Source: Polyangia bacterium (GTDB taxonomy: Bacteria; Myxococcota_A; Polyangia; Nannocystales; Nannocystaceae). Taken from it: a stretch of DNA of 64,000 bases. The stretch covers positions 175,225 to 239,224 of the forward strand of contig JAUIKS010000008.1 in NCBI GenBank assembly GCA_030430565.1. The letters run 5' to 3'. The translations under genes and the position numbers were made by a program. Positions 1 to 64,000 of the stretch are shown here, in pieces (the stretch's first letter is position 1; the number at the start of each line of letters is the position of its first letter). A model generated the notes under the pieces. That model did not search any database. It was given only the letters and a program-made list of their open reading frames with translations, and was not told the origin of the DNA.

Positions 1-103
1 TCTTCGACAACGTCGGCACACAGGCCCTCAACGTCACGGTCGACGGCGGCAGCGATCAGCTGCTCGGCCTCCGCAGCGTACGCCTCACGCTCCACGGCGC
101 GAG

Positions 104-1786
104 CTACTGAGCCGGCGCGAGCACGCGGCTGCGCGCCGCCCCACCCCACCGCGGGGGCTCCCACACGCGCTCGATGTAGCGGAGGTTGGCGTCCGCGCGC
201 GGGTGCGGCGTGAACACGCGCGGCGTCGCGCCGACCAGCGCGAGCCCGGTGATCACCCCGAGCGCCAGCGTCAGGCCGGACAGACGGCGCGCGAGCGCCG
301 ACAAGCCCAGGGCCGCGAGCGCGACCGCAGCGGTCAACGCCGCGAGCGCCGGCAGCGTCGCGCCCGGGACGCCGAGCGCGCCGCACAGCGAGTATGGGGC
401 ATGTCCCTTAAACCATAGCGGGAGCAGCACCTCCGAGACCGGCTGGTTGACGTTCGTCAGATCGATGTGCGGCCACAGGCTCCCCGCGAGGCCGTTGAGC
501 GCCAGCGACCAGGTGACCAGCGCGACGCCGACACCGTCGACGACAGCCCGCGTGAACAACCGCTGACACCGCCGACGCAGCGCCTCGACCAGCCACACCC
601 AGCCCGGCACGATCACCGGCAGGATCACGACCAAGTACCGCGGCCCCACGCGCCAGCCGCCCGTGAAGTTGAGGCTCGCGGTCGTCAGCACGTAGACGCC
701 GACGATCGCGAGGGCCACGCGCGCGAACAGCCGCTCGCGTGTGTCGTCGTCGTCGCGCGCGCGCAGGATCAGCCCCGCGATCGCGGGCACCACCGCGGGC
801 GCCCACCAAAGCAGCCCCGAAGCCGGCGACAGGATGTGGGTGTAGAAGGCCGACCAGGTCGGGCGCCCGAGCCCGAGCAGGCCCTGCCCGTGCAGCGCCG
901 CGAACTCGGGGTTGATGACGTGGTGGTAGCCCGTCGCCATGGGGCTGCCGAACACGCGCGCGTGGTACCAGCCGAGCAGGAGCACCGGGAAGACGGCCCC
1001 GAGCGCTGCGGCGACCGCCGCGATCCGGACATGTCGGCCTCCGCGGACAAACATCCACGCGACCGTGGCCGCGAGCGGCAGCCCAGCGAAGGCGGCCGCG
1101 TACTCAACACCGACGCTCGCGCCCGCCAGCGCCCCGCCGATCGCCGACCATGGGGCGCTCCCACGTCGCAGACCGTCGAGCACCACGAACACGCCGACCC
1201 ACAGCAGGCAGGCGGCGAGCTGATGTCCGTACAGCAGGTGCGCGTACGCGTTCGCCGGCGTCCCGAGGGCGTAGACCACGAGCGCGACCGCGACCGACGC
1301 CAGCGCGGCGCCGCCTCGTCGCGCGCCGTCACGACGCCGGCTCAGCCCCCACCACAGCGCCCAGCACAGCAGCACCGTCGGCGCGAGCCCGCCGACCACG
1401 CGCGCCCACCAGGTGTACCGACGAAGCGTCAGCGGGGCTCCGCGCAGCCTCGCGTGCGCGCGCGCCAGGAGATAGGCCGGCGCGGCCGTGAGCGTCGCGC
1501 CGGGCGGCTTGTTTGGGTACAGCCGCCCGTCGACCGGGCTGCGCGCGATGTCCGGTCCCGGCAGCAGCCGCTTCGCGCCCGGGCCATCGATCGCCCACGA
1601 CCCGGCCTCGACCAACGCCATCCCCTGGATCAAGCGCGGGCGCTCGTTCGCGTTCCGCGTCGCCTCCGCGTACGGAAACGCGAACCCGAGCAGCAGCGTG
1701 ATGCAGGCGAGCAGCGCGACGCCGGCCCACTCGCGCCTGACCTGGGAGCGCTCCTCCGCTGCAGTGGTGTCGTCCGCGTCTCGCAT
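104..1786 (-). CDS. Integral membrane glycosyltransferase, family 39 / ArnT-PMT-like (about 12 TM helices)
   Basis: 560 aa, multiple hydrophobic segments; N-terminal region resembles ArnT/PMT-type lipid-linked sugar transferases (conserved acidic/RxxDG region near first loop). No HMM run. Confidence 0.55.
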   Translation of the reverse strand: MRDADDTTAAEERSQVRREWAGVALLACITLLLGFAFPYAEATRNANERPRLIQGMALVEAGSWAIDGPGAKRLLPGPDIARSPVDGRLYPNKPPGATLTAAPAYLLARAHARLRGAPLTLRRYTWWARVVGGLAPTVLLCWALWWGLSRRRDGARRGGAALASVAVALVVYALGTPANAYAHLLYGHQLAACLLWVGVFVVLDGLRRGSAPWSAIGGALAGASVGVEYAAAFAGLPLAATVAWMFVRGGRHVRIAAVAAALGAVFPVLLLGWYHARVFGSPMATGYHHVINPEFAALHGQGLLGLGRPTWSAFYTHILSPASGLLWWAPAVVPAIAGLILRARDDDDTRERLFARVALAIVGVYVLTTASLNFTGGWRVGPRYLVVILPVIVPGWVWLVEALRRRCQRLFTRAVVDGVGVALVTWSLALNGLAGSLWPHIDLTNVNQPVSEVLLPLWFKGHAPYSLCGALGVPGATLPALAALTAAVALAALGLSALARRLSGLTLALGVITGLALVGATPRVFTPHPRADANLRYIERVWEPPRWGGAARSRVLAPAQ

Positions 1787-1815
1787 CGTCCCTGATGCGC
1801 GCGCGATCGGGGCGC

Positions 1816-2517
1816 TCAGTCGCCGCCCGTGATCGCCTTTTGGTCCAGCTTGGCCTTCAGCGCCGCCAGCTCATCATCGAGCTCGTCCTTGGCGTCGAGG
1901 TTCGCGAACTTGGCGTCCAGCTCGGCCTCCGCGGCGCGCTCGTTCATCTCGCCCGAGTTGACCTCGTTGAGCGCCTCGATCGCCGCGATCTTGTCCTCGA
2001 TCGCGTTAATGCGCGCCCCCGCCTCGCCGCCGCTCGAGATCTCCTCCTCGAGGTTGCGCCCCTTCTTCGCGGCGCGCGCCTGCGCCATCAGGCTCCCGCG
2101 CCGCATGTTGAGGGACTTCAGCTTGGCCTTCGCCTCCTTCAGGCCGTCGCGCATGCTGTCGATCGTCTGCTTCTGCTGCGCCATCGCCTCCTCGAGCGAC
2201 TTGCGCTCCGAGGAGACCTCGCCCTTGCGCTGCAGCGCGGCGCGGGCGAGCGAGTCATCGCCGATCTTCACCGCCTGGGTAGCGCGCGCGTGCCAGTTCG
2301 CCTCGTCCTTCTGGATGCCCTCGAGCTTCCGCTCCATCACCTTGTAGTCGACCATCGCCTGCCGGAGGTCGCCCTCGGACTTCTTGATGTTGTCGGCCAG
2401 GTCGTCGAGCATCAGCGCGACCTCCTGCCCGGGATCGGACATCGCATCCACCGCGTCGTTGAGCGTCGATGAGATCGAGTTTCTGATCCGCGAAAACAGG
2501 CCTGGTTTCTTGCTCAT
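1816..2517 (-). CDS. pspA: PspA/IM30 (phage shock protein A / Vipp1 family) membrane-stress protein
   Basis: 233 aa, coiled-coil rich, N-terminus MSKKPGLFSRIRNSISSTLNDAVD... and overall pattern match PspA/IM30 family. Confidence 0.75.
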   Translation of the reverse strand: MSKKPGLFSRIRNSISSTLNDAVDAMSDPGQEVALMLDDLADNIKKSEGDLRQAMVDYKVMERKLEGIQKDEANWHARATQAVKIGDDSLARAALQRKGEVSSERKSLEEAMAQQKQTIDSMRDGLKEAKAKLKSLNMRRGSLMAQARAAKKGRNLEEEISSGGEAGARINAIEDKIAAIEALNEVNSGEMNERAAEAELDAKFANLDAKDELDDELAALKAKLDQKAITGGD

Positions 2518-2978
2518 TCTGGCTGGCTCCCCCGACCCGCCGCGTGCGCGGGGGCCGGCACGCGGAAGTGTACGTCACGGGTCTAGCCGTGTCTCGCCCC
2601 GCCCGCGCGACCGAAGGAGCGCGCGTCGAGTGCACGACGCCCGGCTCGCGTTGGCCGCGAGAGCCGACGGCGCGGGGCGCCCCCCCGCGCGCGCGCTGGC
2701 GACTTGACAAGCGCCGCGGCGAGACGATCTCGCCCGTCGCTGAGGCGCCCGCGAGCGCGCGAGCGCGAGCGCGCCGCGCCGTCGCAAGCACCATGACCAA
2801 AAAGACAGCTCGTGCGCGTCGCCGCGCCGCGCCGCGCTGTTCTGCGCCGCGGCGAGCCGCCCGCGCGCGGCAGCGCGCTGATCCGCGAGCGATCACGCGT
2901 CCGCGCTACACAAACAACCAGTCTCCATAGACATGTACATAAAAACCTGTCCGATGAGACGATGAGCGCGGTTCTCGG

Positions 2979-4187
2979 ATGACAAGCAAGAAGCACGGAA
3001 AGCCCCCTGTCCTGCTCGCGCACAAGTGGGCGACGAAGCACAACCCCGCCGGCTGGTGGATGAGCGAGAAGCTCGACGGCGTGCGCGCCTACTGGGACGG
3101 CAAGCGCTTCCTGTCGCGCCAGGGCAACGAGTACGTCGCGCCCGGCTGGTTCACGCGGCCGCTGCCGAGGCACCCGCTCGACGGCGAGCTGTGGATCGAC
3201 CGCAAGCAATTCCAGAAGGTCGTGGGCGTCGTCCGCCGGCAGAAGGCCGACGAGGACTGGAAGCGCGTCCGCTACCTCGTCTTCGACGCGCCCGCGCACG
3301 GCGGCGTCTTCGAGGATCGCGTCGAGCACCTCACCGACCTCATCAAGGGCATGAGCATCAAGCACGTGGTCCCCGTCGACCACGTCCGCTGCCGCGACCA
3401 CGCCCACCTCATCACCGAGTTCAACCGCGTCGAGGCGCTGGGCGGCGAGGGCCTCATGCTCCGCGAGCCGCGCTCGCTCTACGTCGCGGGCCGCTCCCGC
3501 AGCCTGCTCAAGGTCAAGCGCTTCCACGACGCCGAGGCCAAGGTGCTCGGCTACATCGACGGACAGGGGCGGCACGCTGGCAGAGTCGGCGCGCTCTCGG
3601 TCGTGACCCCAGGCGGCGTGCGCTTCGCCATCGGCTCGGGCCTCAAAGACGCGGATCGTGACGACCCGCCGAAGGTCGGCGCGATCGTGACGTACCGCTA
3701 CCAAGAGCTCACGGACGCCGGCATCCCGCGCTTCCCGACCTTCGTGCGCATCCGCGAGGACTTCGACTGGCCGACCAACGGCGGGAGCACCAGCCGCCCG
3801 GTGGCCTCGAGCGTTCCGCTGACCGCCGGAGCAGCTGCTGCGGGGACCAAGAAGGCCTCCAAGAAGGCCTCCAAGAAGACGTCAAAAAACGCCTCCAGCA
3901 AGACGTCGAAAAACGCCTCCAGCAAGACCGCCAAGGCGAGCGCGCCCACCACGAGCGCCAGCAGCAGCACCAGCACCAGCCAGACGCGCTACTTCGAAAA
4001 CGCCGGCTCGCCCGGGAAATTTTGGGAGGTCACCGCGCAGGGCGTCGCTATGGCCGTTCGCTACGGAACGCTCGGCACGCGCGGCAAGACCAAGATCAAG
4101 ACGTTTCGAGACGCCGCGCGCGCGACCGCGGAGGCCGAGCGCCTCATCGCCATTAAATTGAAAAAGGGCTTCGTAGAGAAGCCCTGA
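2979..4187 (+). CDS. Minimal ATP-dependent DNA ligase fused via Lys/Ser-rich tail to C-terminal WGR domain
   Basis: Motif I KLDGVR (KxDGxR), motif III LVFDA, motif IV EGLMLR, motif V LLKVK, then OB domain. Next a KKASKKASKKTSKNASSKTSKNASSKTAKA low-complexity tail, then GKFWEVTAQGVAMAVRYGTLGTRGKTKIKTF...AERLIAIKLKKGF (W-G-R signature). Confidence 0.8.
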   Translation: MTSKKHGKPPVLLAHKWATKHNPAGWWMSEKLDGVRAYWDGKRFLSRQGNEYVAPGWFTRPLPRHPLDGELWIDRKQFQKVVGVVRRQKADEDWKRVRYLVFDAPAHGGVFEDRVEHLTDLIKGMSIKHVVPVDHVRCRDHAHLITEFNRVEALGGEGLMLREPRSLYVAGRSRSLLKVKRFHDAEAKVLGYIDGQGRHAGRVGALSVVTPGGVRFAIGSGLKDADRDDPPKVGAIVTYRYQELTDAGIPRFPTFVRIREDFDWPTNGGSTSRPVASSVPLTAGAAAAGTKKASKKASKKTSKNASSKTSKNASSKTAKASAPTTSASSSTSTSQTRYFENAGSPGKFWEVTAQGVAMAVRYGTLGTRGKTKIKTFRDAARATAEAERLIAIKLKKGFVEKP

Positions 4188-4252
4188 GAGCCCCAACGCG
4201 TCGCCCGGTCCACCGCCAGCGCGACGCCTCGGTTCGGTCGGCCGACGCTGGC

Positions 4253-4648
4253 CTAGCCGGCCTCCTCGATGCCGAGCTTGGCCTTGATGTCGTTGACGAA
4301 GGCCTCTTCCTTCTCGGTGACGCGGCCGTCGGCGTACGCGAGCTGGATCAGGTGAATCACGACCGCGTTGCGCTGCTTCTCGGACATCACCTGCTTCATC
4401 AGCGCGGTCGCCTCCGTGATCGCCTGCTCGCGCGCGGCGTCGTCCGGCAAGCGATTGTGCCACTGCGCTGACTCGATCAAGATGCCGCGAATCTCGTCCT
4501 CCGTGGCGTCAGGCCACCACTTGCTGAGGAGGTCACAGATCTTGTTAACCTCGTCCGCGCTCAGCCCCGCGTCGGTCGCGTGCGTGAACCGGAGATACAA
4601 CAGCCCCAGGGTACGGAGAGCTTTTTTTGTGTCGTCAGGGATCGCCAT
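4253..4648 (-). CDS. TerB-family (tellurite resistance TerB-like) protein
   Basis: 131 aa, helical; resembles TerB/DjlA-type domain (conserved acidic/aromatic pattern). Family assignment from memory only. Confidence 0.5.
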   Translation of the reverse strand: MAIPDDTKKALRTLGLLYLRFTHATDAGLSADEVNKICDLLSKWWPDATEDEIRGILIESAQWHNRLPDDAAREQAITEATALMKQVMSEKQRNAVVIHLIQLAYADGRVTEKEEAFVNDIKAKLGIEEAG

Positions 4649-5385
4649 GCGCTGCTCCTCGCTCGGATGGGGGCGCCCGTAAGCGGACGTCCTCGGAGCG
4701 GTGACGAATCATATCGCAGCGCCCGGCAGGACGCGACGCGCTCGCTCGCTGCGTGTACACGCGCGCTCGAGCGAGTCCGTGGGGCGCGGACAAACCGCTT
4801 CGCGAGCGCGCGCTCAACCAGCTCGCCGATCCTCCATCAGCTCCGCGCCAACGCGCTCATCAGCGCGAAATCGCGATTAACCGTAAAAACTGCGGTAGAC
4901 CGCCGGGACATGACCGCAAATTCAGCGACGCGCGACGACGCGGCGACGCGAATTCACGCGGAGGACCGCGAGAGCGCTGTGATAGGCTTCGCGGACGCGT
5001 TCGCCGAGGCTCTCGGTGCTCGCCCCGCCCACAACGCGGCGGTCGAGCTCGAGAGAGCCCGGGCTGATCCGCGCCCCCTCCCCCGTACGACCCCCAGCCA
5101 ACACAGCACGACTCTTGCCAGATCTTCCCACAAAGCCCGAGAATCCCAAATCGCAGCCCCACGACACCTGGTTCGACAGCCTGCGTCGCGAGTACGCCGA
5201 GATGAGCCGCGCGCATCACCGGCGACTGCGCGAAGAGCAGTCCTACGAGGGTGACGACTGGGGTGACCCGGACGAGGACGACTGGGGTCGTCAGAAGACC
5301 TGAACCTCGTCTGAAGCGCGCAGCGCCAGAACGCGCGAAGGGCCGGGAAACTCCCGGCCCTCGCTAATTCGAGCGCGCCTCAGCC

Positions 5386-7353
5386 TCAGCCGCGTCGACG
5401 TCGACGCCGGCGCGAGTGACCGACGCCGAGCAAGGTGAACAACGCCAGCGCGCCCCACGGGCCGCTCTGCGGGTTCGCGCGGCAGTCACAGCCGTCGTCG
5501 TCGAGCTGCCCAGCGGTCTCCGTCCCGGCGGGGTCGGTATCCGTCGCGCTCGCGGTGTCGGAGGCGCTCGCGCTCGCCGACGCGTCCGAGTCGCTGTCGC
5601 TGTCGGTCTCGCTGTCGCCGTCACCGTCTCCGTCGCCGTCTCCGTCGCCGTCTCCGTCGCCGTCTCCGTCACCGTCTCCGTCACCGTCTCCGTCACCGCA
5701 GTCGTAGTCCTCGGGACAGTTGAGCTCGTTGGGCTCCGTGCAGATCGCGTTCCCGGCGATGTCGATCGCGCAGTAGCGATACACGAGCTTGAAGGACTCC
5801 GGGATCGTGAACGGGAACACCCACATGTGCTCGCCGTACCAAATGCCGTCGAGCTGAATCCCAGCGTCGTTGATGTCGTCGAGGTCGACCGCGTACTCAA
5901 AGTAGACGCGCTGCCAGTCGTGCGCGTAGTTCACGGTCTTGTTGTCGTGGACGCGCGCGCGCAGGTCGATGGTGTCGCCGACCATCAGCATGTCGTCCGC
6001 GGTCATCACCTGGTAGTTCTGAATAAACGGCACCGCGGTGTCGGCCATCACGTCCTCGCCGAAGAACACGAAGTTCTCGAAGGCGTTGAGGCCGTCGCCG
6101 AGGACCGAGTCGATCTTGTTGTCGCCGTTGAGATCGCCGAGCTCGATGTCGAAGGTCCCGTCCGAGGGGACCTCGCCGAAGGGCAGCTCTCCAGCCGACG
6201 CGAACATCGTGCCCTCGTGCGTCAACAAGCGATCGCCGTCCGCCGCCGCCGAGGCCAGGAACACGTCAGGATCGGTGTCAGAGTCGTAGTCGGCGAACGC
6301 GAGGCCGTAGTCGAAGGTCGCTATGTTGTCGATCGGCTGCCACCACGTCGCGGTCTCGTCGAGGAAGCCGTTGTTGCCGTTGTTGATCAGCACGCGGTTT
6401 CGGTAGCCGCCCATGCCGCCGCCCTCGCCGTCCTGCAGCGAGACGAGATCGAGGAACTCGTCGCCGTCGAGGTCTAGCGCCGTGTACTTGACGCCGTACT
6501 CGTACTGCGGGAGCTGCCCGGGCGTGATGTCGGTGAAGGTCCCGTCGCCGTTGTTCTCGTAGAGCCGGCTGCCGTCGAGGCAGCGCCGGCAGGAGTTCAC
6601 GATGTCGAGGTCGTAGTCGTTGTCGATGTCGACCAGCTCGACGTCCCAGGACCACTTGAGGTTGATATCGGGCATGTTCCCGAGCGTGACGTCGGTGAAC
6701 ACGCCGGTCCCGTCGTTGAGCCAGAGCATCGTCCGGCCGCCCTCGGAGTCCTGCACGTCCACCGGGATCCCGCCCCACTCGGTCAAGACGAGATCGAGGT
6801 CGCCGTCGAGATCGACGTCGCCGAACTCCGCGTCGCCGATGCTGTGGTCCTCCTGCGGGAGGTGCGTGCCGCTCACCTCGGTGAGGTTGAACATGTTGTC
6901 GACGTTGTCCGCGTCGTAGATGAGCAGCCGGCTGCGGCTCGACCAGGTGGCGCCGATGAAGATGTCGAGGAAGCCGTCGCCGTTGACATCACGCGCCTTG
7001 ATCACGCGCCCGGTGTCGGCGATCGCGTTCGGGTCGTCCGGGATCGAGCCGAAGACGTCCACGCTGACGTCGGTGAAGGCGACCAGCGCGGGGTCCGGAT
7101 CCGCGTTGTTCAGGAAGGCCTGGTTCGGCAGCCCCGAGTCCGGGGTCCCCGCCTCGAGGCCGCCGCAGTTGGCGAACAGGATGTCGACCGCGCCGTCTCG
7201 GTTGAGGTCCATGAGCTCGACGTCGGTCGTCCAGAACTCGCCGATGTCCTCGAACTGCTGCGGGGTCGCCTTGACCCACGGCGCCGCGGCGGCCGTCGCC
7301 GGCAGGATCGAGACCACGAGCGCAGTGATGAACAAACTACTGAGACGACGCAT
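5386..7353 (-). CDS. Secreted FG-GAP/VCBS repeat beta-propeller protein with (GD)n linker and MYXO-CTERM sorting signal
   Basis: Signal peptide MRRLSSLFITALVVSILPATAAAAP. Repeated DxNxDGxxD calcium-binding FG-GAP motifs (DLNRDGAVDILFAN, DVNGDGFLDIFIG, DLDGDLDLVLT, DIDNDYDLDIVN). C-terminal (GD)12 then GCDC...hydrophobic...RRRRRRRG tail. Confidence 0.75.
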   Translation of the reverse strand: MRRLSSLFITALVVSILPATAAAAPWVKATPQQFEDIGEFWTTDVELMDLNRDGAVDILFANCGGLEAGTPDSGLPNQAFLNNADPDPALVAFTDVSVDVFGSIPDDPNAIADTGRVIKARDVNGDGFLDIFIGATWSSRSRLLIYDADNVDNMFNLTEVSGTHLPQEDHSIGDAEFGDVDLDGDLDLVLTEWGGIPVDVQDSEGGRTMLWLNDGTGVFTDVTLGNMPDINLKWSWDVELVDIDNDYDLDIVNSCRRCLDGSRLYENNGDGTFTDITPGQLPQYEYGVKYTALDLDGDEFLDLVSLQDGEGGGMGGYRNRVLINNGNNGFLDETATWWQPIDNIATFDYGLAFADYDSDTDPDVFLASAAADGDRLLTHEGTMFASAGELPFGEVPSDGTFDIELGDLNGDNKIDSVLGDGLNAFENFVFFGEDVMADTAVPFIQNYQVMTADDMLMVGDTIDLRARVHDNKTVNYAHDWQRVYFEYAVDLDDINDAGIQLDGIWYGEHMWVFPFTIPESFKLVYRYCAIDIAGNAICTEPNELNCPEDYDCGDGDGDGDGDGDGDGDGDGDGDGDGDGDSETDSDSDSDASASASASDTASATDTDPAGTETAGQLDDDGCDCRANPQSGPWGALALFTLLGVGHSRRRRRRRG

Positions 7354-7664
7354 GTCCTTGAATTACTCCGAGCGGCCGACCTAGATCAACAAGCGCGCCG
7401 CCGCGCCGACGCGCCCGCGCGCTTTCTGTCCTCCGCGGATCGAAATCGGGCGTGCTGAAGCTGTCCTCGAGGCAATATGTCTTTTGAAGCAGAAATAGCG
7501 CGCGCTGACCGAGCCGCCCGGCCTGTCCGTATGGACTTATCGCGCTCGTTGTACGCGCAATCTCCCGAGGTGCGATCGACGCTGCGCACCCACGACGACG
7601 CAAAACCGCGCGCCCGCGCCGACGCGGCCGCACGATCGCCGCGCTCGCGCGCGCGCGAGCTAGC

Positions 7665-8369
7665 TCAGCGCCCCATCATCCGGCGCCAGTCGTCCAGCGA
7701 TCGGATCCGCAGGTAGTGGTTGCTGCGCCGCTGCTCCCGCATCGTGCTCGTCGGCGTCGGCCCGTAGTCGTGCCCCGGGTAGAGCACGACGTCGTCGGCG
7801 AGCTTCGCGAGCGTGCCGGTCAGCGTCTCGTACATCTGGTCCGGATCGCTGCCCGGCAGATCAACGCGCCCGCAGCCGTTGACGAACAGCGTGTCCCCCG
7901 AGACAAGTCGATCGTGGAGCAGGAAGCACTGGCTCCCGGGCGTGTGCCCGGGGGTGTGGATCAGCTCGACGACGACGTCGCCGAGCTCGATTCGATCCCC
8001 GCTCTCGTGGCGCACGAGGTCGCCTTCGCTGACGCCGGTGATCTTCTTGAGCCCGTCTGCCTCGAGCTTGTGGACATGAACCCGCGCGTCGGCCTTCCCG
8101 ACGAGCTCCGCGACGCCGCCAGGCACGGAGAAGCCGAACATGCTCCCGCCGACGTGGTCGGGGTGGTAGTGGGTGACGAGCGCGCCCGTGATCTTCATGC
8201 CGTCGCGCCCGGCGATCTCGAGCAGCGCGTCGGTGCTCCAGGCGGGATCCACGACCAAGCACTCGCCCGCGCTCCGACTCCCGATCAAATAGACAAAGTT
8301 GGCCATCGGCCCCAGCGGGACCTGGCGAAAGTACAAGTCGGGGTTCTGCGGCGCGTTGGAGTGACCCAC
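7665..8369 (-). CDS. MBL-fold metallo-hydrolase (glyoxalase II-like)
   Basis: HYHPDHVGG (HxHxDH) zinc-binding motif, TPGHTPGS, downstream GHDY. Confidence 0.8.
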   Translation of the reverse strand: MGHSNAPQNPDLYFRQVPLGPMANFVYLIGSRSAGECLVVDPAWSTDALLEIAGRDGMKITGALVTHYHPDHVGGSMFGFSVPGGVAELVGKADARVHVHKLEADGLKKITGVSEGDLVRHESGDRIELGDVVVELIHTPGHTPGSQCFLLHDRLVSGDTLFVNGCGRVDLPGSDPDQMYETLTGTLAKLADDVVLYPGHDYGPTPTSTMREQRRSNHYLRIRSLDDWRRMMGR

Positions 8370-8433
8370 GCACGTGGTTGTGTCAGGGACCCGCGCGCGC
8401 GGTCAAGCCCTCGGGCCCGGCGCGACACGCGGA

Positions 8434-8748
8434 TCAGGTCTCGACGATGACGCCGCGCCAGAACGCGACGCGCCCCTCGATCTCGCGGGCTGCGGGCTTC
8501 GTGCTCGGGTAGTACCAGGCCGCGTCCCGGTTCTCGACGCCGTTGACCACGATGGAGTAGTAGCTCGCAAGCCCCTTCCAGCCGCAACGCGTGTGGGTGT
8601 CGCTCTCCTGGAAGAACTCGCGGCGCAAGCTGTCCGCGGGAAAGTAGTGGTTCCCCTCGACGATGATGGTGTCGTCGCTCTCCGCCAAAATCTCGCCGTT
8701 CCAAATCGCGCGGGCCATCGCAGCACCTCCGCTGGGAGCGTGGCACAC
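8434..8748 (-). CDS. DUF427 domain protein
   Basis: 104 aa; MARAIWNGEILAESDDTIIVEGNHYFP matches DUF427 N-terminal signature. Confidence 0.6.
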   Translation of the reverse strand: MCHAPSGGAAMARAIWNGEILAESDDTIIVEGNHYFPADSLRREFFQESDTHTRCGWKGLASYYSIVVNGVENRDAAWYYPSTKPAAREIEGRVAFWRGVIVET

Positions 8749-8812
8749 CCAAAACGAAGACGCACCCCGACCGGGGTGCGTCCGCGAGCGACGATACCGT
8801 CGCTAAGCCGGT

Positions 8813-10447
8813 CTAGAGCGCCTCGAGCACCGCGCGGATCTCGGCGAGCTCCGCGTCCTCGGGCAGCGCGGCCTCGGCGGCCTCGAGGGCCTCGAAGGCC
8901 TCGGCGACCGCGACCGCCGGATCAACCTCGAAGTCGCTCTGCGCCTTCAGGGCCTCGGCGTAGGTGTACACCGCCCGCCCCTTGAGCAGGTTGAGCGAGC
9001 TGTCGCCCATCAGGTCGCCGAACGAGATCGAGTCCGCGACGGTGCGCTCCTCGAAGGTCACCCCGTCCTTGTAGCGAACGGTCACGCTCACGGGCGTATC
9101 GGGCGAGATCAGGCTCGGCGCGCAGGTCTCGATCTGCTGGTAGAAGACCATCGCGTCGTTGGGCGCGAGGTGCTGCGGCTCGACCTCGGCGGGATCGGTG
9201 CTGTACTCCTCGCCGCTGAATTTCACGATCGAGAAGCCCGGTGGGAGCTCCAGCTCGACCTGAACGTCGCGCGCCGACACGGCGAGCGTGTTGACGAACT
9301 GCGTGTTGAAGATCTTCCAGGCCTCCTCGGCGTTGGGGATGAACACCGAGGCGCCCTTGCCGATGTCGGTGACCGTATCCATCAGCAGGTCGTTGTAGGA
9401 GGTCGCGTCGCCAACTCCGACGCCGACCATGTAGATCCCGTCTTCGTTGTTGGCGCCGGCGTGCTCCGCGATGATCTCCTCGTTGGTGATCCCGACGTTC
9501 GCGCCGCCGTCGCTGATCAGCACGATCCGGTTGATGCGCCCGGCGTCGTACGAGGCCTCGGCGAGCTGATAACCCGCCTTGAGGCCACCCGCGAGGTCCG
9601 TGCCGCCGCCCGCCTCGAGACCGTTGCAGACCGCGAGGAGCTGCGAGTCATCCGGGCCGGTGACCGCGTAGCCGCCAAGCTTGATCGCGTTCGTCGTGTC
9701 CCAGCCGACAGCGGAGACGATGTCGCCCGACTTGAGGCTGGCCGCGATCGCCCGACAGCTCTCCTTCTGCATCTCCATCGGCGTACCCGACATCGAGCCC
9801 GACTCGTCGAGCACGAGGGTGATGTTGAGGGGCGCGCGGTCCTCGTTCGTGACGGTCTCGCTCGCTACACCGATCTGCAGGACGAACTCGCTGCGATCCG
9901 TGGTCTCCGCGACCTTGAGCAGCTCCGTCGTCAAGGTCAGCTTGCCGGCCTCGGGCGTCGGGTACTGGAAGGTGTAGTAGTTCATGAACTCGTAGGTTCG
10001 AACCGGCACGTTGCTGAGCGAGCCAAACGTGCCGAGCACGGCCTCGCGCGCCTGAACCGGCGACGACATCGAGTTCGAATCATCCGGGGAGAGGTAGAGG
10101 ACGACCGGGGTCTCGTCGTCGCACTTCATCTCCTCGGGCGGCTCCTCCTCGGGCGGCTCCTCCTCGGGCGGCGGCTCCTCGTCGGGCCCGCCACCGGTGG
10201 TGCCGGCCCCCGAGGTCCCGGTGGCGCCGCCGCTGGGGTCCCAGCCGCCGCTCGTTCCGCCGAAGCCGGACTCGCCCGCGCTCCCATCGCCCGACCCGGT
10301 GCCGAATCCGCTCGCGTCGCTCCCGCTGCCGTCACCGGAGTCCGAGCTATCGCCACAGGCGGCCAGGGAGAGCGACACCATCAGCCCGAGGGCCGCGCTC
10401 GCGCTAATTCGAGAAAGGGGGGAACGACGACGGTTTAAAATCAACAT
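8813..10447 (-). CDS. Lipoprotein with von Willebrand factor A domain (YfbK-like vWA + C-terminal extension)
   Basis: Likely start at MLILNRRRSPLSRISASAALGLMVSLSLAAC (lipobox LAAC). MIDAS motif LVLDESGSMSG, later LISDGGANVG. Acidic PEEEPPEEEPPEE linker. Confidence 0.7.
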   Translation of the reverse strand: MLILNRRRSPLSRISASAALGLMVSLSLAACGDSSDSGDGSGSDASGFGTGSGDGSAGESGFGGTSGGWDPSGGATGTSGAGTTGGGPDEEPPPEEEPPEEEPPEEMKCDDETPVVLYLSPDDSNSMSSPVQAREAVLGTFGSLSNVPVRTYEFMNYYTFQYPTPEAGKLTLTTELLKVAETTDRSEFVLQIGVASETVTNEDRAPLNITLVLDESGSMSGTPMEMQKESCRAIAASLKSGDIVSAVGWDTTNAIKLGGYAVTGPDDSQLLAVCNGLEAGGGTDLAGGLKAGYQLAEASYDAGRINRIVLISDGGANVGITNEEIIAEHAGANNEDGIYMVGVGVGDATSYNDLLMDTVTDIGKGASVFIPNAEEAWKIFNTQFVNTLAVSARDVQVELELPPGFSIVKFSGEEYSTDPAEVEPQHLAPNDAMVFYQQIETCAPSLISPDTPVSVTVRYKDGVTFEERTVADSISFGDLMGDSSLNLLKGRAVYTYAEALKAQSDFEVDPAVAVAEAFEALEAAEAALPEDAELAEIRAVLEAL

Positions 10448-10714
10448 CTGTAAGGGCTCCTGGACGCGGGGACAGGTCCCGCGTGGACCACCAGGAACTC
10501 TTGCAACATGCGACGCACCGTGTGATTTCAACCACTTGCGAGGTATGCCGACACCGATCAGGACGACCATGCCCCGCCGTCAAGCCGGGGTCGGACATTC
10601 GTGTCATGAGCTCGCGTGTTACAGCACGAAGCGCGCGATCGAGAGCAGATCCTCTCATCCTTCGACGAAAAAACCCCGACCTCTGTTCACGCCTGGCTGT
10701 GATATGCCGACGAC

Positions 10715-10894
10715 GTGGACGACGAGATCGAGGTCTGCTGTCCGTACTGTTTTGAGTGGCAGGCGCTCTACGTCGATCCACAAACGCGCGGGGAGCTGGT
10801 CCAAGACTGCGACGTTTGCTGTCGCCCGTGGCGCGTGCTCGTCAGCCGCGACGAACACGGCCGCCTGCAGGTGGCGCTGGATCGAGCGCAATAA
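10715..10894 (+). CDS. Small CPXCG-type cysteine-rich zinc-ribbon protein (not in ORF track; GTG start)
   Basis: Translated by hand: (M)DDEIEVCCPYCFEWQALYVDPQTRGELVQDCDVCCRPWRVLVSRDEHGRLQVALDRAQ*. Two Cys pairs CPYC...CDVCC typical of CPXCG family. In-frame TGA immediately upstream of GTG. Confidence 0.5.
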   Translation: MDDEIEVCCPYCFEWQALYVDPQTRGELVQDCDVCCRPWRVLVSRDEHGRLQVALDRAQ

Positions 10895-11258
10895 ACCGTT
10901 CACGCGTGACTGGCGGCGGGATCGCTCGAGCGTCGACCGCCGGAGATCGGGTGACTGGCCCGCTTGCGGAGGTCGACGCGATACCCCGACTCGAAAAACA
11001 GGCTGACGAGGCCGAGCACGAGCGAGAAGAAACAACCGGCGAGGATGATGCTGGTAAACGACATGACTGGATTCCTTGTGGCTACCCCTATGCGGGGAGC
11101 CCGAGGGTTCAGCACATCTCAGGCCAACAACGACGGAACGCGGGCCCGTTGAAATAACAGTGTTTTTTAATCACTCGAGACAACGACTGGCCACCCCGGT
11201 AGCCGGATGTGGCCAAATTCGTTGCAATGGAGCACATCGCCCAGCGCGCGTTACGGCG

Positions 11259-12962
11259 CTAGCCGAGGCCGTACGCACGCACTCGATACTCGTCGAGCAT
11301 TCGCTGCGCGTTGAAGTAGGAGGCCGCGAGCGCGATCGAGCCTCGCATGACCTCCGACCACCCGGGCTTGTTGGTCCGAAACAGCGGCAGGACGACGTCA
11401 TCCAGCAACCGGTAGAGCTGATCGGCCTCGGCCGCGTCCGCGTCATCACCATGGTGGCCGATCGGCTCGATCGCCCAGCCGGTATGACCGATGATGCAGC
11501 CTTCGACCCACCAGCCGTCGCGCGTGCTGAGGTTCGGAACGCCGTTGTGGGAGGCCTTCATCCCGCTTGTGCCCGACGCCTCGAGCGGCGCGCGCGGCGT
11601 GTTGAGCCACAGGTCGACGCCCGAGGTCAGCAACGAGCCGAGGTCCATGTTGTATCCGGGGATGTAGACGAGCTCGATATTCGGCCCGCAGCGCGCTCGC
11701 AGCCGGTGAATCTCGGCGATCAGCCGCTGGCCCTCCATGTCGCGCGGATGCGCCTTGCCGGAGTAGAGCACCTGGAGTTTCCCATGCCGCTCGGCGATGC
11801 TCTGAAGTCGCTCAATGTCACGAAGCAGCAACGTGGGGCGCTTGTAGGCGGTCGCCCGCCGCGCGTAGCCGATGGCGAAGACATCGGGATCGAGCGCGAC
11901 GCCGCACCGCCGCTTCACCTCATCGAGCAACGCGCGCTTGGCCTCGGCGTGCGCGTCGGCGATCTCCGAGAGCGGGATCCGCTCGGCGTGGCGAAGCGCG
12001 TAGTTTTGGTGTCGCCACTGCGGGATCCGGCGATCGAAGAGCGCCCGGAACGGCTCGCTCGTCCACGTCGTCGAGTGCACGCCGTTCGTGATCGCGTGGA
12101 TCTCGTGGCCTGGGAACATCTCGCGCGAGACCTCCCCGTGTCGACGAGCGACGCCGTTGACGAAGCCGCTCAACGCGAGCCCGAGGTGGCTCATGTTCAG
12201 CTCCGCCTGCGCTTGCCCGGGGAGGCGGGAGAACAGCGCGAGTCCAGACTCGCCGAGCACTCGCGTGGCCAGCTCGCGCGGGAATGAGTCGTGACCCGCT
12301 GGCACCGGCGTGTGCGTGGTGAACACGCACGCGTCCCGAACGCTCGCTATCGCGTCGTTCAGTCGCTCGTCACCGAGTTCGTCGAGCTTCACCCGCAGCA
12401 GGTCGAGCGCGAGCAGCGAGGAGTGCCCCTCGTTCATGTGATAGACGCGCGGGGCGAGGCCCAACGCGGCGAGCACTCGACGGCCGCCGATCCCGAGGAT
12501 GATCTCCTGCGCGAGGCGATAGCGCTCATCCCCGCCGTACAGATGATCGGTGAAGCGACGATCGCCCTCGTCGTTTCCGTCGACGTCGACATCGAGATAG
12601 AGGATCGGGATGACGTGACCGTCGATCCCCTTGAGGCTCAGGCGCCACGTCTGGACCTCGACGGTGCGCCCCTCGATCTCCACCGTGACGCGAGGATGCT
12701 GCACTCGCTCCAGATGCTCGGCGGGCGTCCACTTGACCGGCGCGACCTCTTGCTGCCCGTCCGCGTTGATCGACTGCTGAAAGAAGCCCTGGCGATGAAG
12801 CATCGTCACGCCGACCAGCGGCAGCCCCATGTCCGCCGCCGCGCGCAACGTATCGCCAGCGAGCACGCCGAGACCACCCGAGTACGTTGGGATGCGAGCT
12901 GAGAGCCCGACCTCCATGGAGAAGTAGGCGATCTGAACTTGAGGGTTGCTGCTGTCCTGCAT
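11259..12962 (-). CDS. glgP: Alpha-glucan (glycogen/maltodextrin) phosphorylase, GT35, short archaeal-type
   Basis: PLP-binding motif EASGTSGMKASHNG, GT35 conserved blocks. Start set at MQDSSNPQVQIAYFSMEVG (conserved FSMEx N-terminus of short GlgP). Confidence 0.8.
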   Translation of the reverse strand: MQDSSNPQVQIAYFSMEVGLSARIPTYSGGLGVLAGDTLRAAADMGLPLVGVTMLHRQGFFQQSINADGQQEVAPVKWTPAEHLERVQHPRVTVEIEGRTVEVQTWRLSLKGIDGHVIPILYLDVDVDGNDEGDRRFTDHLYGGDERYRLAQEIILGIGGRRVLAALGLAPRVYHMNEGHSSLLALDLLRVKLDELGDERLNDAIASVRDACVFTTHTPVPAGHDSFPRELATRVLGESGLALFSRLPGQAQAELNMSHLGLALSGFVNGVARRHGEVSREMFPGHEIHAITNGVHSTTWTSEPFRALFDRRIPQWRHQNYALRHAERIPLSEIADAHAEAKRALLDEVKRRCGVALDPDVFAIGYARRATAYKRPTLLLRDIERLQSIAERHGKLQVLYSGKAHPRDMEGQRLIAEIHRLRARCGPNIELVYIPGYNMDLGSLLTSGVDLWLNTPRAPLEASGTSGMKASHNGVPNLSTRDGWWVEGCIIGHTGWAIEPIGHHGDDADAAEADQLYRLLDDVVLPLFRTNKPGWSEVMRGSIALAASYFNAQRMLDEYRVRAYGLG

Positions 12963-13054
12963 GTCGAGCGCACGATCATTCCGATGGCGAGCCCGTGGGT
13001 CAAGGCCGCGGACGTGATCTGCCGACGGACGAGCGCGTGCAACCTCGTGCGCGC

Positions 13055-15700
13055 TCAGCCAGCCGTGGTGCGTCTTCGCCGGAGGCCCGCGAGCAGCAGC
13101 AGGCCCACGAGCCACGGCCCGCCCCTGCGCGTCGGCAACGAGGTGCAGCCACAGCCCGACGGATCCTCATCGAGCCCGCTGTCGGTAGCGCCGACCGACG
13201 TCGACGCGGCCGTCGTCACCCCGGGCTGAAATGATGTTGAGCCGGTCTCCGAGCTTGACCCCCCCGTCGACGTCGAGCCGCCGGAGCCCCCCGTCGTCGA
13301 GTCCGTCGTCATCTCGCCGTCGGTCGTGCTCCCGTCGCTCGTAGAGCCCGTCTCGCCGGGCTCCTCGCCGTAGTACGCCCCGCAGGCCGGCTCGTTGAAC
13401 ATGCCCGCTCGATGCGCGAGCGAGAGGGTGTACGCGCCCGCGCCGAAGCCGAGCATCGGCGTGTTGAACTTGTACGTGCCGTCGTTCTCATCGAAGGTCT
13501 CCGCGACCATCAAGAAGTTAGCCAGCGCCTGGTCGAGCACCCAGTTCGTCAAGGCGTCGGCGCGCGCGTGGTCCCCCACCATCCGCTTCGCGATCGAGCC
13601 GCGAAGATCCGTGATCACCCACTCGGCGCTGTCGTAGTCGCTCCCCCACGGGCTGAGGTCCTCGGCGTTCGGGTGATCCCAGCGATCGTCGTTGCGCGAC
13701 CACCCCTCACCGGCGTCGACCGAGAGGTTCGCGTCGAGCCCGTCGAGCGTCGCCTGCGCGATGGCGCCGTTTGGATCGAAGAGCCCCATCGCGATCGCGT
13801 CGAGCACGGCCGCGTCCCAGTAGCCCTCGCCTGCGCCGAGCTCCTCGGTGTTCACCGCGATCGCCCCGTTCCCGTCGGTGAGGCGCTCCGCGATCGCGCC
13901 CCGCAGCGCCTCGGCCGCCTCCTGGTACGCCGTCGCGCGCGCGTCGTCGCCGCGCCGCTCGGCGATCGCGGCGGCGTCACACAAACCACGCGCGGCCGTA
14001 ATATTCGTGAACGCGAAGTGACGCTCGCGACCGTTCCAGTGCGTCTCCCAGATCGACGAGTCTGGCCGCAGGAGGCCCGTCTCCGGCTCTACGAGCGCGA
14101 TGATCACGTCGGCGATCTGCGTGGCGATCATCTCCCAGTTGTCGTCCGCCACGCTCGTGTCGCCGGTCACCTGCTCGTAGACGCGAAGCGCCCAGAGGAA
14201 CAGCCCGAAGCCGTCGAACTCGAGGTTGGGCCCGAAGTCGTTGAAGTCGGTCTCCTCGACGCCGAAGCCGTAGTACCGGACCAGGCTGATCTGGTAGTCA
14301 GGCATGTTGTAGTCGGCGAGCTCATTCCAGTCCTTGAACAGCCCCGACTCCGCGTTCAGGTAGAACATCAGGCCGTCGCGGGCCTCCTGCTGCATGCCCA
14401 GGACCGCCATCCCCGCGACCCCGTAGGCGCCGTCGCGGATCCACGCGTAGGTCCAGTTACCGGGCGGCATGCTCGCCAGCAGCGCCCCTTGAGCGTTGTG
14501 CTGCACGACCGCCGGGAGCGCGTTTGGCTCGAAGCGGGTCCGTCGCGCGTCGCCGTCGTTGGCGAGATGCGGACGCAGGAAGTAGCTCTCCTCCTGAACC
14601 TGTCCCATGCGCAACATCGCCGCCGAGTGCCGCACGAGCATCGCCTCGTCGTCGCCGAGGCCCTCCGGGAGCGTCAGCTGCCCCTGAAAGTCGGCCCAGG
14701 CCGCGAGCTCCGCGTCGACGAGCGCCTTCGCCCCCTGCCCAGCCACGTAGTCCTCGATCCACTGCTGCGCCGCTTCGCCCCCCGCCGGATCGGGGTTGTG
14801 TACGAACGCGATGCCGGCCCACGCCTCCTGCCCCGCGCCGATCGTTTCGAGGTCAAACTGCAGCGCCGCGACCGACGCGTCCGCCGCGTTCGGGGGGGGC
14901 GCGTTGTCGGGTAGATCGCCCAGGGTGTCGTTGACGATGTCGTAGACCGAGACGCCCGGCGCGAAGCCCTTGTGCGCCACCGGCCCGAGCGCGTGGGTCG
15001 CGACCGCGCCCGCGAAGCCGCGCTCGCGGATCACGTCGCCGTCGTCGGTGATCGTCTCGCCGTTCTCGCCGATATCCTCCCCGACCTCCCACGGCGAATT
15101 GGCGCGCCCGTAGCCGAGATGAAAATTCGCCAGCGAGAACGCTTGTACGCCGCTCAGCGGCTGGTTTGAGTTATTGCGCACGCGCAGCGCGAGCACGCCC
15201 GCGCCGTGGGGCACGTCGCGCGGGGAGAACACGAAGGTCGTGAACTCGATGGCGCCGGCGTGCTGCACCATCGCCACAACCCCGGTCCCGCCCGAGGTAT
15301 CGTCTGTGTAGCCGACGTATCCGCTCGCGTCGTAATCAACAGGGAGCTCGGGGAGCCAGAATTGCTCGCCCGCGACGCGTACGCCGAAGTACGCGTCGTA
15401 CAAGAGGTCTCGGGTGTAGACCGCCGCGAACTGCCCGCCATCCCAAATCTCTTCGTCGTTCTCGTCGAGCTGCGGCTCCTCCGCCGCGAACAGGTGCTCG
15501 CGAAACTGCTCGAGCTTCCCGGTCTCGAGGTTGAGCAGACCCGCGCCGTGGCCGCTCGAGAACGGCAAATCGAAGCGTGTTTGCTGCACAGGTGCAGCTG
15601 CGTGCGCGTACATCGGTTCCGAGAGCGTCGTCGCGGCGCCGAGCGCGAGCGTGAGCGTGACGCGAGCTGGCGATGCGAGGAGATACGTGCACACGCGCAT
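13055..15700 (-). CDS. Secreted GH15-family glucoamylase/glucodextranase-like protein with MYXO-CTERM
   Basis: Signal peptide; (alpha/alpha)6 GH15-like segment ...SIWETHWNGRERHFAFT... C-terminal S/T/G-rich linker then CGCTS...LVGLLLLAGLRRRR tail. Confidence 0.65.
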   Translation of the reverse strand: MRVCTYLLASPARVTLTLALGAATTLSEPMYAHAAAPVQQTRFDLPFSSGHGAGLLNLETGKLEQFREHLFAAEEPQLDENDEEIWDGGQFAAVYTRDLLYDAYFGVRVAGEQFWLPELPVDYDASGYVGYTDDTSGGTGVVAMVQHAGAIEFTTFVFSPRDVPHGAGVLALRVRNNSNQPLSGVQAFSLANFHLGYGRANSPWEVGEDIGENGETITDDGDVIRERGFAGAVATHALGPVAHKGFAPGVSVYDIVNDTLGDLPDNAPPPNAADASVAALQFDLETIGAGQEAWAGIAFVHNPDPAGGEAAQQWIEDYVAGQGAKALVDAELAAWADFQGQLTLPEGLGDDEAMLVRHSAAMLRMGQVQEESYFLRPHLANDGDARRTRFEPNALPAVVQHNAQGALLASMPPGNWTYAWIRDGAYGVAGMAVLGMQQEARDGLMFYLNAESGLFKDWNELADYNMPDYQISLVRYYGFGVEETDFNDFGPNLEFDGFGLFLWALRVYEQVTGDTSVADDNWEMIATQIADVIIALVEPETGLLRPDSSIWETHWNGRERHFAFTNITAARGLCDAAAIAERRGDDARATAYQEAAEALRGAIAERLTDGNGAIAVNTEELGAGEGYWDAAVLDAIAMGLFDPNGAIAQATLDGLDANLSVDAGEGWSRNDDRWDHPNAEDLSPWGSDYDSAEWVITDLRGSIAKRMVGDHARADALTNWVLDQALANFLMVAETFDENDGTYKFNTPMLGFGAGAYTLSLAHRAGMFNEPACGAYYGEEPGETGSTSDGSTTDGEMTTDSTTGGSGGSTSTGGSSSETGSTSFQPGVTTAASTSVGATDSGLDEDPSGCGCTSLPTRRGGPWLVGLLLLAGLRRRRTTAG

Positions 15701-15760
15701 GACGGGAATCTACTCCGAAAAGCCGAGCAAAGGGTGAGCGGGTTTTTGTATCGTGTGGGC
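15701..15760. promoter_or_regulatory. Divergent intergenic region between GH15 gene and amylase gene (shared control region presumed)
   Basis: 60-bp gap between divergently oriented starts. No consensus promoter elements identified by eye. Confidence 0.2.
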
Positions 15761-18154
15761 ATGCGCTCGCTCTCGGCTTTCTTGGTGCTCTCGGCCCTCA
15801 CCGCGCTCTCGTGCAGCACTGGAGATCCGGGGGCCACCGAGACCGACGGATCGGGCCTGACATCGCAGACCTCCGAGAGCGGACCCATGCAGGTCAGCGA
15901 GTCCGCGAGCAGCACAGGCGCGGGCAGCTCGACCACGGGCGGGCCCGGGACGACCGACAGCGGCGAGACAGACTCCACGACCACCGATCCAGGCACCACC
16001 ACCGGCACGACGTCAGACGCCGAGTGCCCGACCGAGTTCCGCTTCAAGCTGCCCAACAACGGCGCGAACCCGCGGGTCGCCGGCGCCTGGCACGGCTTTG
16101 ACCTCGCGACCGCGACGCCGCTCGAGGGACCCGACGGCGACGGCTACTACCGCGGGACCGTCGAGCTCGCGCCGGGGCTGTGGGCCTACAAGATCGTCTA
16201 CGACCAGGGCGGCGAGGCGCAGTGGATCTTCGATCCAGAGCAGGCGCGGCGCACTTACTCCGACGAGGTCGAGAACTCCGCCGTGCTCGTCCGCGACTGC
16301 GCGCTGCCGACGCTCGCGGTCGAGAGCAGCGCGGCCCAGAGCGACGGCTCGTTCACCGCCGCGCTCACGTACCTCGACGGCGTCCACGAGGACGGGCCCG
16401 ACCCCGGGGCGTACACGGCGACGCTCGACAGCGAAGGCGACGTGACGCCGCTGACCGACCAAGAGTTTCAGGTCGACGCCGACACGGGCGACGTGTCACT
16501 CTCGCTCGCGTCGCTCGCGAAGGGCAAGTACACGATCCGGTTGACGGCCGCTGACAACGCAGGGCGCGAGTCCGAGCAGGTCCGCCTCGTGTTCTGGATC
16601 GAGGACGAACCCTACGATTGGGACGGCGCGCTCATCTACATGGTGATGACCGACCGCTATCGCGACGGGGACCCCGGCAACAACGGCGGCCCGACCCCCC
16701 CGGCGGATCCCCGCGGCGACTGGCAAGGCGGCGACTTCGAAGGCCTGCGGCAGAAGATCGCCGACGGCACGCTGGACCAGCTGGGCGTACGCGCGATCTG
16801 GTTGACCCCGTTCCAGACCAACCCGTCGGGCCCCTACATCGCCTCGGACGGCGTGCACCACGTGACCGGCTACCACGGGTATTGGCCGATCGCGGCGCGC
16901 GAGGTCGACCCGCGACTGGGCGGCGCCGAAGGCCTGAAGGCGCTCGTCAAAGAGGCCCACGCCCACGGGATCAGGATCCTCCAAGACTACGTGATCAACC
17001 ACGTCCACGAGGATCACGAGTACATGGCGGAGCACCCAGATTGGTTCCGCACGGGCTGCGTCTGCGGGACGCAGGACTGCGACTGGACCGGGCACGCGCT
17101 CGACTGCATGTTCGCGCCCTACCTCCCCGACATCGATCACCGCGTGCGCGAGGCGAACGCGGCGTTCGTCGAGGACGCGGTCTGGTGGCTCGATGAATTC
17201 AACATGGACGGGCTGCGCGTCGACGCGGTCAAGCACGTCGAGGAGGCGGCGACGCGCAACCTCGCCGCAGCCGTGCGCGAGGGCTTCGAGGCCGCCGGCA
17301 CGCGGTACTTCCTGATGGGCGAGACCGCGATGGGCTGGGCCGACTGCGCCGACCCGTGCAACGACGAGAACTACGGGACCATCTCAAAGTACGTCGGCCC
17401 CCTCAACCTCGACGGTCAATTCGACTTCGTGCTCTACCACGCGGTCTCCTACAACACCTTCGCGTACGGCAGCAAGGGGATGCTGCACGCGGCGTACTGG
17501 TTTGAGCACGGGCTCGAGAAGTGGCCGGCGGGCTCGGTGATGACGCCCTACATCGGCAGCCACGACACGCCGCGCTTCGTCTCGCTCGCCGACTACCGCG
17601 GTCAAGATCCGGAGCACGATCCGGGCGTCGCCCACAGCCAGTGGGACAACGTGGCTCAAGAGCCAGGTGAAGCCGAGCCGTACCGACGCGCGCGCGTCGG
17701 CTTCGCGTGGCTGCTCGGGCTGCCCGGCGCGCCGCTGCTCTACTACGGTGACGAGTACGGGCAGTGGGGCGGCGCCGACCCGAACAACCGCCAGATGTGG
17801 CGCGCGGAGGCGCAGCTCAGCGCGGACGAGCTCGAGACCCTCGAGTTCGTCCGCACGCTCGGCGCCGCGCGCAGGGACATCCCCGCGCTCCGCTCCGGAG
17901 CGTACGTCGCCCTCGACGCGACGGAGGACAGCATCGTGTACGGGCGCCACCTCGAGGGCGGCGACTCGGCGATCGTCGCCGTCAACCGCGCCGGCGCGCC
18001 GCAGCCGGTCACGGTCCAGGTGAGCGCGTCGCTCGAGCTCGAGCCCGACGTGGTGCTGAAGGACGCGCTCGGCGGTCCCGACGTAACCGTCTCGATCACC
18101 GGGAACGCGAGCTTCAGCATCCCGGCGAGCGGCGCGGTCATCCTCTCCCAATGA
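15761..18154 (+). CDS. GH13 alpha-amylase family lipoprotein with N-terminal CBM48/glycogen-binding-like domain
   Basis: Start MRSLSAFLVLSALTALSC (lipobox). CBM48-like FRFKLPNNGANPRVAGAWHGFD...YYRGTVELAPGLWAYKIVYD. GH13 catalytic blocks DGVHHVTGYHGYW, GIRILQDYVINHV, GLRVDAVKHV, FLMGE, GSHDTPRF. Confidence 0.8.
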   Translation: MRSLSAFLVLSALTALSCSTGDPGATETDGSGLTSQTSESGPMQVSESASSTGAGSSTTGGPGTTDSGETDSTTTDPGTTTGTTSDAECPTEFRFKLPNNGANPRVAGAWHGFDLATATPLEGPDGDGYYRGTVELAPGLWAYKIVYDQGGEAQWIFDPEQARRTYSDEVENSAVLVRDCALPTLAVESSAAQSDGSFTAALTYLDGVHEDGPDPGAYTATLDSEGDVTPLTDQEFQVDADTGDVSLSLASLAKGKYTIRLTAADNAGRESEQVRLVFWIEDEPYDWDGALIYMVMTDRYRDGDPGNNGGPTPPADPRGDWQGGDFEGLRQKIADGTLDQLGVRAIWLTPFQTNPSGPYIASDGVHHVTGYHGYWPIAAREVDPRLGGAEGLKALVKEAHAHGIRILQDYVINHVHEDHEYMAEHPDWFRTGCVCGTQDCDWTGHALDCMFAPYLPDIDHRVREANAAFVEDAVWWLDEFNMDGLRVDAVKHVEEAATRNLAAAVREGFEAAGTRYFLMGETAMGWADCADPCNDENYGTISKYVGPLNLDGQFDFVLYHAVSYNTFAYGSKGMLHAAYWFEHGLEKWPAGSVMTPYIGSHDTPRFVSLADYRGQDPEHDPGVAHSQWDNVAQEPGEAEPYRRARVGFAWLLGLPGAPLLYYGDEYGQWGGADPNNRQMWRAEAQLSADELETLEFVRTLGAARRDIPALRSGAYVALDATEDSIVYGRHLEGGDSAIVAVNRAGAPQPVTVQVSASLELEPDVVLKDALGGPDVTVSITGNASFSIPASGAVILSQ

Positions 18155-18504
18155 CCGGAGCTGTCCGGAGACACACCTTGACCCAAGCGAACAACGTTGT
18201 CTCGCGGTCGTCTCGCGCGCGATAAAAACTCAAAAAAGTTCGTTGACAGCACTAGGCGCAGCGGCTACACCGAACACGCTCCTGCCATAGGTGTGGTTGG
18301 AGGTCTCGTCATGAATCGTTCCACGCAAAAAACAGGCGTTCGCCCAGCATTGGCGGATCACATCCTGTTCTTCGCCCTCACGGGCGAAGGATACGCGTGT
18401 TGAGCAGTTCCCGGCGTGACAACGTTTTTCTAGCGAATCTTTCGTGGAATGACGCCCAGGCGCCGGGACTCTCGGCACGCGCGGTCCGCTAGCCAATCGT
18501 CCGC

Positions 18505-18576
18505 GCTGGCGTAGCTCAACGGAAGAGCACCTGCTTTGTAACCAGGTGGTTGTGGGTTCGACTCCCACCGCCAGCT
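18505..18576 (+). tRNA. tRNA, anticodon TGT (Thr) by manual folding
   Basis: Acceptor GCTGGCG/CGCCAGC, D-arm GCTC-AACGGAA-GAGC, anticodon arm CCTGC-TTTGTAA-CCAGG (one C.C mismatch at 31:39), variable TGGTT, T-arm GTGGG-TTCGACT-CCCAC. No encoded CCA. Confidence 0.65.
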
Positions 18577-18642
18577 CAACGCACGGGTCCATACCCGGCT
18601 CGGTGTCTATGCGCCGAGCCGGAGGGCTTCGATTTTCCGATT

Positions 18643-18819
18643 GGTTGTATCGAGTTGAGTTGTATCGAGTTGAGTTGTTATCGCGCTGAGTTGTTATCGA
18701 GTTGAGTTGGTATCGCGCTGAGTTGTTATCGAGTTGAGTTGGTATCGCGCTGAGTTGTTATCGAGTTGAGTTGGTATCGCGCTGAGTTGTTATCGAGTTG
18801 AGTTGGTATCGAGTTGAGT
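18643..18819. repeat. Tandem direct repeat array, about 32-bp unit (two diverged 16-bp half-units), about 5.5 copies, relatively AT-rich
   Basis: Unit gttatcgagttgagttggtatcgcgctgagtt repeated head-to-tail with no unique spacers. Lies about 65 bp downstream of tRNA 3' end. Confidence 0.85.
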
Positions 18820-18863
18820 CACAACATCTAGACGCTGTGGTATCGCCTGATATCGTAGTTCAT

Positions 18864-18899
18864 GGGCCCGCTCCCGGAATCTAGTCCGGTCGCGGGCCC
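18864..18899 (-). terminator. GC-rich hairpin (8-bp stem GGGCCCGC/GCGGGCCC, 20-nt loop) downstream of kinase gene stop. Possible intrinsic terminator without U-tract.
   Basis: Perfect inverted repeat seen in sequence about 40 nt past the stop codon of the 18937..21333 (-) gene. No T-run. Confidence 0.2.
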
Positions 18900-18936
18900 A
18901 CCGCTTTCGAAACCGTGTTGTGCGCGCGGCGCTGGC

Positions 18937-21333
18937 TCAGCGCTTCCACCACGGTTTATCGGTCGTGCTGGGCTCGCTCTCCACGTCGTCCACCTTCATG
19001 CCGGACGAGCTGAAGTCGACATCGATCTCGTCCGAGCGTGATCCAGAATCCTCGACATCCACGTCGACATCGACATCGACATCGACATCGACATCGACCG
19101 ATGAGCTGTCCAGAGACCCGAGATCGATCTCCACGCTCGTGATGGGATCGCTCTGCTTCGGCGTAAACGGAGACGGGCGCGCGGGGCTCTGAAACGGGTT
19201 CTGGGCCGGCGGCGCGAACGGCGAGCGCGCTGCGCGGTTCGGCACGGCGCGCGACGCGGACGACATCCGTCGGTTCTCGGCTTCCTTAAATCGGTTCGCC
19301 AGGGTCTTGATGAAGGCGCCCATCCACGGCTTCATCGCGTCAAACTCGCGCTCGATCACGTCCCCGGTGACCATGATCAGGGTTGTCTCGGTGACTGCGA
19401 CCACGCTCGCGGTCCGCGGCGACTCGGCGAAGATCGCGGTCTCGCCGAAGACATCACCTGGGCCGAGCATTCTCAAAGAGACGCGCTCGCCGTTAACAGA
19501 CTTGTAGACCTCGAGCCGCCCGGCCTCGACGATGTAGGCCGCGTCCCCGACCTCTCCCTCGCGGATGATGTGCGTCCCCTGCTTGTACGTGATCGTGGGG
19601 AAGTTCCCCCCGCCGCGAATGAGACGCTGAAGATCCTGCCGGAGCTCGTCTGTCGATTGGTAGCGCTCGGCGGGCTTGCGCGAGAGCGCCTTCATCGTGA
19701 TGCGCACGATCTCGCGCGGGTACATCGTGCCGCCGACGATCTCGCTCGGCGCGACGATCTCGGCGCGCTGCGCCATCCTTAAGGTCTCGATGTTCGAGTT
19801 CCCGCGGTACGGCGGCCTGCCGGTCAACACCTCGTAGAGGATCGCCCCGATCGCGAAGATGTCAGAGCGTTGGTCCAGCTCCGCGTGACGACCACGAGCT
19901 TGCTCTGGAGACATGTAGCCCGGCGTGCCGAAGACGAGGCCCTCGGTCTCCTCCGGCGGCAGCTCGGGGAGCGGATCGAAGACGATGTTCCGCCCCTCCC
20001 CCTCCACTTCGAAGAGGCGCGCGCCGCCCCAGTCCATCAGGTAGACCTGGCCGTAGTCGCCGACCATGATGTTCTCGGACTTGATGTCGCAGTGCAGCAC
20101 CCCGCGAGAGTGGGCGTAGCCGAGCGCGTCGCAGACCTTGATCAGGATCTCGAGGATGTTGAGCAGCCGGTCGTGATCGCGATACTTGGAGTGCCGGATC
20201 AGCTCAGCGAGGCTGCGCCCGTCGATCAGCTTCATCGTGAAGAACAGCCGCCGCTTCGCGTCGAGCCCGAAGTCGTGAACAGGGACGATGTTCGGGTGCG
20301 CGAGCTGCCCCGTGATCTGCGCCTCGCGAATGAAGCCGCGGACGAGCATCGGCTGTTGATATGTCCGATCGTGCAGGAGCTTAATTGCGCAGCGACGCTG
20401 CAGCGCGCGGTCGAGCACGACGCCGATCGCGCCGGTTCCTCCGCGCGCGATCTCTCCCTCGTAGCGCAGGCGCTCGCCGCTCTGCGCGAACACGGCGCGG
20501 ATCATCTCTTGGATGCGTGGGTGAAACGAGGCGATCAACGCCGCGCGCTTAGCCGCGCGCTCCGCCCGGGACGAACGGCGGATCCCCGAGTGCTCGGCCA
20601 GGTCGTGAGGCGTCGGGATCGCGCGCGAGCTGACCGCGGGAGAGTCGGCGATGTCTCGCGCCCTCGCGGAGCTGGAGGTCGCGCTCGCCTTTGACGGCGC
20701 GGGGGGGCGAGACGTCGCCCCTGGTGCCGCCAGCGCTGACGAGGTGGGGCGCGCCCCCGGAGCGGGGATCACAGGGAGCGAATCACTCGGCGTGATCGTG
20801 TCGGGCAGCGTCGTGCTCGGCGAGATGTTGACCGGGACCGACTCGTCGAGGATCGGCGAGCCGCGGGTCGACGAGCTAGGAGTCAACGGCTCCTGCACAT
20901 CGCGCGAACGTCTCCCAGCGACCGAGGGCGCTGGCGGGATAGCGGAGGACGGGGTCCCGCGCGGCGGCGTCGACGGCACGCCCAGGATCGGCGGCGTCGC
21001 GCCAGAATCATCAAGACCGCTCCCCGCGAACGGCGGCGGCGGGAGCAACGGCGCGGACGAGCTGGAGCCGCTGGGTGGAGGTCCCGCGATCGGCGGCGGC
21101 GGCGATGACGACGGAGGGACGATCGGCGGAGCCGGGGCGACCTTGGAGCTCCCCGAAGCGCGTGCCCCTTGAACCACGGGAGGCGGGGGGACGGCCCCGC
21201 GCTTTCGAGTCCGGCTCGGCACGACCGGCGGCGCGACGACGCGTGAGCCGGATCGACCCGCGTCGCGCTCATCACGACTCGTCGCGGATTCGGTCGACGG
21301 CGGTCCGCCCGCGCGCTTTTTCGAGTCGCCCAT
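18937..21333 (-). CDS. Ser/Thr protein kinase with C-terminal cyclic-nucleotide-binding (CAP-family) domain
   Basis: Pro/Ser-rich N-terminal about 300 aa. Kinase core (AIKLL, HSRGVLHCDIKSENIMV, DWGGARL, GTPGYMSPEQ). cNMP-binding block HIIREGEVGDAAYIVEAGRLEVYK...LGPGDVFGETAIF...RTASVVA. (VD)n acidic tail. Confidence 0.8.
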   Translation of the reverse strand: MGDSKKRAGGPPSTESATSRDERDAGRSGSRVVAPPVVPSRTRKRGAVPPPPVVQGARASGSSKVAPAPPIVPPSSSPPPPIAGPPPSGSSSSAPLLPPPPFAGSGLDDSGATPPILGVPSTPPRGTPSSAIPPAPSVAGRRSRDVQEPLTPSSSTRGSPILDESVPVNISPSTTLPDTITPSDSLPVIPAPGARPTSSALAAPGATSRPPAPSKASATSSSARARDIADSPAVSSRAIPTPHDLAEHSGIRRSSRAERAAKRAALIASFHPRIQEMIRAVFAQSGERLRYEGEIARGGTGAIGVVLDRALQRRCAIKLLHDRTYQQPMLVRGFIREAQITGQLAHPNIVPVHDFGLDAKRRLFFTMKLIDGRSLAELIRHSKYRDHDRLLNILEILIKVCDALGYAHSRGVLHCDIKSENIMVGDYGQVYLMDWGGARLFEVEGEGRNIVFDPLPELPPEETEGLVFGTPGYMSPEQARGRHAELDQRSDIFAIGAILYEVLTGRPPYRGNSNIETLRMAQRAEIVAPSEIVGGTMYPREIVRITMKALSRKPAERYQSTDELRQDLQRLIRGGGNFPTITYKQGTHIIREGEVGDAAYIVEAGRLEVYKSVNGERVSLRMLGPGDVFGETAIFAESPRTASVVAVTETTLIMVTGDVIEREFDAMKPWMGAFIKTLANRFKEAENRRMSSASRAVPNRAARSPFAPPAQNPFQSPARPSPFTPKQSDPITSVEIDLGSLDSSSVDVDVDVDVDVDVDVEDSGSRSDEIDVDFSSSGMKVDDVESEPSTTDKPWWKR

Positions 21334-21537
21334 ACAGCGCCGTATTCAGCCCAGCGGGCCGCATCGTCGTTCTACCACATTCCCCGGCTCCAGCCCCTGA
21401 TGCACGCGATCTCGATGGGCGAGTGCGCGCTTGCTGCTGCATCGAAAGACAGGTGTGTCGAGGTCGGAGCGAGTTCGAATTGGCCGCCGGGCCGCGCGTG
21501 TCCCCGATAGGTGTGAACAGGCCGGTCAGCCCCCGAA

Positions 21538-24500
21538 TCAGTCGCGCGCCGTGAACTCGAGCAAGCGCTCGACGAGCTGCGAGAGCGTCGCGCTGGAGCG
21601 CGCCAGCTGCTCGTCGCTCTCGGCATTCGCGATCGCGCTGAGCGGCGCGCGAAGCTCTCGCCCCACGGTAGCGAGGAATACGCTCTTCGCTCGACACGCG
21701 GCGATCGCCTGGCGGCGCGCGTCTTCGAGCGACGCCGCGCGGGCCCGCAGCCGCCGCGTGTGCGCGAGGTGACCCGTCACGTCCGAGACGAGCACGTACT
21801 GTCGTTCGCGCGGGCCCTCCCGCCGCGCGCGTCGACCTGTGAAGGTGAGTTCGAACGCGCGCCTAGGTCCGCTGCGCGGCTCGACGTGGAGCGTCGCCGT
21901 GCGAATTTTCCCGTCGAGCGCTCGGTGGAGGGTGGCGTCGAGGCGCTCTCGGACCGCGCCCCACCACTCCGCCGCGCTCCTCCAGGTCGACGTGAGACCG
22001 TCGAGCGTCTCGTCGAAGCCCGTGAGCTCGCCGTCGGTGTCGACCGTGATCACCGCGATCCCGAGCGCCCGCGTCGCGCTCTCGAACAGCTCCGTCGCCT
22101 CGCGACGCGCGGCCGCTGCGGTCAGCTCCCGCCGGATGAGGCGCGCCGACTCAATCGCGAGCGCGATGTAGATCGAGAGCGACTGCAGGACGCGCTCGTC
22201 GTCCCTCGTGAACATCCCGGCCGCGAGTCGATTGTCGAGATAGACGACCCCGATCGCGCGCTCACCTAGGTTCACCGGGGCCGCGATCACGCTCCGGAGC
22301 CCCAGCACGGACTCGCTGCGAGCGCCGCCGACGCTCCCGAAGGAGCGCTCGTCCGCGGCGCTGAGAAACAGCGAGCGCTGCTCGGCGAACACGAGCGAGA
22401 CGACCGACTCATCGACGCGCGCCTCGGGCGGCAGCGGCCCCCCGCTCGCGCCGCGGCCGGCGACTCGACGCGGCGTTGAACCTGTCTCATCTACCAGGTA
22501 GAGGAAGCCGCGCTCGGCGCCGAGGAAGCCGAGCAGCACGTCGAGGATCAGCTGCGCTTGATGCTCGAGCGTGCTCGAGCGCGCGGCCGAGAGACTGAGC
22601 TCGAGCACGGTCTCGTGGAAGCGCGCGGGGCTGGCGTGAAGCGGGAGCCCGAGCGGGTGCTCCGGCGACTCCCGGTCGCTCGAGAGCGCCTCGGTCCCCG
22701 TGACGCGAGCGGGACGGGGCGGCGGCGCGGCCGCTTGAAACTCTTGCTGGATCCACGCCGCGCGGGTCGCCATCCCGTGGCGAGCCGCGAGCGCGTGCGC
22801 GCGGGCGCGGGCGCGGGCCGCCGCCTCGAGCCGCCCCGTCGTTGTGTGGAGGTGGGCGCGCACGCGCGCGGCCTCGCACAACGCCCGCGGGCTGTCGATC
22901 CGGAGCGCGAGCGTCTCGGCGCGCTCGACCCACGGCTCGACGCGCGCGACCTGCCCTGTCAGCAGGCAGTAGGTCGCCTCCATCACGGCCCACTGGGCCT
23001 CGATGATCGGCACGTCGCTGGCGTCCCGAACGCGATCGAGCAGGGCCCGCGCCCGCGCACGCTCGGCGCCCCGAAGCGGTCGCGCGGCGCGACGACGCAG
23101 CGCGCGGAGCAGGACCCCCTGCGCCGCCGCGATGAAGCCGTGCCGGCCGTCGACCGTGAGCCGCCGCGGGTTGAGGTCGAGGTCGAGGAACTGCTGGACG
23201 CGACGATCGAAGAGCGCGTCGAGCTCGCCGGTCTCGACGAAGATCATCAGCTCGCAGCTGAGCAGGCTGACGCGGACGTAGATCTCGGAGGCGTAGGGGC
23301 GCATCGCCGCGCGCGCGCGCTTGAGCTGCTGCAGCGCGGCGCCCCCGAGCCCGCGCCCGGCGAAGACGCACGCGGCGTAGATCGTGACGACGTGGGTCTG
23401 CGCCCGACGAGCGTCGGCGTTGATCAGGAATCGACGGCACACGCGCTCCGCCCAGCCCCGCGCCTCCTCGACGTAGCCGCGATCGTACAGGTTCCACATC
23501 AGCGCGTAGACGATGTTGCCGTAGGCGTCCGTCTCGAGGCGGTGCTCGCCGATCGCCATGGCCTCGAGGTACGCCGCGAGCGCCGGCCGCGAGTCACCGA
23601 GCAGCTCGAGGCCGTATCCGCGGTACCCGATCGCGCGGGCGAGCGCGCTGCGGTCGCCGAGCGAGCGCGCCATCGCGATGGAGCGATCGACGTAGCGGAG
23701 GAAGCGTCGCCGCAGCTTGAGGACCGACATCACCATCGCGTAGTTGGTGTAGGCGAGCACCTGCGCGCGGTCGGGCGTGGGGCGCTCGGCGAGCTGCAGC
23801 GTGCGGACGGCTGACTGAACGAGCAGGCCGCCGCGCATCGAGAAGTAGGCCGCGTGATCGACGACGTACAGCAAGCGAAGCATGATTCGGCGGCGCTCGG
23901 CGGCGGACGGGATGTCGCGGACGCGCGGGCGCGCGGGCGCGATCAACCCCGCGACCGCGCTGATGAGGCCGCGCGCCGAGTCCGAGGGCGGCGTCTCGCC
24001 GAGCGCGGCGAAGCCCCGGTTGACCTCGGCCATCGCCTCCTCGAGGAAGAAGCCGGCGACCTTGACCTCGGCGACGCTCGCGTGGATCGACGCGCGTCGC
24101 AGCGAGGTCTTCGCGCGCGCGAGCGCCTCCGCGAACGCTCGATCCGCGTCCTCGATGCGCCCGACGAGCCCGCAGACCTCTCCGCGGAGCTCAAAGAACG
24201 CGCAGTCGAGCCCGACGGCGGCGACGCGCGCGGCCGCCTCCGCGCGCTCGAGGTAGCGATGGGCGTCGCGCGCCGCGTGGCGATCAAACGCGAGCTGCCC
24301 GGCGCGGAGGTTGCTCTCGAACACGCGCGCGTCGCTCTGCACCGACGCGCCGGCGGCGTTGTAGTGACGCGCGATGGCGAAGATCACGTCAAGGTCGGCG
24401 TCGGCGCCTCCAGCCTCGAGCGCGCGCGCGCAGCGGGCGTGCATCCGCGCCGCCTCGTCGCGGTCGAGCCGAGCGAGCAGCGCCTCGTGGAGCCGCTCGT

Positions 24501-26460
24501 CGACGAAGGCGTAGCGCCGCTGGCCGACGCGCTCGATCACCCGCGCCTCGACGCCGCGCGCGAGCGCCCGAGAGATCTCGTCCGCGGGGCGCTCGCTGAG
24601 CTCGGGCAGCAGGTCCTCTTCGAAGCGGCCGCCGATCACCGCCGCCGCCGTCAGCACGTAGCGCGCCTCGTCCTCGAGCGCGACCAGCCGCTGGGTGAGG
24701 ATCTCGAGCACGTCGCCGGGCAGGTCGAGGGTCTCGAGGCGCTCGCGATCGAAGACCCACTCGCCCCAGTGAGGTCGCAGCGCCCCCGCGTCGAGCATCG
24801 CGTGGACGTACTCGCAGATCTCGACGGGGATGCCGCCCGTCCGGGCCGCGATGTGCTCGATGACGCTGGGCGCGAGCGCGCCGCCGAGCAAGCGCTGGAT
24901 CAGCCGCGAGATGTCGTCGACTTCGAACGGCGCGAGGCGAATGGTTCGCGTCGCGAGCTGGCTGATCGGGGTCTCGACGAGCGCGGCGCGGGGATCCTCG
25001 CGCGCCCCCAGCACGACGCAGAGGCGCGCGTCGCCGGCGGCCAGCGCGAGCCGCCGCAGCACCTGCACGCTCGACCAGTCGATCCACTGCGCGTCGTCGA
25101 GCACGAGCACGAGCGGCCGCGCCCCGTCGCCGACCAGCTGGAAGAACTCCGCGATCGCGGCGAGAAAGACATCGTCGGAGCTCGACTCGCGGACCTCCCG
25201 CTCGCGCGCGAACGCGGAGAGCCGCGGGCAGAAGCGCGTGAGCAGCCCCGTTCGCTCAGCGGTCGCGCGCTCGAGCGCCCCGCGCGTCGCGTCGCGCTCC
25301 TCGCCCCGCATGCGGTCTAATTCGCGGAGCGTCCGCTCGACCGCGCGACGCAGCGGCGAGAACGGGCTGCGCTCGCGTTGCTCGCACGCGCCGACCATGA
25401 CCAGCGCGCCGCTCGAGCGCGCGCGATCACAAAATTCACGCAGGACGCGGGTCTTGCCGACGCCGGCGCGACCGCGCAGCAGCACCGTGTCAGAGAGGCC
25501 GACCGAGGCGCGCTCGACCGCCTGGGAGAGCGCCCGCAGCTCCGCGCGTCGGCCGACGAGCGGCAGGGCGCTTGAGGTCTCATAGGACAGGTTGACGCCG
25601 CCCAAGCTCGGCGCCTCCCCCCGCCCCGCCCGCTCGTTGAGCTCCGGGATCCGCTCGAGGTCCTCGATCAGCGCGACGGCCGACTCGTAGCGCTGGTCGG
25701 GGTCCTTCGCCAGCAGCCGCGCGATGATCGCCGAGAGGGCCCACGTGACGTCTGGCGCGAAGGCCTGGACCCGCGGCGGCGCGTCGCGGGTGTGCATCTT
25801 CATCAGCTCGCCGACGTCGTTGGACAGAAACGGCGGTCGCCCGGTCGCGCACTCGAACAGGCTGACGCCGAGCGAGTAGAGATCCGCGCGACCGTCGACC
25901 GGGCGCGGGAGCATCCCCGTCTGCTCGGGCGCCGCGTAGAGATAGGTGCCCACGACGGCGCGCCCGGCCTGCAGCTCGCTCGTGTGCGTGGCGAGGCCGA
26001 AGTCGACGAGCGCGGCGCCCCCCCGCGCCGGCAGGATGATGTTGCGCGGCTTGACGTCGCAGTGCACGACGCCGCGACGATGGGCGACGTGCAGCGCGCG
26101 GGCGAGGCTGCGCGCGAGCCCGATGATGCGCGCCTCGTCGAGCGGCCCAGCGCGCAGCACGTCGGCGAGCGTGGGTCCCTCGATGATGTCCATCACGAGG
26201 AACACGCGCCCCTCGCTCTCGCCGATCATGTGGATCTTGGCGAGCCCGGGATCGTCGAAGCACGCGAGCAGCGAGGCCTCGCGCCGAAACTGCCGCTGGA
26301 CCTCGGGCTCGAGGCTGCGGCGCTGAACCTTGATCGCGTAGCGCCGGCCCTTGTGAACGCCGCTGAAGACGCGGCTGAAGCTGCCCTCGCCGAGCTCCCG
26401 CAGCAGCGTGATCCCGAACCCCTCCAGATCGGGCGGCGGGCTTCGCGTGGCCTTCGCCAT
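21538..26460 (-). CDS. Multidomain signalling protein: Ser/Thr kinase - AAA/STAND ATPase - TPR-like - GAF - PAS-like - His-less HisKA remnant
   Basis: Kinase motifs (AIKVQRR, HRRGVVHCDVKPRNIIL, DFGLATH). P-loop LLRGRAGVGKTRVL. GAF region LYLVDETG...IAAPVNLGERAIGVVYLDN. Terminal FLATVGRELRAPLSAI resembles HisKA H-box (SHELRTPL) with His->Arg and no HATPase_c domain. Confidence 0.8.
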   Translation of the reverse strand: MAKATRSPPPDLEGFGITLLRELGEGSFSRVFSGVHKGRRYAIKVQRRSLEPEVQRQFRREASLLACFDDPGLAKIHMIGESEGRVFLVMDIIEGPTLADVLRAGPLDEARIIGLARSLARALHVAHRRGVVHCDVKPRNIILPARGGAALVDFGLATHTSELQAGRAVVGTYLYAAPEQTGMLPRPVDGRADLYSLGVSLFECATGRPPFLSNDVGELMKMHTRDAPPRVQAFAPDVTWALSAIIARLLAKDPDQRYESAVALIEDLERIPELNERAGRGEAPSLGGVNLSYETSSALPLVGRRAELRALSQAVERASVGLSDTVLLRGRAGVGKTRVLREFCDRARSSGALVMVGACEQRERSPFSPLRRAVERTLRELDRMRGEERDATRGALERATAERTGLLTRFCPRLSAFAREREVRESSSDDVFLAAIAEFFQLVGDGARPLVLVLDDAQWIDWSSVQVLRRLALAAGDARLCVVLGAREDPRAALVETPISQLATRTIRLAPFEVDDISRLIQRLLGGALAPSVIEHIAARTGGIPVEICEYVHAMLDAGALRPHWGEWVFDRERLETLDLPGDVLEILTQRLVALEDEARYVLTAAAVIGGRFEEDLLPELSERPADEISRALARGVEARVIERVGQRRYAFVDERLHEALLARLDRDEAARMHARCARALEAGGADADLDVIFAIARHYNAAGASVQSDARVFESNLRAGQLAFDRHAARDAHRYLERAEAAARVAAVGLDCAFFELRGEVCGLVGRIEDADRAFAEALARAKTSLRRASIHASVAEVKVAGFFLEEAMAEVNRGFAALGETPPSDSARGLISAVAGLIAPARPRVRDIPSAAERRRIMLRLLYVVDHAAYFSMRGGLLVQSAVRTLQLAERPTPDRAQVLAYTNYAMVMSVLKLRRRFLRYVDRSIAMARSLGDRSALARAIGYRGYGLELLGDSRPALAAYLEAMAIGEHRLETDAYGNIVYALMWNLYDRGYVEEARGWAERVCRRFLINADARRAQTHVVTIYAACVFAGRGLGGAALQQLKRARAAMRPYASEIYVRVSLLSCELMIFVETGELDALFDRRVQQFLDLDLNPRRLTVDGRHGFIAAAQGVLLRALRRRAARPLRGAERARARALLDRVRDASDVPIIEAQWAVMEATYCLLTGQVARVEPWVERAETLALRIDSPRALCEAARVRAHLHTTTGRLEAAARARARAHALAARHGMATRAAWIQQEFQAAAPPPRPARVTGTEALSSDRESPEHPLGLPLHASPARFHETVLELSLSAARSSTLEHQAQLILDVLLGFLGAERGFLYLVDETGSTPRRVAGRGASGGPLPPEARVDESVVSLVFAEQRSLFLSAADERSFGSVGGARSESVLGLRSVIAAPVNLGERAIGVVYLDNRLAAGMFTRDDERVLQSLSIYIALAIESARLIRRELTAAAARREATELFESATRALGIAVITVDTDGELTGFDETLDGLTSTWRSAAEWWGAVRERLDATLHRALDGKIRTATLHVEPRSGPRRAFELTFTGRRARREGPRERQYVLVSDVTGHLAHTRRLRARAASLEDARRQAIAACRAKSVFLATVGRELRAPLSAIANAESDEQLARSSATLSQLVERLLEFTARD

Positions 26461-26544
26461 GCCTCAGACAGTATCAGGAAGCCGACGACGGCCGCCGCGT
26501 GATCTTGCCCTCGGGGACATGTCCAAATGAGGATGTGCTTCGTT

Positions 26545-27963
26545 CTAGAGGCTCGCGAAGAGCTCGAGCGGCAGGTCTACGCGCGCCCCCCAGGCCGCCT
26601 CGTCGTGGAGCGCGCCCGGCTCGTGCCAGTGGAAGACGTCGTCGCCGTCGGCGTAGCCGATCGACTGGAGCGCGGCGTAGAATTGCAGGTTTACGCAGAA
26701 GTTGTCGAAGTCGTCGCCGTCGTCCTCGATCCCGTCGGCGTCGTCATCCGAGCAGGTGCCGCCCCCGCCCGAGTCGAGGTACAGCGCCGTCCCGCGGTGC
26801 CCCGCCGCGACGTAGCGCTCGATCATCGTCAGGCCCGGCGGCTGCGCGCCGTCGAGCGAGCCCCAGCCCATGGTGCCGGAGAGGCTGAGCGCCATCGCGT
26901 AGCGCTCCGGGAAGCGGTCGGCGATGTGAAACGAGATCAGCCCGCCGAGCGAGGAGCCCATGACGCCGACCAGCTCGACCTCGCCGTAGGCCTCCTCGAT
27001 CAGCGGGCGGATGACGAGCTCAACGAGGTCGGCGTAGCGGTCCCCCTCGCCGCCGATCATGCCGCCGCCGATGTCGTCGGCGACGTGCGTGTACTCGTCC
27101 ACGCGCGCGGGCGTGTTGTCGACGCCGACCAGCAGCACGCCGGGCGGGGCGCTCTCCTGCAGCGCCCACGAGCCGAAGGGCGCGTCGGGGTTAAACAGGT
27201 TCTGCGCGTCGTGGACGTACAGCGCGCGATCAAAGGCCCCGTCCTGCGGGACCCAGATCTCGAGATCGCGCGGCGCGAGCTCGTAGCCGCTGATCGAGTA
27301 CCAGCGCTCGAGGTGCGCCGCGCTCGCGCGCACCAGCGAGATCGCGCCGAAGTCGTCGTAGTCATGTCGCCGCCCGAGCGGGTCCGCGATCCACTGATCG
27401 CCGCCGTCCGTGAACTTGTAGCGACTCCCGTCGGGCGCGGCGATCTCGAGCTCGAGCCACGAGAGCGCGCCGGTGGTCTCCATCGCCTGCCCGGCCCAGC
27501 CCTCGTGATCACCGGCGAGGCTCCAGCCCTCCGGACCACAGAGGCAGGCGAACAGGAAGCTCCCGCTCGCGGTCTCGACCGGGAGGCCGCCGCGGCCGGC
27601 GATGGTCTCGAGCGCCTCCTGCGGATCAACCTCGCCGGCGATCGCGGCGCGCAGCAGCTCCTCGTCCTCCGAGAGCGGCTCGCCGCCCGTCGTCTCGGCC
27701 CCTGTGCCCGTCGTCTCCTCACCCGCGCTCGTCGTCGCCTCGCTCGTCGTCGCCTCGCTCGTCGTCGCGCCCGCGCTCGAGCTCGCCGCGCTCGACGTCG
27801 GCGAGGCGCCCGTGCTCGTCGCGTCCGTGTGCCCGCCGCCGCTCGAGCTCGCGTCGGTCACCGCGCCGTCGGTCTCGGAGTCGCGGCCGGAGTCGCCGCT
27901 GCAGGCGACGAGCAGGCCGCCGAAGAACGCTGTCATCAGGCGCGTACGAGGTGGTTTGGGCAT
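26545..27963 (-). CDS. Lipoprotein alpha/beta-hydrolase of the putative-esterase (esterase D / enterochelin-esterase-like) family
   Basis: Start MPKPPRTRLMTAFFGGLLVACSG (lipobox). Nucleophile elbow GVMGSSLGG. N-terminal Ig-like domain as in enterochelin esterase. Acidic T/S-rich linker. Confidence 0.6.
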   Translation of the reverse strand: MPKPPRTRLMTAFFGGLLVACSGDSGRDSETDGAVTDASSSGGGHTDATSTGASPTSSAASSSAGATTSEATTSEATTSAGEETTGTGAETTGGEPLSEDEELLRAAIAGEVDPQEALETIAGRGGLPVETASGSFLFACLCGPEGWSLAGDHEGWAGQAMETTGALSWLELEIAAPDGSRYKFTDGGDQWIADPLGRRHDYDDFGAISLVRASAAHLERWYSISGYELAPRDLEIWVPQDGAFDRALYVHDAQNLFNPDAPFGSWALQESAPPGVLLVGVDNTPARVDEYTHVADDIGGGMIGGEGDRYADLVELVIRPLIEEAYGEVELVGVMGSSLGGLISFHIADRFPERYAMALSLSGTMGWGSLDGAQPPGLTMIERYVAAGHRGTALYLDSGGGGTCSDDDADGIEDDGDDFDNFCVNLQFYAALQSIGYADGDDVFHWHEPGALHDEAAWGARVDLPLELFASL

Positions 27964-28091
27964 GTCGCGCGGACGATATCGCGCGTCCCCGACAGACGGC
28001 AAATTGTCCGCGCGGGGACCGAGCGCCCGGGCGGCGCCGCGGTCGCGCGATCCCGCGGTGTATCATGCCTTCGCGTCGTCGGGCGGGATCC

Positions 28092-29981
28092 ATGAACATG
28101 TCTTTTCATTCATATTTGCCTCGGCGCGCGGGGCCCCTCGCGTGCGTGACGGCGCTCGCGCTCGCGCCCGCCGCCGCGCTCGCTACGCCCACGGAGCCGC
28201 TCGAGCTCGAGAACTCGGTGCAGGCGACCAGCGAGTGCGCGAGCTGTCACCTGTTTCTCAACCCGCCGGCGAACGAGGGCGAGCCCAACATCAGCCCGCA
28301 GGCCTACACGGGCTCGCTGATGGCGAACTCCGCCCGCGATCCGGTGTTCTGGGCAGGGGTCGCGATCGCGCACCAGGACTCGCCCGGAGAGACCGAGGAC
28401 TGCGTGCGCTGCCACGCGCCGATCGCGTTTCTCGAGGGTCGCGGGGACGCCATCTCGATCGAGGAGCTCGCGCCGCAGGACCTCCACGGCGTGTCCTGCG
28501 ACCTCTGTCACCGGATGTACGACGACGGGGAGACGCCGCCCGGCAACGCCCGCTACGTCATCGACGACGTGGCGGTCGACGGCAGCGTCCCGCGCCGCGG
28601 GCCGTGGACCTACGGCCCGGGTGATGACCCGCAGCACCCGACGAGCGACGACAACGAGCTCCTCGAGCGCTCGCGGATGTGCGGCACCTGCCACGACGTG
28701 ACGACCTCGCGCGAGCGCGTCGACGACCTCGGTCAGGGCCTGGGCGTCCCCTTCAACGAGCAGCGGACCTACCGCGAGTGGCTGGGCAGCGCCTACGCCC
28801 AGGACGGACCTGATCAGCGCAGCTGTCAGGACTGTCACATGCCGGCGCTCGCGGACGTCGCCGGCTGCGACGGCTTCAACATCGCCCAGAAGACCCATGA
28901 GACAGGCGGCCGTCGGCACGACCTCGTCGGGCTCAACCTCCCCGTCATCAACCTGATCCAGGCGGTCTACGGCAAGAGCGCGGGCGGGCCGCTCGACGAC
29001 CCCTACTTCGGGCTCACGCTCGAGGTCGCGGAGCTGCTGCGCCAGCAGGCCGCGACCCTCGAGCTCGAGTCGCCGGAGTCCGTCGACCTGAGCGCCGGCC
29101 TCGACGCGCTCGGGGTGACCGTGACCAACGAGACCGGGCACAAGCTGCCGACGGGCTACTCCGAGGGCCGCGTGATGTGGCTCGAGATCACCGCGACCTA
29201 CGGCGAGGAGCTGGTCTACAGCTCGGGGCGCTGGGACGAGGACGGCATGACCATCGAGGAGGACGCGCAGGTCCGCCGCTACGAGGGCGTCGCCGAGGAC
29301 TTCGACGACGGCGCGCAGCTGCACCTGCTGCGCAATAACCACTGGGTCGTCGACAGCCGCATCCCGCCGCGCGGGCTGGTTCAGGACCTCGAGACCGACC
29401 CCGTGGGTGACCGCTACGCGCTCGGCCCCGACGACACCTGGCCGCACCGAGATGTCGTGAGCTACAGCTTCCCGCCGGCGAGCGTCGTGGACCAGGGCCC
29501 CGAGGTCGCGCCCGAGCTGACGATCCGCGCGCGCCTGCTCTACCTGATCAACACGCCCGAGTACGTCGAGTTCCTCGCCGAGGACAACAACACCAACGCC
29601 GCCGGGACGACGCTCGCCGCGCTGTTCGACGAGCACGGCCCGCCGACCCCGATCGTCTTAGCCGAGCAGGAGGTGACCGTGCCGCTCACGGGCCTCGAGG
29701 GGCCGAGCACCGGCGGGGGCGAGACCGACGCGACGACGACCAGCGCGGGGACCGACGGGAGCACGAGCGGACCGGGGACCTCCGCCGGCCCGGCGACCGC
29801 TGCAGAGGCCGCGACCGCCGACGCGTCGACGCAGGGGACTGACGCGGGATCCGGAGACGACGACGAGGGCGGCTGCGCCTGCGCGGCCGACGGGCGCGGC
29901 GGGCTGGGCGGCTCCGCGCCGTGGCTGCTCCTGCTCGTCGGCGCGGGCGCGCGAGCGCGCCGTCGCTCGATTCAGACCTGA
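28092..29981 (+). CDS. Multiheme c-type cytochrome (5 CXXCH) with MYXO-CTERM sorting tail
   Basis: Signal peptide MNMSFHSYLPRRAGPLACVTALALAPAAALA. CASCH, CVRCH, CDLCH, CGTCH, CQDCH. C-terminal T/S/G-rich linker then GGCACAA...WLLLLVGAGARARRR. Confidence 0.7.
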   Translation: MNMSFHSYLPRRAGPLACVTALALAPAAALATPTEPLELENSVQATSECASCHLFLNPPANEGEPNISPQAYTGSLMANSARDPVFWAGVAIAHQDSPGETEDCVRCHAPIAFLEGRGDAISIEELAPQDLHGVSCDLCHRMYDDGETPPGNARYVIDDVAVDGSVPRRGPWTYGPGDDPQHPTSDDNELLERSRMCGTCHDVTTSRERVDDLGQGLGVPFNEQRTYREWLGSAYAQDGPDQRSCQDCHMPALADVAGCDGFNIAQKTHETGGRRHDLVGLNLPVINLIQAVYGKSAGGPLDDPYFGLTLEVAELLRQQAATLELESPESVDLSAGLDALGVTVTNETGHKLPTGYSEGRVMWLEITATYGEELVYSSGRWDEDGMTIEEDAQVRRYEGVAEDFDDGAQLHLLRNNHWVVDSRIPPRGLVQDLETDPVGDRYALGPDDTWPHRDVVSYSFPPASVVDQGPEVAPELTIRARLLYLINTPEYVEFLAEDNNTNAAGTTLAALFDEHGPPTPIVLAEQEVTVPLTGLEGPSTGGGETDATTTSAGTDGSTSGPGTSAGPATAAEAATADASTQGTDAGSGDDDEGGCACAADGRGGLGGSAPWLLLLVGAGARARRRSIQT

Positions 29982-30114
29982 TTTTTGACACAGGAACCGA
30001 GCGACATCGCCCATCGGACATGTTCTCGCGCGCCGATCGGCGCTGGCTTTGCCCCCGCGTCGCCGGGGGTGGACAATACGGCTCACCGGCCCGCGTTGGC
30101 GGCCGAGCGCGCCG

Positions 30115-31026
30115 ATGTCCCACCACAACAACTCCCTCCCGTCCTCACGTCAGCTCCTGCTCGCGTGCTCCTGCGTACTCATGCTGCCGCTCGCGTCGTG
30201 TGGCGACGACGTGACGAGCGAGACGACCGCCGGTGAGACCACCAGCGGCGACGACACCGAGACCGACGGGACGACGGAGGGCCCGGGCACCACCGAGACC
30301 ACGGCGGGGCCGGGGGACGGCGACGGCGACGGCGACGGCGACGGGGACGGGGACGGGGACGGGGACGGTGATGGCGACGGCGACGGCGACGGTGACGGGG
30401 ACGGCGACGGCGACGGTGACGGCGATGGCGACGGCGACGGGGACGGCGACGGCGACGCCTGCGGCGACGGTCAGATCAGCGGCGACGAGCTCTGCGACGG
30501 CGAGGCGCTGGCCAGCGAGAGCTGCGAGAGCCTCGGGGTCGGCGGAGGCGCCCTCGCCTGCGCGGAGGACTGCGCGAGCTTCGACATCACGGGCTGCGCC
30601 TTCGAAGGCTTCGCCGAGAGCTTTGAGACCGGCGATCTGAACGCGGCGCCCTGGCAGACCTCGGGCGTCAGCGTGTGGACGGCCGAGGAGACCACGTCAC
30701 CCGACGGCGACTTCGCGGCGCGCAGCGGCAAGCTCGCCGGCGATGAGTGGAGCGAGCTGGCGATCACGCTGGTGTTCCCGCTCGCGGGGCAGGTCTCGTT
30801 CTGGCACCGGGAGAGCAGCGAGTTCTGCTGCGACAAGCTGCGCTTTTACGTCGACGACGAGCTGCTCGAGGAGTGGGCCGGCCTGACCGAGTGGAACGAG
30901 TCGGTGTTCGAGCTCGGCGCCGGCGAGCACACGCTGCGCTGGCGCTACGAGAAAGACATGAACGTCGAGGTCGGCGACGACTTCGTCATGATCGATCACA
31001 TCATGGCGGACGCGACGCTCCCGTGA
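30115..31026 (+). CDS. Lipoprotein with (GD)n linker, Myxococcus cysteine-rich repeat and C-terminal domain of unknown function
   Basis: Start MSHHNNSLPSSRQLLLACSCVLMLPLASCG. About 70 aa of GDGDGD. CGDGQISGDELCDGE repeat. C-terminal conserved-looking domain with FCCDKLRF. Confidence 0.5.
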   Translation: MSHHNNSLPSSRQLLLACSCVLMLPLASCGDDVTSETTAGETTSGDDTETDGTTEGPGTTETTAGPGDGDGDGDGDGDGDGDGDGDGDGDGDGDGDGDGDGDGDGDGDGDGDGDACGDGQISGDELCDGEALASESCESLGVGGGALACAEDCASFDITGCAFEGFAESFETGDLNAAPWQTSGVSVWTAEETTSPDGDFAARSGKLAGDEWSELAITLVFPLAGQVSFWHRESSEFCCDKLRFYVDDELLEEWAGLTEWNESVFELGAGEHTLRWRYEKDMNVEVGDDFVMIDHIMADATLP

Positions 31027-31104
31027 GCGCCGCGCGTCTATGAGCGTGGGACATCTGGACGCGTCGGCTAGCCCTCACGGTCGAGATCCGCTACGCAGCA
31101 AGGT

Positions 31105-31794
31105 GTGGCGGACCGGACGAAGGACCTGACGAAGATCGCGGAGGAGCTGTGGAGCACGACGAGGAAGCTGCGCTTCTTCGGCGTCGAGACCGGCGCGCGC
31201 ATGACGATCGCGCGGCTGCCGGGCGGCGGGCTGTTCGTGCACTCGCCGGTCACGCTCAGCGACGCGCTGCGGGCCGAGGTCGACGCGCTCGGCCCGGTCG
31301 CCTGCGTGGTCGCGCCGAGCCTGTTTCACCATCTCGCGATCGACGGCTGGCAGCGCGCGTACCCAGACGCCAGGTTCACCTGCTGCCCGGGGCTGGAGAA
31401 GAAGCGCGCGGATCTCCGCTGGGACGGCGTGCTCGGGGATGACGCTGAGCCCGAGTGGCGCGGCGCGCTGGAGCAGGTGCACTTCGCCGCGCGCGCGCTC
31501 GAGAACGAGGTCGTGTTCTTCCACGCGCCGACGCGCTCGCTGATCTGCGCCGACGCGGTGTTCAACCTCTCGGCGCACCCGAGCCGCTTCACGCGGACGG
31601 TCGGCTTCTTGATGGGCAACCACTCGCCGGGCGCGACGTGGATCGAGCGCTTCCTGATCCGTGATCGCGCTGGCGCCCGCGAGCAGATCGACCGCATGCT
31701 CGCGTGGCGCCCCGAGCGGATCGTGCTGGCCCACGGCGCGCTGGTGCCGACGGACGGCGCCGCGGTGCTCCGCGAGGCCTACTCGTGGCTGTAG
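31105..31794 (+). CDS. DUF4336-like domain protein
   Basis: 229 aa soluble protein. Family call from recollection of DUF4336 pattern only. Confidence 0.35.
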   Translation: MADRTKDLTKIAEELWSTTRKLRFFGVETGARMTIARLPGGGLFVHSPVTLSDALRAEVDALGPVACVVAPSLFHHLAIDGWQRAYPDARFTCCPGLEKKRADLRWDGVLGDDAEPEWRGALEQVHFAARALENEVVFFHAPTRSLICADAVFNLSAHPSRFTRTVGFLMGNHSPGATWIERFLIRDRAGAREQIDRMLAWRPERIVLAHGALVPTDGAAVLREAYSWL

Positions 31795-31986
31795 CGCGCG
31801 GGCGCGGGCATCTACGACGAAGCCGAGCGGCGCGCGACCCCGCCCCCCGCGTCGTCGCTCGCCCGCGGACGCGTCGGCGATCGTGACCGCCCGCGCCCTT
31901 GAACATGACCAATAAGACAGGCAATATCTCGATCGGAGCGCAGCCCGGCCGCTCGCCTCACGAGCGCCCTCGCCCCGTTCGCTAGC

Positions 31987-33420
31987 ATGCACACACAGCA
32001 TTCACGCGCGGCGCGTCACGCCGAGCGCAGGCGCTCACGCACGACGCCCGCCCTCGCGCGCAGACCCTCGCTCGCGGCGGCGCTCATCCTCGCGACCGCC
32101 AGCTGCACCGTGTCTCCCGAGCCTGTCGCCGGCATCGCGATGACGCGCGCGGCGCCCTCCGCGGCGGCGTCCGTGCTGCGTCCGCCGGCGCTGTTTCGAC
32201 TCCCCTCCGCGCCCCAGCCGTCGACGCCGGATACACGCCGGCTCGAGGCGCTGCTCCGCTCGGGGCGAGAAGGCTTCATCACGCCGATGGAGGACCCGGC
32301 GCGCTACCGCGTTCAGCTGCTCGTCACGACCTTCTCGCCGCGAACCGGCGAAGCCGACGCGATCGCCGAGTACCGCTACCGACCCGACGCGGAGTTCATC
32401 TACGTCGCCTCCGCGATCAAGACCTTCGGCTCGGTCGCCGCCCTGCTGACGCTGCAGCGCCTGCAGGCCGAGGGGCACCCCGTCGACCTCGACACCCCGA
32501 TGGCGTGGTGCCTCGAGGGCCAGCGCTTCTGCCACACGCGCGACAAGACCAACGTCGAGAGCGGGGCTATCACGCTCGGTCACGAGCTGCGCAAGATCCA
32601 CCTGGTCTCCAACAACTACGCGTTCAACCGCGTCTATGAGTTCGTCGGCCACCACGACCTCAACACGCTCACGTGGCGGCTCGGCTTCCCGAGCGTACGG
32701 ATCCGCCACCGCATGCAAGACAGCTTCGACGAGGCCACGCGCCGCACGACCCCCCGGATCGAGTTCCGCCCCGAGGGTCACGAGCCCGTGGTGATCGATC
32801 GCCGCGTCAGCGAGCTCGAGCTGGAGCCCGCGCCCGTCGACACGAGGGTCGGGACACGACACGTCGACGGCGGCGGCGAGGTCGTGCAGAGCCCGAAGGA
32901 CTTCGCGAATCACAACTACACGACGCTGCTGGATCTCCATCGCCTGACGCTCGCGCTGACTCGCCCCGAGCACCCCGACGCGCCCGAGCTGCAGCTGACC
33001 GCGGAGCACCGCGACTTCCTGCTCGAGGCGATGGAGGATCACCCCTCGAACTCACAAAACCCGGTGTACGAGCGCGATCAGGCGCACCTGCGCTACAAGC
33101 TGCTGCTGAAGGGGATCCTCGACGTGCTGCCGCTCCGGCGAATCCACTACGTGGGCAAACCGGGGCGCGCCTTCGGCTTTCACGTCGACACGGCGTACAT
33201 TGAGGACCGCGAGACCGGGCGCGCGATGGCGGTGACGGTGGCGATCCACGCGAACTTTGATCAGCTCGTCGAGTACAGCCCGCGCGTCTACAGCAAGATC
33301 TCGCGGCCGTTCTTCCGCAGCCTGGGCGAGACGCTGGCGTGGGAGTTCCTGGTGGAGGATCCGAGCACGTCGGCAGGGTCGCGCCGCGCCGCCGCTGACG
33401 ACTACGACGCGCCGAGCTGA
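31987..33420 (+). CDS. Secreted serine hydrolase, class A beta-lactamase-related
   Basis: Signal/lipobox region ALILATASC. SxxK-like ASAIKTF, SDN-like SNN, KTG-like KPG elements. Confidence 0.4.
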   Translation: MHTQHSRAARHAERRRSRTTPALARRPSLAAALILATASCTVSPEPVAGIAMTRAAPSAAASVLRPPALFRLPSAPQPSTPDTRRLEALLRSGREGFITPMEDPARYRVQLLVTTFSPRTGEADAIAEYRYRPDAEFIYVASAIKTFGSVAALLTLQRLQAEGHPVDLDTPMAWCLEGQRFCHTRDKTNVESGAITLGHELRKIHLVSNNYAFNRVYEFVGHHDLNTLTWRLGFPSVRIRHRMQDSFDEATRRTTPRIEFRPEGHEPVVIDRRVSELELEPAPVDTRVGTRHVDGGGEVVQSPKDFANHNYTTLLDLHRLTLALTRPEHPDAPELQLTAEHRDFLLEAMEDHPSNSQNPVYERDQAHLRYKLLLKGILDVLPLRRIHYVGKPGRAFGFHVDTAYIEDRETGRAMAVTVAIHANFDQLVEYSPRVYSKISRPFFRSLGETLAWEFLVEDPSTSAGSRRAAADDYDAPS

Positions 33421-34781
33421 GCCCGCGCGCCCGCGGCGTCGAGCACCCGGAGGCGCGCGCGGTCTCTGATCCGTCGCATCTCGGGCTCAAAGAAGAACTC
33501 GCGCGCGCCGAGGGCTGGCTGAAGATCATCGATCCAGGTCGCGCCCGCGTCGAAGCGCGCGAAGAACGGTCGGCCGACCCAGGCCGGGTCCCGCGCCTGG
33601 AGAAACTTGAGCACGAACACTCGCTCGCCGCGAAGCTCGGCGACCCCATCGATCAAGACCTTGCCCGACGCCGCGCTCATCGACGGACCGCGCGCCGTCC
33701 GGGCCAGACCGGAGCACCGCCGGATCGCGTCGTTGTAGACGTCGAGCGCGCGCGCGAGCGGGACCTCGAAGTAGCGGCGAGCGCCCGTGTCACGCTCGAC
33801 GAACATGTAATACGGGACAGCTCCGTGGCGGACCTGCGCGCGCCACAGCGCCGCCCACGTGGCGGCGCGGTCGTTGATGCCGCGCAGCAGCGGCGACTGG
33901 GTGCGGACAACGGCGCCGGCCCCCCGGATCCGCGCGAGCGCGCGCTGGGCGATGTCCGTCGAGAGCTCGGCCGGGTGCGTGTAGTGGGCCATCACGGCGA
34001 GGTGCTTCCCGGCCGCGCGGACCTCCTCGAAGAGCCGCAGGAGCTCGTCGGCGTCGCTATCCGTCACGAAGCGCTGCGGCCAGTAGGCGGGCGCCTTGGT
34101 GCCGACACGGACGGTCTGAAGGCTCTCGACCGCGAGCAGCGGCTCGATGTATCGCCGCAGCAGCTTGGCGCGCATGACCATCGGATCGCCCCCCGTGAGC
34201 AGCACGTCCGAGACGCCGGGGTTCGCGGTCAGGTACTCACACAACGGCGTCGTCTCGCTCGACGCGAAGCGCAGCTCCTCGAGCCCGACGAATTGCGCCC
34301 AGCGGAAGCAGTACGAGCAGTACGCGTGACAGGTCTGCCCCTGGCTCGGGAAGAACAGCACGGTCTCCGCGTACTTGTGCTGCGCCCCGGCGAGCGGGCG
34401 GCCGCTCGGCAGGCGCGGCACGTTGAGCTCCTGCTGACCGGCTGGATGCGGGTTCAGGCGCGCCTGGATCTCGCGGGCGCGCTCGGCGAGCACCGACGCG
34501 GGCGCGCCCCGGCGCAGCAGCGCGACCATCCGCTCGAGATCCGCGCGCTCGAGCATCCCCGGCTGCGGGAAGGTCAGGCGATACATCGGGTCATCGGGCG
34601 CCCGCGACCAGTCGATCAGCGCCTCGACGACATAGCGGTTCACGCGAAATGGGAGCACCGCGGCGACCGCCTTCATCTCGAGGCGCTGGCGCGCGTCGAG
34701 GCCCGCGAGCTGCGGGATCTGGTCGAGGTCACGCGCGCCGTACACTTGGAACTTCGTGCTGCTCTCTGTCGCGTCGGTCAC
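33402..34781 (-). CDS. KamA-family radical SAM aminomutase (lysine-2,3-aminomutase-like)
   Basis: CHAYCSYCFRW (CxxxCxxC) radical-SAM cluster motif in KamA-type context. LLTGGDP. 459 aa with C-terminal extension. Confidence 0.7.
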   Translation of the reverse strand: MTDATESSTKFQVYGARDLDQIPQLAGLDARQRLEMKAVAAVLPFRVNRYVVEALIDWSRAPDDPMYRLTFPQPGMLERADLERMVALLRRGAPASVLAERAREIQARLNPHPAGQQELNVPRLPSGRPLAGAQHKYAETVLFFPSQGQTCHAYCSYCFRWAQFVGLEELRFASSETTPLCEYLTANPGVSDVLLTGGDPMVMRAKLLRRYIEPLLAVESLQTVRVGTKAPAYWPQRFVTDSDADELLRLFEEVRAAGKHLAVMAHYTHPAELSTDIAQRALARIRGAGAVVRTQSPLLRGINDRAATWAALWRAQVRHGAVPYYMFVERDTGARRYFEVPLARALDVYNDAIRRCSGLARTARGPSMSAASGKVLIDGVAELRGERVFVLKFLQARDPAWVGRPFFARFDAGATWIDDLQPALGAREFFFEPEMRRIRDRARLRVLDAAGARAQLGAS

Positions 34782-35075
34782 GAGTCACGATCTTCGTTCG
34801 TAAGAGGTTGTACGGATCGGCGCCGTCATCTCCAGCGCTGCTCATCACGCCACTCGCGAGCGAGCGCGGCGAGCCGATACGCCGGGCGCGACGAAAACGA
34901 GCGCCGCCCACAGCCACTCAACCATAGCGGGAGCTGCCAGGCCCACGCGCCGTGGTGGCGAGGAGCGCCGCCCAGGCGGCGAGCCCGAAACGGGCGCGCT
35001 CCCGCGCCTCGGCCCCCACGACGTCAGCCTGGAGCGCCACGGCCGCGCGCGCGGGAGATTGACTCGAATCGTAGG

Positions 35076-35648
35076 TCAGCCGCGCGCTAGATCACCCGCG
35101 CCGCCGAACTTCTTGACGCAGCGCCGCATGAGCTCGCTCGTGTTCTCGTAGAGCTCGCCCTCGGTCTGACGCAGCGCGTGGGCGTAACAGTTGGCCGAGT
35201 CCGCGGAGGTGTTGAGCCGACACTTCTCGCGGACCTCAGCGCGCTCGGCCCGGCGCCGATCGAAGTACAGCATCAGCTCCTTGGCGTCCTCGGCCCAGCG
35301 CCGCTTCATCATCTCGTCGTGGGCGTCCGCGACGTCATCGCAGGCTTTCTTGAGGCCCTTCACGGGCTTGGCCGGCATGACCGTGATCGCCTCGATCTTG
35401 GCGTCGAGCGCCGCCTTCGCGCGGGCCTCCTCGGCCTGCTTCTTGGCGGCGTACTCTCTCTCAAACTCCTCGTCGGCGGCCTGCTTGTTGGCGTCGATCT
35501 CCGCGCGCATGTCGAGCGCCTTGGCGATGCTGCCGGCGTTCTTCTTGCCCTCGCCGCCCTCGTCGCCGTCACAGGCCAGCGCGAGGCTGGTCGCGAGCGC
35601 GAGGAGCACAGAGAGGGACAAGGGCGTGCGGGATGACAGCGATGACAT
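35076..35648 (-). CDS. Hypothetical lipoprotein, coiled-coil/charged
   Basis: Lipobox LALAC. K/E/A-rich helical sequence. Four Cys. Confidence 0.35.
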   Translation of the reverse strand: MSSLSSRTPLSLSVLLALATSLALACDGDEGGEGKKNAGSIAKALDMRAEIDANKQAADEEFEREYAAKKQAEEARAKAALDAKIEAITVMPAKPVKGLKKACDDVADAHDEMMKRRWAEDAKELMLYFDRRRAERAEVREKCRLNTSADSANCYAHALRQTEGELYENTSELMRRCVKKFGGAGDLARG

Positions 35649-35817
35649 TGCGGGCGACCTCCGGGCGAGCGTTCCGATCCAGCTCTATGTATAAAGGGGC
35701 GATGCTTGTTCGTACAAGCACCTCCGCCGCCACGACGCGAGCCTCGACCGCGCGTGTCGTGGTGCGTGTAGATGGAGGGGATCGGACGGCGTTCTCGACG
35801 CTCGCGCGAGGAGGATC

Positions 35818-37038
35818 ATGGAGCGGCTGAGCGCTGGGTCAGCCGCCCGCCTCGCGCTCGCGCGGGCGGGCCTCCTGCGCCCCGCGTGGACCGACCTGCC
35901 CGCGCGCGTGGGCTCCCGCGCCAGCGCCAGCTCGGTCCACGAGGCCGCGCTCGCGCACATCCGGCGCCCCGGCTACCTGCAGCTCGACACGGTGGCCGTC
36001 GCCGGCGCGCGCAGCCACGGGATCGTGCTCGCGTCGCGCCTCGAGGGTTTTCGTGCCAACGACGCCGAGGACCTGCTCGCGCCCGGATCCGAGCTGTTTG
36101 AGTACTGGGGCCACGAGGCCTCGTGGATGCCGATGGAGCTGTACCCGGCGTTCGCGTTTCGCCGCGAGGACTTCGCGGTCCACCCGTGGTGGGGTGACCT
36201 GCTGAAGGAACACCGCGAGACCACGCGGGCGATCGTCGCGCGAATCCGCGCCGAGGGCCCGCTGCGCTCGGCGGATCTCGAGGGCGCCTCGAAGGGCGGG
36301 TTCTGGAACCTCAAGCTGTCCAAAAAGCTCGTCTTGAGCCTGTGGTCGAGCGGCGAGCTGGCGATTCGCGAGCGCCGCGCGTTCCTGCGCACCTACGATC
36401 TGCGCGAGCGGGTGATCCCGAAGCGCGTCCGCGGTCGACCGCTCGCGCTGACCGACAGCCTCCGCGCGCTGCTGCTGCGGGCGCTCGACGGCCACGGCTG
36501 GGCGACGACCGGCACGCTCGCGGCGACCTGGCGGCTCCGCAACCTCCGCGCCGAGATCACGACGGCGCTCGAGCAGCTGCGCGAGGCCGACCAGGTCCGA
36601 CCGTGCACCCTCGAGACCGAGGGCGGCGAGCGGGTCCGCGGCTGGATCCGACCGCGCGATCTGGAGCTCGCGGCTCGCCTCCGGCGAGCCCGCCCGCGAC
36701 GCGATCGCGGCGTGCTGCTCTCCCCCTTCGACCCGGTGCTCTGGGATCGCAAGCGGGTCGCGCGGCTGTTCAATTTCCAGATGCTGCTCGAGATCTTCAA
36801 GCCAAAGGCTCAGCGCGTCTACGGCTACTACTGCATGCCCGTGCTCGCGGGCGATCGGCTCATCGCGCGCGTCGACCTCAAGGCCGACCGCAAACGCGGA
36901 TCGCTCGAGCTGCGCGCGCTCCACTACGAGCCGCCGGGGCGCGGGCGTCGGGGCGCCCCGGAGCAGCGCGCCGCGGTCGAGCACGCGCTCGCGCGCTACG
37001 CCGCGAGCGTCGAGCTGCGCCCGCCTCCGCGAGCCTGA
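35818..37038 (+). CDS. Winged-helix DUF1006 / YcaQ-AlkZ-like protein (putative interstrand-crosslink DNA glycosylase family)
   Basis: 406 aa. Overall pattern (N-terminal wH repeats, conserved LFNFQMLLEIFKP..YGYY block) recalled as YcaQ/AlkZ family. No HMM run. Confidence 0.5.
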   Translation: MERLSAGSAARLALARAGLLRPAWTDLPARVGSRASASSVHEAALAHIRRPGYLQLDTVAVAGARSHGIVLASRLEGFRANDAEDLLAPGSELFEYWGHEASWMPMELYPAFAFRREDFAVHPWWGDLLKEHRETTRAIVARIRAEGPLRSADLEGASKGGFWNLKLSKKLVLSLWSSGELAIRERRAFLRTYDLRERVIPKRVRGRPLALTDSLRALLLRALDGHGWATTGTLAATWRLRNLRAEITTALEQLREADQVRPCTLETEGGERVRGWIRPRDLELAARLRRARPRRDRGVLLSPFDPVLWDRKRVARLFNFQMLLEIFKPKAQRVYGYYCMPVLAGDRLIARVDLKADRKRGSLELRALHYEPPGRGRRGAPEQRAAVEHALARYAASVELRPPPRA

Positions 37039-37061
37039 CAGGACTGATAGGATGCGGCCAG

Positions 37062-38354
37062 ATGTTCGGCTCTAGCCTGCTCGAGGTCGTGATCGGCCTC
37101 GCGTTCATGTTCACGCTGCTCAGCCTGACGTGCTCGTCGCTCAACGAGCTGTACGCGCAGTACACCAAGAAGCGGGCGAAGAACCTGAAGCTGGCGCTCA
37201 CGCGGATGCTGGGCGAGACCCACGTGGACGCGTTCTACCGCCACCCGCTGCTGCGCTCCCTGTCGAGCTCGGGCGGCGAGGAGGACAGCGACGACACGCC
37301 CTCGCCGTCGTACATCCCGAACGCGACGATGGCGAGCATCGTCCTGCAGATCGTCGGGCTCGCGCCGAGCGCGGAGCAGCGCGCGAAGACTCGCGCGCTG
37401 CGAAAGCAGATCAACGACATCTCCGCGCCCGGCTTCGAGGCCCTCCGGCCGCGCGTGCTGAGCGTGCTCGGCCCGCTCTACGCCTGCCACACCAAAGACG
37501 TGCAGCGGCTCGACGCGCTGCACGACACGGTGAAGGGGCTCGACGGCATCGACAAGACCGTGCGCGCCGCCGTGCTCGAGCGGATCAAGCGCTACCGCGA
37601 GCGGGCCGCGAGCGCGGGCAAGCTGACGGTCGAGACCCTCACGGCGCGGGTCGTGGGTCTCGACGACAGCGAGTCGCTCAAGCACACGATGCTGGCGCTG
37701 ATCAACGCCTCGGACGGCACGATCCCCGGGATCAAGGACAACATCGAGGGCTGGTACGACGACGTGATGGACCGCGCGAGCGGTTGGTACAAGCGCGGCA
37801 CGCAGCGGCGCATGCTGATCATCGCGTCGCTCTTGGTCGTGTTCGGCAACGTCGACGCGCTCGCGGTCGCCGACATGCTGTGGCGCGAGCCGGCCATGCG
37901 CGCGCAGGTCGTCAGCGTCGCGGCGGTCGCCTCCGCCAGCCAGGCCCAGCGCGACTCGCCGACCCCCGCGCCCACGACGCCTCCTCCGAATAACAACGGC
38001 AATAACGGCAATAACGGCGACAACGGCGACAACGGCGAGGAGGACGACGACTTCGATGATGACGACGACGACAGCAGCGGCGATCCAGCGCCCGCGCCCG
38101 CGCCCGAGGTCGCGGACCTGAGCGCGGATCCGCTGGGCATCTACCGCGTCGGCTTCCCGATCGGCTGGAAGCTCGAGCTGCTGGCGTCACTGTTCGCGAA
38201 GGGCAGCTTCAACCTGCTGAGCAAGAAGATCGCCGGCCTCGTGATCTCGCTGCTGGCGGCGGCCCAGGGCGCGCCGTTTTGGTTTGACCTGCTCAACAAG
38301 CTCGTCAACCTGCGCGGATCCGGGCGCAAGCCGTCGGCCAGCAACAACAGCTAG
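37062..38354 (+). CDS. Hypothetical membrane protein with N-terminal hydrophobic helix, Asn/Gly-rich and poly-Asp low-complexity region
   Basis: Start MFGSSLLEVVIGLAFMFTLLSL. Internal TM RRMLIIASLLVVFGNV. NNNGNNGNNGDNGDNGEEDDDFDDDDDD. Confidence 0.4.
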   Translation: MFGSSLLEVVIGLAFMFTLLSLTCSSLNELYAQYTKKRAKNLKLALTRMLGETHVDAFYRHPLLRSLSSSGGEEDSDDTPSPSYIPNATMASIVLQIVGLAPSAEQRAKTRALRKQINDISAPGFEALRPRVLSVLGPLYACHTKDVQRLDALHDTVKGLDGIDKTVRAAVLERIKRYRERAASAGKLTVETLTARVVGLDDSESLKHTMLALINASDGTIPGIKDNIEGWYDDVMDRASGWYKRGTQRRMLIIASLLVVFGNVDALAVADMLWREPAMRAQVVSVAAVASASQAQRDSPTPAPTTPPPNNNGNNGNNGDNGDNGEEDDDFDDDDDDSSGDPAPAPAPEVADLSADPLGIYRVGFPIGWKLELLASLFAKGSFNLLSKKIAGLVISLLAAAQGAPFWFDLLNKLVNLRGSGRKPSASNNS

Positions 38355-38377
38355 ACCAGCTCGCTAGGGTCCCGCTC

Positions 38378-39115
38378 CTACCGGCGCTCGAGATCCTCGA
38401 GCCGGGTCTTGAAGACCCGATCCCACAGCGTCAGCGGCTCGCCGAAATTCGCGCGCACGTGCGAGTGGTGGATGTTGTGAAAGCCCGAGGTGTTGAGGAG
38501 CACGCGCGGCAGCGCGCGCTCGAGCAGCGGGATCGTCACGCCGCAGTGCAGGTAGAAGTTCAGCGCCATGAAGCCGAGCACGAGCCCGAAGTAAGCCGGC
38601 GCCCAGTGGGTCGCCTCGGGGATGCAGATGATCAGGATCGGCCAAAACGTCATCAGCGACTCGACCGGGCCGACCGCGAAGCCGGCGAAGGGGGTCGGGT
38701 CGCGGTACGCGTGGTGAGCCTTGTGGAACACGAACAGCGCGCGCGTGTGCAGCAGCCGGTGCTTGAGGTACAGCCACGCGTCGATCGCCACGACGCCGAC
38801 GAGGGTCTGCAGCAGCACGGGGCCGAGGCTGAGCCCGGCCTCCTCGAGCGACCACACCAGCCCGATCGGGTGCCCCAGCCATGACTGCGCGATCGGCCAG
38901 GCCGCGAGGGTCGCGGCGACCCACGCCGCCTGCGTCGTCACGCGCGCCTCGCTGAGCACCGGCGGCGGGCGCCTGCGCACGCCCTGGATGCGCTCCCCGT
39001 AGTACAGCGACGCGTAGGCGCACAGGCCCGCGCCGAGCAGCATGGTGCCGGAGATCGCCACGAACGCGATGATCATCGAGGCGCACCAGATCAGCGGGCT
39101 CTCGGGATGGAACAT
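38378..39115 (-). CDS. Fatty acid hydroxylase / sterol desaturase family membrane protein
   Basis: His boxes HKAHHAYR and HNIHHSH. Multiple TMs. Start chosen at MFHPESPLIW (longer ORF to 39331 possible). Confidence 0.65.
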   Translation of the reverse strand: MFHPESPLIWCASMIIAFVAISGTMLLGAGLCAYASLYYGERIQGVRRRPPPVLSEARVTTQAAWVAATLAAWPIAQSWLGHPIGLVWSLEEAGLSLGPVLLQTLVGVVAIDAWLYLKHRLLHTRALFVFHKAHHAYRDPTPFAGFAVGPVESLMTFWPILIICIPEATHWAPAYFGLVLGFMALNFYLHCGVTIPLLERALPRVLLNTSGFHNIHHSHVRANFGEPLTLWDRVFKTRLEDLERR

Positions 39116-39278
39116 CCCGGCGGCCGTCAGGAGCAGCGGGAGCGCGGCGTCAAACTCCTCGGCGAGGCTTCGATTCGAGCGATCGCGGGGCACCGCGGGA
39201 TTGTAGCGAGACCGACGGGATGAATCGCGCGACAGGTCCCGAAACGCGCGTGGCGTGGCGCACACGCGCTGAGCTAGC

Positions 39279-40184
39279 CTAGCCGCGCTTGCGGAGCACG
39301 AAGATGGTGTCGAACTCCAGCTCCGAGACATCCCAGGAGCGCTCGATATCGTAGGTGAAGTCGTGGACGCCGACGATCTCGAGACTCGGCACCATGGCGA
39401 ACAACCCGAGGATCTGGCGCGCGCTGTACGTCCGCCAGCTCCACAGCGTCTCGGTGCGTCGCTCCGCCCCGCCCTGCTGCACGCGCAGCCGCGATCGCAT
39501 GCGCTCGCGTCGACGTCGTCGGTCCGGAGGCCAGGTCTGGACGTTGCAGATCACGCGCACGCCGTCGCGCTCGCCGACCCAGCGCTCGCGCTCGAGTCGC
39601 GTCTCTTCGTAGGTGGTGAGGTGGAGCCCGAGGACGTAGAGCCCCCCCGGCGCGAGCGCTGACGCGACGCCCTCGAGATGCGCGCGCGCGCCCGCGTCCG
39701 AGAGGATGTACTTGAACGAGCTGACGGGGCAGTAGGCCAGCTGGAAGGGCGGACCGAGGCGCAGCTCGTCGGCGAAGCTCTCGAGCCGCGCCCGCTCGAC
39801 CCGCGCGCGCAGGCCGGCCGCGCGCAGTCGCTGCTTCGCGTACGCGACCATCTCGGGTGAGAGGTCGAAGCCGACCACCGAGTACCCGCGACGCGCGAGC
39901 GCGGCGACCAATCGACCGCTCCCGCAGGCCGGCTCGAGCGCGCGCACGCGCTTGCCCCTACGCGCGCGCGACGAGCCGTAGCAATCCATCACGTCGCCGA
40001 GGAACTCGACCTCACGTCGCGTATCGACGTCGTAGAGGATGTCGTACCACTCGGGGGTCGAGTACCAGTCGGTCGTGGAGTAGCGCGCCGCCACGGGCGC
40101 GAGGATATCGACGGCGGCGGGGACGTGACGCAGTTTTTTCTGGAGCAAGCCAGGCGCGCGCGCGACCGCGAGCCAGCGGGCCAA
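39279..40184 (-). CDS. Class I SAM-dependent methyltransferase
   Basis: Motif I LEPACGSGRL, DLSPEMV motif II region. Confidence 0.65.
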   Translation of the reverse strand: MARWLAVARAPGLLQKKLRHVPAAVDILAPVAARYSTTDWYSTPEWYDILYDVDTRREVEFLGDVMDCYGSSRARRGKRVRALEPACGSGRLVAALARRGYSVVGFDLSPEMVAYAKQRLRAAGLRARVERARLESFADELRLGPPFQLAYCPVSSFKYILSDAGARAHLEGVASALAPGGLYVLGLHLTTYEETRLERERWVGERDGVRVICNVQTWPPDRRRRRERMRSRLRVQQGGAERRTETLWSWRTYSARQILGLFAMVPSLEIVGVHDFTYDIERSWDVSELEFDTIFVLRKRG

Positions 40185-40306
40185 GCCGCATATACGCCGC
40201 CCACGAACGCCGTTGGAGCGCGCGAGCGCTGCGTATGCACGCGGTTGTGGGCGCTAGCGCGCGTTGGGAGCGCTCGCTACGCTGGCCCGAAGAACAAGGA
40301 GTTCCC

Positions 40307-41311
40307 ATGCCTCGGAGCACGACGCACCGCCCCCTCCCGTCCCGTTTCGCCCTCCTCGGATCCCTCGCCCTCGCCTGCTCGCTCGCGGTCGCGTGTGAGA
40401 AGCAAGCCACGCAGACGCCCGAGTCGAGCCAATCTTCGGGTTCCCGCGCCGCCGAGCTGGCCGCGACCCAGGGCACCGACGAGGAGTTCCAGGCCATCGC
40501 CAAGGGCTTCGCGGACGCGTACAGCGCGCTGGGCTACGGCGACGTCGAGGGCGCGGTCGCGCGCTTCTCGGAGCAGATCGTGTGGGAGACGCGCGGCGGC
40601 GCGAGCGGCTCGGTCGACGGGCGCGAGGACCTGTTCAACTACTTCCGCAACAGCGGGCGCAGCGCGAAGATCGCGGCCGAGCGCGTGTTCCTGGCGGACG
40701 ACGAGGTCGTGATCTCGCAGGGCGTGATGATCGAGCAGTCGAAGGGCGCGGGCTTCGTCGCGATCGGGCGCATCATCGCCGGCGAGATCGTCGAGGTCGA
40801 GGAATTCCGAACGTCGCCGCCGGCCGACAGCAAGGGCCCCTCGCTGCCCTCCGAGACCGAGCTCATCACCGACTACGGCGACGACGTCAACAAGGCGCTC
40901 GCGGAGTCGCTGCACCTGGCGTGGAGCAAGCGCGACTGGTCGACGATCGAGGGATCGCTCTCGGGCGACGTGGTGCACCACGACGTCGCCAGCGGCGAGA
41001 CGACCCGCGGCTTTACGAGCTACAAGAAGTGGTTCGAGGGCTACACCCGCGCGTTCCCGGACATGAGCTTCGAGGTCCTGCGCTCGTGGGCTGCCGGCGA
41101 CTACGTGATCGTCGAGCGGCGCACCCGCGGCACGCACACCGCGAAGCTCGGCGAGCTCGAGGCGACCAACAACGCGGTCGAGCTCGAGGGCCTCGACATC
41201 TACCGGTTCGAAAACGGGATCATCGTCGAGATGTGGCGCTACCACGACGCCGCCGCGCTGACGGCCCAGGTCAACGCGGGTCAGCCGGCGGCGGAGCCCG
41301 AGAAGCCGTGA
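40307..41311 (+). CDS. Lipoprotein with tandem SnoaL-like / ester-cyclase (NTF2-like) domains
   Basis: Start MPRSTTHRPLPSRFALLGSLALACSLAVAC. Two repeats of the ester-cyclase-like pattern (..VVHHDVASGETTRGF..YKKWFEGYTRAFPDMSFEV..). Confidence 0.55.
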   Translation: MPRSTTHRPLPSRFALLGSLALACSLAVACEKQATQTPESSQSSGSRAAELAATQGTDEEFQAIAKGFADAYSALGYGDVEGAVARFSEQIVWETRGGASGSVDGREDLFNYFRNSGRSAKIAAERVFLADDEVVISQGVMIEQSKGAGFVAIGRIIAGEIVEVEEFRTSPPADSKGPSLPSETELITDYGDDVNKALAESLHLAWSKRDWSTIEGSLSGDVVHHDVASGETTRGFTSYKKWFEGYTRAFPDMSFEVLRSWAAGDYVIVERRTRGTHTAKLGELEATNNAVELEGLDIYRFENGIIVEMWRYHDAAALTAQVNAGQPAAEPEKP

Positions 41312-41318
41312 GCGCGCG

Positions 41319-42662
41319 TCACGACTGATGCGCGAGCCGCTCGCGCCGCAGCGGCATCGTCAAGCAGCGACCGCCGCCGCGCGCCCGCGACAGCTCGCTC
41401 CCGGAGAAGCTGAACACCGCGCGCGCCTGCTGCATCCCGTCGGCGATCAGCTCCGCGCGCTGCTCACTCGAGAGCACCGCGCTGATCCGGCGCTCGGCGA
41501 AGCCGTGCTCGAGCAGCTCGGCGATGGTCCGACTGTTGCGGCTGTAGAGGATGATCTTGCCCGGCGCGACGCAGACCGCGTTGGCGCCGTCGGTCCACTG
41601 CTCGCGCTCCTGCTGGATGATCTCCTGCCCGCCGCAGGGGACGAGCTGGAGCTTCGCGCCGAATTCCTCGCGCAGGACGTCGAGCACGGTCGCGCCCACG
41701 AGCAGCTCGGCCTCGCGCTCTCGCTGCAAGCGCGCGACCGGCAGCGGCTTCACCTCGCCGCGCTGCTTCGACCCGGCGATCAGCGGCTCGTGCCCGAGGA
41801 ACAGCCCGTCGTCGATCTGCGTCAGGATCGTGTCGAGGTGCATCAGCGAGCGGTGCGCCGGCATCAGCACCGCGTACACCCGCTCCAGCGCCGGCAGGTT
41901 CGGGAACAGCACGCGCTCCGCGAGCCGCTCGATCGCCTCGGCCGAGGTCCGCTCGGAGCAGCCGATCATGATCCACTCGTGCGAGGGCACCAGCACGTCG
42001 CCGCCCTCGAGCGTGAGGTGGCGGGCGCCGTCGGGCGCGATCGGCGTGAGCGGCGGCCCGAAGCCCGAGGGCAGGCCCCAGCGCAGCGAGAAGCGCACGA
42101 GCTCCGGCTCGCGACCGCGCGCGCGCCGACACATGTTGCCGACGACGATCTGGTCGCCGATCGCTATGCAGGGGTCGCGCATGAACATCAGATTAGGCGT
42201 CGGCCGCAGCGCCATGTCGAAGCGGTCGAACAGCCGCGCGCGCACGCGCGCGAGGCTCTGCGGCGCGCCCGGGATGTCGCTCCAGTGCAGCCCGGCGATC
42301 AGCGCGATCGCCAGGCGCTCGGGTGACCACTCGAGCAGGTGATCGGTGAGCGCCTCGACCCCGCCGTGTACGCACACCGCCGCGAGCAGCCGGCGGGTCT
42401 CGGCGATCGGCGCGCGTCGCAGCGCGCGCCGCAGCAGCGACTCGAGACCGTGCACGCGGGCCCCCGCGCCGCGGAGGATGTCGGTCATCACGTCGTGCTC
42501 GCGCTGGGTCTCGACCGGCGACAGGATGTCGTCGAACAGCAGCAGCTCGAGCTCGTGCTGCGTCATGTGCGAGATCTCGAGCCCTGGTCGACGGACCACG
42601 ACGTCGCGCAGCGGGCCGATCTCGTTGACAACCTGGATCCCGACTTCCGTAGCGCCTGACAT
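41319..42662 (-). CDS. arcA: Arginine deiminase (amidinotransferase superfamily)
   Basis: N-terminus IQVVNEIGPLRDVVVRRPGLEI matches the ADI N-terminal block. C-terminal catalytic Cys in GGGRCLTMPL. Confidence 0.65.
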   Translation of the reverse strand: MSGATEVGIQVVNEIGPLRDVVVRRPGLEISHMTQHELELLLFDDILSPVETQREHDVMTDILRGAGARVHGLESLLRRALRRAPIAETRRLLAAVCVHGGVEALTDHLLEWSPERLAIALIAGLHWSDIPGAPQSLARVRARLFDRFDMALRPTPNLMFMRDPCIAIGDQIVVGNMCRRARGREPELVRFSLRWGLPSGFGPPLTPIAPDGARHLTLEGGDVLVPSHEWIMIGCSERTSAEAIERLAERVLFPNLPALERVYAVLMPAHRSLMHLDTILTQIDDGLFLGHEPLIAGSKQRGEVKPLPVARLQREREAELLVGATVLDVLREEFGAKLQLVPCGGQEIIQQEREQWTDGANAVCVAPGKIILYSRNSRTIAELLEHGFAERRISAVLSSEQRAELIADGMQQARAVFSFSGSELSRARGGGRCLTMPLRRERLAHQS

Positions 42663-42750
42663 GCGCTGGACTATAGCGGCGGATCTCGGAGGCGCCGCCC
42701 GCCCCCGCGTGAGGCGACGACGCGCGCGAGTGAGGATCCGCGAAGCCGCG

Positions 42751-44073
42751 TCACGGGCAGTCGGCGTAGATCGTCATCTGCTTGTCGTCGGCGGGCTCGC
42801 CGTTGCTGTTGGCCTCGCGCAGCTCCTGGCAGGCGAGCCCGCACACGACGATCACCCCCTTCGAATTCTCGTCGGGGAGGATGAAGCCGTGCATGTTGTC
42901 GTCGCACACCTCGAGGCGATCGAGCGCCTCGCCGTCGAGCTCGACGTCAACCGACGCGTCAAACTCCGCGAGGGTCATCCCCCACAGCTCCGGCGGCAGC
43001 GTGGTCACGCAGAACGGCAGATCGTTGAGCAGCTCCAGCTTCTTGTACAGCCCCTGCTCTGAGTCGGCCCGCTTAAACGCCGGGTAGCTGTCGATGTCAG
43101 CCATCCCGCCCGCGAGCGCGAGCTCGTGCAGCGCGTCCCAGACGTCGACGTCCGGCTCCATGTCACCGGGCTCCGGAGGAAGGTCCTCGAGGATGCTGAG
43201 GCCGATGACCATCGAGAACATGTGGTCGTCGTAGCCCTCGAGGAGCTGCTGCTCAGCGTCGCTGTCGTAGGTCTCAAACAGCGCGTATGGATCGACGCCG
43301 TCGTCGGTGTCGCAGTTCGGCGCGCCGCTCGTGATGATGACGATGAACTGCATCGCGTCGCCGTTGGCGGGGCTCGCCCACAGCGCCTCCTTCGCGCTCT
43401 CGATCGCCTCGGCGAGCGGCCGCCCGCCGCCCATCTCGGACGGGTCGAAGGGCAGCGCGCTGTCGAAGCTGTTGTACGCGTTCAGCATCAGCGGCGCCTC
43501 GGGATCCGGCTGCACGCCGCAGGCCTCAGCGCCCTCGCCGGGCGCGCCGAGCTCGGGCGCGAGCACGAAGCCCATCCGCGCCCACTGGCCGAGCGCGCTC
43601 GCCTTCGCCAGCACCGCCGCGCGCACGCTGTACCAGTGCAGCACGAACTGATCGTCCATCGGGTCCTCGGTCACCGGGAAGTACCCCCCCTGCATCGCCG
43701 CGGACTTGTCGAGGATGAACATGATGTCTGGCGGCAGGATCTCCAGCTCCACCTCGAGCGGCGCGCAGCCGCCGTCGTCGGAGGTCTCGCCAGCGGTGCC
43801 CACGCTCGTGACGCCGCCCGTGCCGACCGTGCTCGAGGCCGCGCTCGTCGCGAGGCTGCCCTCGGACTCGCCGCCCGCGCTCGTCCCCGTGACCGTCGCC
43901 TCGCTGCTCGCGCTCGAGGACGCGCTGACCGAGTCCCCAGAGCCCTCGGAGGCGCTCTCCTCCGGCGCCACCCACTCGAGGTTGAGGGCGAGGCAGCCCG
44001 ACGAGAGCAGCAGCGGGAGCGCGACGAGCCCACGCGCGAGCGACCCGCCGCGTCGATGCGCGCGCGTTTCCAC
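42751..44073 (-). CDS. Acidic lipoprotein with degenerate vWA-like domain
   Basis: Lipobox LLLSSGC. S/E-rich linker. FILDKSAAM (DxSxx MIDAS-like) and VIITSGAPNC. Confidence 0.35.
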   Translation of the reverse strand: METRAHRRGGSLARGLVALPLLLSSGCLALNLEWVAPEESASEGSGDSVSASSSASSEATVTGTSAGGESEGSLATSAASSTVGTGGVTSVGTAGETSDDGGCAPLEVELEILPPDIMFILDKSAAMQGGYFPVTEDPMDDQFVLHWYSVRAAVLAKASALGQWARMGFVLAPELGAPGEGAEACGVQPDPEAPLMLNAYNSFDSALPFDPSEMGGGRPLAEAIESAKEALWASPANGDAMQFIVIITSGAPNCDTDDGVDPYALFETYDSDAEQQLLEGYDDHMFSMVIGLSILEDLPPEPGDMEPDVDVWDALHELALAGGMADIDSYPAFKRADSEQGLYKKLELLNDLPFCVTTLPPELWGMTLAEFDASVDVELDGEALDRLEVCDDNMHGFILPDENSKGVIVVCGLACQELREANSNGEPADDKQMTIYADCP

Positions 44074-44207
44074 GGCCCTACACTACAACATGTCCCCTAG
44101 TTCCAATCCGTAGAATGGCGCGTTTTATCTGCGCGCCGCGTCCTCGCGTCGCGAGCTCGCATAACTGCGCGAACGGTCATATTCGAGATTCGCGGTCGCG
44201 CGGTCGC

Positions 44208-44831
44208 TCAGCGACGCAGCTTGCTCGCCAGGTCGGTGCCGATCACCAGCTGCAGCGCCGCGCGCAGCTCGGGGTGCGCCTTGAGCGAGGCTCGGAGCGC
44301 GGCGCAGTCCCACTGCAAGAACGCGGTCTCGCGGGTCGCGGAGACCTCCGCCGAGCACGGGCGCTCGGTCAGGAAGCCCATCTCGCCGACGAACTGCCCC
44401 TCGCCCAGCCGCGCGACGACCTCGCCGTCGACCGCGACCGCGAGCTCGCCCTGGTCGATGACGCGCAGCGCGTCGAGCTGCTGGCCGCGCGCGAGGATCG
44501 ACCGCCCGGCCGGCACGGTCACCCAGGTCGCGCACTGGGCGAGCCGCAGGAACTCGCGCGGCGAGAGCGAGCGGAACACGAGCTGGTAGAGCCGACGCTG
44601 TCGCGCGTCGAGCGTGACCGGGCGCCGCTCCAGCAGCAGCGTCCGGATCTGCAGCACGTTGATGCCGATAAACACCGAGTTCCAGCAGATCGGCGCGATC
44701 AGCCCGTTGGCGAAGTAGTAGGGGATCAGCATGCCGATCGCGACGATCGTCAAGAGTCGCAGCCAGAGGATGTCGCGGACCAGATAGGACGCGAGGAACA
44801 GGACGTTCGCGACATGAATCAAGTAATTCAT
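44208..44831 (-). CDS. 3-TM membrane protein with C-terminal cyclic-nucleotide-binding-like domain (Popeye-like architecture)
   Basis: N-terminal hydrophobic helices (YLIHVANVLFLASYLV, LLTIVAIGMLIPYYF, APICWNSVFIGINVL). cNMP-like block GEGQFVGEMGFL...RPCSAEVSA. Start overlaps the upstream gene stop by 1 nt. Confidence 0.6.
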   Translation of the reverse strand: MNYLIHVANVLFLASYLVRDILWLRLLTIVAIGMLIPYYFANGLIAPICWNSVFIGINVLQIRTLLLERRPVTLDARQRRLYQLVFRSLSPREFLRLAQCATWVTVPAGRSILARGQQLDALRVIDQGELAVAVDGEVVARLGEGQFVGEMGFLTERPCSAEVSATRETAFLQWDCAALRASLKAHPELRAALQLVIGTDLASKLRR

Positions 44832-45493
44832 CAGACGACCCCCTTCCCCGCGAGCGAGCGCTCACCGCGACCCGCGACCGCGCGCAGCGCCGCGTCGACC
44901 AGCTCAGTCGGATCGGCGTTGTCGGCGATGTACTCGCTGCGGTGCGCGTAGGTGATCACGCCGCTTTGGTCGACGACGACCGCCCCGCCCTGCTGCGCGT
45001 GGTCACCGTCGGCGCGGTGCTGCTGGTACCCCTCCCCGATCGCGCGCAGCTGCGAGTAGAGCGCGCGGCCGCCGAAGGTCCCCAGCCACGCGCGGCGCAG
45101 CCCGGCGGCGCCGTAGCTCGCGCGCTCCGGGTCGCTGACGATCGTCACGCCCGCGCCCGCGAGCCCGTGTCGCGCGACGAAGCCGGCGATGTTCTCCGGC
45201 CGACCGTTACCGACGAAGACGACGTTCACGCCGAGCAGCTCGAGCTCGTGCAGCCGCGGCGAGATCGCGGCGACGTGCTTGCTGCAGCCGACGCAGCCGA
45301 AGTGCCGCAAGAACACCACCACGCTCGCGCGGCCGCCCACGAATTCACGCAGCGGTCGCCGCCCGCCGCCTTCGTCCGTGACCACCGCGTCGAGCAGCGC
45401 CTCCGGCAGCGCGCCTCCCACCGAGAGTCCATCCATCCCCGTGATGATAGGCCGCCCCGGCTGATCGCCCGCCGGGCGCTCGCGCGCGCGCAC
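44831..45493 (-). CDS. Thioredoxin-fold peroxiredoxin-like (AhpC/TSA-type redoxin) protein
   Basis: VVVFLRHFGCVGCSKHV CxxC redox motif in redoxin context. Confidence 0.55.
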   Translation of the reverse strand: MRARERPAGDQPGRPIITGMDGLSVGGALPEALLDAVVTDEGGGRRPLREFVGGRASVVVFLRHFGCVGCSKHVAAISPRLHELELLGVNVVFVGNGRPENIAGFVARHGLAGAGVTIVSDPERASYGAAGLRRAWLGTFGGRALYSQLRAIGEGYQQHRADGDHAQQGGAVVVDQSGVITYAHRSEYIADNADPTELVDAALRAVAGRGERSLAGKGVV

Positions 45494-45572
45494 CCCCTGC
45501 CCGTGAGGCCAGGAGAGCAGCAGCGCTCAATCGAGCCTCAATCGAGCCGCGATCGAGCGCTCGAGCTCATCA

Positions 45573-47369
45573 TCAGAAGAGCACGATCCGCACGTCGCGG
45601 ACGCACGAGAGCCCGCGCAGCAGCTCGCGCGCGAGGTAGCGAAACAGCGTGTCGAGACAGATCTCGCGCGAGAAGCCGCCGTTGCCCGTGGCCAGCAGCG
45701 GCAGCGCCAGGGTCTGCACGTTCAGCGTGTCGGCGTGATAGATGCAGCTGCCCAGGATCTCGCAGATCAGGTCGCGGCTCGGGCCCGGCCCCCCGCCGAA
45801 GCCGCGGCCACGCAGCGTGATCCCGTGGAACACGAAGCGCGCGCTCAACCCCCCCGCCGAGGTCACGACCGCTCGACCCGCGCGCACCGGGATGTAGCGC
45901 TGCGCCTGGTCGTAAACGGCCTCGCCCGCGGCCTGACGGATCGCTCGCGAGACGCCGCTGCGCATGGTCAAGAACTGATCGTCAGAGCTGACGAGCGCCT
46001 CGACGTCCTGATCGACCAGGTCACCGCAGACGATCGTCAGCGTGCGCGCGTCCGGGAAGTCGTAGCGGTCGAGGATCCGCCCGCGCGCCCTGCCGGTGCC
46101 GTCCGCGACCTCGAGGTAGTGCGCGCGCCGAGAGCGGTAGCGCTCGAGGTGGGGCCGCAGCGCGACGTCCTCGACCGCGTCCCAGGGCGAGATTGCGTCG
46201 ACGACCGGATCGATGACGGCGAGCACCTCGGCGAAGGACGAGAAGCGCTCGGAGGGGGACTTCGCCAGGCAGCGCTCGACAATCTCGCTCGTCCGCGCGC
46301 TGATCGCCGGGTTGAGCGAGCGCGGCGGCGTGAGCGGCTCGGTCTTGTGCTTGTGCAGGATCGCGAACCAATTCCCGCCGTCGAAGGCGGGCCGCCCGGT
46401 CAGCGCGTGGTAGAAGGTCGCGCCGAAGCTGTAGATGTCCGCGCGCGTGTCGACGCGGCGTGGATCCTCAGCTTGCTCAGGGGCCATGTACCACGGGCTC
46501 CCGAGCACCTGCCCGACCAGCACCGCCTCGTCGATCTCGCTCGGCCCGCGCGCCAGCCCAAAGTCGACCACGCGCGCCGCCCCTTCGTCGTCGACGAAGA
46601 TGTTCGAGGGCTTGAGGTCGCGGTGGATGATGCCCTCCTGCGCCGCCGCCAACATCCCGCGCGCCGTGTCTCGCATCCACCGGATCACGCGCTCCTCGTC
46701 GATCCCCACGTCGCCTGACTCGCGCTCTTCCGCCCGCATCACGCGCGCGAGATCAAGGCCGTCGATCCACTCCATCACGAGCACGGGCCCGCGCTCGGGG
46801 AGGATGTCGAAGTCGTGGATCTCGACCACGTGCGGCGAGTCGATCTTCGCCAAGATCCGCGCCTCTTGCAGGAAGCGACCCCGCGGGGCGCCCGGCAGCA
46901 GCACCTTGATCGCTACCTGCTTCTCGAGCGTTCGGTGCCGCGCCCGGTACACCACCCCCATCCCCCCGCGCCCGACCTCCTCCAGCACCTCGTAGCGCGC
47001 GCTCACGTCTCCGTCGCCCAGCACGAAGCCCTGCAGATCGTCGCTTGGTGACGGCCGCGTGCTGTGCGTCGCGCCCTCGCGCGAGGGCAGCGTCTCCGCG
47101 CCCTGGGCCCACAACGTCTCCGCGTGCGACGCCCGCTCAGTCGCGTGCTCGCTCCGCTGCGTCTTGCCGCGATCGTGCAGGGTCGTCTCCAGCTCCATCG
47201 CCGGAGGCGGTTCCGCGCCCTCACCCGCCGCGCTCGGGTCCCTGCGCGACGCCGTCATCGCATCCTCCACACGGGCAGCATCCCCCACCCCTTCGTGCGC
47301 AGCAAGCGTCCGCGCGCGGAAATTCGACCCCCGCCCACCGCCGCGACGCTCAGCGAAGGGCCGAAGCAC
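45573..47369 (-). CDS. Ser/Thr protein kinase fused to C-terminal macro-like (ADP-ribose-binding-type) domain
   Basis: Kinase motifs (GRGGMGVVYRARH, AIKVLL, HRDLKPSNIFV, DFGLAR, APE). C-terminal about 190 aa LTIVCGDLVDQDVEALVSSDD...RAIRQAAGEAVYDQAQRY...GRAVVTSAGGLSARFVFHGITL follows macro-domain spacing but lacks canonical NAAN/GGGV. Confidence 0.7.
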   Translation of the reverse strand: MLRPFAERRGGGRGSNFRARTLAAHEGVGDAARVEDAMTASRRDPSAAGEGAEPPPAMELETTLHDRGKTQRSEHATERASHAETLWAQGAETLPSREGATHSTRPSPSDDLQGFVLGDGDVSARYEVLEEVGRGGMGVVYRARHRTLEKQVAIKVLLPGAPRGRFLQEARILAKIDSPHVVEIHDFDILPERGPVLVMEWIDGLDLARVMRAEERESGDVGIDEERVIRWMRDTARGMLAAAQEGIIHRDLKPSNIFVDDEGAARVVDFGLARGPSEIDEAVLVGQVLGSPWYMAPEQAEDPRRVDTRADIYSFGATFYHALTGRPAFDGGNWFAILHKHKTEPLTPPRSLNPAISARTSEIVERCLAKSPSERFSSFAEVLAVIDPVVDAISPWDAVEDVALRPHLERYRSRRAHYLEVADGTGRARGRILDRYDFPDARTLTIVCGDLVDQDVEALVSSDDQFLTMRSGVSRAIRQAAGEAVYDQAQRYIPVRAGRAVVTSAGGLSARFVFHGITLRGRGFGGGPGPSRDLICEILGSCIYHADTLNVQTLALPLLATGNGGFSREICLDTLFRYLARELLRGLSCVRDVRIVLF

Positions 47370-47529
47370 GCTGAATACGCGCCGCGGAGCGCTCGCGCGC
47401 CTCTCTATAGGAAGACCACGTGCTGGTCCAGCTCAGCGAACTGCGGGACTTGGCTGGCGGCGGAAGTCCTTGCCGCGCGCGAGCGAGCTGCGGCCCCCGA
47501 CCTGATAGGGGCGTGGCCCCGTAGTGTTC

Positions 47530-50500
47530 TTACATGTCCTCGTAGCCCGCTTTCACGATGTGCAAGGCCCACTCGGTGTCAATCCAGCGGGTCGACTTGT
47601 GCGGTGTCCCGTCGAGGTAGCGGTGGCGATGCACCCGCTCTTGGTCGAGTACCCCGCCAGTCCGCGCGACATCATCTCGGGCCGCGAGCACCCAACCGAG
47701 ATCTGTTGTCGACACCGAACGCTCGGCGAATCCTCCGGTCCCACCATCGACCCGAAGTCCGCCCTTCGCAGCGCCTCCGATGATCCGCAATCGCGTCGAG
47801 CCCTGGGCGATCCATGAACCGGGAGGGTACCGGTCGAGGACACGCTTCACGAGCGCCACGGCTTGCTCGCGCCAGCGACGAGCCAGTGTCCGCGAAGCGC
47901 CGCGTCCCTTGCCGAGCGCTCTCCACGTTGCGAAGTCGACCTCCGGGATCTTCCACGCCGAATCGCGCCAGCGCCCAACCCCGGCGTATCGCCAGCCAGA
48001 CGCGTGCCGGGTCATGACGAACGCCGTCTCCGAGGGGCGACGGTTGGGTACGGGGAGTTCGACCGCGTCAGGCGCGGTCAGCGGTCCTTTGCTCTCCACG
48101 AGTAGGAACAGGTGCCCATCCACACGTGACCACGGACCGCGGGGGGGCTCGGAGAGCTTGAACCTCGCCACCAGGTCCTCGTTGCTCAGGAACTCGCCAA
48201 CGAAGGGCGCGAGCTGCTCGGGACGAACCACGTCGACGACTCGCGCGAGGACGGTCGTCTCCGCTGTGACTGGAAGGTCAGGTGCATCGGGGTTGTCCGA
48301 GCGAAGCTCAAAGCCGCCCTTGGCCTTCACGAGCCGCTTGAGGTGGTGGGCGAAGCCCGTGTGGGTGTCGCCCCGCGCAACCAGGACAACGCGCCCGACG
48401 ACCGCGGCGAGCGGAAGGCCGCGCCCCCACTCGAAGACAACCCAATCGCCGTCGCAGATCGGCTTGGATCCACCGCACATCGAGTCTCCATAGGCGCGGG
48501 TCGCAAATCGATTCTCGGCGGTTTCAACGGGGAGGCGCACGTAGTCCGCTTCAGCCTCAACTTCGACCGCCGGCCTCGAGATTGAACCGGCGGCCACCTC
48601 CAAGCTTGGGTACGCGACGAACCTGCCCCTTGGAACAAGGTCGATGACAGCAGCGAGAGGCTCGACCCACCAGCCGTCGGGCGCCCGCCGAAACTGAACG
48701 CGATACCGAGTGCCGGTTGCTCCCGCGCTTGGTCCGAACCACTGTCGGAGCAGATCCGGTAGCTTGTTGTCACGCGCGCCAACCGGCCGCGCCACATTGA
48801 CCGCGACTTTGACGAAGCGAAACAGCCACATCGAGCCGTCCTCGAGCCGTACCTCGGTATCGCCGTGCGGGAGTCGCTCGCGGCCCTTCGTCGGCAAAAA
48901 CAGGATTGGGCCCTTGGAGTTGTGCGAGACGTTGCAGACGAAGGAACTCTCGCCTGCGATCGAGTCTTCGTCGACTCGGGCGCGACGTTGATAGCGTGCG
49001 AGACGAGCGTCGACGAGCTGCCACGTCATCTCGACGAGCGCGTCGCGAGCCGCGGGGTCTTCCGGCGGCGGCAGCCGGAATCGCAGCGCGTCGTCCTGTA
49101 TGGAGAACCACGGCCCCTTCGTCCACGCCTGGATCGGGTTCTTTCGCCAGTAGCGACGCCACACAGCGGGCTCCGGAGCGCGCGGATCGGGTAGAGCCTT
49201 GACCCCCTTGAGATCCTCGAACAAGACAGGGTTGCGAAGCAGGTAGGCGTGGCTGCGACGCGCGAGCTGCTCGAGCGGCATCCCGTCGAACAGGGCCTCG
49301 GACGTAAGGAGCACTTCGAGCACGACCATCTTGAAGCACTTCGTCAGGCTCTCGCTGGCCTCGACGGCGTGCAGCCAGTCCTCGCCGTGTACGTAGGCTT
49401 TGCGCTCGGCTTCGCCGAGGTCGTTCTCGTCGCCAACGAACTCGAACCAGCTTTTATAGCGCTTTCGAATCGCGCGGATACTCTGTCCGAGTCGAACCAG
49501 TTCTCCGGGTGTTGGGCGAGTTCCACGTTCATCACGGAGTTCGCGGTAGACCTGCACCGCCGGGATCGCGTGGGAGGCCGGCGTGAGTTTCTTGAGCAGC
49601 TCGATGGCCTCGAGCTTGATCTCCACGCTGCATCCGGCCGGGAGTTCCAGCGTCTCCGGTCGCTCGAGGAATTGGGACAGAGGCGGCGCAGACGGTGAGA
49701 GCGTGAGCAGCGTGCGCACGCGGCCGAGGAACACCTTGTGATTGCCGACAAAATCGATGACCTCGAGGACATCTTTGCCCTCCGAAGTTCGCAGGCCGCG
49801 CCCGAGTTGCTGGAGAAACACCAGCGGCGACTCTGTTGGACGCAGCATGACGACCCGGTCGATCTGTGGCACGTCGATGCCCTCGTTGAACAGGTCGACC
49901 GCCGCGATGGCCTCGAGCTGACCGGAGTCGAGCTGCTCGAGGGCGTCACCACGGGACGCCGACGTTTCGCCCGAATGAACCGCGACGACTCGAACGCCCT
50001 TGCCCTTGAGCCATTTCGCAACGTAGTCCGCATGGCCGATCGACACGCAGAACACGAGCGTGCGAGTCGCGGGCCGCTCACACCACGCTTCGTACAGGCG
50101 CGACATCCGGGCCTCGGTCTCCACGAGTCGAGCCAGGTGCTCGATCGTGAACTGACGCCACGGCATGGGTTTGTACTCGGTTGTATCCGCGAGCCCTCGG
50201 TAGTGAAACGGCACAAGCAAACCACGCTGGATGCCCTCGCCAAGGTCGGCGCGAAAGGCAACGTGGTCGTCGAAGATCCCGCCGATATCGCCCTGGTCGG
50301 CGCGCTCCGGTGTGGCCGTAAGGCCGAGCAGGAACTTCGGATCGAGATGCGCGAGGAGCCGCCGGTAGGTCGGTGCGGCCGCGTGGTGCACTTCGTCTAC
50401 GATGACGTAGTCAAAGCTTGTCGCCGAGAGTCGGGCGAGCTGCTCGGGTCGCGTGAGCTTCTGAACCGACGCGAATACGAACTCGGATGACAGGTCGTCA

Positions 50501-51816
50501 GACGCCCCGTGAAAGAAGCCAAAAGTCGCGCTGGGAAACACGCGGCGAAACGTAGCGCTCGCCTGAATGAGCAGCTCACGGCGATGGACGAGGAACAGCA
50601 CACGAGTGCGAAGCCCCCGTCGTTCGCAAAACGCTTTGACATCGAATGCGGCCAGAAACGTCTTGCCGAGACCCGTCGCCAGGACCACCAAGGCGCGCTC
50701 GCGGCCATCGTCGCGGCTGCGCGCGAGAGCCTCGAGCGCGTCATTCTGGACACCGCGCGGAGCGACCAGCTCGTCAGTGATACCCTCTGCTTCCCCGATC
50801 GGCAGCTGCGCGTTGTCGGCACTCCGTCGGGCGTATTCCTGAAGCCATACCTCATCAAGGGTTCTCGCTCTCGCCCAAAGCTCGTCGAATGCTCCGACGA
50901 TGGCCGCGTACGCAGCGGGGTCGCGCGCGGCCTCTGTTCGCAGGTTCCACTCGACCCCAACGCCCAGGGCTGAGTCGGACCAGTTTGAGCTCCCGACGAA
51001 CGCGACAGCAAAATCGGGACCCTCAAACCGCCATGACTTTGGGTGAAACGCTCGATTATTTTGCAGCCTGGTCTCAACAACGCGTACCGAGAACGATCCG
51101 GGGCCCTCAGCTTGTGCGAGCTGCGCCCAGTCGAGTAGCCGGCGAAGCGCCTGAACCTGGGTGATGGCCAAGTAATCGCCAGTAACGACGCGAATCGTTG
51201 CACCACGTTCGAGCGCTTCATCAATCTGCACAGAGAGCGTATCTACCCCGGTGTGTTGGACGAAAGCCGCGACAATAGAGATCTGATCCGCGCGCTCAAA
51301 CAAATGGCGGACCGGACGACGAAACGGGTCGTCGGGACCCCCCACAACAAGTGGAGCCGCACGCGCAGCTCGGTTCGCCCACTCGTGCTCGGTGGTGGGC
51401 CGAGGGATGAATCCTGCCTGTTTGTAGTTCCCGTACCTGGGAATGACGAAACGAACGCCGCCCCGTGGGTCATCAACATCTCCCGTGTAGCGGGGAATCA
51501 CATGAATATGGAGATGGTCGACGGTCTGGCCAGCGGCATGTCCGGAGTTGAAGCCGACGTTGTATCCGTCTGGCTTGTGCGATGCGTCGAGCTGTCGTTT
51601 GACCGTCTCGACGAGTTCGAATATCGCGGTTTGCTCCTCGCGGCTGGCGTCGAACCAGGTCGCCACCACCCGATGGGGGATCACGAGCGTGTGCCCGTCA
51701 CTAACGGGGTAGGCGTCGCGAATGGCAAAGGCCAGCTCGTTCGAGGCAACCCACTCGCTGTTCGAAATCTCTGTAAACGGAGAACTCACGACGAATCGAC
51801 CTCGAGCCTTACACAC
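47530..51816 (-). CDS. 1428-aa fusion: HIT hydrolase - PLD (HKD) nuclease - SF2/ResIII helicase - DUF3427-like region - B3-like DNA-binding domain - LexA/UmuD-type S24 peptidase - unknown C-terminal domain
   Basis: HIT HLHIHVIP. PLD FHPKSWRF...GSSNWS. Helicase I ATGLGKT, II VDEVHH, III LTATPER, VI LQQLGRGLR. B3-like FVCNVSHNSKGPILFLPTKGRERLP..GSMWLFRF. S24 site VAAG(S) at aa 1074-1077, GDSM at 1110-1113, DGDWVVF, HLKRL (Ser1112/Lys1160). Confidence 0.85.
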   Translation of the reverse strand: MCKARGRFVVSSPFTEISNSEWVASNELAFAIRDAYPVSDGHTLVIPHRVVATWFDASREEQTAIFELVETVKRQLDASHKPDGYNVGFNSGHAAGQTVDHLHIHVIPRYTGDVDDPRGGVRFVIPRYGNYKQAGFIPRPTTEHEWANRAARAAPLVVGGPDDPFRRPVRHLFERADQISIVAAFVQHTGVDTLSVQIDEALERGATIRVVTGDYLAITQVQALRRLLDWAQLAQAEGPGSFSVRVVETRLQNNRAFHPKSWRFEGPDFAVAFVGSSNWSDSALGVGVEWNLRTEAARDPAAYAAIVGAFDELWARARTLDEVWLQEYARRSADNAQLPIGEAEGITDELVAPRGVQNDALEALARSRDDGRERALVVLATGLGKTFLAAFDVKAFCERRGLRTRVLFLVHRRELLIQASATFRRVFPSATFGFFHGASDDLSSEFVFASVQKLTRPEQLARLSATSFDYVIVDEVHHAAAPTYRRLLAHLDPKFLLGLTATPERADQGDIGGIFDDHVAFRADLGEGIQRGLLVPFHYRGLADTTEYKPMPWRQFTIEHLARLVETEARMSRLYEAWCERPATRTLVFCVSIGHADYVAKWLKGKGVRVVAVHSGETSASRGDALEQLDSGQLEAIAAVDLFNEGIDVPQIDRVVMLRPTESPLVFLQQLGRGLRTSEGKDVLEVIDFVGNHKVFLGRVRTLLTLSPSAPPLSQFLERPETLELPAGCSVEIKLEAIELLKKLTPASHAIPAVQVYRELRDERGTRPTPGELVRLGQSIRAIRKRYKSWFEFVGDENDLGEAERKAYVHGEDWLHAVEASESLTKCFKMVVLEVLLTSEALFDGMPLEQLARRSHAYLLRNPVLFEDLKGVKALPDPRAPEPAVWRRYWRKNPIQAWTKGPWFSIQDDALRFRLPPPEDPAARDALVEMTWQLVDARLARYQRRARVDEDSIAGESSFVCNVSHNSKGPILFLPTKGRERLPHGDTEVRLEDGSMWLFRFVKVAVNVARPVGARDNKLPDLLRQWFGPSAGATGTRYRVQFRRAPDGWWVEPLAAVIDLVPRGRFVAYPSLEVAAGSISRPAVEVEAEADYVRLPVETAENRFATRAYGDSMCGGSKPICDGDWVVFEWGRGLPLAAVVGRVVLVARGDTHTGFAHHLKRLVKAKGGFELRSDNPDAPDLPVTAETTVLARVVDVVRPEQLAPFVGEFLSNEDLVARFKLSEPPRGPWSRVDGHLFLLVESKGPLTAPDAVELPVPNRRPSETAFVMTRHASGWRYAGVGRWRDSAWKIPEVDFATWRALGKGRGASRTLARRWREQAVALVKRVLDRYPPGSWIAQGSTRLRIIGGAAKGGLRVDGGTGGFAERSVSTTDLGWVLAARDDVARTGGVLDQERVHRHRYLDGTPHKSTRWIDTEWALHIVKAGYEDM

Positions 51817-51911
51817 TCAAGGACATCGGTCATTCTCTGTAATCCCACACGCCACGAAACGGTAGATTGGCGTTCGCAATGTCATCATGACTACTCCAGC
51901 GCTGCGCGGGC

Positions 51912-52907
51912 TCACTGCTCAAAGCAGTATAGATGTGCTGGGAGTGCGCACGGAATGGTGTCTCCAAACGCGGACCAACGTTCATCCGTGTAGTTTGATT
52001 TCCCGAACTGTCCTGGCTCGAGATCGTCGCTGGTCCACTCAGAACAGTGCGCCATGTCGGGATGCTGCTCTCCCCAGGGCACAGTATTCGTCCACACCGA
52101 TACACCGTCGAGTAATTGACCGCTCTCGTCCATATCGATGGGGGCTTCGAGTCCTCCATCGACCAAGTCGTTCCAGTTGTCGGCTACCTTGGTCCCGTCG
52201 ACCAGGACATATCGTCCCTCGGACTTGAAGAAGTGTGTAGACGGCGAGTACTCGGACCCGCTGATCCAAGGACGAAAGTCGATGGCGTTCTCGAAGCCGG
52301 CCTCAAGCGCACGCTCGCGGCAGCGATTGATTGCACCGTCGATACCAGATAGATCTCCGAAATACGCTTCACTCGAGACAAAGACGACGCGATCGCGGGC
52401 GCAGGCGGTGTTGCAGCCGTCGTCTTTCTGATTGCCATCGTCACACTCCTCGTTAGGGCCAACGAAACCGTCGCCGCACATCGGGAGCAGACACGCGTTG
52501 GTGCATTCGTCGCTATTCTCGTCGTTGCCGTCGTCGCACTGCTCCCCTACTTGGACCTGACCGTCGCCACAATCCGCCGGCTCGCTCGTGTTGGTCGGGT
52601 CGCTGGTTGTGGAGCTCATCGCTGTCGTCGTGCCCGACTCGCTCTCGGACATCGTCCCGTCGGGACCACCGGTTGTCGTCTCGCCGCCCGTCATCGATGT
52701 GGGCTCAGTTTCGCTCTCGCTCCCCGACCCAACCTCGCTCATGCTCTCGCTCTCGGAGTCCCACGTCACCGTGATCTCGAGCGCTTCTTGCGAGGCCGCC
52801 TCGGCTTGGCATCCGACGAGGAACATGGCCAAGGCCGCGTGTTCGGCGTGTTCGAGTACTCGGGTTGACTTCGAGGGTCGCATCACGGACTCGCTCATCA
52901 TCGCCAA
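51912..52907 (-). CDS. Secreted protein with two Myxococcus cysteine-rich repeats and C-terminal DUF1554-like domain
   Basis: Hydrophobic signal LAMFLVGC. T/S/E-rich linker. CGDGQVQVGEQCDDGNDENSDEC and CGDGFVGPNEECDDGNQKDDGC. Cys-containing C-terminal domain ending LYCFEQ. Confidence 0.6.
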   Translation of the reverse strand: MAMMSESVMRPSKSTRVLEHAEHAALAMFLVGCQAEAASQEALEITVTWDSESESMSEVGSGSESETEPTSMTGGETTTGGPDGTMSESESGTTTAMSSTTSDPTNTSEPADCGDGQVQVGEQCDDGNDENSDECTNACLLPMCGDGFVGPNEECDDGNQKDDGCNTACARDRVVFVSSEAYFGDLSGIDGAINRCRERALEAGFENAIDFRPWISGSEYSPSTHFFKSEGRYVLVDGTKVADNWNDLVDGGLEAPIDMDESGQLLDGVSVWTNTVPWGEQHPDMAHCSEWTSDDLEPGQFGKSNYTDERWSAFGDTIPCALPAHLYCFEQ

Positions 52908-53021
52908 AATCGCGCGGAGATGGAAAAGCCCGTGTACCGCGGTCCAAGTGTAGGTGCAACACGCACAAACAACGAGATCGAAGTTACTGTTTCCGTTTGG
53001 CGCGTGCCCGTTGGGCGCCTA

Positions 53022-56000
53022 CTACGTCGCGCGGTAGCGTGTCCCGCGGGCGTTGCCACGGCAGGTCACCAGACCTTCTGTGCCCAACCGGGACAAGCTC
53101 GCTCGCAGCTGCAAGGGTGTACCTCCAGTCAGCTCACGCAACTCCGCCGCGGACGCGGGATGGTCAAAGGAGCGCACCGCCTCGAGCACCGCGCGATCGT
53201 ATTCCTGACGACCCTGCGCGGTCCGGGTGTTGATCGCCCGGGCCCGCGGTGATGTCCGCGTCGTGCCGCGCTTCGTCGTCTTCGCGCCCTTCTTCGCTGG
53301 CACAACACAAGCGACAGCCGGACGAGACGCGGCCACGTCTTCATCGCGCTCGACATCACCGTCGGACTCCAGCAGCGCCATCAGCTCCTCGGGCGAGAAG
53401 CGCGTCACGCCGCCGTCGCTCGCCAGCAGGCCCTCGGCCAGCGCCCGCTTCTGCTCGTGCAGCTCGAGCACCGCCTGCTCGATCGTCCCCTGCGACACGA
53501 AGCGGACGACCGTCACGGGCTTGTCCTGACCGATCCGGTGCGCGCGGTCGCTGGCCTGATCCTCGACGGCGGGGTTCCACCACGGGTCGAGGTGGAGCAC
53601 GTAGTCGGCGGCCGTCAGGTTGAGCCCGGTCCCGCCCGCCTTGAGCGAGATGAGGAACAGCGGCGCGTCTCCGGTCTGCCAGCGCTCGACCAGCTCGGCA
53701 CGCCGCTTCGCGGGGGTGGAGCCGTCGAGGTAGAGGTGCTCGAGCGTGGTCGCGTCCAGGCGCTCGCGGACCAGCGCGAGCAGGCCGGTGAACTGGCTGA
53801 ACACCAGCGCCCGGTGGCCCTCGGCGTGCAGCTCCGTGACGAGTTCCATGAAGGACTCGAGCTTGGACGAGGTCGCGCGCGAGCCCTCCTCCATGAGCTT
53901 GGGGTGGCACGCGAGCTGGCGAAGCCGCGTGAGCGCGGCCAGGATCGCGAAGCGGGCGTCTGGATCGTCTTCCCCAGGCCCATCTCGTCGGCCAGGCACG
54001 CGCCGGCGCCCCACTCCGCCAGGCGCATCAGCCACTCGAAGCCCTCACGCTGGTAGTCCCGCAGCGTCCCGTTGAACGCGGAGGGGACCCGCGGCTCGAT
54101 CTCCCGCCGCTATGCGCTCGAGCAACCTCGAGGTCGCGTCGTCGATGTCGAGCTGGGCCGCGTCCTCGACGAGTTCGGCGACGACGTTGACGGCCGCCGC
54201 TCCGCTCACGAGCTTGTCGCGCACGGGCGCGAGCGCGGCGTCGCTGTCGGCGAGTCGCCGCGCGAGCGCGCGCTCGAGCTCGACGAAGCGCTCGGGGCCC
54301 ACGCGGACGAAGCGACGACCCCCGCGCGCGGCCGCGAGCAGCTCACGCAGCGGGATGCGCTCGCCGTCGACCGTGACCTCGCCCTCGACCTCGAACCACT
54401 TCGGGCCCCGCCGCAGCTTCACGCGCAGGTCTCTCGGCGACGCTCGCTTCTTGAGCACGCGCCACGCCTTGCGCCCGGTCCACTCGATCGCGAGCGGGGG
54501 CTCCCCCTCCTCGGCGCGGCGCTGGAGCTCCGTGAGCAGCGCGAGCGCGGGCTGGAGCTCTTCGACGCGGTACTGGTGCTCGCGCTCCGTTCGGAAGCGC
54601 TCGAGCTCGAGCTCGCGCTCGAGCGCTTCGACGGCGCGGCGCTCTTGCTCGAGATCGCGCCGGGCGTGCACACGCTCGCCATCGAGCGCCCCGTACACGC
54701 TCGTGGGTCCCTGTCCCGGCGGCCATACCGAGCCGCCCTCACCGAGCGGCGCGCTCACGAGGGACACGACGAGTGATTCGTCGTCGGGCGTGAGACGCAC
54801 GACGAGCGCGGCGCCGCGTGAGACGCTTCGGCCCTGAAGCGCCGGCGGCAGCTCGAGCCCGACCGCGGGCTGGAGCTGTTGAAGCAGCGGGAGCAGCGAG
54901 GCGTAGGCGTCCTCCGGGAGACCGGCGCGATGCGTCTCGATCAACTCACGCAGCCCGTCGACGAGCGGCGTGCGCTCACAGAACACGCACACGCCGGTTT
55001 TGGGCTCGAACACGAACAACACCGCCCGCGCGTGATCCTCGGCGAGTTCGTGCTCTCGCAACGCGCCGAGGCGAAGCTCGAGATACGCGAGCTCCTCTCG
55101 CTGCGTCACGACGAGCGTCGGCGAAACCTCGCGCAGGCGTATGCGTTTGCTCGGATCGTCCGCCCGGAAGACGAGCTCGTGCTTGCACAACGCCCGCAGC
55201 GCGCTGAGCTGCGTACGCGCCGAGACCGAGCGTCGAGTCCAGCGGTAGTCATGCTGGATCTCGAGGGCGTCGGCGATCTCGCGGTCGAGCGGCGATGGCT
55301 CGGCGCTCTGCCACTGGATGTCATTCGGGCTGCACTTGCTCCCCGGGCTCCAACCGCCGCGCTTCTTTTGTTTCTGCACCGCAGGCCGAACCGTCAGCGC
55401 GCCGTCGCGCAGGTCCACGCGCCAGGTGACTCTCCGGGGCGCCGTGCTCGCGACAACACCGACGCTGTGCCGTCGCACCAGGCGATCGAGCGCCTCGACC
55501 GTCCGTGACCAGCCAAAACCCCCGGCGATCTCGAGCAGCGCTTCGTGGAGCCCGTGATCTGGATCGAAGAGCGCGTCGAGCGTCCATTCAACCAAGGAAC
55601 GCGCGTGGGCACGTTCGTGTCGCTTACGGTGGAAATCAAAAGACAGCGGCCGCGCGCGGTAGTCTCGCAGCGACAGGCTGACGGTCTTGCCCAGCTCGGA
55701 GTGCAGCACCGTGAGCGTCCGCTCTTCGCGGTGGAGCTCGACGATGATCTCGGCGACCAGCACAGGCTCCAGCGCGCGGGGTTGCGACCGGATGGCGTCG
55801 CGGAGCTCCGTCAGCGCGCGCGCGAGCAGCTCGAGCGGACGCGCAGGCAGCGGAGTAGACCAGAGCCCCATTCGCTTGCGATCGAGCGCGGTCCGCCGCG
55901 CCTCGGTGTACAGCTGCTTGCGCGCGGCCTCACGGGCGCGGTCACCAACGCTGCTCCAAAGGACATCCATCATGGGAGGCGGCGTGAGCGGTGGCACCAA

Positions 56001-56483
56001 CAGCTGGATATAGGTCGGCGTACCGACGTGATCGAAAAGGCCCGGCGGGATCCCGCCCCAAGCCGCGAGCTCGGGCACCGGCGCGTCGAGCAGATCCGCG
56101 ACGCCGTGTCGCTTCGCCCAGGCGCGCAGCGGCTTGGGCTCGCGCGGCGGCGAAGGAACATCGATCCCGACGTAGAGCTGGCGGGGCGACCAGCGGACGC
56201 GCTGGTCATCCGTGTCGGCGACGGAGAGCGCGTCGACGAGTTCCCGAATCAGGATGAAGCGCATCTCTTCGGGTAGCTCCTCGTCGAGATACCGGTGAAA
56301 CACGGGGCTCGAGAGCAGCTCTCCCATCGTCTGAATGTTCAGGAGTCGGGCGAAGTCACGGACGAACTCGACGGTGTCCCAATCACCGTCGATCTCGTCG
56401 ACGGCGATCGAGTTCAACATCCGCGCCCGCGCTGGTACTCGGAGCCAGCGCTTTAACCCTTGGACCGTCGTCGGGGCTCCCAT
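53022..56483 (-). pseudogene. SNF2-family helicase, disrupted (frameshift before DYQ motif; internal deletion of ATPase lobe 1 after Walker A)
   Basis: An 812-aa N-terminal ORF (54045..56483) ends in a stop. +1 frame reads [40 protein letters not shown] (SNF2 Q/Walker A). Then a frame change gives [22 protein letters not shown], joined directly to helicase-C (LDGSTP, WWNPAVEDQASDRAHRIGQ). About 250 aa incl. DExH missing. Confidence 0.55.
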
Positions 56484-56750
56484 GGTGGCAGTATAGCGCG
56501 AATTCGCGCATTGCTGCCCTGCAACTGAATTGGCACAGACCGCCGCTGGTGGTCAGCAGTACGCGCGCGGAGACCGGTCGCGTCAAGGATCGGATTGTGG
56601 TGCCGTTGTTGCTCGCGCTAGCCAAGGGCGTCCCTCCGGACTCGTCCCCGTAGCGTCTTCACTAGCTCAATCGCCTGCGACCTGCCCGTTCGGCTGTCGA
56701 GGCCAAGAGCCACGCCCGCGTCTCGTGGCCTGCTACGCTCGCCACGCGGC

Positions 56751-57500
56751 ATGCAGCTCCACCAACTCCCATTCTCCCACTACAACGAGAAGGTCCGCTG
56801 GACGCTCGACTACAAGCAGCTTCCGCACGAGCGCGTCACGTACTTGCCGGGGCTGCACATGCGCCCGATCCGTCGGCTCACTGGGAGCACGCAGACGCCC
56901 GTGCTCGTCATCGACGGCGAGGCCCTCCGCGGCTCCGCGACGATCATCGACACGCTCGAGCGACGACACCCGTCGCCCGCGCTCTACCCCGAAGACCCCG
57001 ACGCGCGCGCGCAGGCGCTGGCGATCCAGCGACGCTTCGACGATGAGTTCGCGCCGGCGATTCGGCTCGCGCTGTTCGCCGAGATCCTCGAGGACGGCGC
57101 CTACTTCCCCGACCTGTTCTCGCTCGGCAAGCCGTGGCTCGTGCGGGCGCTGTACCGGCTCGTGTTCCCGCTCGGCGCTCCCACGGTCCGCAAGGTCAAC
57201 GGCGTCACGGGGCCCGCGGCCACGGTCGAGGCGCTCGCCACGACGCAGGCGGCGCTCGACTTCGTCGACGCGCTGCGCGGCGGTCGGACCTACCTCGTCG
57301 GCGAGGCGTTCTCGATCGCGGACCTCGCCGCCGCCGCGATCTTGATGCCGACCGCCGACCTCCGTCACCCCGACGTGCACCGCGACCTGCCGAAGGGCGA
57401 GGCGATCCGCGCGTGGGAGCAGCGCTGGGCCGCGCACCCGACCGTGCGCTGGGTCGAGCTGATGTACGAACGCCACCGCCCGCTCCGCCAGCGTCGCTGA
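56751..57500 (+). CDS. Glutathione S-transferase family protein
   Basis: N-terminal thioredoxin-like GST fold (LHQLPFSHYNEKVRWTL...TPVLVIDGEAL) and helical C-terminal domain. Confidence 0.65.
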   Translation: MQLHQLPFSHYNEKVRWTLDYKQLPHERVTYLPGLHMRPIRRLTGSTQTPVLVIDGEALRGSATIIDTLERRHPSPALYPEDPDARAQALAIQRRFDDEFAPAIRLALFAEILEDGAYFPDLFSLGKPWLVRALYRLVFPLGAPTVRKVNGVTGPAATVEALATTQAALDFVDALRGGRTYLVGEAFSIADLAAAAILMPTADLRHPDVHRDLPKGEAIRAWEQRWAAHPTVRWVELMYERHRPLRQRR

Positions 57501-57549
57501 GCGGCTGACTTGACGGGCTCGCGCGCGCGCGGCAACGTCTCGCTCGTCT

Positions 57550-58023
57550 ATGCAAGCGCTCACGACACGGAGGTCCGCGCGCTCGTCACTGCTCGTCGCC
57601 GCGCTCCTCACCGCGGCGGCGTGCGACGCGGGAGCGCGCGCGCCCGCGGTCGAGCGCGCGCAGGTGCAGGTGCAGCCGATGACCGTTCACTACCTCGAGA
57701 TCGTCACCGAGAACCCCGACACGACCTGCGCCCTCTACGAGCGCGTTCACGGCCTGTCCTTTGGACCACGAGACGACAGCCTCGGAGGCTCCCGCATCGC
57801 GCGGCGACCGGATGGGAGCATGGTGGGCGTCCGCGCGCCCCTGGCCGCGCACGAGGGGCCGATCGTGCGCACGTACCTCGCGGTCGAGGACATCGAGGCG
57901 GCGACGAAGGCCGCCGAGGACAACGGGGCGCAGCTCGCGTACGGGCCGAGCCGCGAGGGCGCGCACGGGCAGTTCGCGATCGTCATCCACGACGGGGTCG
58001 AGCACGGGCTCTGGCAAGAGTGA
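57550..58023 (+). CDS. VOC-family (glyoxalase/bleomycin-resistance fold) lipoprotein
   Basis: Lipobox LLTAAAC. Beta-alpha-beta-beta-beta pattern VHYLEIVTENPD...FAIVIHDGVEHGLWQ. Confidence 0.55.
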   Translation: MQALTTRRSARSSLLVAALLTAAACDAGARAPAVERAQVQVQPMTVHYLEIVTENPDTTCALYERVHGLSFGPRDDSLGGSRIARRPDGSMVGVRAPLAAHEGPIVRTYLAVEDIEAATKAAEDNGAQLAYGPSREGAHGQFAIVIHDGVEHGLWQE

Positions 58024-58026
58024 CGA

Positions 58027-58590
58027 TCAGCGCGCGCGCTCACGCTGCGTGAGCAGCTCGAGCAGCCCGAGGAAGGTCCACCGCGCCTCGGGCGGGCTCT
58101 CGTCCCCCCACGGGTCGATCAGCGCGAAGCGCATGTTGTACTCCAGCTCCTCTTCGTCCATCCACGGGATTAGGTCGTAGCCCTCGGCGACGTGACCGAA
58201 CTCCGGGTGCCCGCGATCGCAGCAGAGAAACAGCCAGTGCTTGTCGCCGTAGCTGGCGAAGTGGATCCACGGGCCGTCGGCCGGGCGCTCCTCCGGATCC
58301 GCGCTCCCCTTGATGCGCAACCAGCTCGCGGTCGAGCGCACCATCGAGGCGAATGACCAGAAGGTGACCGAACGGTCATACTGCGCGCCGCCGGCCGCCT
58401 CGAGGTAGCGCGTGAACGCGTCCGGGAGTTCGAAGCGCGCGGCGGCCTCGCGCCCGAGCTGCTCGACGAAGGCCGCCCGCAGCGTCGCCAGCTGTGACGC
58501 CATATCATCGGGCGTGAGCGCGGTCGGGCTCTTGATCAGCTCGTCGAGCGCGCGACGCAGGATCTCCACCCCGAGCATCGTACGTGACAC
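58027..58590 (-). CDS. SMI1/KNR4 (SUKH-1) family protein
   Basis: 187 aa. Pattern with conserved Trp/Gly positions (..FLxxxGG..W..F) resembling SUKH immunity-type proteins. Recalled, not searched. Confidence 0.4.
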   Translation of the reverse strand: MSRTMLGVEILRRALDELIKSPTALTPDDMASQLATLRAAFVEQLGREAAARFELPDAFTRYLEAAGGAQYDRSVTFWSFASMVRSTASWLRIKGSADPEERPADGPWIHFASYGDKHWLFLCCDRGHPEFGHVAEGYDLIPWMDEEELEYNMRFALIDPWGDESPPEARWTFLGLLELLTQRERAR

Positions 58591-58623
58591 ATCGCCCCCG
58601 CAGCAGGACCTCGCCCATGGGGG

Positions 58624-59262
58624 CTAGCCGCAGCCCCTCGCGGGCGCGCGACGGACCACGAGCTGCGTCGACGCGCCGAGCCCGATCGCCGCGCGCTCCG
58701 CCTCCGTGAGCGCGCGCGCGGGCACCCGCGGCCGACCGTCGAGGAACAGCGGATGCGGACGCGCGCGCCCCAGGGCCGCGTCACGCAGCGACCTCCCCAG
58801 GGTGCCGAGGATGAGCGACAGCGGCCCGGTGGGGTGCCCCCCGGGGACCGCCGCCCTCGCGTGACGAGCGTGGATCCGAAACCGAACCGGCCCGAGCGCG
58901 TCCGCGCCGACCTGGCGCGCGTCGACGAACAGGCGCGGCATCCCGAGCCACGGCGCCCACGCCTGCGCCAGGCTGTTGGCGATCGGCGTCCGGCAGCAGC
59001 GCGCGTGCCAACGGAGCGCGCCCGCGTCCGTCAAGCGCACGCAGTCGAGCTGATCAACGCCTGTCTCGAGGCGCAGCTGACTCGGCGTCAGCTGGACGAT
59101 GTCGGTCCCGCCGGCGTCGTCCAGGAGCTCGAGCCGCCCGAGCCAGCGCGCGTAGGCCTGACAGCCGCGACAGTGACAGACGATTCGAAACACGCGCGCC
59201 GACGCGAGCGCGCGACCGGTGACGCGCCCGCAGGCGCAGCGAAGCGGGAGATCAGAGGACAC
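58624..59262 (-). CDS. GFA-family (CENP-V/Mss4-like) zinc-binding protein
   Basis: CACGRV...CHCRGCQ matches CxCG...CHCxxC of the GFA fold. Confidence 0.5.
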   Translation of the reverse strand: MSSDLPLRCACGRVTGRALASARVFRIVCHCRGCQAYARWLGRLELLDDAGGTDIVQLTPSQLRLETGVDQLDCVRLTDAGALRWHARCCRTPIANSLAQAWAPWLGMPRLFVDARQVGADALGPVRFRIHARHARAAVPGGHPTGPLSLILGTLGRSLRDAALGRARPHPLFLDGRPRVPARALTEAERAAIGLGASTQLVVRRAPARGCG

Positions 59263-59269
59263 GCGAGGA

Positions 59270-60577
59270 TCACGATAACAGGCGAGAGCCGGCGTCTGAC
59301 GCCGCGCGGGCGCCCTCGAGCTCGAACACGACGAGCGCGCTGCGCTTGCCTCGGAGCGCGACGGGACCGAGCGCGCGAAACGAGAGCGCCGGCTCCCCCT
59401 CGACGAGCGCGCGCGTCGCCTCGGTCACCAAGATCGTCGTCCCGAGCTGCTTGTTGAGCCCCTCGACGCGACTGGCGGTGTTCACCGTGTCGCCGATGTG
59501 CGTGTACTCCATGCGCTGCGGCGTCCCGACGTTACCCGCGACCAGCCGCCCGGTGTGCACCCCGATCCCGATCGCCAGCGGGGCCTCGCCGCGCGCGGAT
59601 CGTCGTCGATTCAACGCCGCGAGGCGCTCCGTCATGCCGAGCGCGCAGCGCAGCGCTCGCGCGGCGTGGTCTCGCTCGCGCACCGGCGGACCGAACACGG
59701 CGCAGATGCCATCCCCGATGAACTTGTCGAGGATCCCGTCGTGGGCGAACACCTCGTCGACCATCTCGCGGAAGTACTCGTTGAGCAGCTCGACGGTCGC
59801 GCTGGGCGTCATCCCCTCGGTCAAGCTGGTGAAGCCGCGGATGTCGCTGAACAGCACCGTCGCGCGCTGCTCCTGTCCACCCAGCGCGATGGCGTCGGGG
59901 TCGGCCGCGAGTCGATCGACGACGGGGCCCGGGAGGTAGCGCGCGAGCGCGTCGCGCTCTTTGACCCGCTGGGCGATGGTCCGCAGCTTCTTGGCCGCGT
60001 AGACGAGGATCGCGGCCATGCTGATCAGCTGGGCGAGGTCGAGCGCGAGGCTCACGCCCGCGCCGACCGACGCGTGGCGGACGAGCAGCCAGGTGTAGCC
60101 GACGACCGCGCAGAGCGTGGTCCAGACCGTGACGCGCCAGTCGAAGCGCAGCGCGTTGGCGCTGATGATCAGCATGAGCGCGACCGCGGTCGAGAACAGC
60201 TGATGGGGCGCCTCCGCGGGTTGATGCATCAAGAGGTGCGCGTGGCTCGTGTCCATCGCCGCGACGAGCACCGCGACGTCGAGACCCGAGAGCGCGAACG
60301 CGATGAGCGGGTGGAAGCCGCGGCGCAACCACGTGAGGCTGAGGACGATCAGCCCGACCGCGTAGGCGAAGCCGAGGATCGTGCTGAGCCGCAGCGGCGC
60401 GCCCTCGGCGAGGCTCGACATCGCCACGATGCCCGACATCGTCAGCCAGATCGCGACGCGGTACCGGTTGATCACCCGCTCGCTCTTCCACGCCTCTTCG
60501 AACAGGAGTCGATCGATCGGCGACTGCGCGGACCAAGCCATACCCGCAGGATGGATCGTCAGGCGCGGGCGCGTCAC
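59270..60577 (-). CDS. Membrane-anchored class III adenylate/guanylate cyclase
   Basis: Five to six N-terminal TM helices. CHD domain VLFSDIRGFTSLTE...FIGDGICAVFG...IGVHTGRLVAGNVG...YTHIGDTVNTASR. Confidence 0.8.
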   Translation of the reverse strand: MTRPRLTIHPAGMAWSAQSPIDRLLFEEAWKSERVINRYRVAIWLTMSGIVAMSSLAEGAPLRLSTILGFAYAVGLIVLSLTWLRRGFHPLIAFALSGLDVAVLVAAMDTSHAHLLMHQPAEAPHQLFSTAVALMLIISANALRFDWRVTVWTTLCAVVGYTWLLVRHASVGAGVSLALDLAQLISMAAILVYAAKKLRTIAQRVKERDALARYLPGPVVDRLAADPDAIALGGQEQRATVLFSDIRGFTSLTEGMTPSATVELLNEYFREMVDEVFAHDGILDKFIGDGICAVFGPPVRERDHAARALRCALGMTERLAALNRRRSARGEAPLAIGIGVHTGRLVAGNVGTPQRMEYTHIGDTVNTASRVEGLNKQLGTTILVTEATRALVEGEPALSFRALGPVALRGKRSALVVFELEGARAASDAGSRLLS

Positions 60578-60632
60578 GGCGCCGACGGCTCGGTTCCGCC
60601 CGCGCGCTTCGATGTCTTAATAGCCAGAATCA

Positions 60633-63600
60633 CTAGCGATGCGCGCGCAGCCAGGCCTTGACCTCCGCGCGCAGCGCCTCCGCGCGCTCGTCGGGCGCCT
60701 GGGCGCGCAGCAGCGCCTGCGCCGTCTGGGCGCGACGCCGGGCGCCGTCGCGGTCCTCGTCGACCGTCGCGCGCGCGATCAAGAACATCCCCTCCGCGCG
60801 ACGCCGGGCGCTCCACCCGTCGTGCTCGGCCTCCGCGACGAACGACGGCCCGTCGACGATCGCCTGGACCTTCTCGATCGTCGCGGCCGCGTCGTCGCCC
60901 CGCGCGAGCTCGAGCTCGGCGAGCTGCAGCAGCGCCTCGACCCGCGTCGCGTCGGGCGCGTCGACCGACTCGAAGACCGCGAGCGCCTGGCGAAACAGCC
61001 CCTCCGCCTCCGCGCGCGCGCCCTGCTCCTGGAGCACCTCGGCCTGGTTGCGCAGCGCGACGCCGACGCGGCGATGGGTGCCGCCGTGCGCCGCGCGGGC
61101 GATCGACTCCGCCTCCTGATAGGCCGCGAGCGCGCGCGCGTAACGACCTGCCTTAAAGTGCGCGTGACCGATCCCGACGCGCGGGTTAAATTGATCCGGG
61201 TGGCGCGCGCCGAGCCGACGCGTGATGTTGTCGCACGCGCGCTGGAAGTGCTCGAGCGCGCGCGCGGGATCACGATCGTCGTAGATGAGCCCCAGGTTGT
61301 TGTGAATGCTGGCCTGCCGCGGATCATCGGGTCGGCCCTCGAGCAGCGCGGCCGCGCGCAGCAGCAGCGACTCCTCCGACGCGTCGCCGGCGTCCTCCGA
61401 CGCGACGGTCGACATGTTCACCAGCGAGTTCACGAGCTCCGTGTGCTCGGGCCCCAGCGCGCGCGCGCGGATCTCGAAGGCGCGCCGGTAGGCCGCGCGC
61501 GCGTCGTTGAGCCTCCCGAGCGCGCCGTAGGCGGTCGCGGTGTTGTCGAGCACGACGGCGAGGTACGGATGGCTGGCGTCCAGCGTCCGCTCGAAGCGGG
61601 GTCGCAGCGCCTCGTAGATCTCGAGCGCGGGGGCCGGCTCGCCCGCCATGAGGAAGGTGTTCGCGACGCTGAACTCGGCCCGGAGCGCGAGCAAGCTGTC
61701 GCGTCGAGCGCGGGGATCCGCCGCGATCGCGCCGAGCGTCGCCCGTGCGGCCCCGTGGTCGCCGGCCCGAGCCTGCGCCCAGCCCTGGTACAGACGCAGG
61801 CGCGCCTCGAGCTCCGCGTCACCGCCAGCGCGCTGAAGCGCCGCCTCGGCGATCGGGACCCACTCGCGCGCGCGCGCGGGGTCGCCCTCGCCCTCGGCGT
61901 AGGTGTTGACCAGCTCGCTCGCGCTCTCCGTGACGCCGAGGTCATCGCCCGCCGCGAGCGCGTCGGCGAGCGCGCGTCGCAGCTGCGCGACGGCCTCCCC
62001 CGGCTCGCCGTCGCGCGCGAGCGCCCTCCCGAGCACGAGGCGGGCCTCGGCGACCAGCGGGAGGTAGTCGAGTTCCTCCGCCCGCGCGACGGCGACCGCG
62101 GCCCGGGGCCGCGCCGTCGTGACCTGTCCCGAGAGCAATAATGCCTTGATCTCCGCGAGCTCGCCCCGCGTCGTCTCGAGCTCGCCGCGCGCGCGCGCGT
62201 CCTCCGGCGGCGGGATGACGGCGCGCAGCGCCGACGCGTTCGCGCAGGCCTCCACGCCGCGCAGCGACTCGACCGCCTGCACGGATCCCTCGACCACCGC
62301 GTCGAGCGCGGGCGAGCGCCGGAACGCCCCGACCAGCGCCGCGAGCTCGTCGAGCCGCCGGTCCAGGCACGCGGCGCGGAGATCGAGCAGCTCGCCCGAC
62401 TGCTCGCCCCGCACGCGCGTCGCTCGGCAGCTGTCGTCACGCATCGCCGCCCAGCCCTCGGCGTAGGCGTCGAGCTGGCGCGCGACCTCCGTCCACGCCC
62501 GCTCGGCGTAGGGCAGCGAGCTCGCGGCGAAGCGCTCGGCGAGCGCCGAGCGGGTCGCCTCGTCGCCCCACACCGCGCGGGCCTGCGCCTGACCGCTGCT
62601 GCACACCGGCTCGCGCGGGCTCCAGCGCCCGGCGATCACGGCGCCCCCGGCGACCGCCAGCACGGTCACGCCCGCCGCGATCCGCCGCCGCGGACCGGCC
62701 GGATCCCGACGCAGCGCGTCGAGCAGCTCGTCCATCGTCTCGAAGCGATCAGCCGGCTCGCGCGAGAGCCCCCGGAGGAGGGCGCGCCTCGCCGTCGCCG
62801 GCAGCCCGACCTGCTCGCGCCGGGAGGGTCCGCGGACGTCCCCCCGCAGCACCGCCGCGCACAGGTCTGAGAAGCCCTCGTGGGGGAAGGGGTGCGCGCC
62901 GTAGAGCGCCTCGTAGAGCGCGACGCAGAAGCTGAATTGGTCTGAGCGCGCATCGACGCGCGCGCGCTCAAATTGCTCTGGGGACATGTACGCCGGCGTC
63001 CCGACGAGCGCGCCGGTGCGGGTGAGTTCCTCCGTGTCCCCGAGCGCGCCGGGCGTCGTCGCGGCGCGTTCATCGACGGCGACCCGCGCGAGCCCGAAGT
63101 CGAGGACCTTGACCGTCCCGTCGCGGGCGATCATCGCGTTCTGCGGCTTGAAGTCGCGATGCACGAGACCCGCCGCGTGCGCGGCCGCGAGCCCAGCCCC
63201 CGCGTCGAGATAGACCTCGAGCGTCGCCCGCCACGACCGCGGCGCGGCGTCTCGCCACGCGCGCAGCGTGACGCCGTCGACGAACTCCATGGCGATGAAC
63301 ACGTCGTCGTCGAGCGTCCCCACGTCAAAGACCGAGACGACGCTCTTGTGCGAGAGCTGGGCCAACGCGCGCGCCTCTCGCAGCAAGCGCGCGCGCTCCT
63401 CGTCGGAGTTCCGCTGCGGGTGCACGAGCTTGATCGCGACCTTTCGATCGAGCTCCGGATCGTACGCCGCGAACACCACGCCCATCCCGCCGGCGCCGAG
63501 CTGCTCGATCACGAGGTAGCGACCGAGACGAGCCGGGGCCGAGTCACGTCGATGACGAGCGGGGGGCCCGTTGCCGAGCTGCGTCATCGCGTAGGCCGTG

Positions 63601-63797
63601 TCGACAGAGGCGCGATCGGTCGCCCGCGAGTCCGCGGCCAGCGCGAGCGCGCTCCACAGCTCGTAGCAGCGCTCACAGCCCTCGACGTGGCGCTCGAAGC
63701 GTGCCCGCTCCTCCGAATCCCCTGCCCGCTCCAGCAACCCGACGAGCGTGTTCTCGTCCGGACACTCCGCGCGCGCGCTCGTGTGCTCGCTCGACAT
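60633..63797 (-). CDS. Ser/Thr protein kinase with N-terminal zinc-finger-like motif and long C-terminal TPR array
   Basis: Start MSSEHTS. HVEGCERCYELW. Kinase motifs (GAGGMGVVFAAYD, AIKLV, HRDFKPQNAMI, DFGLARV, SPEQ). About 600 aa of TPR-like helical repeats. Confidence 0.8.
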   Translation of the reverse strand: MSSEHTSARAECPDENTLVGLLERAGDSEERARFERHVEGCERCYELWSALALAADSRATDRASVDTAYAMTQLGNGPPARHRRDSAPARLGRYLVIEQLGAGGMGVVFAAYDPELDRKVAIKLVHPQRNSDEERARLLREARALAQLSHKSVVSVFDVGTLDDDVFIAMEFVDGVTLRAWRDAAPRSWRATLEVYLDAGAGLAAAHAAGLVHRDFKPQNAMIARDGTVKVLDFGLARVAVDERAATTPGALGDTEELTRTGALVGTPAYMSPEQFERARVDARSDQFSFCVALYEALYGAHPFPHEGFSDLCAAVLRGDVRGPSRREQVGLPATARRALLRGLSREPADRFETMDELLDALRRDPAGPRRRIAAGVTVLAVAGGAVIAGRWSPREPVCSSGQAQARAVWGDEATRSALAERFAASSLPYAERAWTEVARQLDAYAEGWAAMRDDSCRATRVRGEQSGELLDLRAACLDRRLDELAALVGAFRRSPALDAVVEGSVQAVESLRGVEACANASALRAVIPPPEDARARGELETTRGELAEIKALLLSGQVTTARPRAAVAVARAEELDYLPLVAEARLVLGRALARDGEPGEAVAQLRRALADALAAGDDLGVTESASELVNTYAEGEGDPARAREWVPIAEAALQRAGGDAELEARLRLYQGWAQARAGDHGAARATLGAIAADPRARRDSLLALRAEFSVANTFLMAGEPAPALEIYEALRPRFERTLDASHPYLAVVLDNTATAYGALGRLNDARAAYRRAFEIRARALGPEHTELVNSLVNMSTVASEDAGDASEESLLLRAAALLEGRPDDPRQASIHNNLGLIYDDRDPARALEHFQRACDNITRRLGARHPDQFNPRVGIGHAHFKAGRYARALAAYQEAESIARAAHGGTHRRVGVALRNQAEVLQEQGARAEAEGLFRQALAVFESVDAPDATRVEALLQLAELELARGDDAAATIEKVQAIVDGPSFVAEAEHDGWSARRRAEGMFLIARATVDEDRDGARRRAQTAQALLRAQAPDERAEALRAEVKAWLRAHR

Positions 63798-64000
63798 CGT
63801 CAGCGCGAGTCTATCGGCGGGCCGCCCGGCGGTGGGAGATGACGGTATCCGCCGCCGACGAAACCACACAGCTCGCCACCGCGCGCCTCGCCGTCCCAGA
63901 CGAGGCCGCGGGTGAAGCTGCGGACGTACAGGCTCCACGCGTAGGCGTCTCCCGACGGCGAGAACGCGACATCGTAGGGCGCCTCGGCGAGCGCGGCGGG

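Follow-up and report, generated by a model that had tools for sequence, protein, structure and literature searches.

The open reading frame at positions 2979 to 4187 of the DNA analyzed here (a 64,000-nucleotide stretch of a contig from a Polyangia bacterium, JAUIKS010000008.1; hereafter the window) encodes what we interpret as a cytoplasmic ATP-dependent DNA ligase, in which a flexible linker of net positive charge joins a Lig E-type catalytic core to a minimal WGR domain, with linker and WGR supplying DNA targeting; we put the probability of this reading at roughly 0.6. The product can be described in four parts, namely a Lig E-type core, a disordered linker, a minimal C-terminal WGR domain, and the absence of a signal peptide. 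As the original prediction had proposed, ligase and WGR domain are fused in one polypeptide, a single 402-aa reading frame containing both, and the domain order of minimal ATP-dependent ligase, basic low-complexity linker, and WGR was correctly given. Its interpretation of the gene as a whole is partly supported: the phrase "self-contained break-sensing ligase" is a reasonable inference by analogy with PARP2, and the features of the family that it did not capture are described below. The gene and its parts are as follows.

2979..4187, plus strand: ligase-linker-WGR open reading frame, complete, 402 aa plus stop, ATG start
3003..3533, plus strand: nucleotidyltransferase (adenylation) domain, aa 9-185 (Pfam PF01068)
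3534..3764, plus strand: OB-fold domain of the Lig E/phage type (DNA_ligase_OB_2), aa 186-262 (PF14743)
3765..3980, plus strand: disordered low-complexity linker, aa 263-334, 72 aa (AlphaFold pLDDT and composition)
3847..3928, plus strand: DNA-level tandem repeat (Tandem Repeats Finder)
3981..4184, plus strand: minimal WGR domain, aa 335-402 (PF05406)
2907..2942, plus strand: conserved upstream element (conservation in relatives)

GC3 in the plus frame of the gene is 0.91, so we regard the antisense open reading frames that overlap it as high-GC artefacts. All of the catalytic motifs quoted in the original prediction were located: motif I, KLDGVR (aa 31-36), which holds the predicted adenylation residue Lys31 (nt 3069-3071), followed by motif III, LVFDA (aa 100-104), motif IV, EGLMLR (aa 157-162), and motif V, LLKVK (aa 176-180); the motif VI region, RFPTFVRIRED, falls inside the OB-fold domain. 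An alignment of 109 relatives shows no variation at K31, D33, R36, D103, E157, R162, K178, or K180, and among the OB-fold residues R251 is likewise invariant and R259 is present in 101 of 109 relatives. A Pfam architecture search matched DNA_ligase_A_M (aa 18-180, E = 1.4e-9), DNA_ligase_OB_2 (aa 195-259, E = 5.4e-28), and WGR. By motifs I, III, IV, and V, together with an OB-fold domain that carries motif VI, the product is predicted to be an ATP-dependent DNA ligase.

Model and solved-structure matches both assign the core, at the level of sequence, to the Lig E type. The NCBIfam model PRK09125 scores 342 bits (cut-off, 200) and is covered from profile position 23 to 282 of 283, and the Lig E structures 8U6X, 4D05, and 6GDR in the PDB match at E values of 4e-66 to 2.5e-54, with approximately 40 to 44% identity across the entire two-domain core. 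The AlphaFold model of the nucleotidyltransferase domain has a pLDDT of >90, and the predicted structure is closest to the DNA-bound Ame-Lig 6GDR (TM 0.91, normalised to the target; rmsd 2.0). The original prediction had entertained the prospect of a routine LigC/LigD accessory form; as it was worded there, this does not agree with an OB domain of the PF14743 type or with a TIGR02779 score of 49.9 (cut-off, 227.75), and TIGR02776, the other model for end-joining ligases, also scores far under its cut-off (37.8 versus 373.2). In phages, 441 records match only the ligase core, none of them over 80% or more of the protein; no deposited phage thus shows the WGR fusion.

Several features bear on localization. 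No in-frame start lies upstream of the ATG at 2979, the first 40 aa contain no hydrophobic segment (Kyte-Doolittle averages over 9 residues peak at 0.74), and residue 11 of the window protein aligns with residue 26 of the Neisseria gonorrhoeae Lig E construct 8U6X. Because there is no signal peptide, the window ligase should be cytoplasmic, unlike the canonical Lig E enzymes of N. gonorrhoeae (8U6X), Psychromonas (4D05), and Alteromonas mediterranea (6GDR), which have a signal peptide, are periplasmic, and act on extracellular DNA. Canonical Lig E also consists of the catalytic core only, whereas the window protein adds a 72-aa linker and a 68-aa WGR domain.

The linker is predicted to be disordered, with a pLDDT of <50 across aa 277 to 331 of the AlphaFold model, and it is rich in Ser, Ala, Thr, and Lys, with 12 Lys and Arg residues to 1 Asp or Glu and a net charge of +11. 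Its Lys-rich core, KKASKKASKKTSKNASSKTSKNASSKTAKAS, occupies aa 291 to 321 (nt 3849-3941). The tandem repeat that had been placed at about 3840 to 3950 was recovered by Tandem Repeats Finder at 3847 to 3928, where it encodes the Lys-rich portion of the linker; it comprises a 12-nt unit, CCAAGAAGGCCT, present 4.2 times at 3847 to 3897 and a 24-nt unit present 2.6 times at 3867 to 3928 (92% matches, score 96). The segment described earlier as a histone H1-like tail is Lys-rich (10 Lys in 31 aa), but its likeness to H1 is only loose: the remaining residues are Ser, Ala, Thr, and Asn with no Pro, whereas H1-like tails are long, strongly Lys-rich, and often composed of Ala/Pro-Lys repeats. The linkers of relatives range from 22 to 277 aa and are not consistently basic (median net charge +2, many with mixed charge), and even in a relative with 86% identity (P0001) the linker is 20 aa shorter and has a different repeat pattern. 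Compared with those of its relatives, the linker of the window copy is unusually basic and repeat-encoded.

The C-terminal WGR assignment, for which the originally quoted string lies at aa 348 to 376, is upheld by the Pfam HMM (PF05406, aa 345-401, E = 5.6e-11, 42.8 bits versus a gathering cut-off of 22), by profile search, and by fold search. With phmmer the domain matches 2RA8 at 5e-10, and a profile built from the family matches the PARP3 WGR domain 2EOC at 3.8e-5. A model of the WGR domain only (pLDDT 92.6) has a predicted fold of four or five beta-strands and one helix, and Foldseek aligns it to 2RA8 with a TM of 0.89, to the PARP3 WGR domain with 0.73, and to the PARP2 WGR domain on DNA with 0.58 to 0.76; the nearest solved relative is 2RA8, an uncharacterised Bacteroides fragilis protein, rather than a PARP. 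The signature motif reads R-Y-G-T-L-G in place of W-G-R (Tyr362-Gly363-Thr364), such that the aromatic residue and the Gly remain and the Arg is lost; of 109 relatives, 105 have R or K at position 364, where the window protein has T. Y362, G363, K374, K393, and K396 are conserved family-wide, and the family consensus, YG[RK]IGxxGQ...EKTxKGY, parallels the WGRVGEVGQ...EKTKNNW of PARP2/3.

Comparison with PARP2 gives these residues a structural context. In PARP2, W151, R153, and Q159 contact the break, and the R153A substitution abolishes stable PARP2-DNA complexes (PMC6294510); the equivalents of R153 and Q159 in the window protein are Thr364 and Lys370, and PARP2 K179 and K183 may, tentatively, correspond to the conserved C-terminal lysines of the family. 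At approximately 68 aa, the window WGR domain is about half the size of those in PARPs (approximately 115 to 125 aa), and it ends before the segment that holds the 5'-phosphate reader Tyr201 of PARP2, which has no counterpart here. The likeness to PARP2 and PARP3 consists of a homologous WGR fold and a basic disordered segment beside it, whereas the output domain is an ADP-ribosyltransferase in those proteins and a ligase in this one, and no allosteric activation is implied. Bacterial WGR domains elsewhere have been read as DNA-binding modules of transcription factors or as RNA-binding modules.

Fusions of this kind are common. WGR is present in 119 of the 120 best homologues recovered by BLAST (the best of roughly 7,900) and in at least 64 of 80 species-level genomes sampled, which come from the Myxococcota, Planctomycetota, Verrucomicrobiota, and Obscuribacterales; the closest relatives of the window protein are found in a Myxococcales MAG (86 to 88% identity) and then in Nannocystaceae MAGs (approximately 55%). 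Passages in Williamson and Leiros (NAR 2020, PMC7470946) note a cluster of NT-OB_2-WGR ligases in delta-proteobacteria and Planctomycetia that, as described there, has PF01068, PF14743, and PF05406 in common with the window protein and occurs in the same phyla. Judging from the corresponding passages of a second study (Sci Rep 2021, PMC8455567), this cluster overlaps the leaderless Myxococcales cluster "c" that was recognised there as a distinct group within Lig E. Since the fusion is both common and catalogued, the rarity implied by the original prediction is not borne out, and the window ligase is, by its sequence, an unexceptional member of a bacterial ligase family that is very large and has already been catalogued. 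Our literature search found bioinformatic mention only and no biochemical study of a WGR-ligase; a Myxococcus xanthus UV/LexA paper was discarded as a source, ligase there being only a reagent.

The inventory of core, linker, and WGR in the original prediction was accurate for this protein, but it missed an N-terminal SWIM-like zinc finger (CxCx14CxH) that is carried by most relatives (78 of 80 genome loci) and is lost here; the closest clade of the window protein also lacks it. With the finger absent and the motif Arg replaced by Thr, the window protein is best described, on the basis of these comparisons, as a reduced variant of the WGR-ligase family. The SWIM assignment is itself sub-threshold, with 15 of 20 members matching Pfam SWIM and a best E value of 0.005, and a search for solved relatives of the finger gave chance-level matches only. 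A frameshifted or lost finger upstream was sought by tblastn with three N-terminal fingers, which returned nothing near the gene; the best match (E = 0.06, 55906-56088) is on the strand opposite to the local open reading frame. In the passages that describe the published NT-OB_2-WGR cluster (PMC7470946, PMC8455567) the finger does not appear.

In line with a repair role, some relatives carry an N-terminal BRCT domain (P0080, P0099) or additional WGR copies. Human DNA ligase III-alpha is a ligase fused to a PARP-like zinc-finger nick sensor (PDB 3L2P). The rotifer ligase AvLigE, which has a Lig E-type core, bears PBZ fingers that bind poly(ADP-ribose); it is radiation-induced and contributes to break ligation (PMC10665377). 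In ligase III-alpha and in the rotifer and fungal Lig E proteins with PBZ, a module from the PARP toolkit has thus also been joined to a ligase for finding breaks, but the modules differ (zinc finger or PBZ versus WGR), as do their positions, and the parallel is one of functional analogy only, except for the core of AvLigE.

In one lineage, WGR-ligases adjoin type XIII retrons. RT_XIII (PADLOC, E = 1e-147) adjoins 11 of 85 ligase loci, 7 of which also contain SWIM_XIII (PADLOC, E = 1e-129), and a small stand-alone WGR protein is usually located between the RT and the ligase. These loci display three gene orders, including those of a Verrucomicrobiota genome (L013) and of a locus whose RT belongs to a distant lineage (L130). 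The accessory genes that Mestre et al. (2020) give for type XIII encode a SWIM protein and a WGR-like/HEAT protein, with no mention of a ligase; these are the same two domain types as in the ligase family. Of 35 type XIII RT loci that have 2 kb or more on each side, a single one has a ligase, and the association falls mostly within one RT sub-lineage. A tblastn search of the 64-kb window (E ≤ 0.01) detected no homologue of either RT or SWIM_XIII, and PADLOC gave no match for the window ligase or for the family member P0007.

The immediate surroundings of the window gene include two genes on the opposite strand.

1816-2517, minus strand: PspA_IM30 (Pfam), divergent from the ligase
4253-4648, minus strand: TerB (Pfam), convergent with the ligase

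Both genes are present as originally predicted, but the functional weight placed on them is not sustained, given their strand and a synteny that is shared at the level of a clade. The block formed by a 560-aa membrane protein, PspA, the ligase, and TerB is kept in two other related genomes whose ligases are approximately 55% identical to that of the window, whereas in the 80 GTDB genome loci, as in L005, the ligase has neither PspA nor TerB beside it. All-against-all clustering of open reading frames from the first 85 loci and the first 12 kb of the window yielded no conserved partner gene shared by more than 11 loci; the ligase itself and its alternative-frame open reading frames made up the top clusters. 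The upstream element, TACAcAAAcAA...CTCcAtaGACATGTaCATAA, lies 38 to 72 nt ahead of the ligase ATG and is common to the window and two related loci (L001 and L003), though their ligases are only approximately 55% identical; its exact core, GACATGTNCATA, was found among 165 loci only in L001 to L004, upstream of the ligase. This conservation marks the element as a candidate promoter or operator, and a search for a sigma-70-like promoter of the ligase found none. Within the window GACATGTNCATA has 3 matches at no more than one mismatch (0.08 expected), but the extended motif is missing from the copies with one mismatch (at 26516 and 28091), and no regulon can therefore be claimed.

Under our preferred reading, ATP would first adenylate Lys31. 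The Lys-rich disordered linker would then bring the core, whose own DNA-binding surface is probably very small, to DNA by non-specific electrostatic contacts, after which the WGR domain would hold the ligase at discontinuities and the core would pass AMP to the 5'-phosphate, sealing the nick. The middle two steps would mirror PARP2, whose disordered N-terminus has been proposed to give non-specific DNA scanning (PMC6294510), with the WGR domain then locking onto the break. The most likely role would be the cytoplasmic repair of single-strand breaks or cohesive ends.

Among the alternatives, the tail could be a generic DNA tether, in which the WGR domain and Lys-rich linker raise overall affinity without break specificity and so compensate a minimal ligase for a missing DNA-binding domain or latch. 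The loss of the motif Arg, at a position held by R or K in 105 of 109 relatives, a minimal WGR domain without the PARP2 Tyr201 region, and a linker with 12 basic residues to 1 acidic are all compatible with such a tether, as are the minimal surface with which Lig E cores bind DNA, according to passages of PMC6144786, and the description of the bacterial WGR domain in MolR-like factors as one for general DNA binding. We nonetheless consider it unlikely, because the family-wide retention of Y362, G363, K374, K393, and K396 argues for a specific binding surface over bulk charge, and because a linker that is not basic in most relatives means that charge alone cannot be the selected function of the family. 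Far less probable is a ligase of Ku-dependent end joining, a functional analogue of LigD or LigC. The scores against TIGR02779 and TIGR02776 are far too low, the OB domain is PF14743 rather than of the LigB/C/D type, neither Ku nor LigD domains were found among 40 window open reading frames scanned, and no conserved neighbor of this kind emerged when the first 85 loci and the first 12 kb of the window were clustered; these points outweigh two in its favor, that the protein is an accessory ATP-dependent ligase of a soil-type bacterium with a large genome and that the PARP2 WGR domain can bridge two DNA ends (PMC6294510). To the idea that the protein is a canonical Lig E, working in the periplasm on extracellular DNA in competence or biofilm formation, we give almost no credence: its top sequence and structure matches are indeed Lig E enzymes, but the signal peptide is missing, the PRK09125 match begins only at profile position 23, canonical Lig E has no appended WGR domain, and the leaderless Myxococcales cluster is counted as distinct in passages of PMC8455567.

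The genomic context suggests two further explanations. A stress module in which the ligase, PspA, and TerB couple envelope or tellurite-type stress to DNA repair is extremely doubtful; divergent and convergent genes on the opposite strand are not co-transcribed with the ligase, neither gene flanks it in the 80 GTDB loci or L005, and the retention of the four-gene block in two genomes despite approximately 55% ligase identity, the one observation in favor, fits block synteny inherited within a single clade. It is also improbable, to much the same degree as the Ku-dependent role, that type XIII retrons are the partners of the ligase family, its WGR and SWIM-like domains docking onto msDNA or retron accessory proteins and the ligase acting on reverse-transcribed DNA or within the effector output of the retron. 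Adjacency to RT_XIII at 11 of 85 loci (7 with SWIM_XIII), in three distinct gene orders, and the SWIM and WGR-like domains of the accessory genes speak for such a partnership; against this, 74 of the 85 ligase loci have no retron nearby, only 1 of 35 RT loci has the ligase, the link is restricted to one sub-lineage, and the window contains neither RT nor SWIM_XIII and has a ligase that has lost the finger. A version in which SWIM-Lig E-WGR ligases are coupled to type XIII retrons, the classical myxobacterial kind represented by Mx162/Sa163/Ne144, and the window gene is a detached, SWIM-less descendant serving a retron elsewhere in the genome is also quite unlikely.

The usual view is that bacteria depend on the NAD-dependent LigA and that ATP-dependent ligases are accessory enzymes whose role is unclear. 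In the family described here, which is very widespread, cytoplasmic ligases have borrowed the break-binding domain of PARPs. The window copy is in itself of modest value as one reduced variant, without the SWIM-like finger, with Arg replaced by Thr, and with a repeat-encoded basic linker, but, as a deletion and point mutant made by nature, it could help to separate what each module contributes. If the WGR domain targets nicks, these enzymes would be a bacterial counterpart of the PARP-like nick sensor of ligase III, would offer compact self-targeting ligases for biotechnology, and would provide a first function for the abundant, unexplained WGR domains of bacteria.

The ligase gene is a single open reading frame of 402 amino acids that begins at the first possible start codon past the upstream stop and has a GC3 of 0.91; the long opposite-strand ORFs overlapping it are the usual artefacts of high-GC DNA. 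Every motif string quoted in the original prediction was located in the protein, and its ligase, OB, and WGR architecture was recovered as three Pfam domains above their curated cut-offs:

2979-4187, + strand: ligase ORF
aa 18-180: DNA_ligase_A_M (E 1.4e-9)
aa 31-36: KLDGVR
aa 100-104: LVFDA
aa 157-162: EGLMLR
aa 176-180: LLKVK
aa 195-259: DNA_ligase_OB_2 (E 5.4e-28)
aa 291-321: Lys-rich run
aa 345-401: WGR (E 5.6e-11; 42.8 bits, cut-off 22)
aa 348-376: WGR string
3847-3897: tandem repeat, 12-nt unit x4.2 (Tandem Repeats Finder)
3867-3928: tandem repeat, 24-nt unit x2.6, 92% matches (Tandem Repeats Finder)

The core matches the NCBIfam equivalog PRK09125 (342 bits, cut-off 200) over profile positions 23-282 of 283, so that the leader portion of the model is absent, and the nearest solved proteins are Lig E of Neisseria gonorrhoeae (8U6X, E 4e-66), Psychromonas (4D05), and Alteromonas mediterranea (6GDR). 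The AlphaFold model (mean pLDDT 85, >90 across the core) has its closest structural match in DNA-bound Ame-Lig (TM 0.91, target-normalised; rmsd 2.0), and K31, D33, R36, D103, E157, R162, K178, K180, and R251 are invariant catalytic residues in a 109-member family alignment. Canonical Lig E is periplasmic and has a signal peptide, whereas the window ligase shares the core type but begins MTSKKHGKPPVLLAHKW. Because it has no upstream start codon, a highest 9-residue Kyte-Doolittle average near the N-terminus of only 0.74, and no counterpart to the PRK09125 leader, we regard it as distinct from canonical Lig E: leaderless, presumably cytoplasmic, and built on a Lig E-type core.

Residues 277-331 are predicted to be disordered (AlphaFold pLDDT <50). 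The tail had been described as histone-H1-like and encoded by a tandem repeat; the repeat is borne out at 3847-3928 and the region is basic, but the H1 likeness is only loose, the 72-aa linker having 12 basic residues and 1 acidic residue among a Ser/Ala/Thr-rich remainder. This linker is fast-evolving: that of the relative P0001 (86% identical) has 20 aa fewer and its repeats are arranged differently. Since the linkers of 119 relatives (22-277 aa) have a median net charge of +2 and many are mixed-charge, strong basicity is a trait of the window ligase's small clade and not of the whole family.

Modelled alone, the C-terminal 68 aa (pLDDT 92.6) form four or five strands and one helix, and Foldseek aligns them with an uncharacterised Bacteroides fragilis protein (2RA8, TM 0.89), the PARP3 WGR (2EOC, TM 0.73), and PARP2 WGR domains on DNA breaks (TM 0.58-0.76). 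The family profile reaches the PARP3 WGR at E 3.8e-5, with the family's rYGRiGtkGQ...EKTkkGY opposite RWGRVGEVGQ...EKTKNNW. With the Pfam model, profile, and Foldseek in agreement, the WGR assignment is solid. In PARP2, W151, R153, and Q159, which align to the family core, touch the break, as do K179 and K183, and R153A abolishes stable complexes (PMC6294510). Of the 109 members, 107 have Y, F, or W at position 362, 105 have R or K at 364, and 75 have Q at 370; K393 and K396 are nearly invariant, and these conserved C-terminal lysines are tentatively the counterparts of K179 and K183. The window motif reads Y-G-T, with Arg replaced by Thr and Lys at the Gln position, and whereas PARP2 carries the 5'-phosphate-reading Tyr201, the window WGR ends ahead of that segment. 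We infer break sensing somewhat less firmly for the window copy than for the family at large.

The fusion, annotated simply as "DNA ligase" and of uncertain frequency in the original prediction, is common. A protein search yielded 7,881 significant matches; among the best 120, whose named sources are Myxococcota and Planctomycetota, 116 have ligase, OB_2, and WGR (precomputed Pfam) and 119 have WGR (BLAST with the window WGR). In a genome scan with one genome per species, the best 80 loci among the matches listed come from Planctomycetota, Myxococcota, Verrucomicrobiota, and Candidatus Obscuribacterales, with isolates among them (for example, Chondromyces apiculatus, Labilithrix luteola, and Gemmata); an N-terminal finger is present in 78 and a detectable WGR in 64. 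[quoted passage not shown] In our literature search, no WGR-bearing ligase turned up that had been studied biochemically or genetically. Given the homologue and locus counts and the earlier mention in the literature on ligases, the architecture is catalogued, routine in these phyla, and uncharacterised; the original prediction was accurate as observation and reasonable as interpretation.

Nearly all relatives have 72-95 extra N-terminal residues, with the signature G-S-x4-Y-x-L-x-N-x-GG-x-Y-S-C-[ST]-C-P-A-W-x2-Q-...-C-K-H. This is a CxCx14CxH SWIM zinc-finger pattern in a domain of about 65 aa, found in nearly all of homologues P0007-P0120; Pfam SWIM, the sole recurrent family, matches 15 of 20 members but only below threshold (best E 0.005), and the portions of the ligase literature covered make no mention of such a domain. 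Other members are extended at the N-terminus by a BRCT (P0080 and P0099) or a WGR (P0015), and the number of WGR copies reaches four in P0003. The window ligase and its nearest clade (P0001, P0004-P0006) start straight at the core, tblastn revealed no remnant of the finger in the window, and by sequence comparison the window ligase is a reduced variant of the family.

The flanking PspA and TerB genes are present, both on the strand opposite the ligase:

1816-2517, - strand: PspA/IM30 (Pfam)
4165-4185, - strand: terminator-like hairpin with T-run, within the final 20 nt of the ligase ORF and positioned to terminate the convergent TerB gene
4253-4648, - strand: TerB (Pfam)

The block of 560-aa membrane protein, PspA, ligase, and TerB is repeated in two Nannocystaceae-like genomes (ligases ~55% identical), and neither PspA nor TerB lies near the ligase in any of 80 other genome loci or in locus L005; the flanking is synteny of an inherited block and not a partnership of the family as a whole. 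A conserved 36-nt element, TACAcAAAcAA...GACATGTaCATAA (TACAnAAAnA...GACATGTNCATA), lies 38-72 nt 5' of the ligase ATG in all three genomes (window 2907-2942; L001 7918-7952; L003 5707-5741), where the ligases are only ~55% identical, and is a candidate regulatory site (operator or promoter). Elsewhere in the window are:

18505-18576, + strand: tRNA gene, the sole Rfam match, within a GC dip (0.62) at 18-20 kb
35695-37038, + strand: AlkZ-like DNA glycosylase (PF06224, E 1.8e-57), of a family annotated for alkylation/crosslink repair; besides the ligase, no further clear repair gene was found in the window
45573-47432, - strand: Ser/Thr protein kinase fused to a C-terminal Macro domain (ADP-ribose-binding or -hydrolysing)
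47530-51816, - strand: 1,428-aa ORF with HIT, PLD-like nuclease, ResIII/SNF2 helicase, Helicase_C, and LexA-like Peptidase_S24
53022-54044, - strand: Helicase_C ORF, directly 3' of the next
54045-56552, - strand: 835-aa ORF without a Pfam match

The kinase-Macro fusion may bear on the existence of ADP-ribose signalling in this WGR-using organism. The 1,428-aa ORF, an unusual fusion in a patch of GC 0.61-0.65 (against about 0.70), is possibly horizontally acquired or defence-related, and the last pair could represent one helicase that has split or diverged.

A reverse transcriptase (RT) adjoins the ligase in 11 of 85 ligase loci (L013, L039, L050, L053-L056, L059, L062, L063, and L084; retron-adjacent loci also include L087-L089 and L130), mostly in Kofleriaceae, Haliangiales, and other deltaproteobacterial MAGs plus one Verrucomicrobiota genome. 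PADLOC assigns this RT to retron type XIII (E about 1e-147) and, for 7 of the 11 loci, also recovers the SWIM protein of that type (E about 1e-129). The commonest order, on one strand, is SWIM_XIII, RT, a small stand-alone WGR protein, and ligase, as in L055:

248-2242: SWIM_XIII
2554-3849: RT
3920-4093: WGR
4655-5680: ligase finger and core

Two loci are arranged convergently, and in one metagenomic locus, where the RT is a distant one, the ligase comes first, followed by a 1,400-aa WGR-like ORF, SWIM_XIII, and the RT. Type XIII retrons (Mx162, Mx65, Sa163, Ne144) are defined by SWIM and WGR-like/HEAT proteins, with no ligase mentioned (Mestre et al. 2020). In the reverse direction, 80 metagenomic loci with a type XIII RT show ligase pieces only where the RT shares 70% identity or more with the Kofleriaceae type, and in one distant case; of the 35 loci that extend 2 kb or more on each side, just 1 has a ligase. 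The link is real yet restricted to one RT sub-lineage plus that distant case.

Lig E cores, as described in PMC6144786, lack both a latch and a DNA-binding domain and contact DNA through a minimal surface when sealing nicks; in the window ligase the appended parts would supply targeting. A basic N-terminus plus WGR is the equivalent arrangement proposed for PARP2 (PMC6294510). The basic disordered linker would provide non-specific DNA affinity, the WGR would keep the enzyme at a DNA discontinuity, and the core, adenylated at K31, would then seal the nick. In human ligase III, a PARP-like zinc finger serves as nick sensor. Eukaryotic descendants of the Lig E-type core bear PAR-binding PBZ fingers and have a role in radiation repair (PMC10665377). 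Both analogies support a repair role, and the BRCT-bearing relatives point the same way; we favor a targeted repair ligase whose linker and WGR bring the core to breaks (probability roughly 0.6).

The main rival, that the tail is a non-specific DNA tether, gains from the Arg-to-Thr change in the window WGR motif, but we consider it unlikely. The other readings are far less probable. A LigC/LigD-type identity was rejected, NHEJ models scoring far under cut-off (TIGR02779, 49.9 against 227.75), and with no Ku or LigD among 40 window ORFs in Pfam scans, Ku-dependent end joining is highly doubtful. A stress module with PspA and TerB has little to recommend it, given their strand and their absence from the 80 other loci, and a periplasmic Lig E function is very improbable for a protein with neither an upstream start nor a hydrophobic leader. 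Coupling to type XIII retrons, which adjoin the ligase in some relatives, is most unlikely here, as the window has no RT or SWIM_XIII homologue, and the retron link has no direct bearing on the window ligase. Outside the window and within one lineage, the adjacency of ligase and type XIII retrons, with their common SWIM and WGR modules, is the more novel thread.

Follow-up and report, generated by a model that had tools for sequence, protein, structure and literature searches.

How does a giant signalling protein with a Hanks-type Ser/Thr kinase at its N-terminus come to end in the H-box of a histidine kinase in which the phospho-accepting His is replaced by Arg, and what could such a stub still do? 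The question is raised by an ORF on the minus strand of the 64-kb window, that is, the whole stretch of DNA analysed here.

Domain layout of the 1640-residue protein

The positions of the ORF, its predicted domains and the adjoining features are collected in Table 1. The encoded protein is identical to P0001 in the public data, and the translation of the minus strand ends in ...RRQAIAACRAKSVFLATVGRELRAPLSAIANAESDEQLARSSATLSQLVERLLEFTARD*. The original prediction had proposed the order STK-AAA-GAF-PAS for this protein. This order was recovered, with the Pkinase, AAA_16 and GAF domains recognised by Pfam and the PAS domain by AF2 and Foldseek only.

Table 1. Features of the ORF and of its downstream flank, in window positions.
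Feature	Residues (aa)	Positions	Strand	Evidence
Whole ORF, 1640 aa: predicted Hanks kinase, STAND NTPase, GAF, PAS-like domain and mini-DHp	1-1640	21538..26460	-	ORF call, Pfam
Ser/Thr protein kinase domain	19-259	25684..26406	-	Pfam Pkinase, E 2.5e-40
AAA_16 (STAND-type) NTPase	300-483	25012..25563	-	Pfam AAA_16, E 5.7e-26
Long region linking AAA_16 and GAF	484-1250	22711..25011	-	alignment with the family
GAF domain	1298-1437	22150..22569	-	Pfam GAF_3, GAF, GAF_2, E 7.5e-13 to 4e-10
PAS-like domain with W-x5-WW motif	about 1466-1561	21778..22065	-	AF2, Foldseek
Predicted long helix alpha1 (signalling helix into first DHp helix)	1562-1611	21628..21777	-	AF2
H-box remnant FLATVGRELRAPL	1595-1607	21640..21678	-	Pfam, phmmer, BLASTP, family alignments
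Arg codon CGA at the phospho-accepting His position	1601	21658..21660	-	phmmer, BLASTP, alignments
Predicted helix alpha2 of the shortened DHp hairpin	1616-1639	21544..21615	-	AF2
Intergenic gap of 204 bp after the stop codon		21334..21537	-	no CA remnant, no terminator-like site
Downstream co-oriented gene: Pro-rich N-terminus, Pkinase, cNMP_binding		18937..21333	-	Pfam

The kinase domain scored 139 bits with the Pkinase HMM (cut-off 31.7) and carries the complete set of Hanks-type motifs: GEGSFSRV, AIK (Lys44), HCDVKPRN at 133-140 (non-RD), DFG at 153-155 and APE at 177-179. The AAA_16 match reached 92.4 bits (cut-off 32.6), with the Walker A motif GRAGVGKT starting from aa 330 and the Walker B motif LVLVLDD from aa 450. 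As the motifs of both domains are intact and invariant, those of the kinase in an alignment of four sequences of the clade, the kinase and the STAND NTPase look active. The long region that follows gave no domain in the Pfam search. It aligns along its length with the family (the relatives cover 85-99% of the query), and an NCBIfam match to TOMM_kin_cyc covers aa 292-739. By analogy with STAND proteins, we assume that this region is a presumably helical, TPR-like arm.

The Pfam PAS models had zero matches in the protein even at E <= 1. The AF2 monomer model of aa 1431-1640 (pLDDT 87.7) shows an alpha/beta fold of the PAS type, made of five strands and helices and followed by a helical hairpin. 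The Foldseek search with this model retrieved PAS-DHp kinases and PAS/LOV domains (WalK, YF1 4gcz, FixL, LOV), the E values of the PAS matches FixL, LOV, WalK and NifL ranging from 2e-6 to 6e-4. In the model, the PAS-like segment forms a five-stranded antiparallel sheet with flanking helices, as is typical of the PAS fold. The predicted hairpin (block pLDDT 86-97) consists of a helix of 50 aa (alpha1, model residues 132-181, block pLDDT 92-97), a turn of 4 aa (aa 1612-1615) and a helix of 24 aa (alpha2, model residues 186-209). The predicted cytoplasmic protein runs from a Hanks-type kinase through a STAND NTPase, GAF and PAS-like domains to a two-helix hairpin.

The H-box remnant and the missing catalytic domain

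The placement of the Arg residue was examined by three independent alignments. A phmmer search against the histidine kinases of the PDB aligned FLATVGRELRAPL with FLANMSHEIRTPL of 7z8n and FLAVMNHEMRTPM of ERS1 (4mt8). The BLASTP comparison of the last 110 aa with the intact relative P0005 (E 3e-15), which spans the end of the PAS domain, the H-box and alpha2, placed R opposite H. The family alignments gave the same result, so that Arg1601 stands opposite the His of 7z8n, ERS1, P0005, P0012, P0250 and P0258. The His to Arg change that had been read from the letters was therefore upheld, and the C-terminus, expected about 35 aa past the Arg, was found 39 aa beyond it. The proposed check with the HisKA model (PF00512, cut-off 26.9) returned a partial match below the threshold: the whole protein scored 14.0 bits, and its last 80 aa, when searched alone, scored 22.1 bits (E 1.6e-4) in a match that covers aa 1592-1612 and only profile positions 2-22 of 66. 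Homology to HisKA is shown by the BLASTP match to P0005, by the collinear alignment and by the profile search, in which P0002 scored 235 bits and P0004 scored 247 bits. These results identify the C-terminal hairpin as what is left of the DHp (HisKA) domain in a class-I histidine-kinase transmitter.

Not one other His is present in aa 1568-1640 of the alignment. A substitute phospho-acceptor nearby was considered and rejected, as the only His residues of the tail, 1564 and 1567, both lie at the junction of the PAS domain and the helix and are both non-conserved.

The absence of HATPase_c, also part of the original prediction, was borne out at every level. Pfam detected no HATPase_c in the ORF, which sets the protein outside the class-I sensor histidine kinases, and no HisKA, HATPase_c or Response_reg domain in the 33 scanned ORFs of the window. 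The CA domains of P0005, P0007, P0012 and P0121, used as tblastn queries, had no match in the window (the best hit, E 0.27, lay inside the same ORF); no frame and no part of the 204-bp gap encodes such a domain. The same four queries found nothing past any stop codon in the loci L002, L003, L004, L006 and L007, where the sole real CA match belongs to a membrane histidine kinase that is encoded separately, upstream in L007. Since Arg occupies the His position and HATPase_c is absent, the stub cannot work as a histidine kinase; judged from its sequence, it would be incapable of both autophosphorylation and His-Asp phosphotransfer.

That the protein ends exactly at a domain boundary is the sole basis for suspecting an error of sequencing or assembly, a frameshift or nonsense mutation of recent date, or a CA domain encoded just downstream. 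An identical protein is present in an independent Logan assembly and, in four other assemblies, the relatives terminate at the same point of the alignment; an assembly artefact is therefore ruled out as the cause of this end. The gap after the stop codon has no similarity to CA in any frame, Pkinase and cNMP_binding are the only Pfam domains of the downstream ORF, and the hairpin deletion shared among relatives together with the drift of the H-box, described below, indicates that the event is old. We consider an artefact or a split gene to be extremely improbable. The scan of the gap for a terminator or a promoter found neither, and the downstream gene with Pkinase and cNMP_binding is conserved as a neighbour in the closest relative (L006).

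In the sub-clade of P0003 and P0004, a complete membrane histidine kinase (HisKA 68 bits, HATPase_c 99 bits) is encoded immediately upstream in divergent orientation, and its DHp-CA part is 43% identical to that of P0012. The histidine kinase of L007 was examined as a possible second half of the giant protein that had become a gene of its own. It has a separate transmembrane N-terminus, a complete DHp and no similarity to P0004, and therefore it is no split-off piece.

Relatives of the protein and the order of loss

The protein belongs to a large architecture family with swappable C-terminal outputs, which are GGDEF, SpoIIE/PP2C or HisKA together with HATPase_c. The paralogues with GGDEF, SpoIIE/PP2C or HATPase_c_2 have the same N-terminal scaffold as the window protein, about 1450 aa long, and align with it at 30-36% identity, covering 85-90% of the query. 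Unlike these paralogues, which end in an enzymatic output, the window protein has a PAS-like domain and then a non-catalytic stub. The W-x5-WW PAS-like module was found in 6 of the best 120 full-length matches, and in two of these six, P0005 and P0012, SHELRTPL is present and CA extends over about 165-170 aa. The closest intact relatives (P0005, P0012, P0250 and P0258) have all kept the PAS-like module, SHELRTPL and HATPase_c.

A word-indexed profile search with the C-terminal alignment A1 returned mostly ordinary histidine kinases and left the giant proteins unlisted; an exhaustive search of representatives was used instead, with P0002 standing for the cluster of the window protein. Short HisKA-only proteins were also seen among the profile-search matches. 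The module is carried by 40 representatives, 37 of which have the canonical His, and at least 149 aa lie beyond the DHp in 35 of these 37. In P0242 and P0243, the His is present and is followed by only 48 and 34 aa, respectively. The three representatives without the His are P0002, P0004 and the fragment P0268.

The full-length clade alignment A2, compared with the genome collection, recovered orthologues from Myxococcales and Polyangia MAGs, as well as an N-terminal fragment (L011, aa 10-266 only) from a Nannocystaceae MAG. The truncated proteins form a small clade of five lineages with 43-72% identity, and three of these lineages were traced to Myxococcales or Polyangia MAGs. All five share the same gap at the hairpin tip, where about 14-17 aa are missing from the turn in comparison with the intact kinases, and all five proteins stop where alpha2 ends or close to it. 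Their C-terminal ends differ by a few residues. By this pattern, the loss of CA and the deletion of the hairpin tip are a single old event common to the five lineages.

The survey of orthologues for His or Arg, suggested by the original prediction, gave a divided answer: His is present in the intact relatives, but Arg is not fixed in the truncated lineages, where the position reads R, R, R, G and A. Because of this variation, Arg was ruled out as a conserved, meaningful replacement that had been selected. The H-box as a whole is unrecognisable in P0003, P0004 and P0268. Five positions that are invariant in the intact kinases (S1600, H1601, T1605, P1606 and N1608) are variable in the truncated proteins. 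Meanwhile, columns 1596, 1597, 1599, 1603, 1607, 1610, 1619, 1626, 1629 and 1630 are hydrophobic in 5/5 truncated sequences, and the same ten are hydrophobic in 4/4 intact kinases, except for column 1619 (3/4).

The combination of a Hanks kinase, GAF and a histidine-kinase transmitter in one polypeptide is known from HstK/Alr2258 and Pkn40/Pkn41 of Anabaena PCC 7120, the "dual protein kinases" of Krupa & Srinivasan 2005 (PMC1262709, PMC2176072). P0005, P0012, P0250 and P0258 resemble this HstK type, as they have the full architecture, and they also carry the PAS-like module of the window protein. Unlike the HstK type, the window protein lacks HATPase_c and the His and has a DHp shorter by about 14-17 aa, and it could be a single kinase at most; it also comes from Myxococcota MAGs and not from cyanobacteria. 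Its sequence marks it as a descendant of the dual Ser/Thr-His kinase family and not as a functional member.

The series of events starts with a HstK-type dual Ser/Thr-His kinase that carried this cassette of PAS-like domain, HisKA and HATPase_c. The ancestor of the small Polyangia/Myxococcales clade then lost the CA domain and, from the tip of its DHp hairpin, about 14-17 residues. Afterwards, the phospho-acceptor His and other surface residues of the H-box drifted, with Arg being the outcome in the window protein. The original prediction had called the protein a "clear case" of a repurposed two-component module. That wording went too far: the fusion of a Ser/Thr kinase and a histidine kinase is ancestral and has decayed here, and what the data support is the retention of a foldable core. 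The case is one of domain decay in a known fusion family and not a new mechanism. As it stands, it is an ordinary evolutionary outcome, a domain loss in a large paralogous family, and opens no long-standing question. The series from ancestor to descendant shows in what order a histidine-kinase transmitter is dismantled when it forms part of a multidomain kinase: the CA domain and the hairpin tip go first, the catalytic surface of the H-box next, and the buried core of the hairpin persists. This order bears on which parts of a DHp serve structure and which serve chemistry.

Selective constraint on the stub and its possible role

The constraint on the stub was estimated as dN/dS (NG86), and the values are rough, as the stub has only about 50 codons and the GC3 of the genome is 92%. 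For the pair of the window protein and P0002, dN/dS was 0.34 (0.14-0.74) in the stub and 0.36 in the rest of the protein. For P0003 and P0004, it was 0.47 (0.22-0.90) in the stub versus 0.06 in the rest, an about 8-fold relaxation, and the tails of these two proteins are 39% identical versus 86% over the whole protein. In the first pair, alpha1 gave 0.28 (0.13-0.55), and alpha2 alone gave 0.93 (0.36-2.96), a value not distinguishable from neutral. The fraction of bootstrap replicates of the stub with omega >= 1 was 0.003 and 0.007-0.011 in the two pairs.

Several of these results would suit a stub that is nothing but a non-functional leftover, a harmless C-terminal tail awaiting deletion. The neutral-like value of alpha2 is what such a tail would give. 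From the low identity of the P0003 and P0004 tails and an omega about eight times that of the rest, it follows that the constraint on the stub is weak, and it may be fading. The drift at the His position, the loss of a recognisable H-box in P0003, P0004 and P0268 and the slightly different ends of the lineages point the same way. However, the reading frame and a nearly equal length have been kept in five lineages despite a dS of about 0.5 to over 1, the omega of the stub stayed below 1 in both pairs by bootstrap, the ten core positions have remained hydrophobic in all five sequences while the surface varies, and the hairpin is predicted by AF2 with high confidence. The sequences thus support the retention of a foldable hairpin core, and we regard a purely vestigial tail as rather unlikely.

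The reading that we favour, and hold to be probable, is that the vestigial stub, which can no longer be phosphorylated, caps the GAF-PAS sensor in a structural or dimerising role and leaves the Hanks kinase as the sole catalytic output. The stub would persist most probably as a short coiled-coil or a four-helix-bundle cap, which would hold the GAF-PAS pair dimeric and in register. The remaining catalytic output would come from the N-terminal Ser/Thr kinase alone, gated by the STAND NTPase. The suggestion made at the outset, that the remnant could serve at most as a dimerisation or docking helix, agrees with this, since a structural or docking role is the maximum that the sequence allows. Dimerisation could also come about without the stub, through the GAF and PAS domains and the long helices.

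Helical hairpins derived from a DHp are known as dimerisation domains in proteins that have no kinase activity of their own, such as the DHp-type phosphotransferases Spo0B and ChpT. As phosphorelay components, both have retained the phosphorylatable His, along with a CA-like domain that is degenerate. The stub resembles them in being, by its sequence, a putative DHp-derived hairpin without kinase activity, and differs from them in having neither the His nor a CA-like domain. Among the incomplete histidine kinases (iHKs), which lack HisKA or HATPase in surveys of the P2CS type, a set described in a preprint keeps HATPase without a recognisable HisKA. The window protein is the reverse of these iHKs, with a HisKA remnant that has neither HATPase nor the His and sits inside a giant Hanks kinase.

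In complexes of histidine kinases with response regulators, the tip region of the DHp hairpin forms part of the surface that contacts the regulator. This matters for a further reading, namely that the His-less stub acts as an adaptor, which docks the DHp of a genuine histidine kinase as a heterodimer, or a response regulator, and so links the Hanks kinase and the STAND NTPase to a two-component pathway. The partner could be, for example, the membrane kinase whose gene adjoins that of the giant protein in the Polyangia sub-clade; alternatively, a docked regulator could be phosphorylated on Ser/Thr, in a manner comparable to DivL sensing DivK~P. The complete membrane histidine kinase next door in the sub-clade of P0003 and P0004 fits such a role. 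So does the stretch that follows the His position, where the window protein and P0002 share 13/15 residues against 72% identity over the whole proteins. A precedent is given by DivL, a histidine-kinase core with Tyr for the phospho-acceptor His that is used for a role other than phosphotransfer (PMC4211667). The window protein is like DivL in having lost the phospho-acceptor His from its histidine-kinase core. However, DivL has a complete DHp and retains CA, and its function has been proven experimentally, whereas in the window protein CA is gone and the DHp is shortened, which sets it apart from DivL-like proteins. Moreover, conservation of the residues that follow the His position does not extend over the five truncated lineages, the deletion at the hairpin tip takes away part of the surface that contacts regulators, and no histidine kinase adjoins the window gene. 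Two-component domains are absent from the 33 scanned ORFs of the window, and the tblastn search there gave no CA match. An adaptor role therefore seems improbable to us. If the stub did bind a kinase or a regulator, it would provide a natural wiring between Hanks-type and two-component signalling, and an adaptor in this sense would be a hard-wired bridge between the Hanks and His-Asp systems made from a decapitated transmitter.

For annotation, proteins of this type should not be counted as histidine kinases. The label that they currently carry is "AAA family ATPase".

Domain layout and the C-terminal H-box

The giant kinase of 1640 aa is encoded by a single minus-strand ORF with the coordinates originally predicted. 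The GC3 of this ORF is 0.92, as expected in this genome (local G+C about 72%), so the ORF fits a real gene. Its translation ends in ...RRQAIAACRAKSVFLATVGRELRAPLSAIANAESDEQLARSSATLSQLVERLLEFTARD*, exactly matching the C-terminal peptide reported before. All Ser/Thr kinase motifs (GEGSFSRV, AIK, HCDVKPRN, DFG, and APE) and both Walker motifs (GRAGVGKT and LVLVLDD) were found, and the alignment showed them to be invariant across the four closest relatives. No Pfam PAS model matched the protein, even at E <= 1. Against a Pfam cut-off of 26.9 bits, HisKA scored 14 bits with the full-length protein as query and 22.1 bits (E 1.6e-4) when just the last 80 aa were used.

Features of the giant kinase (aa) and genes of the window (nucleotides)
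Feature	Position	Strand	Basis or remark
Giant kinase ORF	21538..26460	minus	
Pkinase	aa 19-259		Pfam, E 2.5e-40
Catalytic loop HCDVKPRN	aa 133-140; 26041-26064	minus	
AAA_16	aa 300-483		Pfam, E 5.7e-26
GAF	aa 1298-1437		Pfam
Helix leading out of GAF			AF2
Five-stranded alpha/beta domain			AF2
W-x5-WW PAS-like module	21778-22065	minus	
50-residue helix	aa 1562-1611		AF2
HisKA, sub-threshold	aa 1592-1612		Pfam, profile positions 2-22 of 66 only
Arg1601 codon (CGA)	21660..21658	minus	
4-residue turn	aa 1612-1615		AF2; coincides with alignment gap
24-residue helix	aa 1616-1639		AF2
Ten hydrophobic columns	1596, 1597, 1599, 1603, 1607, 1610, 1619, 1626, 1629, 1630		Alignment
Carbohydrate phosphorylase, GH15 glucoamylase-like, alpha-amylase	11259-18154		
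Pro-rich N-terminus, Pkinase (Hanks kinase), cNMP_binding	18937..21333	minus	Starts 204 bp downstream
POPDC-like cNMP-binding protein	44208-44831	minus	
Hanks kinase-Macro fusion	45573-47369	minus	
HIT, PLD-like, ResIII/helicase, Peptidase_S24 fusion	47530-51816	minus	1428 aa
Helicase-C ORF	53022-54035		
Adenylate/guanylate cyclase	59270-60577	minus	
Pkinase-TPR protein	60633-63938	minus	

Three independent alignments placed Arg1601 at the phospho-acceptor position. In a phmmer search against solved structures, FLATVGRELRAPL paired with FLANMSHEIRTPL (7z8n) and FLAVMNHEMRTPM (ERS1, 4mt8). When the C-terminal 110 aa were compared by BLASTP with P0005, an intact relative, GRELRAPL fell opposite SHELRTPL (E 3e-15), and the family alignments gave the same placement. 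This confirmed the earlier call of an Arg in place of the phospho-accepting His, no alignment putting another residue there. The H-box remnant reflects homology and not a chance motif.

The HATPase_c (CA) domains of four relatives showed no similarity to the whole 64-kb window by tblastn; the best match (E 0.27) fell within the giant kinase ORF itself. No CA similarity was detected by tblastn after the stop codon in four related loci either, and an independent Logan assembly holds a protein identical to that of the window. These results uphold the claim that HATPase_c is absent and not hidden by an unnoticed frameshift, and we regard it as most improbable that the truncated protein is an artefact.

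The C-terminus (aa 1431-1640) was modelled with AF2 from an alignment of 11 sequences (mean pLDDT 87.7). The PDB matches found by Foldseek were PAS-DHp kinases and PAS or LOV domains (E 2e-6 to 6e-4), including WalK, the LOV-kinase YF1 (4gcz), Brucella LOV-HK, FixL, and NifL. The domain originally named PAS is thus structurally a PAS, and the tail is predicted to be a shortened DHp (HisKA) hairpin.

Intact and truncated relatives

The full-length search returned thousands of Pkinase-AAA_16-GAF proteins of about 1600-1850 aa with differing C-terminal outputs (GGDEF, SpoIIE/PP2C, HisKA+HATPase_c, and HATPase_c_2). The closest full-length matches, P0002 (70% identity, 1637 aa), P0003 (44%, 1640 aa), and P0004 (43%, 1636 aa), are of near-equal length and have no HisKA or HATPase_c recorded, while the next-ranked P0005 (34%, 1838 aa) carries both. 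P0002 corresponds to a Myxococcales MAG (locus L006) and P0004 to a Polyangia MAG (L007); the NCBI name for the P0002-cluster protein is "AAA family ATPase".

The GAF-to-H-box module marked by W-x5-WW occurs in only 6 of the best 120 matches (P0001, identical to the window protein, P0002-P0005, and P0012); in P0005 and P0012, SHELRTPL is followed by a CA domain of about 165-170 aa. An exhaustive profile search covering 1.84 billion representatives found the whole module in 40 representative proteins. The canonical His is present in 37 of them, and in 35 of these the DHp is followed by 149 residues or more; P0242 and P0243 keep the His but have just 48 and 34 residues there, and their sequences look cut or frameshifted. 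The three His-less carriers are P0002 (standing for the window's cluster), P0004, and P0268, an N-terminally cut fragment representing a fifth lineage akin to P0003 and P0004. Giants with an intact histidine kinase among the carriers are P0005, P0012, P0250, and P0258. The same cassette also occurs in shorter proteins of about 400-1000 aa, and stand-alone kinases of about 400 aa consist of the PAS-like module and a transmitter, nothing else. This module, with about 40 representatives, was missed by all Pfam PAS models. In many carriers (P0012 and P0121-P0130 are cited) it has a CPxC insert, possibly a metal or redox site, which is absent from the truncated clade and P0005.

The five truncated lineages (the window protein, P0002, P0003, P0004, and P0268) were aligned with the intact giants. 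All stop at, or a few residues from, the end of DHp helix alpha2, have a common hairpin-tip gap of about 14-17 residues, and lack the His (R, R, R, G, and A at this position). The H-box F-L-A-x-V-G-R-E-L-R-A-P-L is still recognisable in the window protein and P0002 and is past recognition in the other three. This alignment points to one old truncation common to all five. The well-supported history is that of a dual Ser/Thr-His kinase ancestor from which the CA domain, the hairpin tip, and the His were all lost. The architecture that the original prediction took for a two-component module repurposed inside a Hanks kinase is the ancestral one, already published for HstK and Pkn40/41 as "dual protein kinases" (PMC1262709, PMC2176072). 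Overall, the observation in the original prediction stands, whereas its interpretation is supported in part only.

The catalytic loop of the Ser/Thr kinase is non-RD, with His-Cys-Asp invariant in four truncated-clade sequences, whereas HRD stands at this place in the intact P0005, P0007, and P0012. Loss of histidine-kinase output thus accompanies a change of Ser/Thr kinase class.

Constraint on the stub and its possible role

Omega (dN/dS; Nei-Gojobori on codon alignments, 95% bootstrap intervals) can be estimated only roughly, given the very high GC3 and a stub of no more than about 50 codons: for the window protein versus P0002 it was 0.34 (0.14-0.74) in the hairpin (aa 1587-1640), 0.36 in the rest of the protein, 0.28 (0.13-0.55) in alpha1, and 0.93 (0.36-2.96) in alpha2, and for P0003 versus P0004 it was 0.47 (0.22-0.90) in the tail and 0.06 in the rest. 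The latter two are 39% identical in the DHp remnant and 86% over the whole protein. Ten columns stay hydrophobic throughout, in the five truncated sequences as well as in the intact kinases. Meanwhile, S1600, H1601, T1605, P1606, and N1608, invariant in the intact kinases, are variable in the truncated ones. The stub thus appears to have lost catalytic and surface constraint and to have retained packing constraint. We lean towards a structural role, in which the stub caps the GAF-PAS sensor and probably holds it dimeric, with the Hanks kinase as the sole remaining catalytic output. It is rather unlikely that the stub is a functionless vestige, and quite improbable that it serves to dock a kinase or regulator as an adaptor. 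Incomplete histidine kinases are a recognised category (bioRxiv 10.64898/2026.02.27.708494), and DivL is a known example of His-less pseudo-kinases (PMC4211667). The window protein is a clean example of transmitter decay, of modest importance, and a caution for annotation.

Gene surroundings

The upstream neighbour of the giant kinase gene encodes an esterase-family protein, and a co-oriented Hanks kinase/cNMP-binding gene lies directly downstream. The latter follows the giant's orthologue in L006 too (12257-14605, plus), though not in L007, and its presence in this Myxococcales MAG indicates that the pairing of the two kinase genes is conserved in this sub-clade. In L007 (5284-6801, minus) and L003 (3-734, minus), whose truncated giant genes belong to the P0003/P0004 sub-clade, the upstream neighbour is a divergent gene for a complete membrane histidine kinase with both HisKA and HATPase_c. 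Its DHp-CA shares 43% identity with that of the intact P0012, and the kinase shows no resemblance to the giant protein. This kinase could be a partner of the giant, or the adjacency could be coincidental.

No HisKA, HATPase_c, or Response_reg was found in the 33 scanned ORFs of the 64-kb window; these ORFs encode three further Hanks kinases, one nucleotide cyclase, and another cNMP-binding protein, and signalling genes of the cyclic-nucleotide and Ser/Thr types abound in the window. A cluster for glycogen or starch metabolism follows further downstream of the giant. One Hanks kinase carries a fused Macro domain (ADP-ribose-binding or -hydrolysing), and the HIT/PLD-like/helicase protein is an unusual fusion with a helicase-C ORF nearby.

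Follow-up and report, generated by a model that had tools for sequence, protein, structure and literature searches.

A Hanks-type protein kinase fused to a macro domain in a Polyangia bacterium: a candidate sensor of ADP-ribose-type ligands, probably independent of the nuclease–helicase gene beside it

The kinase-macro gene analysed here is most plausibly independent of the giant nuclease–helicase gene next to it and encodes a cytoplasmic Ser/Thr kinase with a C-terminal macro domain that would serve as a sensor or targeting module by recognising an ADP-ribosylated target or a ligand of the ADP-ribose type; this reading as a whole is given a probability of roughly two-thirds. The sensor role is deduced from domain architecture and residue conservation. 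Free ADP-ribose and O-acetyl-ADP-ribose are candidate ligands, as are other NAD+-derived nucleotides and ADP-ribosylated proteins. Ligand binding would either gate the kinase allosterically or recruit it to ADP-ribosylated targets, and NAD+/ADP-ribose status would in this way be converted into Ser/Thr phosphorylation. A macro domain that senses such ligands would join ADP-ribosylation and NAD+ turnover to Ser/Thr phosphorylation in developmentally complex bacteria. The gene lies in a 64-kb stretch of contig that was analysed as a whole and is referred to as the window.

An ORF of 598 aa with coding-type composition (GC3 0.91) occupies 45573..47369 on the reverse strand, and it contains every motif quoted for it in the first-pass annotation (HRDLKPSNIFV, DFGLAR, LTIVCGDLVDQDVEALVSS...). 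The gene as translated is probably shorter, 45573..47258 on the same strand, starting at ATG 47256-47258 (M38 of the ORF) and encoding 561 aa plus a stop. The public gene call is likewise of 561 aa from this ATG, and the equivalent ATG is used as the start by the 93%-identical orthologue of a close relative, L166. A Shine-Dalgarno-like GGAGGA, read from the sequence at 47263..47268 on the reverse strand, stands 4 nt 5' of the ATG and is an identical block in L166, and similarity to orthologues starts near aa 44 of the ORF. The GTG at 47369 would then lie within non-coding DNA upstream of the gene. The giant ORF, 47530..51816 on the same strand, was earlier placed 160 bp away; this holds from ORF to ORF but not for the gene, as a start at ATG 47258 makes the real gap 271 bp.

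The kinase domain (46230..46994, reverse strand; aa 126-380 of the ORF) matches Pfam Pkinase (PF00069) over its whole length with E 7.6e-43 and 147.2 bits, against a curated cut-off of 31.7 bits. All of the kinase motifs are present, namely GRGGMG, VAIK (K155), HRDLKPSN (D251, N256), DFG (D269) and APE, and K155, D251, N256, D269 and APE are unchanged in 82/82 orthologues. The earlier description of a canonical Hanks kinase is thus borne out by the Pfam match and by every catalytic residue. As judged from its sequence, the gene product is an intact, soluble and catalytically competent Hanks-type Ser/Thr kinase with a C-terminal macro domain. About 69 aa at the N-terminus (47052..47258, reverse strand) are not conserved and are predicted to be disordered, with AF2 pLDDT <50 at residues 1-69 of the 561-aa protein; orthologue alignments begin at aa ~118-126 of the 598-aa ORF. 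Between kinase and macro domain runs a linker helix (46104..46166, reverse strand; the SPWD...YL.RY..RR..YL region), modelled by AF2 with high confidence at residues 365-385 of the 561-aa protein and conserved in the alignments. The full-length AF2 model, judged by pLDDT and pTM only, reaches a pTM of 0.83 despite the disordered 69-aa tail, which suggests that the predicted kinase-helix-macro arrangement is fixed.

Three lines of evidence, an HMM match, sequence similarity to macro domains of solved structure and the predicted fold, show the C-terminal region (45579..46076, reverse strand; aa 432-597 of the ORF) to be a genuine macro domain, as the first-pass annotation had proposed. Pfam Macro (PF01661) matches aa 465-573 with E 8.7e-14 and 51.9 bits, against a gathering cut-off of 22 bits, and a phmmer search of the PDB with the domain gives E 3e-14. 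Its AF2 model (pLDDT 91.2, pTM 0.88) shows the three-layer alpha/beta/alpha macro fold, and Foldseek returns a probability of 1.00 to more than 50 solved macro domains, including macroH2A1.1, TTHA0132, PARP9/14 and MacroD. The canonical NAAN and GGGV are indeed missing, as had been noticed, being replaced by SSDD and RSGV. The family has a signature of its own, V-S-S-D-[DT]..L.M..G-V-[SA], FHG, PSRDLI.EI..SCFYHAD and FPLLGTG.GGF, in which S-S-D-[D/T] is the counterpart of NAAN and x-x-G-V-[S/A] that of GGGV, the first two glycines of the latter being variable among the 82 orthologues. In the same set G562 and H515 are invariant, F566 is found in 74/82, G472-V473 is conserved, and 78/82 have D or N at the adenine-contact position. 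To judge from this conservation, these pocket elements are under selection. The ligand may be something other than plain ADP-ribose, since about a third of orthologues have Asn in place of the adenine-contact Asp and conservation does not extend to the first two glycines of GGGV.

Whether such a pocket reads ADP-ribose or removes it decides between the sensor and its strongest rival, a bifunctional enzyme in which an active ADP-ribosylhydrolase or O-acetyl-ADP-ribose deacetylase takes ADP-ribose off the same targets onto which the kinase puts phosphate. The Pfam match and the MacroD-type hydrolases among the sequence and structure neighbours (TTHA0132, YmdB, MacroD1/2 and an Oceanobacillus macrodomain) are consistent with an eraser, as are the many family members labelled 'O-acetyl-ADP-ribose deacetylase' by automatic JGI annotation. 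PARP9 and PARP14 macro1, both also neighbours, have hydrolase activity, which counts on the same side. The catalytic Asn position (464), however, is Asp in 41 and Thr in 31 of the 82 orthologues, the GGG loop keeps its last glycine alone, and the Asp/His that follows GGGV in MacroD has become Ser/Arg. Substitutions of this Asn abolish hydrolysis in viral and MacroD macrodomains, and the top structural matches are the non-catalytic macroH2A1.1 readers. Because NAAN has become SSD[D/T], the domain is probably not a MacroD-type hydrolase; a reader is more likely than an eraser, and the bifunctional enzyme is unlikely. The narrower proposition, that the domain binds a ligand as a sensor or targeting module and is no hydrolase, is favoured, if by a little, on residue conservation.

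The distribution of the family is that of a widespread, vertically conserved single-gene family of kinase-rich bacteria with complex lifestyles. More than 120 full-length Pkinase+Macro orthologues of 50-65% identity, in Myxococcota, Planctomycetota, filamentous Cyanobacteria, Gemmatimonadota and Acidobacteriota among other phyla, were recovered, and the family forms at least 43 clusters at 50% identity. All 56 macro-clade representatives match PF01661, and 43 of them also carry Pkinase. Variants add further signalling modules (kinase-macro-SpoIIE/PP2C, kinase-macro-kinase, GAF, ECF sigma), while cyanobacterial relatives in the macro clade place the domain at the C-terminus of AAA_35-WD40, GUN4 and TM/coiled-coil proteins; such varied fusion partners are what a modular ligand-binding domain would be expected to have. 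The architecture has been catalogued before but is uncharacterised: 'Pkinase;Macro domain' is tabulated for two Planctomycetota proteins, QDU77209.1 and QEH36151.1 (PMC11032199, supplement), and beyond this census entry no characterised bacterial kinase-macro fusion was found in the literature. At somewhat less than even odds, the Pkinase-Macro family and its kinase-macro-PP2C relatives would constitute a widespread bacterial switch, with Ser/Thr phosphorylation under the direct control of an NAD+-derived ligand or of a protein carrying ADP-ribose. Were this so, bacteria would provide their first case of ADP-ribose signalling coupled directly to that of Hanks kinases, and the family, being abundant, soluble and compact, is a tractable system in which to test it.

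A second rival makes the gene a single-gene anti-phage kinase of the PD-T4-6 or Stk2 type, its macro domain setting off abortive phosphorylation on sensing an ADPR-derived immune signal or ADP-ribosylation induced by phage. It draws on the apparent defence-type island adjoining the gene in the source strain, and on Thoeris ThsA, in which macro domains sense ADPR-derived signals (PMC11204291; bioRxiv 10.1101/2024.01.03.573942). The PADLOC models PD-T4-6 and mad6 also match the kinase domain at 1e-69, but these matches appear generic, since unrelated kinases among the neighbours give 1e-132 with the same models, and the macro region matches no PADLOC model. Orthologue neighbourhoods show no enrichment of defence or TIR/SIR2 genes and include housekeeping genes, among them His-tRNA synthetase, SSB and P450. 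Close relatives preserve the gene order, which hints at vertical inheritance and not at spread as an island, the composition is native, and no macro-clade relatives were found in IMG/VR viral contigs. A defence kinase is improbable on this evidence. Somewhat less probable again is a macro domain that binds no nucleotide and serves the kinase as a structural or protein-interaction (dimerisation) module. The absence of canonical NAAN and GGGV and an adenine-contact Asp that is not invariant would suit such a module, but the glycines of the phosphate-binding loop, the GF aromatic and FHG are strongly conserved both in the 82 orthologues and in the distant cyanobacterial relatives, a pattern expected of a maintained ligand pocket.

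The independence of kinase-macro from the giant gene follows from comparison of loci. The giant HIT-PLD-helicase-S24 gene (47530-51816) lies in a segment of 9,329 bp at 47401..56729 on the reverse strand, outside the kinase-macro unit, with a GC content of 0.61-0.65 against about 0.70 in the flanks. The segment also holds a DUF4215 gene (51912-52907) and a split DpdE-like SNF2 helicase (53022-54035 and 54045-56483), and has PADLOC matches to mREase_IV and DpdE. In L166 (88% DNA identity; kinase-macro 93% identical in aa) a GST gene stands directly upstream of kinase-macro and the whole segment is missing; in L164 (83% aa identity) seven downstream genes are retained and the upstream gene is a different one. 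These two closest relatives thus retain kinase-macro and its downstream genes, and in both the giant is missing. From the missing segment and the lower GC3 of the giant (0.74 against 0.91 for kinase-macro), 47401-56729 has the look of a defence-type island that was inserted. At its ends neither a target-site duplication nor an integrase was found. Between the island end and the kinase-macro start codon 142 bp of native upstream DNA are retained (47259..47400, reverse strand), the probable promoter region, which aligns with the GST/kinase-macro intergenic region of island-free L166 once the island is taken out. The giant would stand beside kinase-macro because a 9.3-kb island landed 142 bp upstream of its start.

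Co-occurrence points the same way. By tblastn, no giant homologue lies within 10 kb at any of 26 full-length kinase-macro orthologue loci, 19 of which extend 5 kb or more upstream, nor at any of 80 macro-clade loci fetched. Kinase-macro is found near none of 86 giant-family loci (82 loci and four further orthologues on long contigs), a search that covered metagenome contigs and six genome or long contigs. The functional link between the two genes proposed in the first-pass annotation, and the co-occurrence across genomes by which it was to be checked, fail on these counts and on the missing giant in the closest relatives. All-against-all clustering and a Pfam and PADLOC census of 90 flanking ORFs revealed no enriched neighbour of kinase-macro, the commonest neighbour family being other kinases, at most 4/90. 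With three Hanks kinases within the 64-kb window, chance adjacency comes easily.

Around the giant family, a Pfam census of 42 flanking ORFs found no recurring ADP-ribose theme, with ADP_ribosyl_GH/SIR2 at one locus. After the giant orthologue of Polyangium sp. 15x6 come genes for an ADP-ribosylglycohydrolase and a SIR2 protein (SIR2_2), the lone hint of such a theme.

Neither a terminator- nor a promoter-like consensus site was found in the gap between the giant and kinase-macro, the RNA folding of which is not unusually structured (z = 0.02), and read-through co-transcription of the two genes may take place in the source strain. A co-transcribed two-gene system tying ADP-ribose signalling and phosphorylation to the nuclease–helicase could call on the common strand, the 271-bp gap free of terminator-like sites and the ADP_ribosyl_GH and SIR2_2 genes after one giant orthologue, but it appears largely refuted, and is highly improbable, given the lack of co-occurrence in either direction, the position of the giant in a segment missing from a 93%-identical relative that has kinase-macro with its own upstream region, the unlike codon composition, and the independent existence of both genes as large families. 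On the comparative sequence evidence, kinase-macro is very probably independent of the giant. For genome scans, the lesson is that same-strand adjacency to a striking defence-type gene did not here amount to a functional system, and that a single comparison with a close relative revealed the giant as cargo of a 9.3-kb insertion.

Several known systems resemble this candidate sensor kinase in part. The DarG antitoxin of DarTG, cited in the first-pass annotation, also has a macro domain, but of the ALC1/TARG1-like class, whereas that of kinase-macro is macroH2A/MacroD-like. A DarTG identity was rejected, as the window macro domain has no PADLOC DarG match and no DarT neighbour, its gene being flanked by an AhpC/TSA-like gene and the giant helicase; the cyanobacterial macro-clade relatives give weak DarG matches (E 2e-5 to 0.056). 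Type II ThsA of Thoeris (TM-macro) is closer in principle, as its TM-macro effectors show bacterial macro domains acting as ADPR/IAD-binding ligand sensors that switch an attached effector (PMC11204291), and the TM, coiled-coil and macro layout of cyanobacterial relatives is likened to it. Kinase-macro differs in having no TM domain, a kinase as output and no conserved defence context, and its identity as a ThsA was rejected: at the N-terminus a disordered tail leads into the kinase, no TIR/ThsB is among the window neighbours, and there is no PADLOC macro match.

The MacroD-type hydrolases (TTHA0132, YmdB, MacroD1/2 and Af1521) share the fold, TTHA0132 superposing at 1.9 Å rmsd over 155 columns (Foldseek) with a sequence E of 2e-13, but they are stand-alone enzymes, whereas kinase-macro is a fusion in which the Asn of NAAN, the GGG loop and the Asp/His are not conserved. 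In layout, kinase-macro resembles the bacterial Hanks-type STKs of Myxococcota and Planctomycetota with C-terminal sensors (WD40, TPR, PASTA, PQQ, cNMP), having Pkinase followed by an accessory domain and occurring in the same kinase-rich phyla. It departs from them in that the accessory domain is a macro domain and in lacking a transmembrane segment; no functional study of a macro domain in any bacterial STK was found in the literature searched. For the macro domain itself, the best sequence and fold matches are the readers macroH2A1.1, PARP9 and PARP14, with a phmmer E of 3e-14 to PARP14 and macroH2A1.1 at the top of the Foldseek matches (TM ~0.7-0.8). The domain has a loop-2 motif, G-[TS]-G-x-x-G-F, resembling theirs, and a macro-clade profile search retrieves many PARP14-like multi-macro proteins. 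Kinase-macro differs from these proteins in being prokaryotic, in its single macro domain with the VSSD[DT] signature, and in having a kinase as partner instead of a histone fold or a PARP catalytic domain.

The kinase-macro gene occupies an ORF of 598 codons at 45573–47369 on the minus strand, to which amino acid numbers refer here. The window has a G+C content of ~70% and comes from a Myxococcota genome (Polyangia-like) whose nearest relatives are MAGs of Myxococcales and Polyangia; the GC3 of the ORF, 0.91, is the strong third-position bias typical of real genes in the window. Pfam places a Pkinase domain at aa 126–380 (147 bits) and a Macro domain (PF01661) at aa 465–573 (51.9 bits; gathering threshold 22). 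The first-pass annotation had described this gene as a Hanks-type Ser/Thr kinase joined to a macro-like domain and lying on the same strand as a giant neighbour. The ORF, domains and strand were correct, and every sequence string it quoted is found in the translation, with only the start in need of refinement. The true start is most likely the ATG at 47256–47258 (M38), which is preceded by a GGAGGA Shine–Dalgarno sequence 4 nt upstream. In the public gene call the protein has 561 aa and begins at this ATG, and the orthologue with 93% identity begins at the equivalent one. The GTG at 47369 then falls in non-coding DNA, and the distance to the same-strand giant gene becomes 271 bp rather than the 160 bp first given.

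The fusion of kinase and macro domain is real and conserved. Nearly all of the metagenomic fragments found with the C-terminal 210 aa run upstream into the kinase C-lobe, and a search with the full protein returned more than 120 top matches, all Pkinase plus Macro, at 50–65% identity and typically 480–630 aa long. With each species represented by a single genome, a scan recovered 26 full-length orthologues whose alignments span aa ~120–598; they belong to Polyangia, many Planctomycetota, Leptolyngbya-type Cyanobacteria, Gemmatimonadota, Acidobacteriota and Eisenbacteria. Since none of the kinase catalytic residues varies in any of the 82 aligned orthologues, these proteins are predicted to be active kinases under purifying selection. 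The full-length AlphaFold2 model (pLDDT 82) reaches a pTM of 0.83 despite a disordered 69-aa N-terminus and activation loop, which suggests a defined kinase-helix-macro arrangement.

Pfam, sequence matches to solved structures, AlphaFold2 and Foldseek agree that the C-terminus is a macro domain, as had been proposed. By sequence alone, the last 210 aa match the solved macro domains of PARP14 (E 3e-14), Thermus TTHA0132 (E 2e-13) and macroH2A1.1 (E 4e-10). The AlphaFold2 model of the domain, built with 23 homologues, has a mean pLDDT of 91, a pTM of 0.88 and the expected beta-alpha-beta order, and Foldseek against the PDB gives solely macro domains at probability 1.00, with macroH2A1.1 first and TTHA0132 (rmsd 1.9 Å), PARP9, PARP14 and MacroD-type enzymes below it. 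The canonical NAAN and GGGV are indeed absent from the alignment of 82 orthologues, and V-[S]-S-D-[D/T]...L.M..G-V-[S/A] stands in their place. The structural and pocket hallmarks are nonetheless strongly conserved: the last Gly of loop 1 is kept in 79/82 sequences, the FHG motif is conserved with an invariant His, and in loop 2 (FPLLGTG.GGF) G562 is invariant and the Phe is present in 74/82. At the adenine-contact position, 51 of the 82 have Asp and 27 have Asn.

Where MacroD-type and viral hydrolases have their catalytic Asn, this family has Asp or Thr, and Ser/Arg replaces the Asp/His that follows GGGV in MacroD1. Judged by established mutational work on macrodomains, such replacements favour a putative binding ‘reader’ over a hydrolase.

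The same macro domain is found in other company. A profile of the macro clade run against 1.84 billion representative proteins gave 260 matches at E ≤ 1e-30, and 56 of these were scanned with Pfam. Pkinase is present in 43/56, SpoIIE/PP2C in six, a PARP14-like combination (PARP plus WWE) in three, GAF in two and an ECF sigma domain in one. In distant cyanobacterial relatives, the macro domain is C-terminal in AAA_35-WD40, AAA_35-GUN4, HEAT and TM/coiled-coil proteins. Because it joins such varied partners (kinase, PP2C, AAA_35, TM/coiled coil), the domain seems to behave as a portable ligand-binding module of signal-transduction proteins.

Some of these architectures merit description. Five metagenomic proteins (P0195, P0226, P0244, P0246 and P0196) are kinase-macro variants with added domains, some being kinase-macro-SpoIIE (PP2C phosphatase) proteins of ~850–890 aa and one carrying a second kinase after the macro domain; in each, the macro domain lies between catalytic signalling domains. 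At seven loci (L029, L031, L034, L036, L037, L039 and L040), mostly cyanobacterial although L039 is labelled an Actinomycetota MAG, the domain is C-terminal on AAA_35 ATPases of 701 to 1,652 aa, with or without WD40 propellers and in one case with GUN4. Their make-up suggests STAND-like proteins of signalling or conflict. Three further cyanobacterial loci (L028, L030 and L033; e.g. L030 9122–10537) encode proteins of 471–474 aa in which transmembrane helices at the N-terminus and a long coiled coil precede a macro domain of this clade at the C-terminus, a layout that recalls the TM-macro effectors (ThsA) of Thoeris.

It was the supposed partnership with the giant nuclease-helicase that made the kinase-macro gene attractive, and this functional link is not supported. 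The giant gene (47530–51816, minus strand) is upstream of kinase-macro; it encodes HIT, PLD-like, ResIII/Helicase_C and Peptidase_S24 domains by Pfam and scores 324 bits on the PADLOC model for type IV restriction. Its family has more than 100 full-length members (50–56% identity, ~1,410–1,450 aa) in Myxococcota and Planctomycetota. The neighbourhood has a restriction or defence flavour, with HNH, McrBC, DUF1156/DUF499, a second PLD-helicase-DUF3427 and integrases, and no conserved partner gene was found, including at L082, L083 and L167–L170. An ADP-ribose-related neighbour occurs at one of the 16 HIT-bearing loci examined, that of Polyangium sp. 15x6 (L169), where a phage integrase precedes the giant orthologue (10433–14245) and an ADP-ribosylglycohydrolase (PF03747) follows it directly, with a SIR2_2 protein and WD40 giant next; the ADP-ribosylglycohydrolase and SIR2 look like a neighbouring defence system.

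The decisive comparison is with the closest relatives of the kinase-macro gene, which have no giant beside it. In the nearest (L166; 93% protein and 88% DNA identity), a GST gene lies directly and divergently upstream, whereas that of the window is at 56751–57500. The 9,329 bp at 47401–56729 correspond to 15 bp in L166, and without this segment the intergenic region of the window aligns with that of L166, down to conserved blocks and the Shine–Dalgarno sequence. The kinase-macro gene thus keeps its native upstream region, and an island was inserted 142 bp before its start codon. Besides the giant, this island contains a DUF4215 gene and two minus-strand ORFs, 9 bp apart, of 337 aa (53022–54035) and 812 aa (54045–56483), into which a DpdE-like SNF2 helicase is divided. 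Together these cover 293–790 and 1057–1267 of the 1282 positions of one PADLOC DpdE (SNF2-type helicase) profile; the pair is a helicase that has been split or pseudogenised, or else a genuine protein in two parts. The island lies where the G+C of the window dips to 0.61–0.65, and GC3 is 0.74 in the giant and 0.72 in the DUF4215 gene, against 0.91 in kinase-macro. It lacks an integrase and shows no clear target-site duplication; horizontal transfer of a defence-type island is its probable origin. In the second relative (L164; 83% identity) the upstream gene differs, and seven genes downstream of kinase-macro keep the same order. This block (40252–45493, minus strand) encodes AhpC/TSA-like, cNMP-binding (POPDC-like), arginine deiminase, SnoaL, methyltransferase and fatty-acid hydroxylase proteins and, before the arginine deiminase, a protein of ~437–440 aa with no Pfam match. 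Its synteny covers the two closest relatives and is absent from more distant kinase-macro loci.

Co-occurrence fails in both directions. A giant homologue is present at none of 80 macro-clade loci within the fetched flanks (up to 10 kb), these including the 26 full-length orthologues, 19 of them with ≥5 kb of upstream sequence. Kinase-macro is near none of the 86 other giant-family loci examined (80 metagenome loci plus loci from Enhygromyxa, Anaeromyxobacter, Sorangium, Pyxidicoccus, Polyangium and a Planctomycetes MAG). No conserved neighbour of the kinase-macro orthologues was found, and among 90 flanking ORFs surveyed with Pfam and PADLOC no family was enriched, the commonest being other kinases (4 ORFs). 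With the island absent from the relative and no co-occurrence, the adjacency is a lineage-specific accident of insertion. Read-through from the giant into kinase-macro is possible in this strain: the gap has no terminator-like or promoter-like consensus site, and its RNA shows no more structure than shuffled controls do (z = 0.02). A GC hairpin (GGGGC-CAC-GCCCC; 47508–47520, minus strand) without a U-tract lies inside the island, 10 nt past the giant's stop, and could be a weak terminator or stabiliser. Two further Hanks-type kinase genes, at 18937–21333 and 21538–26460 (both minus strand; motifs HCDIKSEN and HCDVKPRN), illustrate the expanded kinome of this genome; with three in 64 kb, a kinase adjoining any given gene is unremarkable.

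Kinase-macro might instead be a defence kinase in its own right, of the PADLOC PD-T4-6/mad6 type, as its kinase domain matches both models at 1e-69. Unrelated kinases flanking the orthologues, however, give values as strong as 1e-132 with these two models, so the match means no more than ‘Hanks kinase’. Furthermore, the macro region alone matches no PADLOC model, no relatives were found in IMG/VR contigs, and housekeeping genes are present in the orthologue neighbourhoods.

Kinase-macro fits best among the Hanks kinases that carry an accessory sensor domain. The analysis shows both domains to be intact, conserved and independent of the giant. Most likely the protein acts in the cytoplasm as a Ser/Thr kinase, and its macro domain, at the C-terminus, would bind either an ADP-ribosylated protein or a ligand of the ADP-ribose type, acting as reader rather than eraser; this binding may either regulate the kinase or target it to substrates. 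Databases assign the Pkinase-Macro architecture by automatic annotation, and it appears in a census of Planctomycetota kinases (PMC11032199, supplement); no functional study of such proteins was found in the literature searched. Among known systems, DarG is rejected as a match by the lack of any PADLOC hit to the macro region, and a MacroD-type hydrolase by the replaced catalytic Asn and Asp/His. Kinase-macro falls outside ThsA of Thoeris as well, although ThsA provides a functional precedent: its TM-macro proteins bind ADPR and IAD, with a bacterial macro domain as the sensing module of the effector (PMC11204291).
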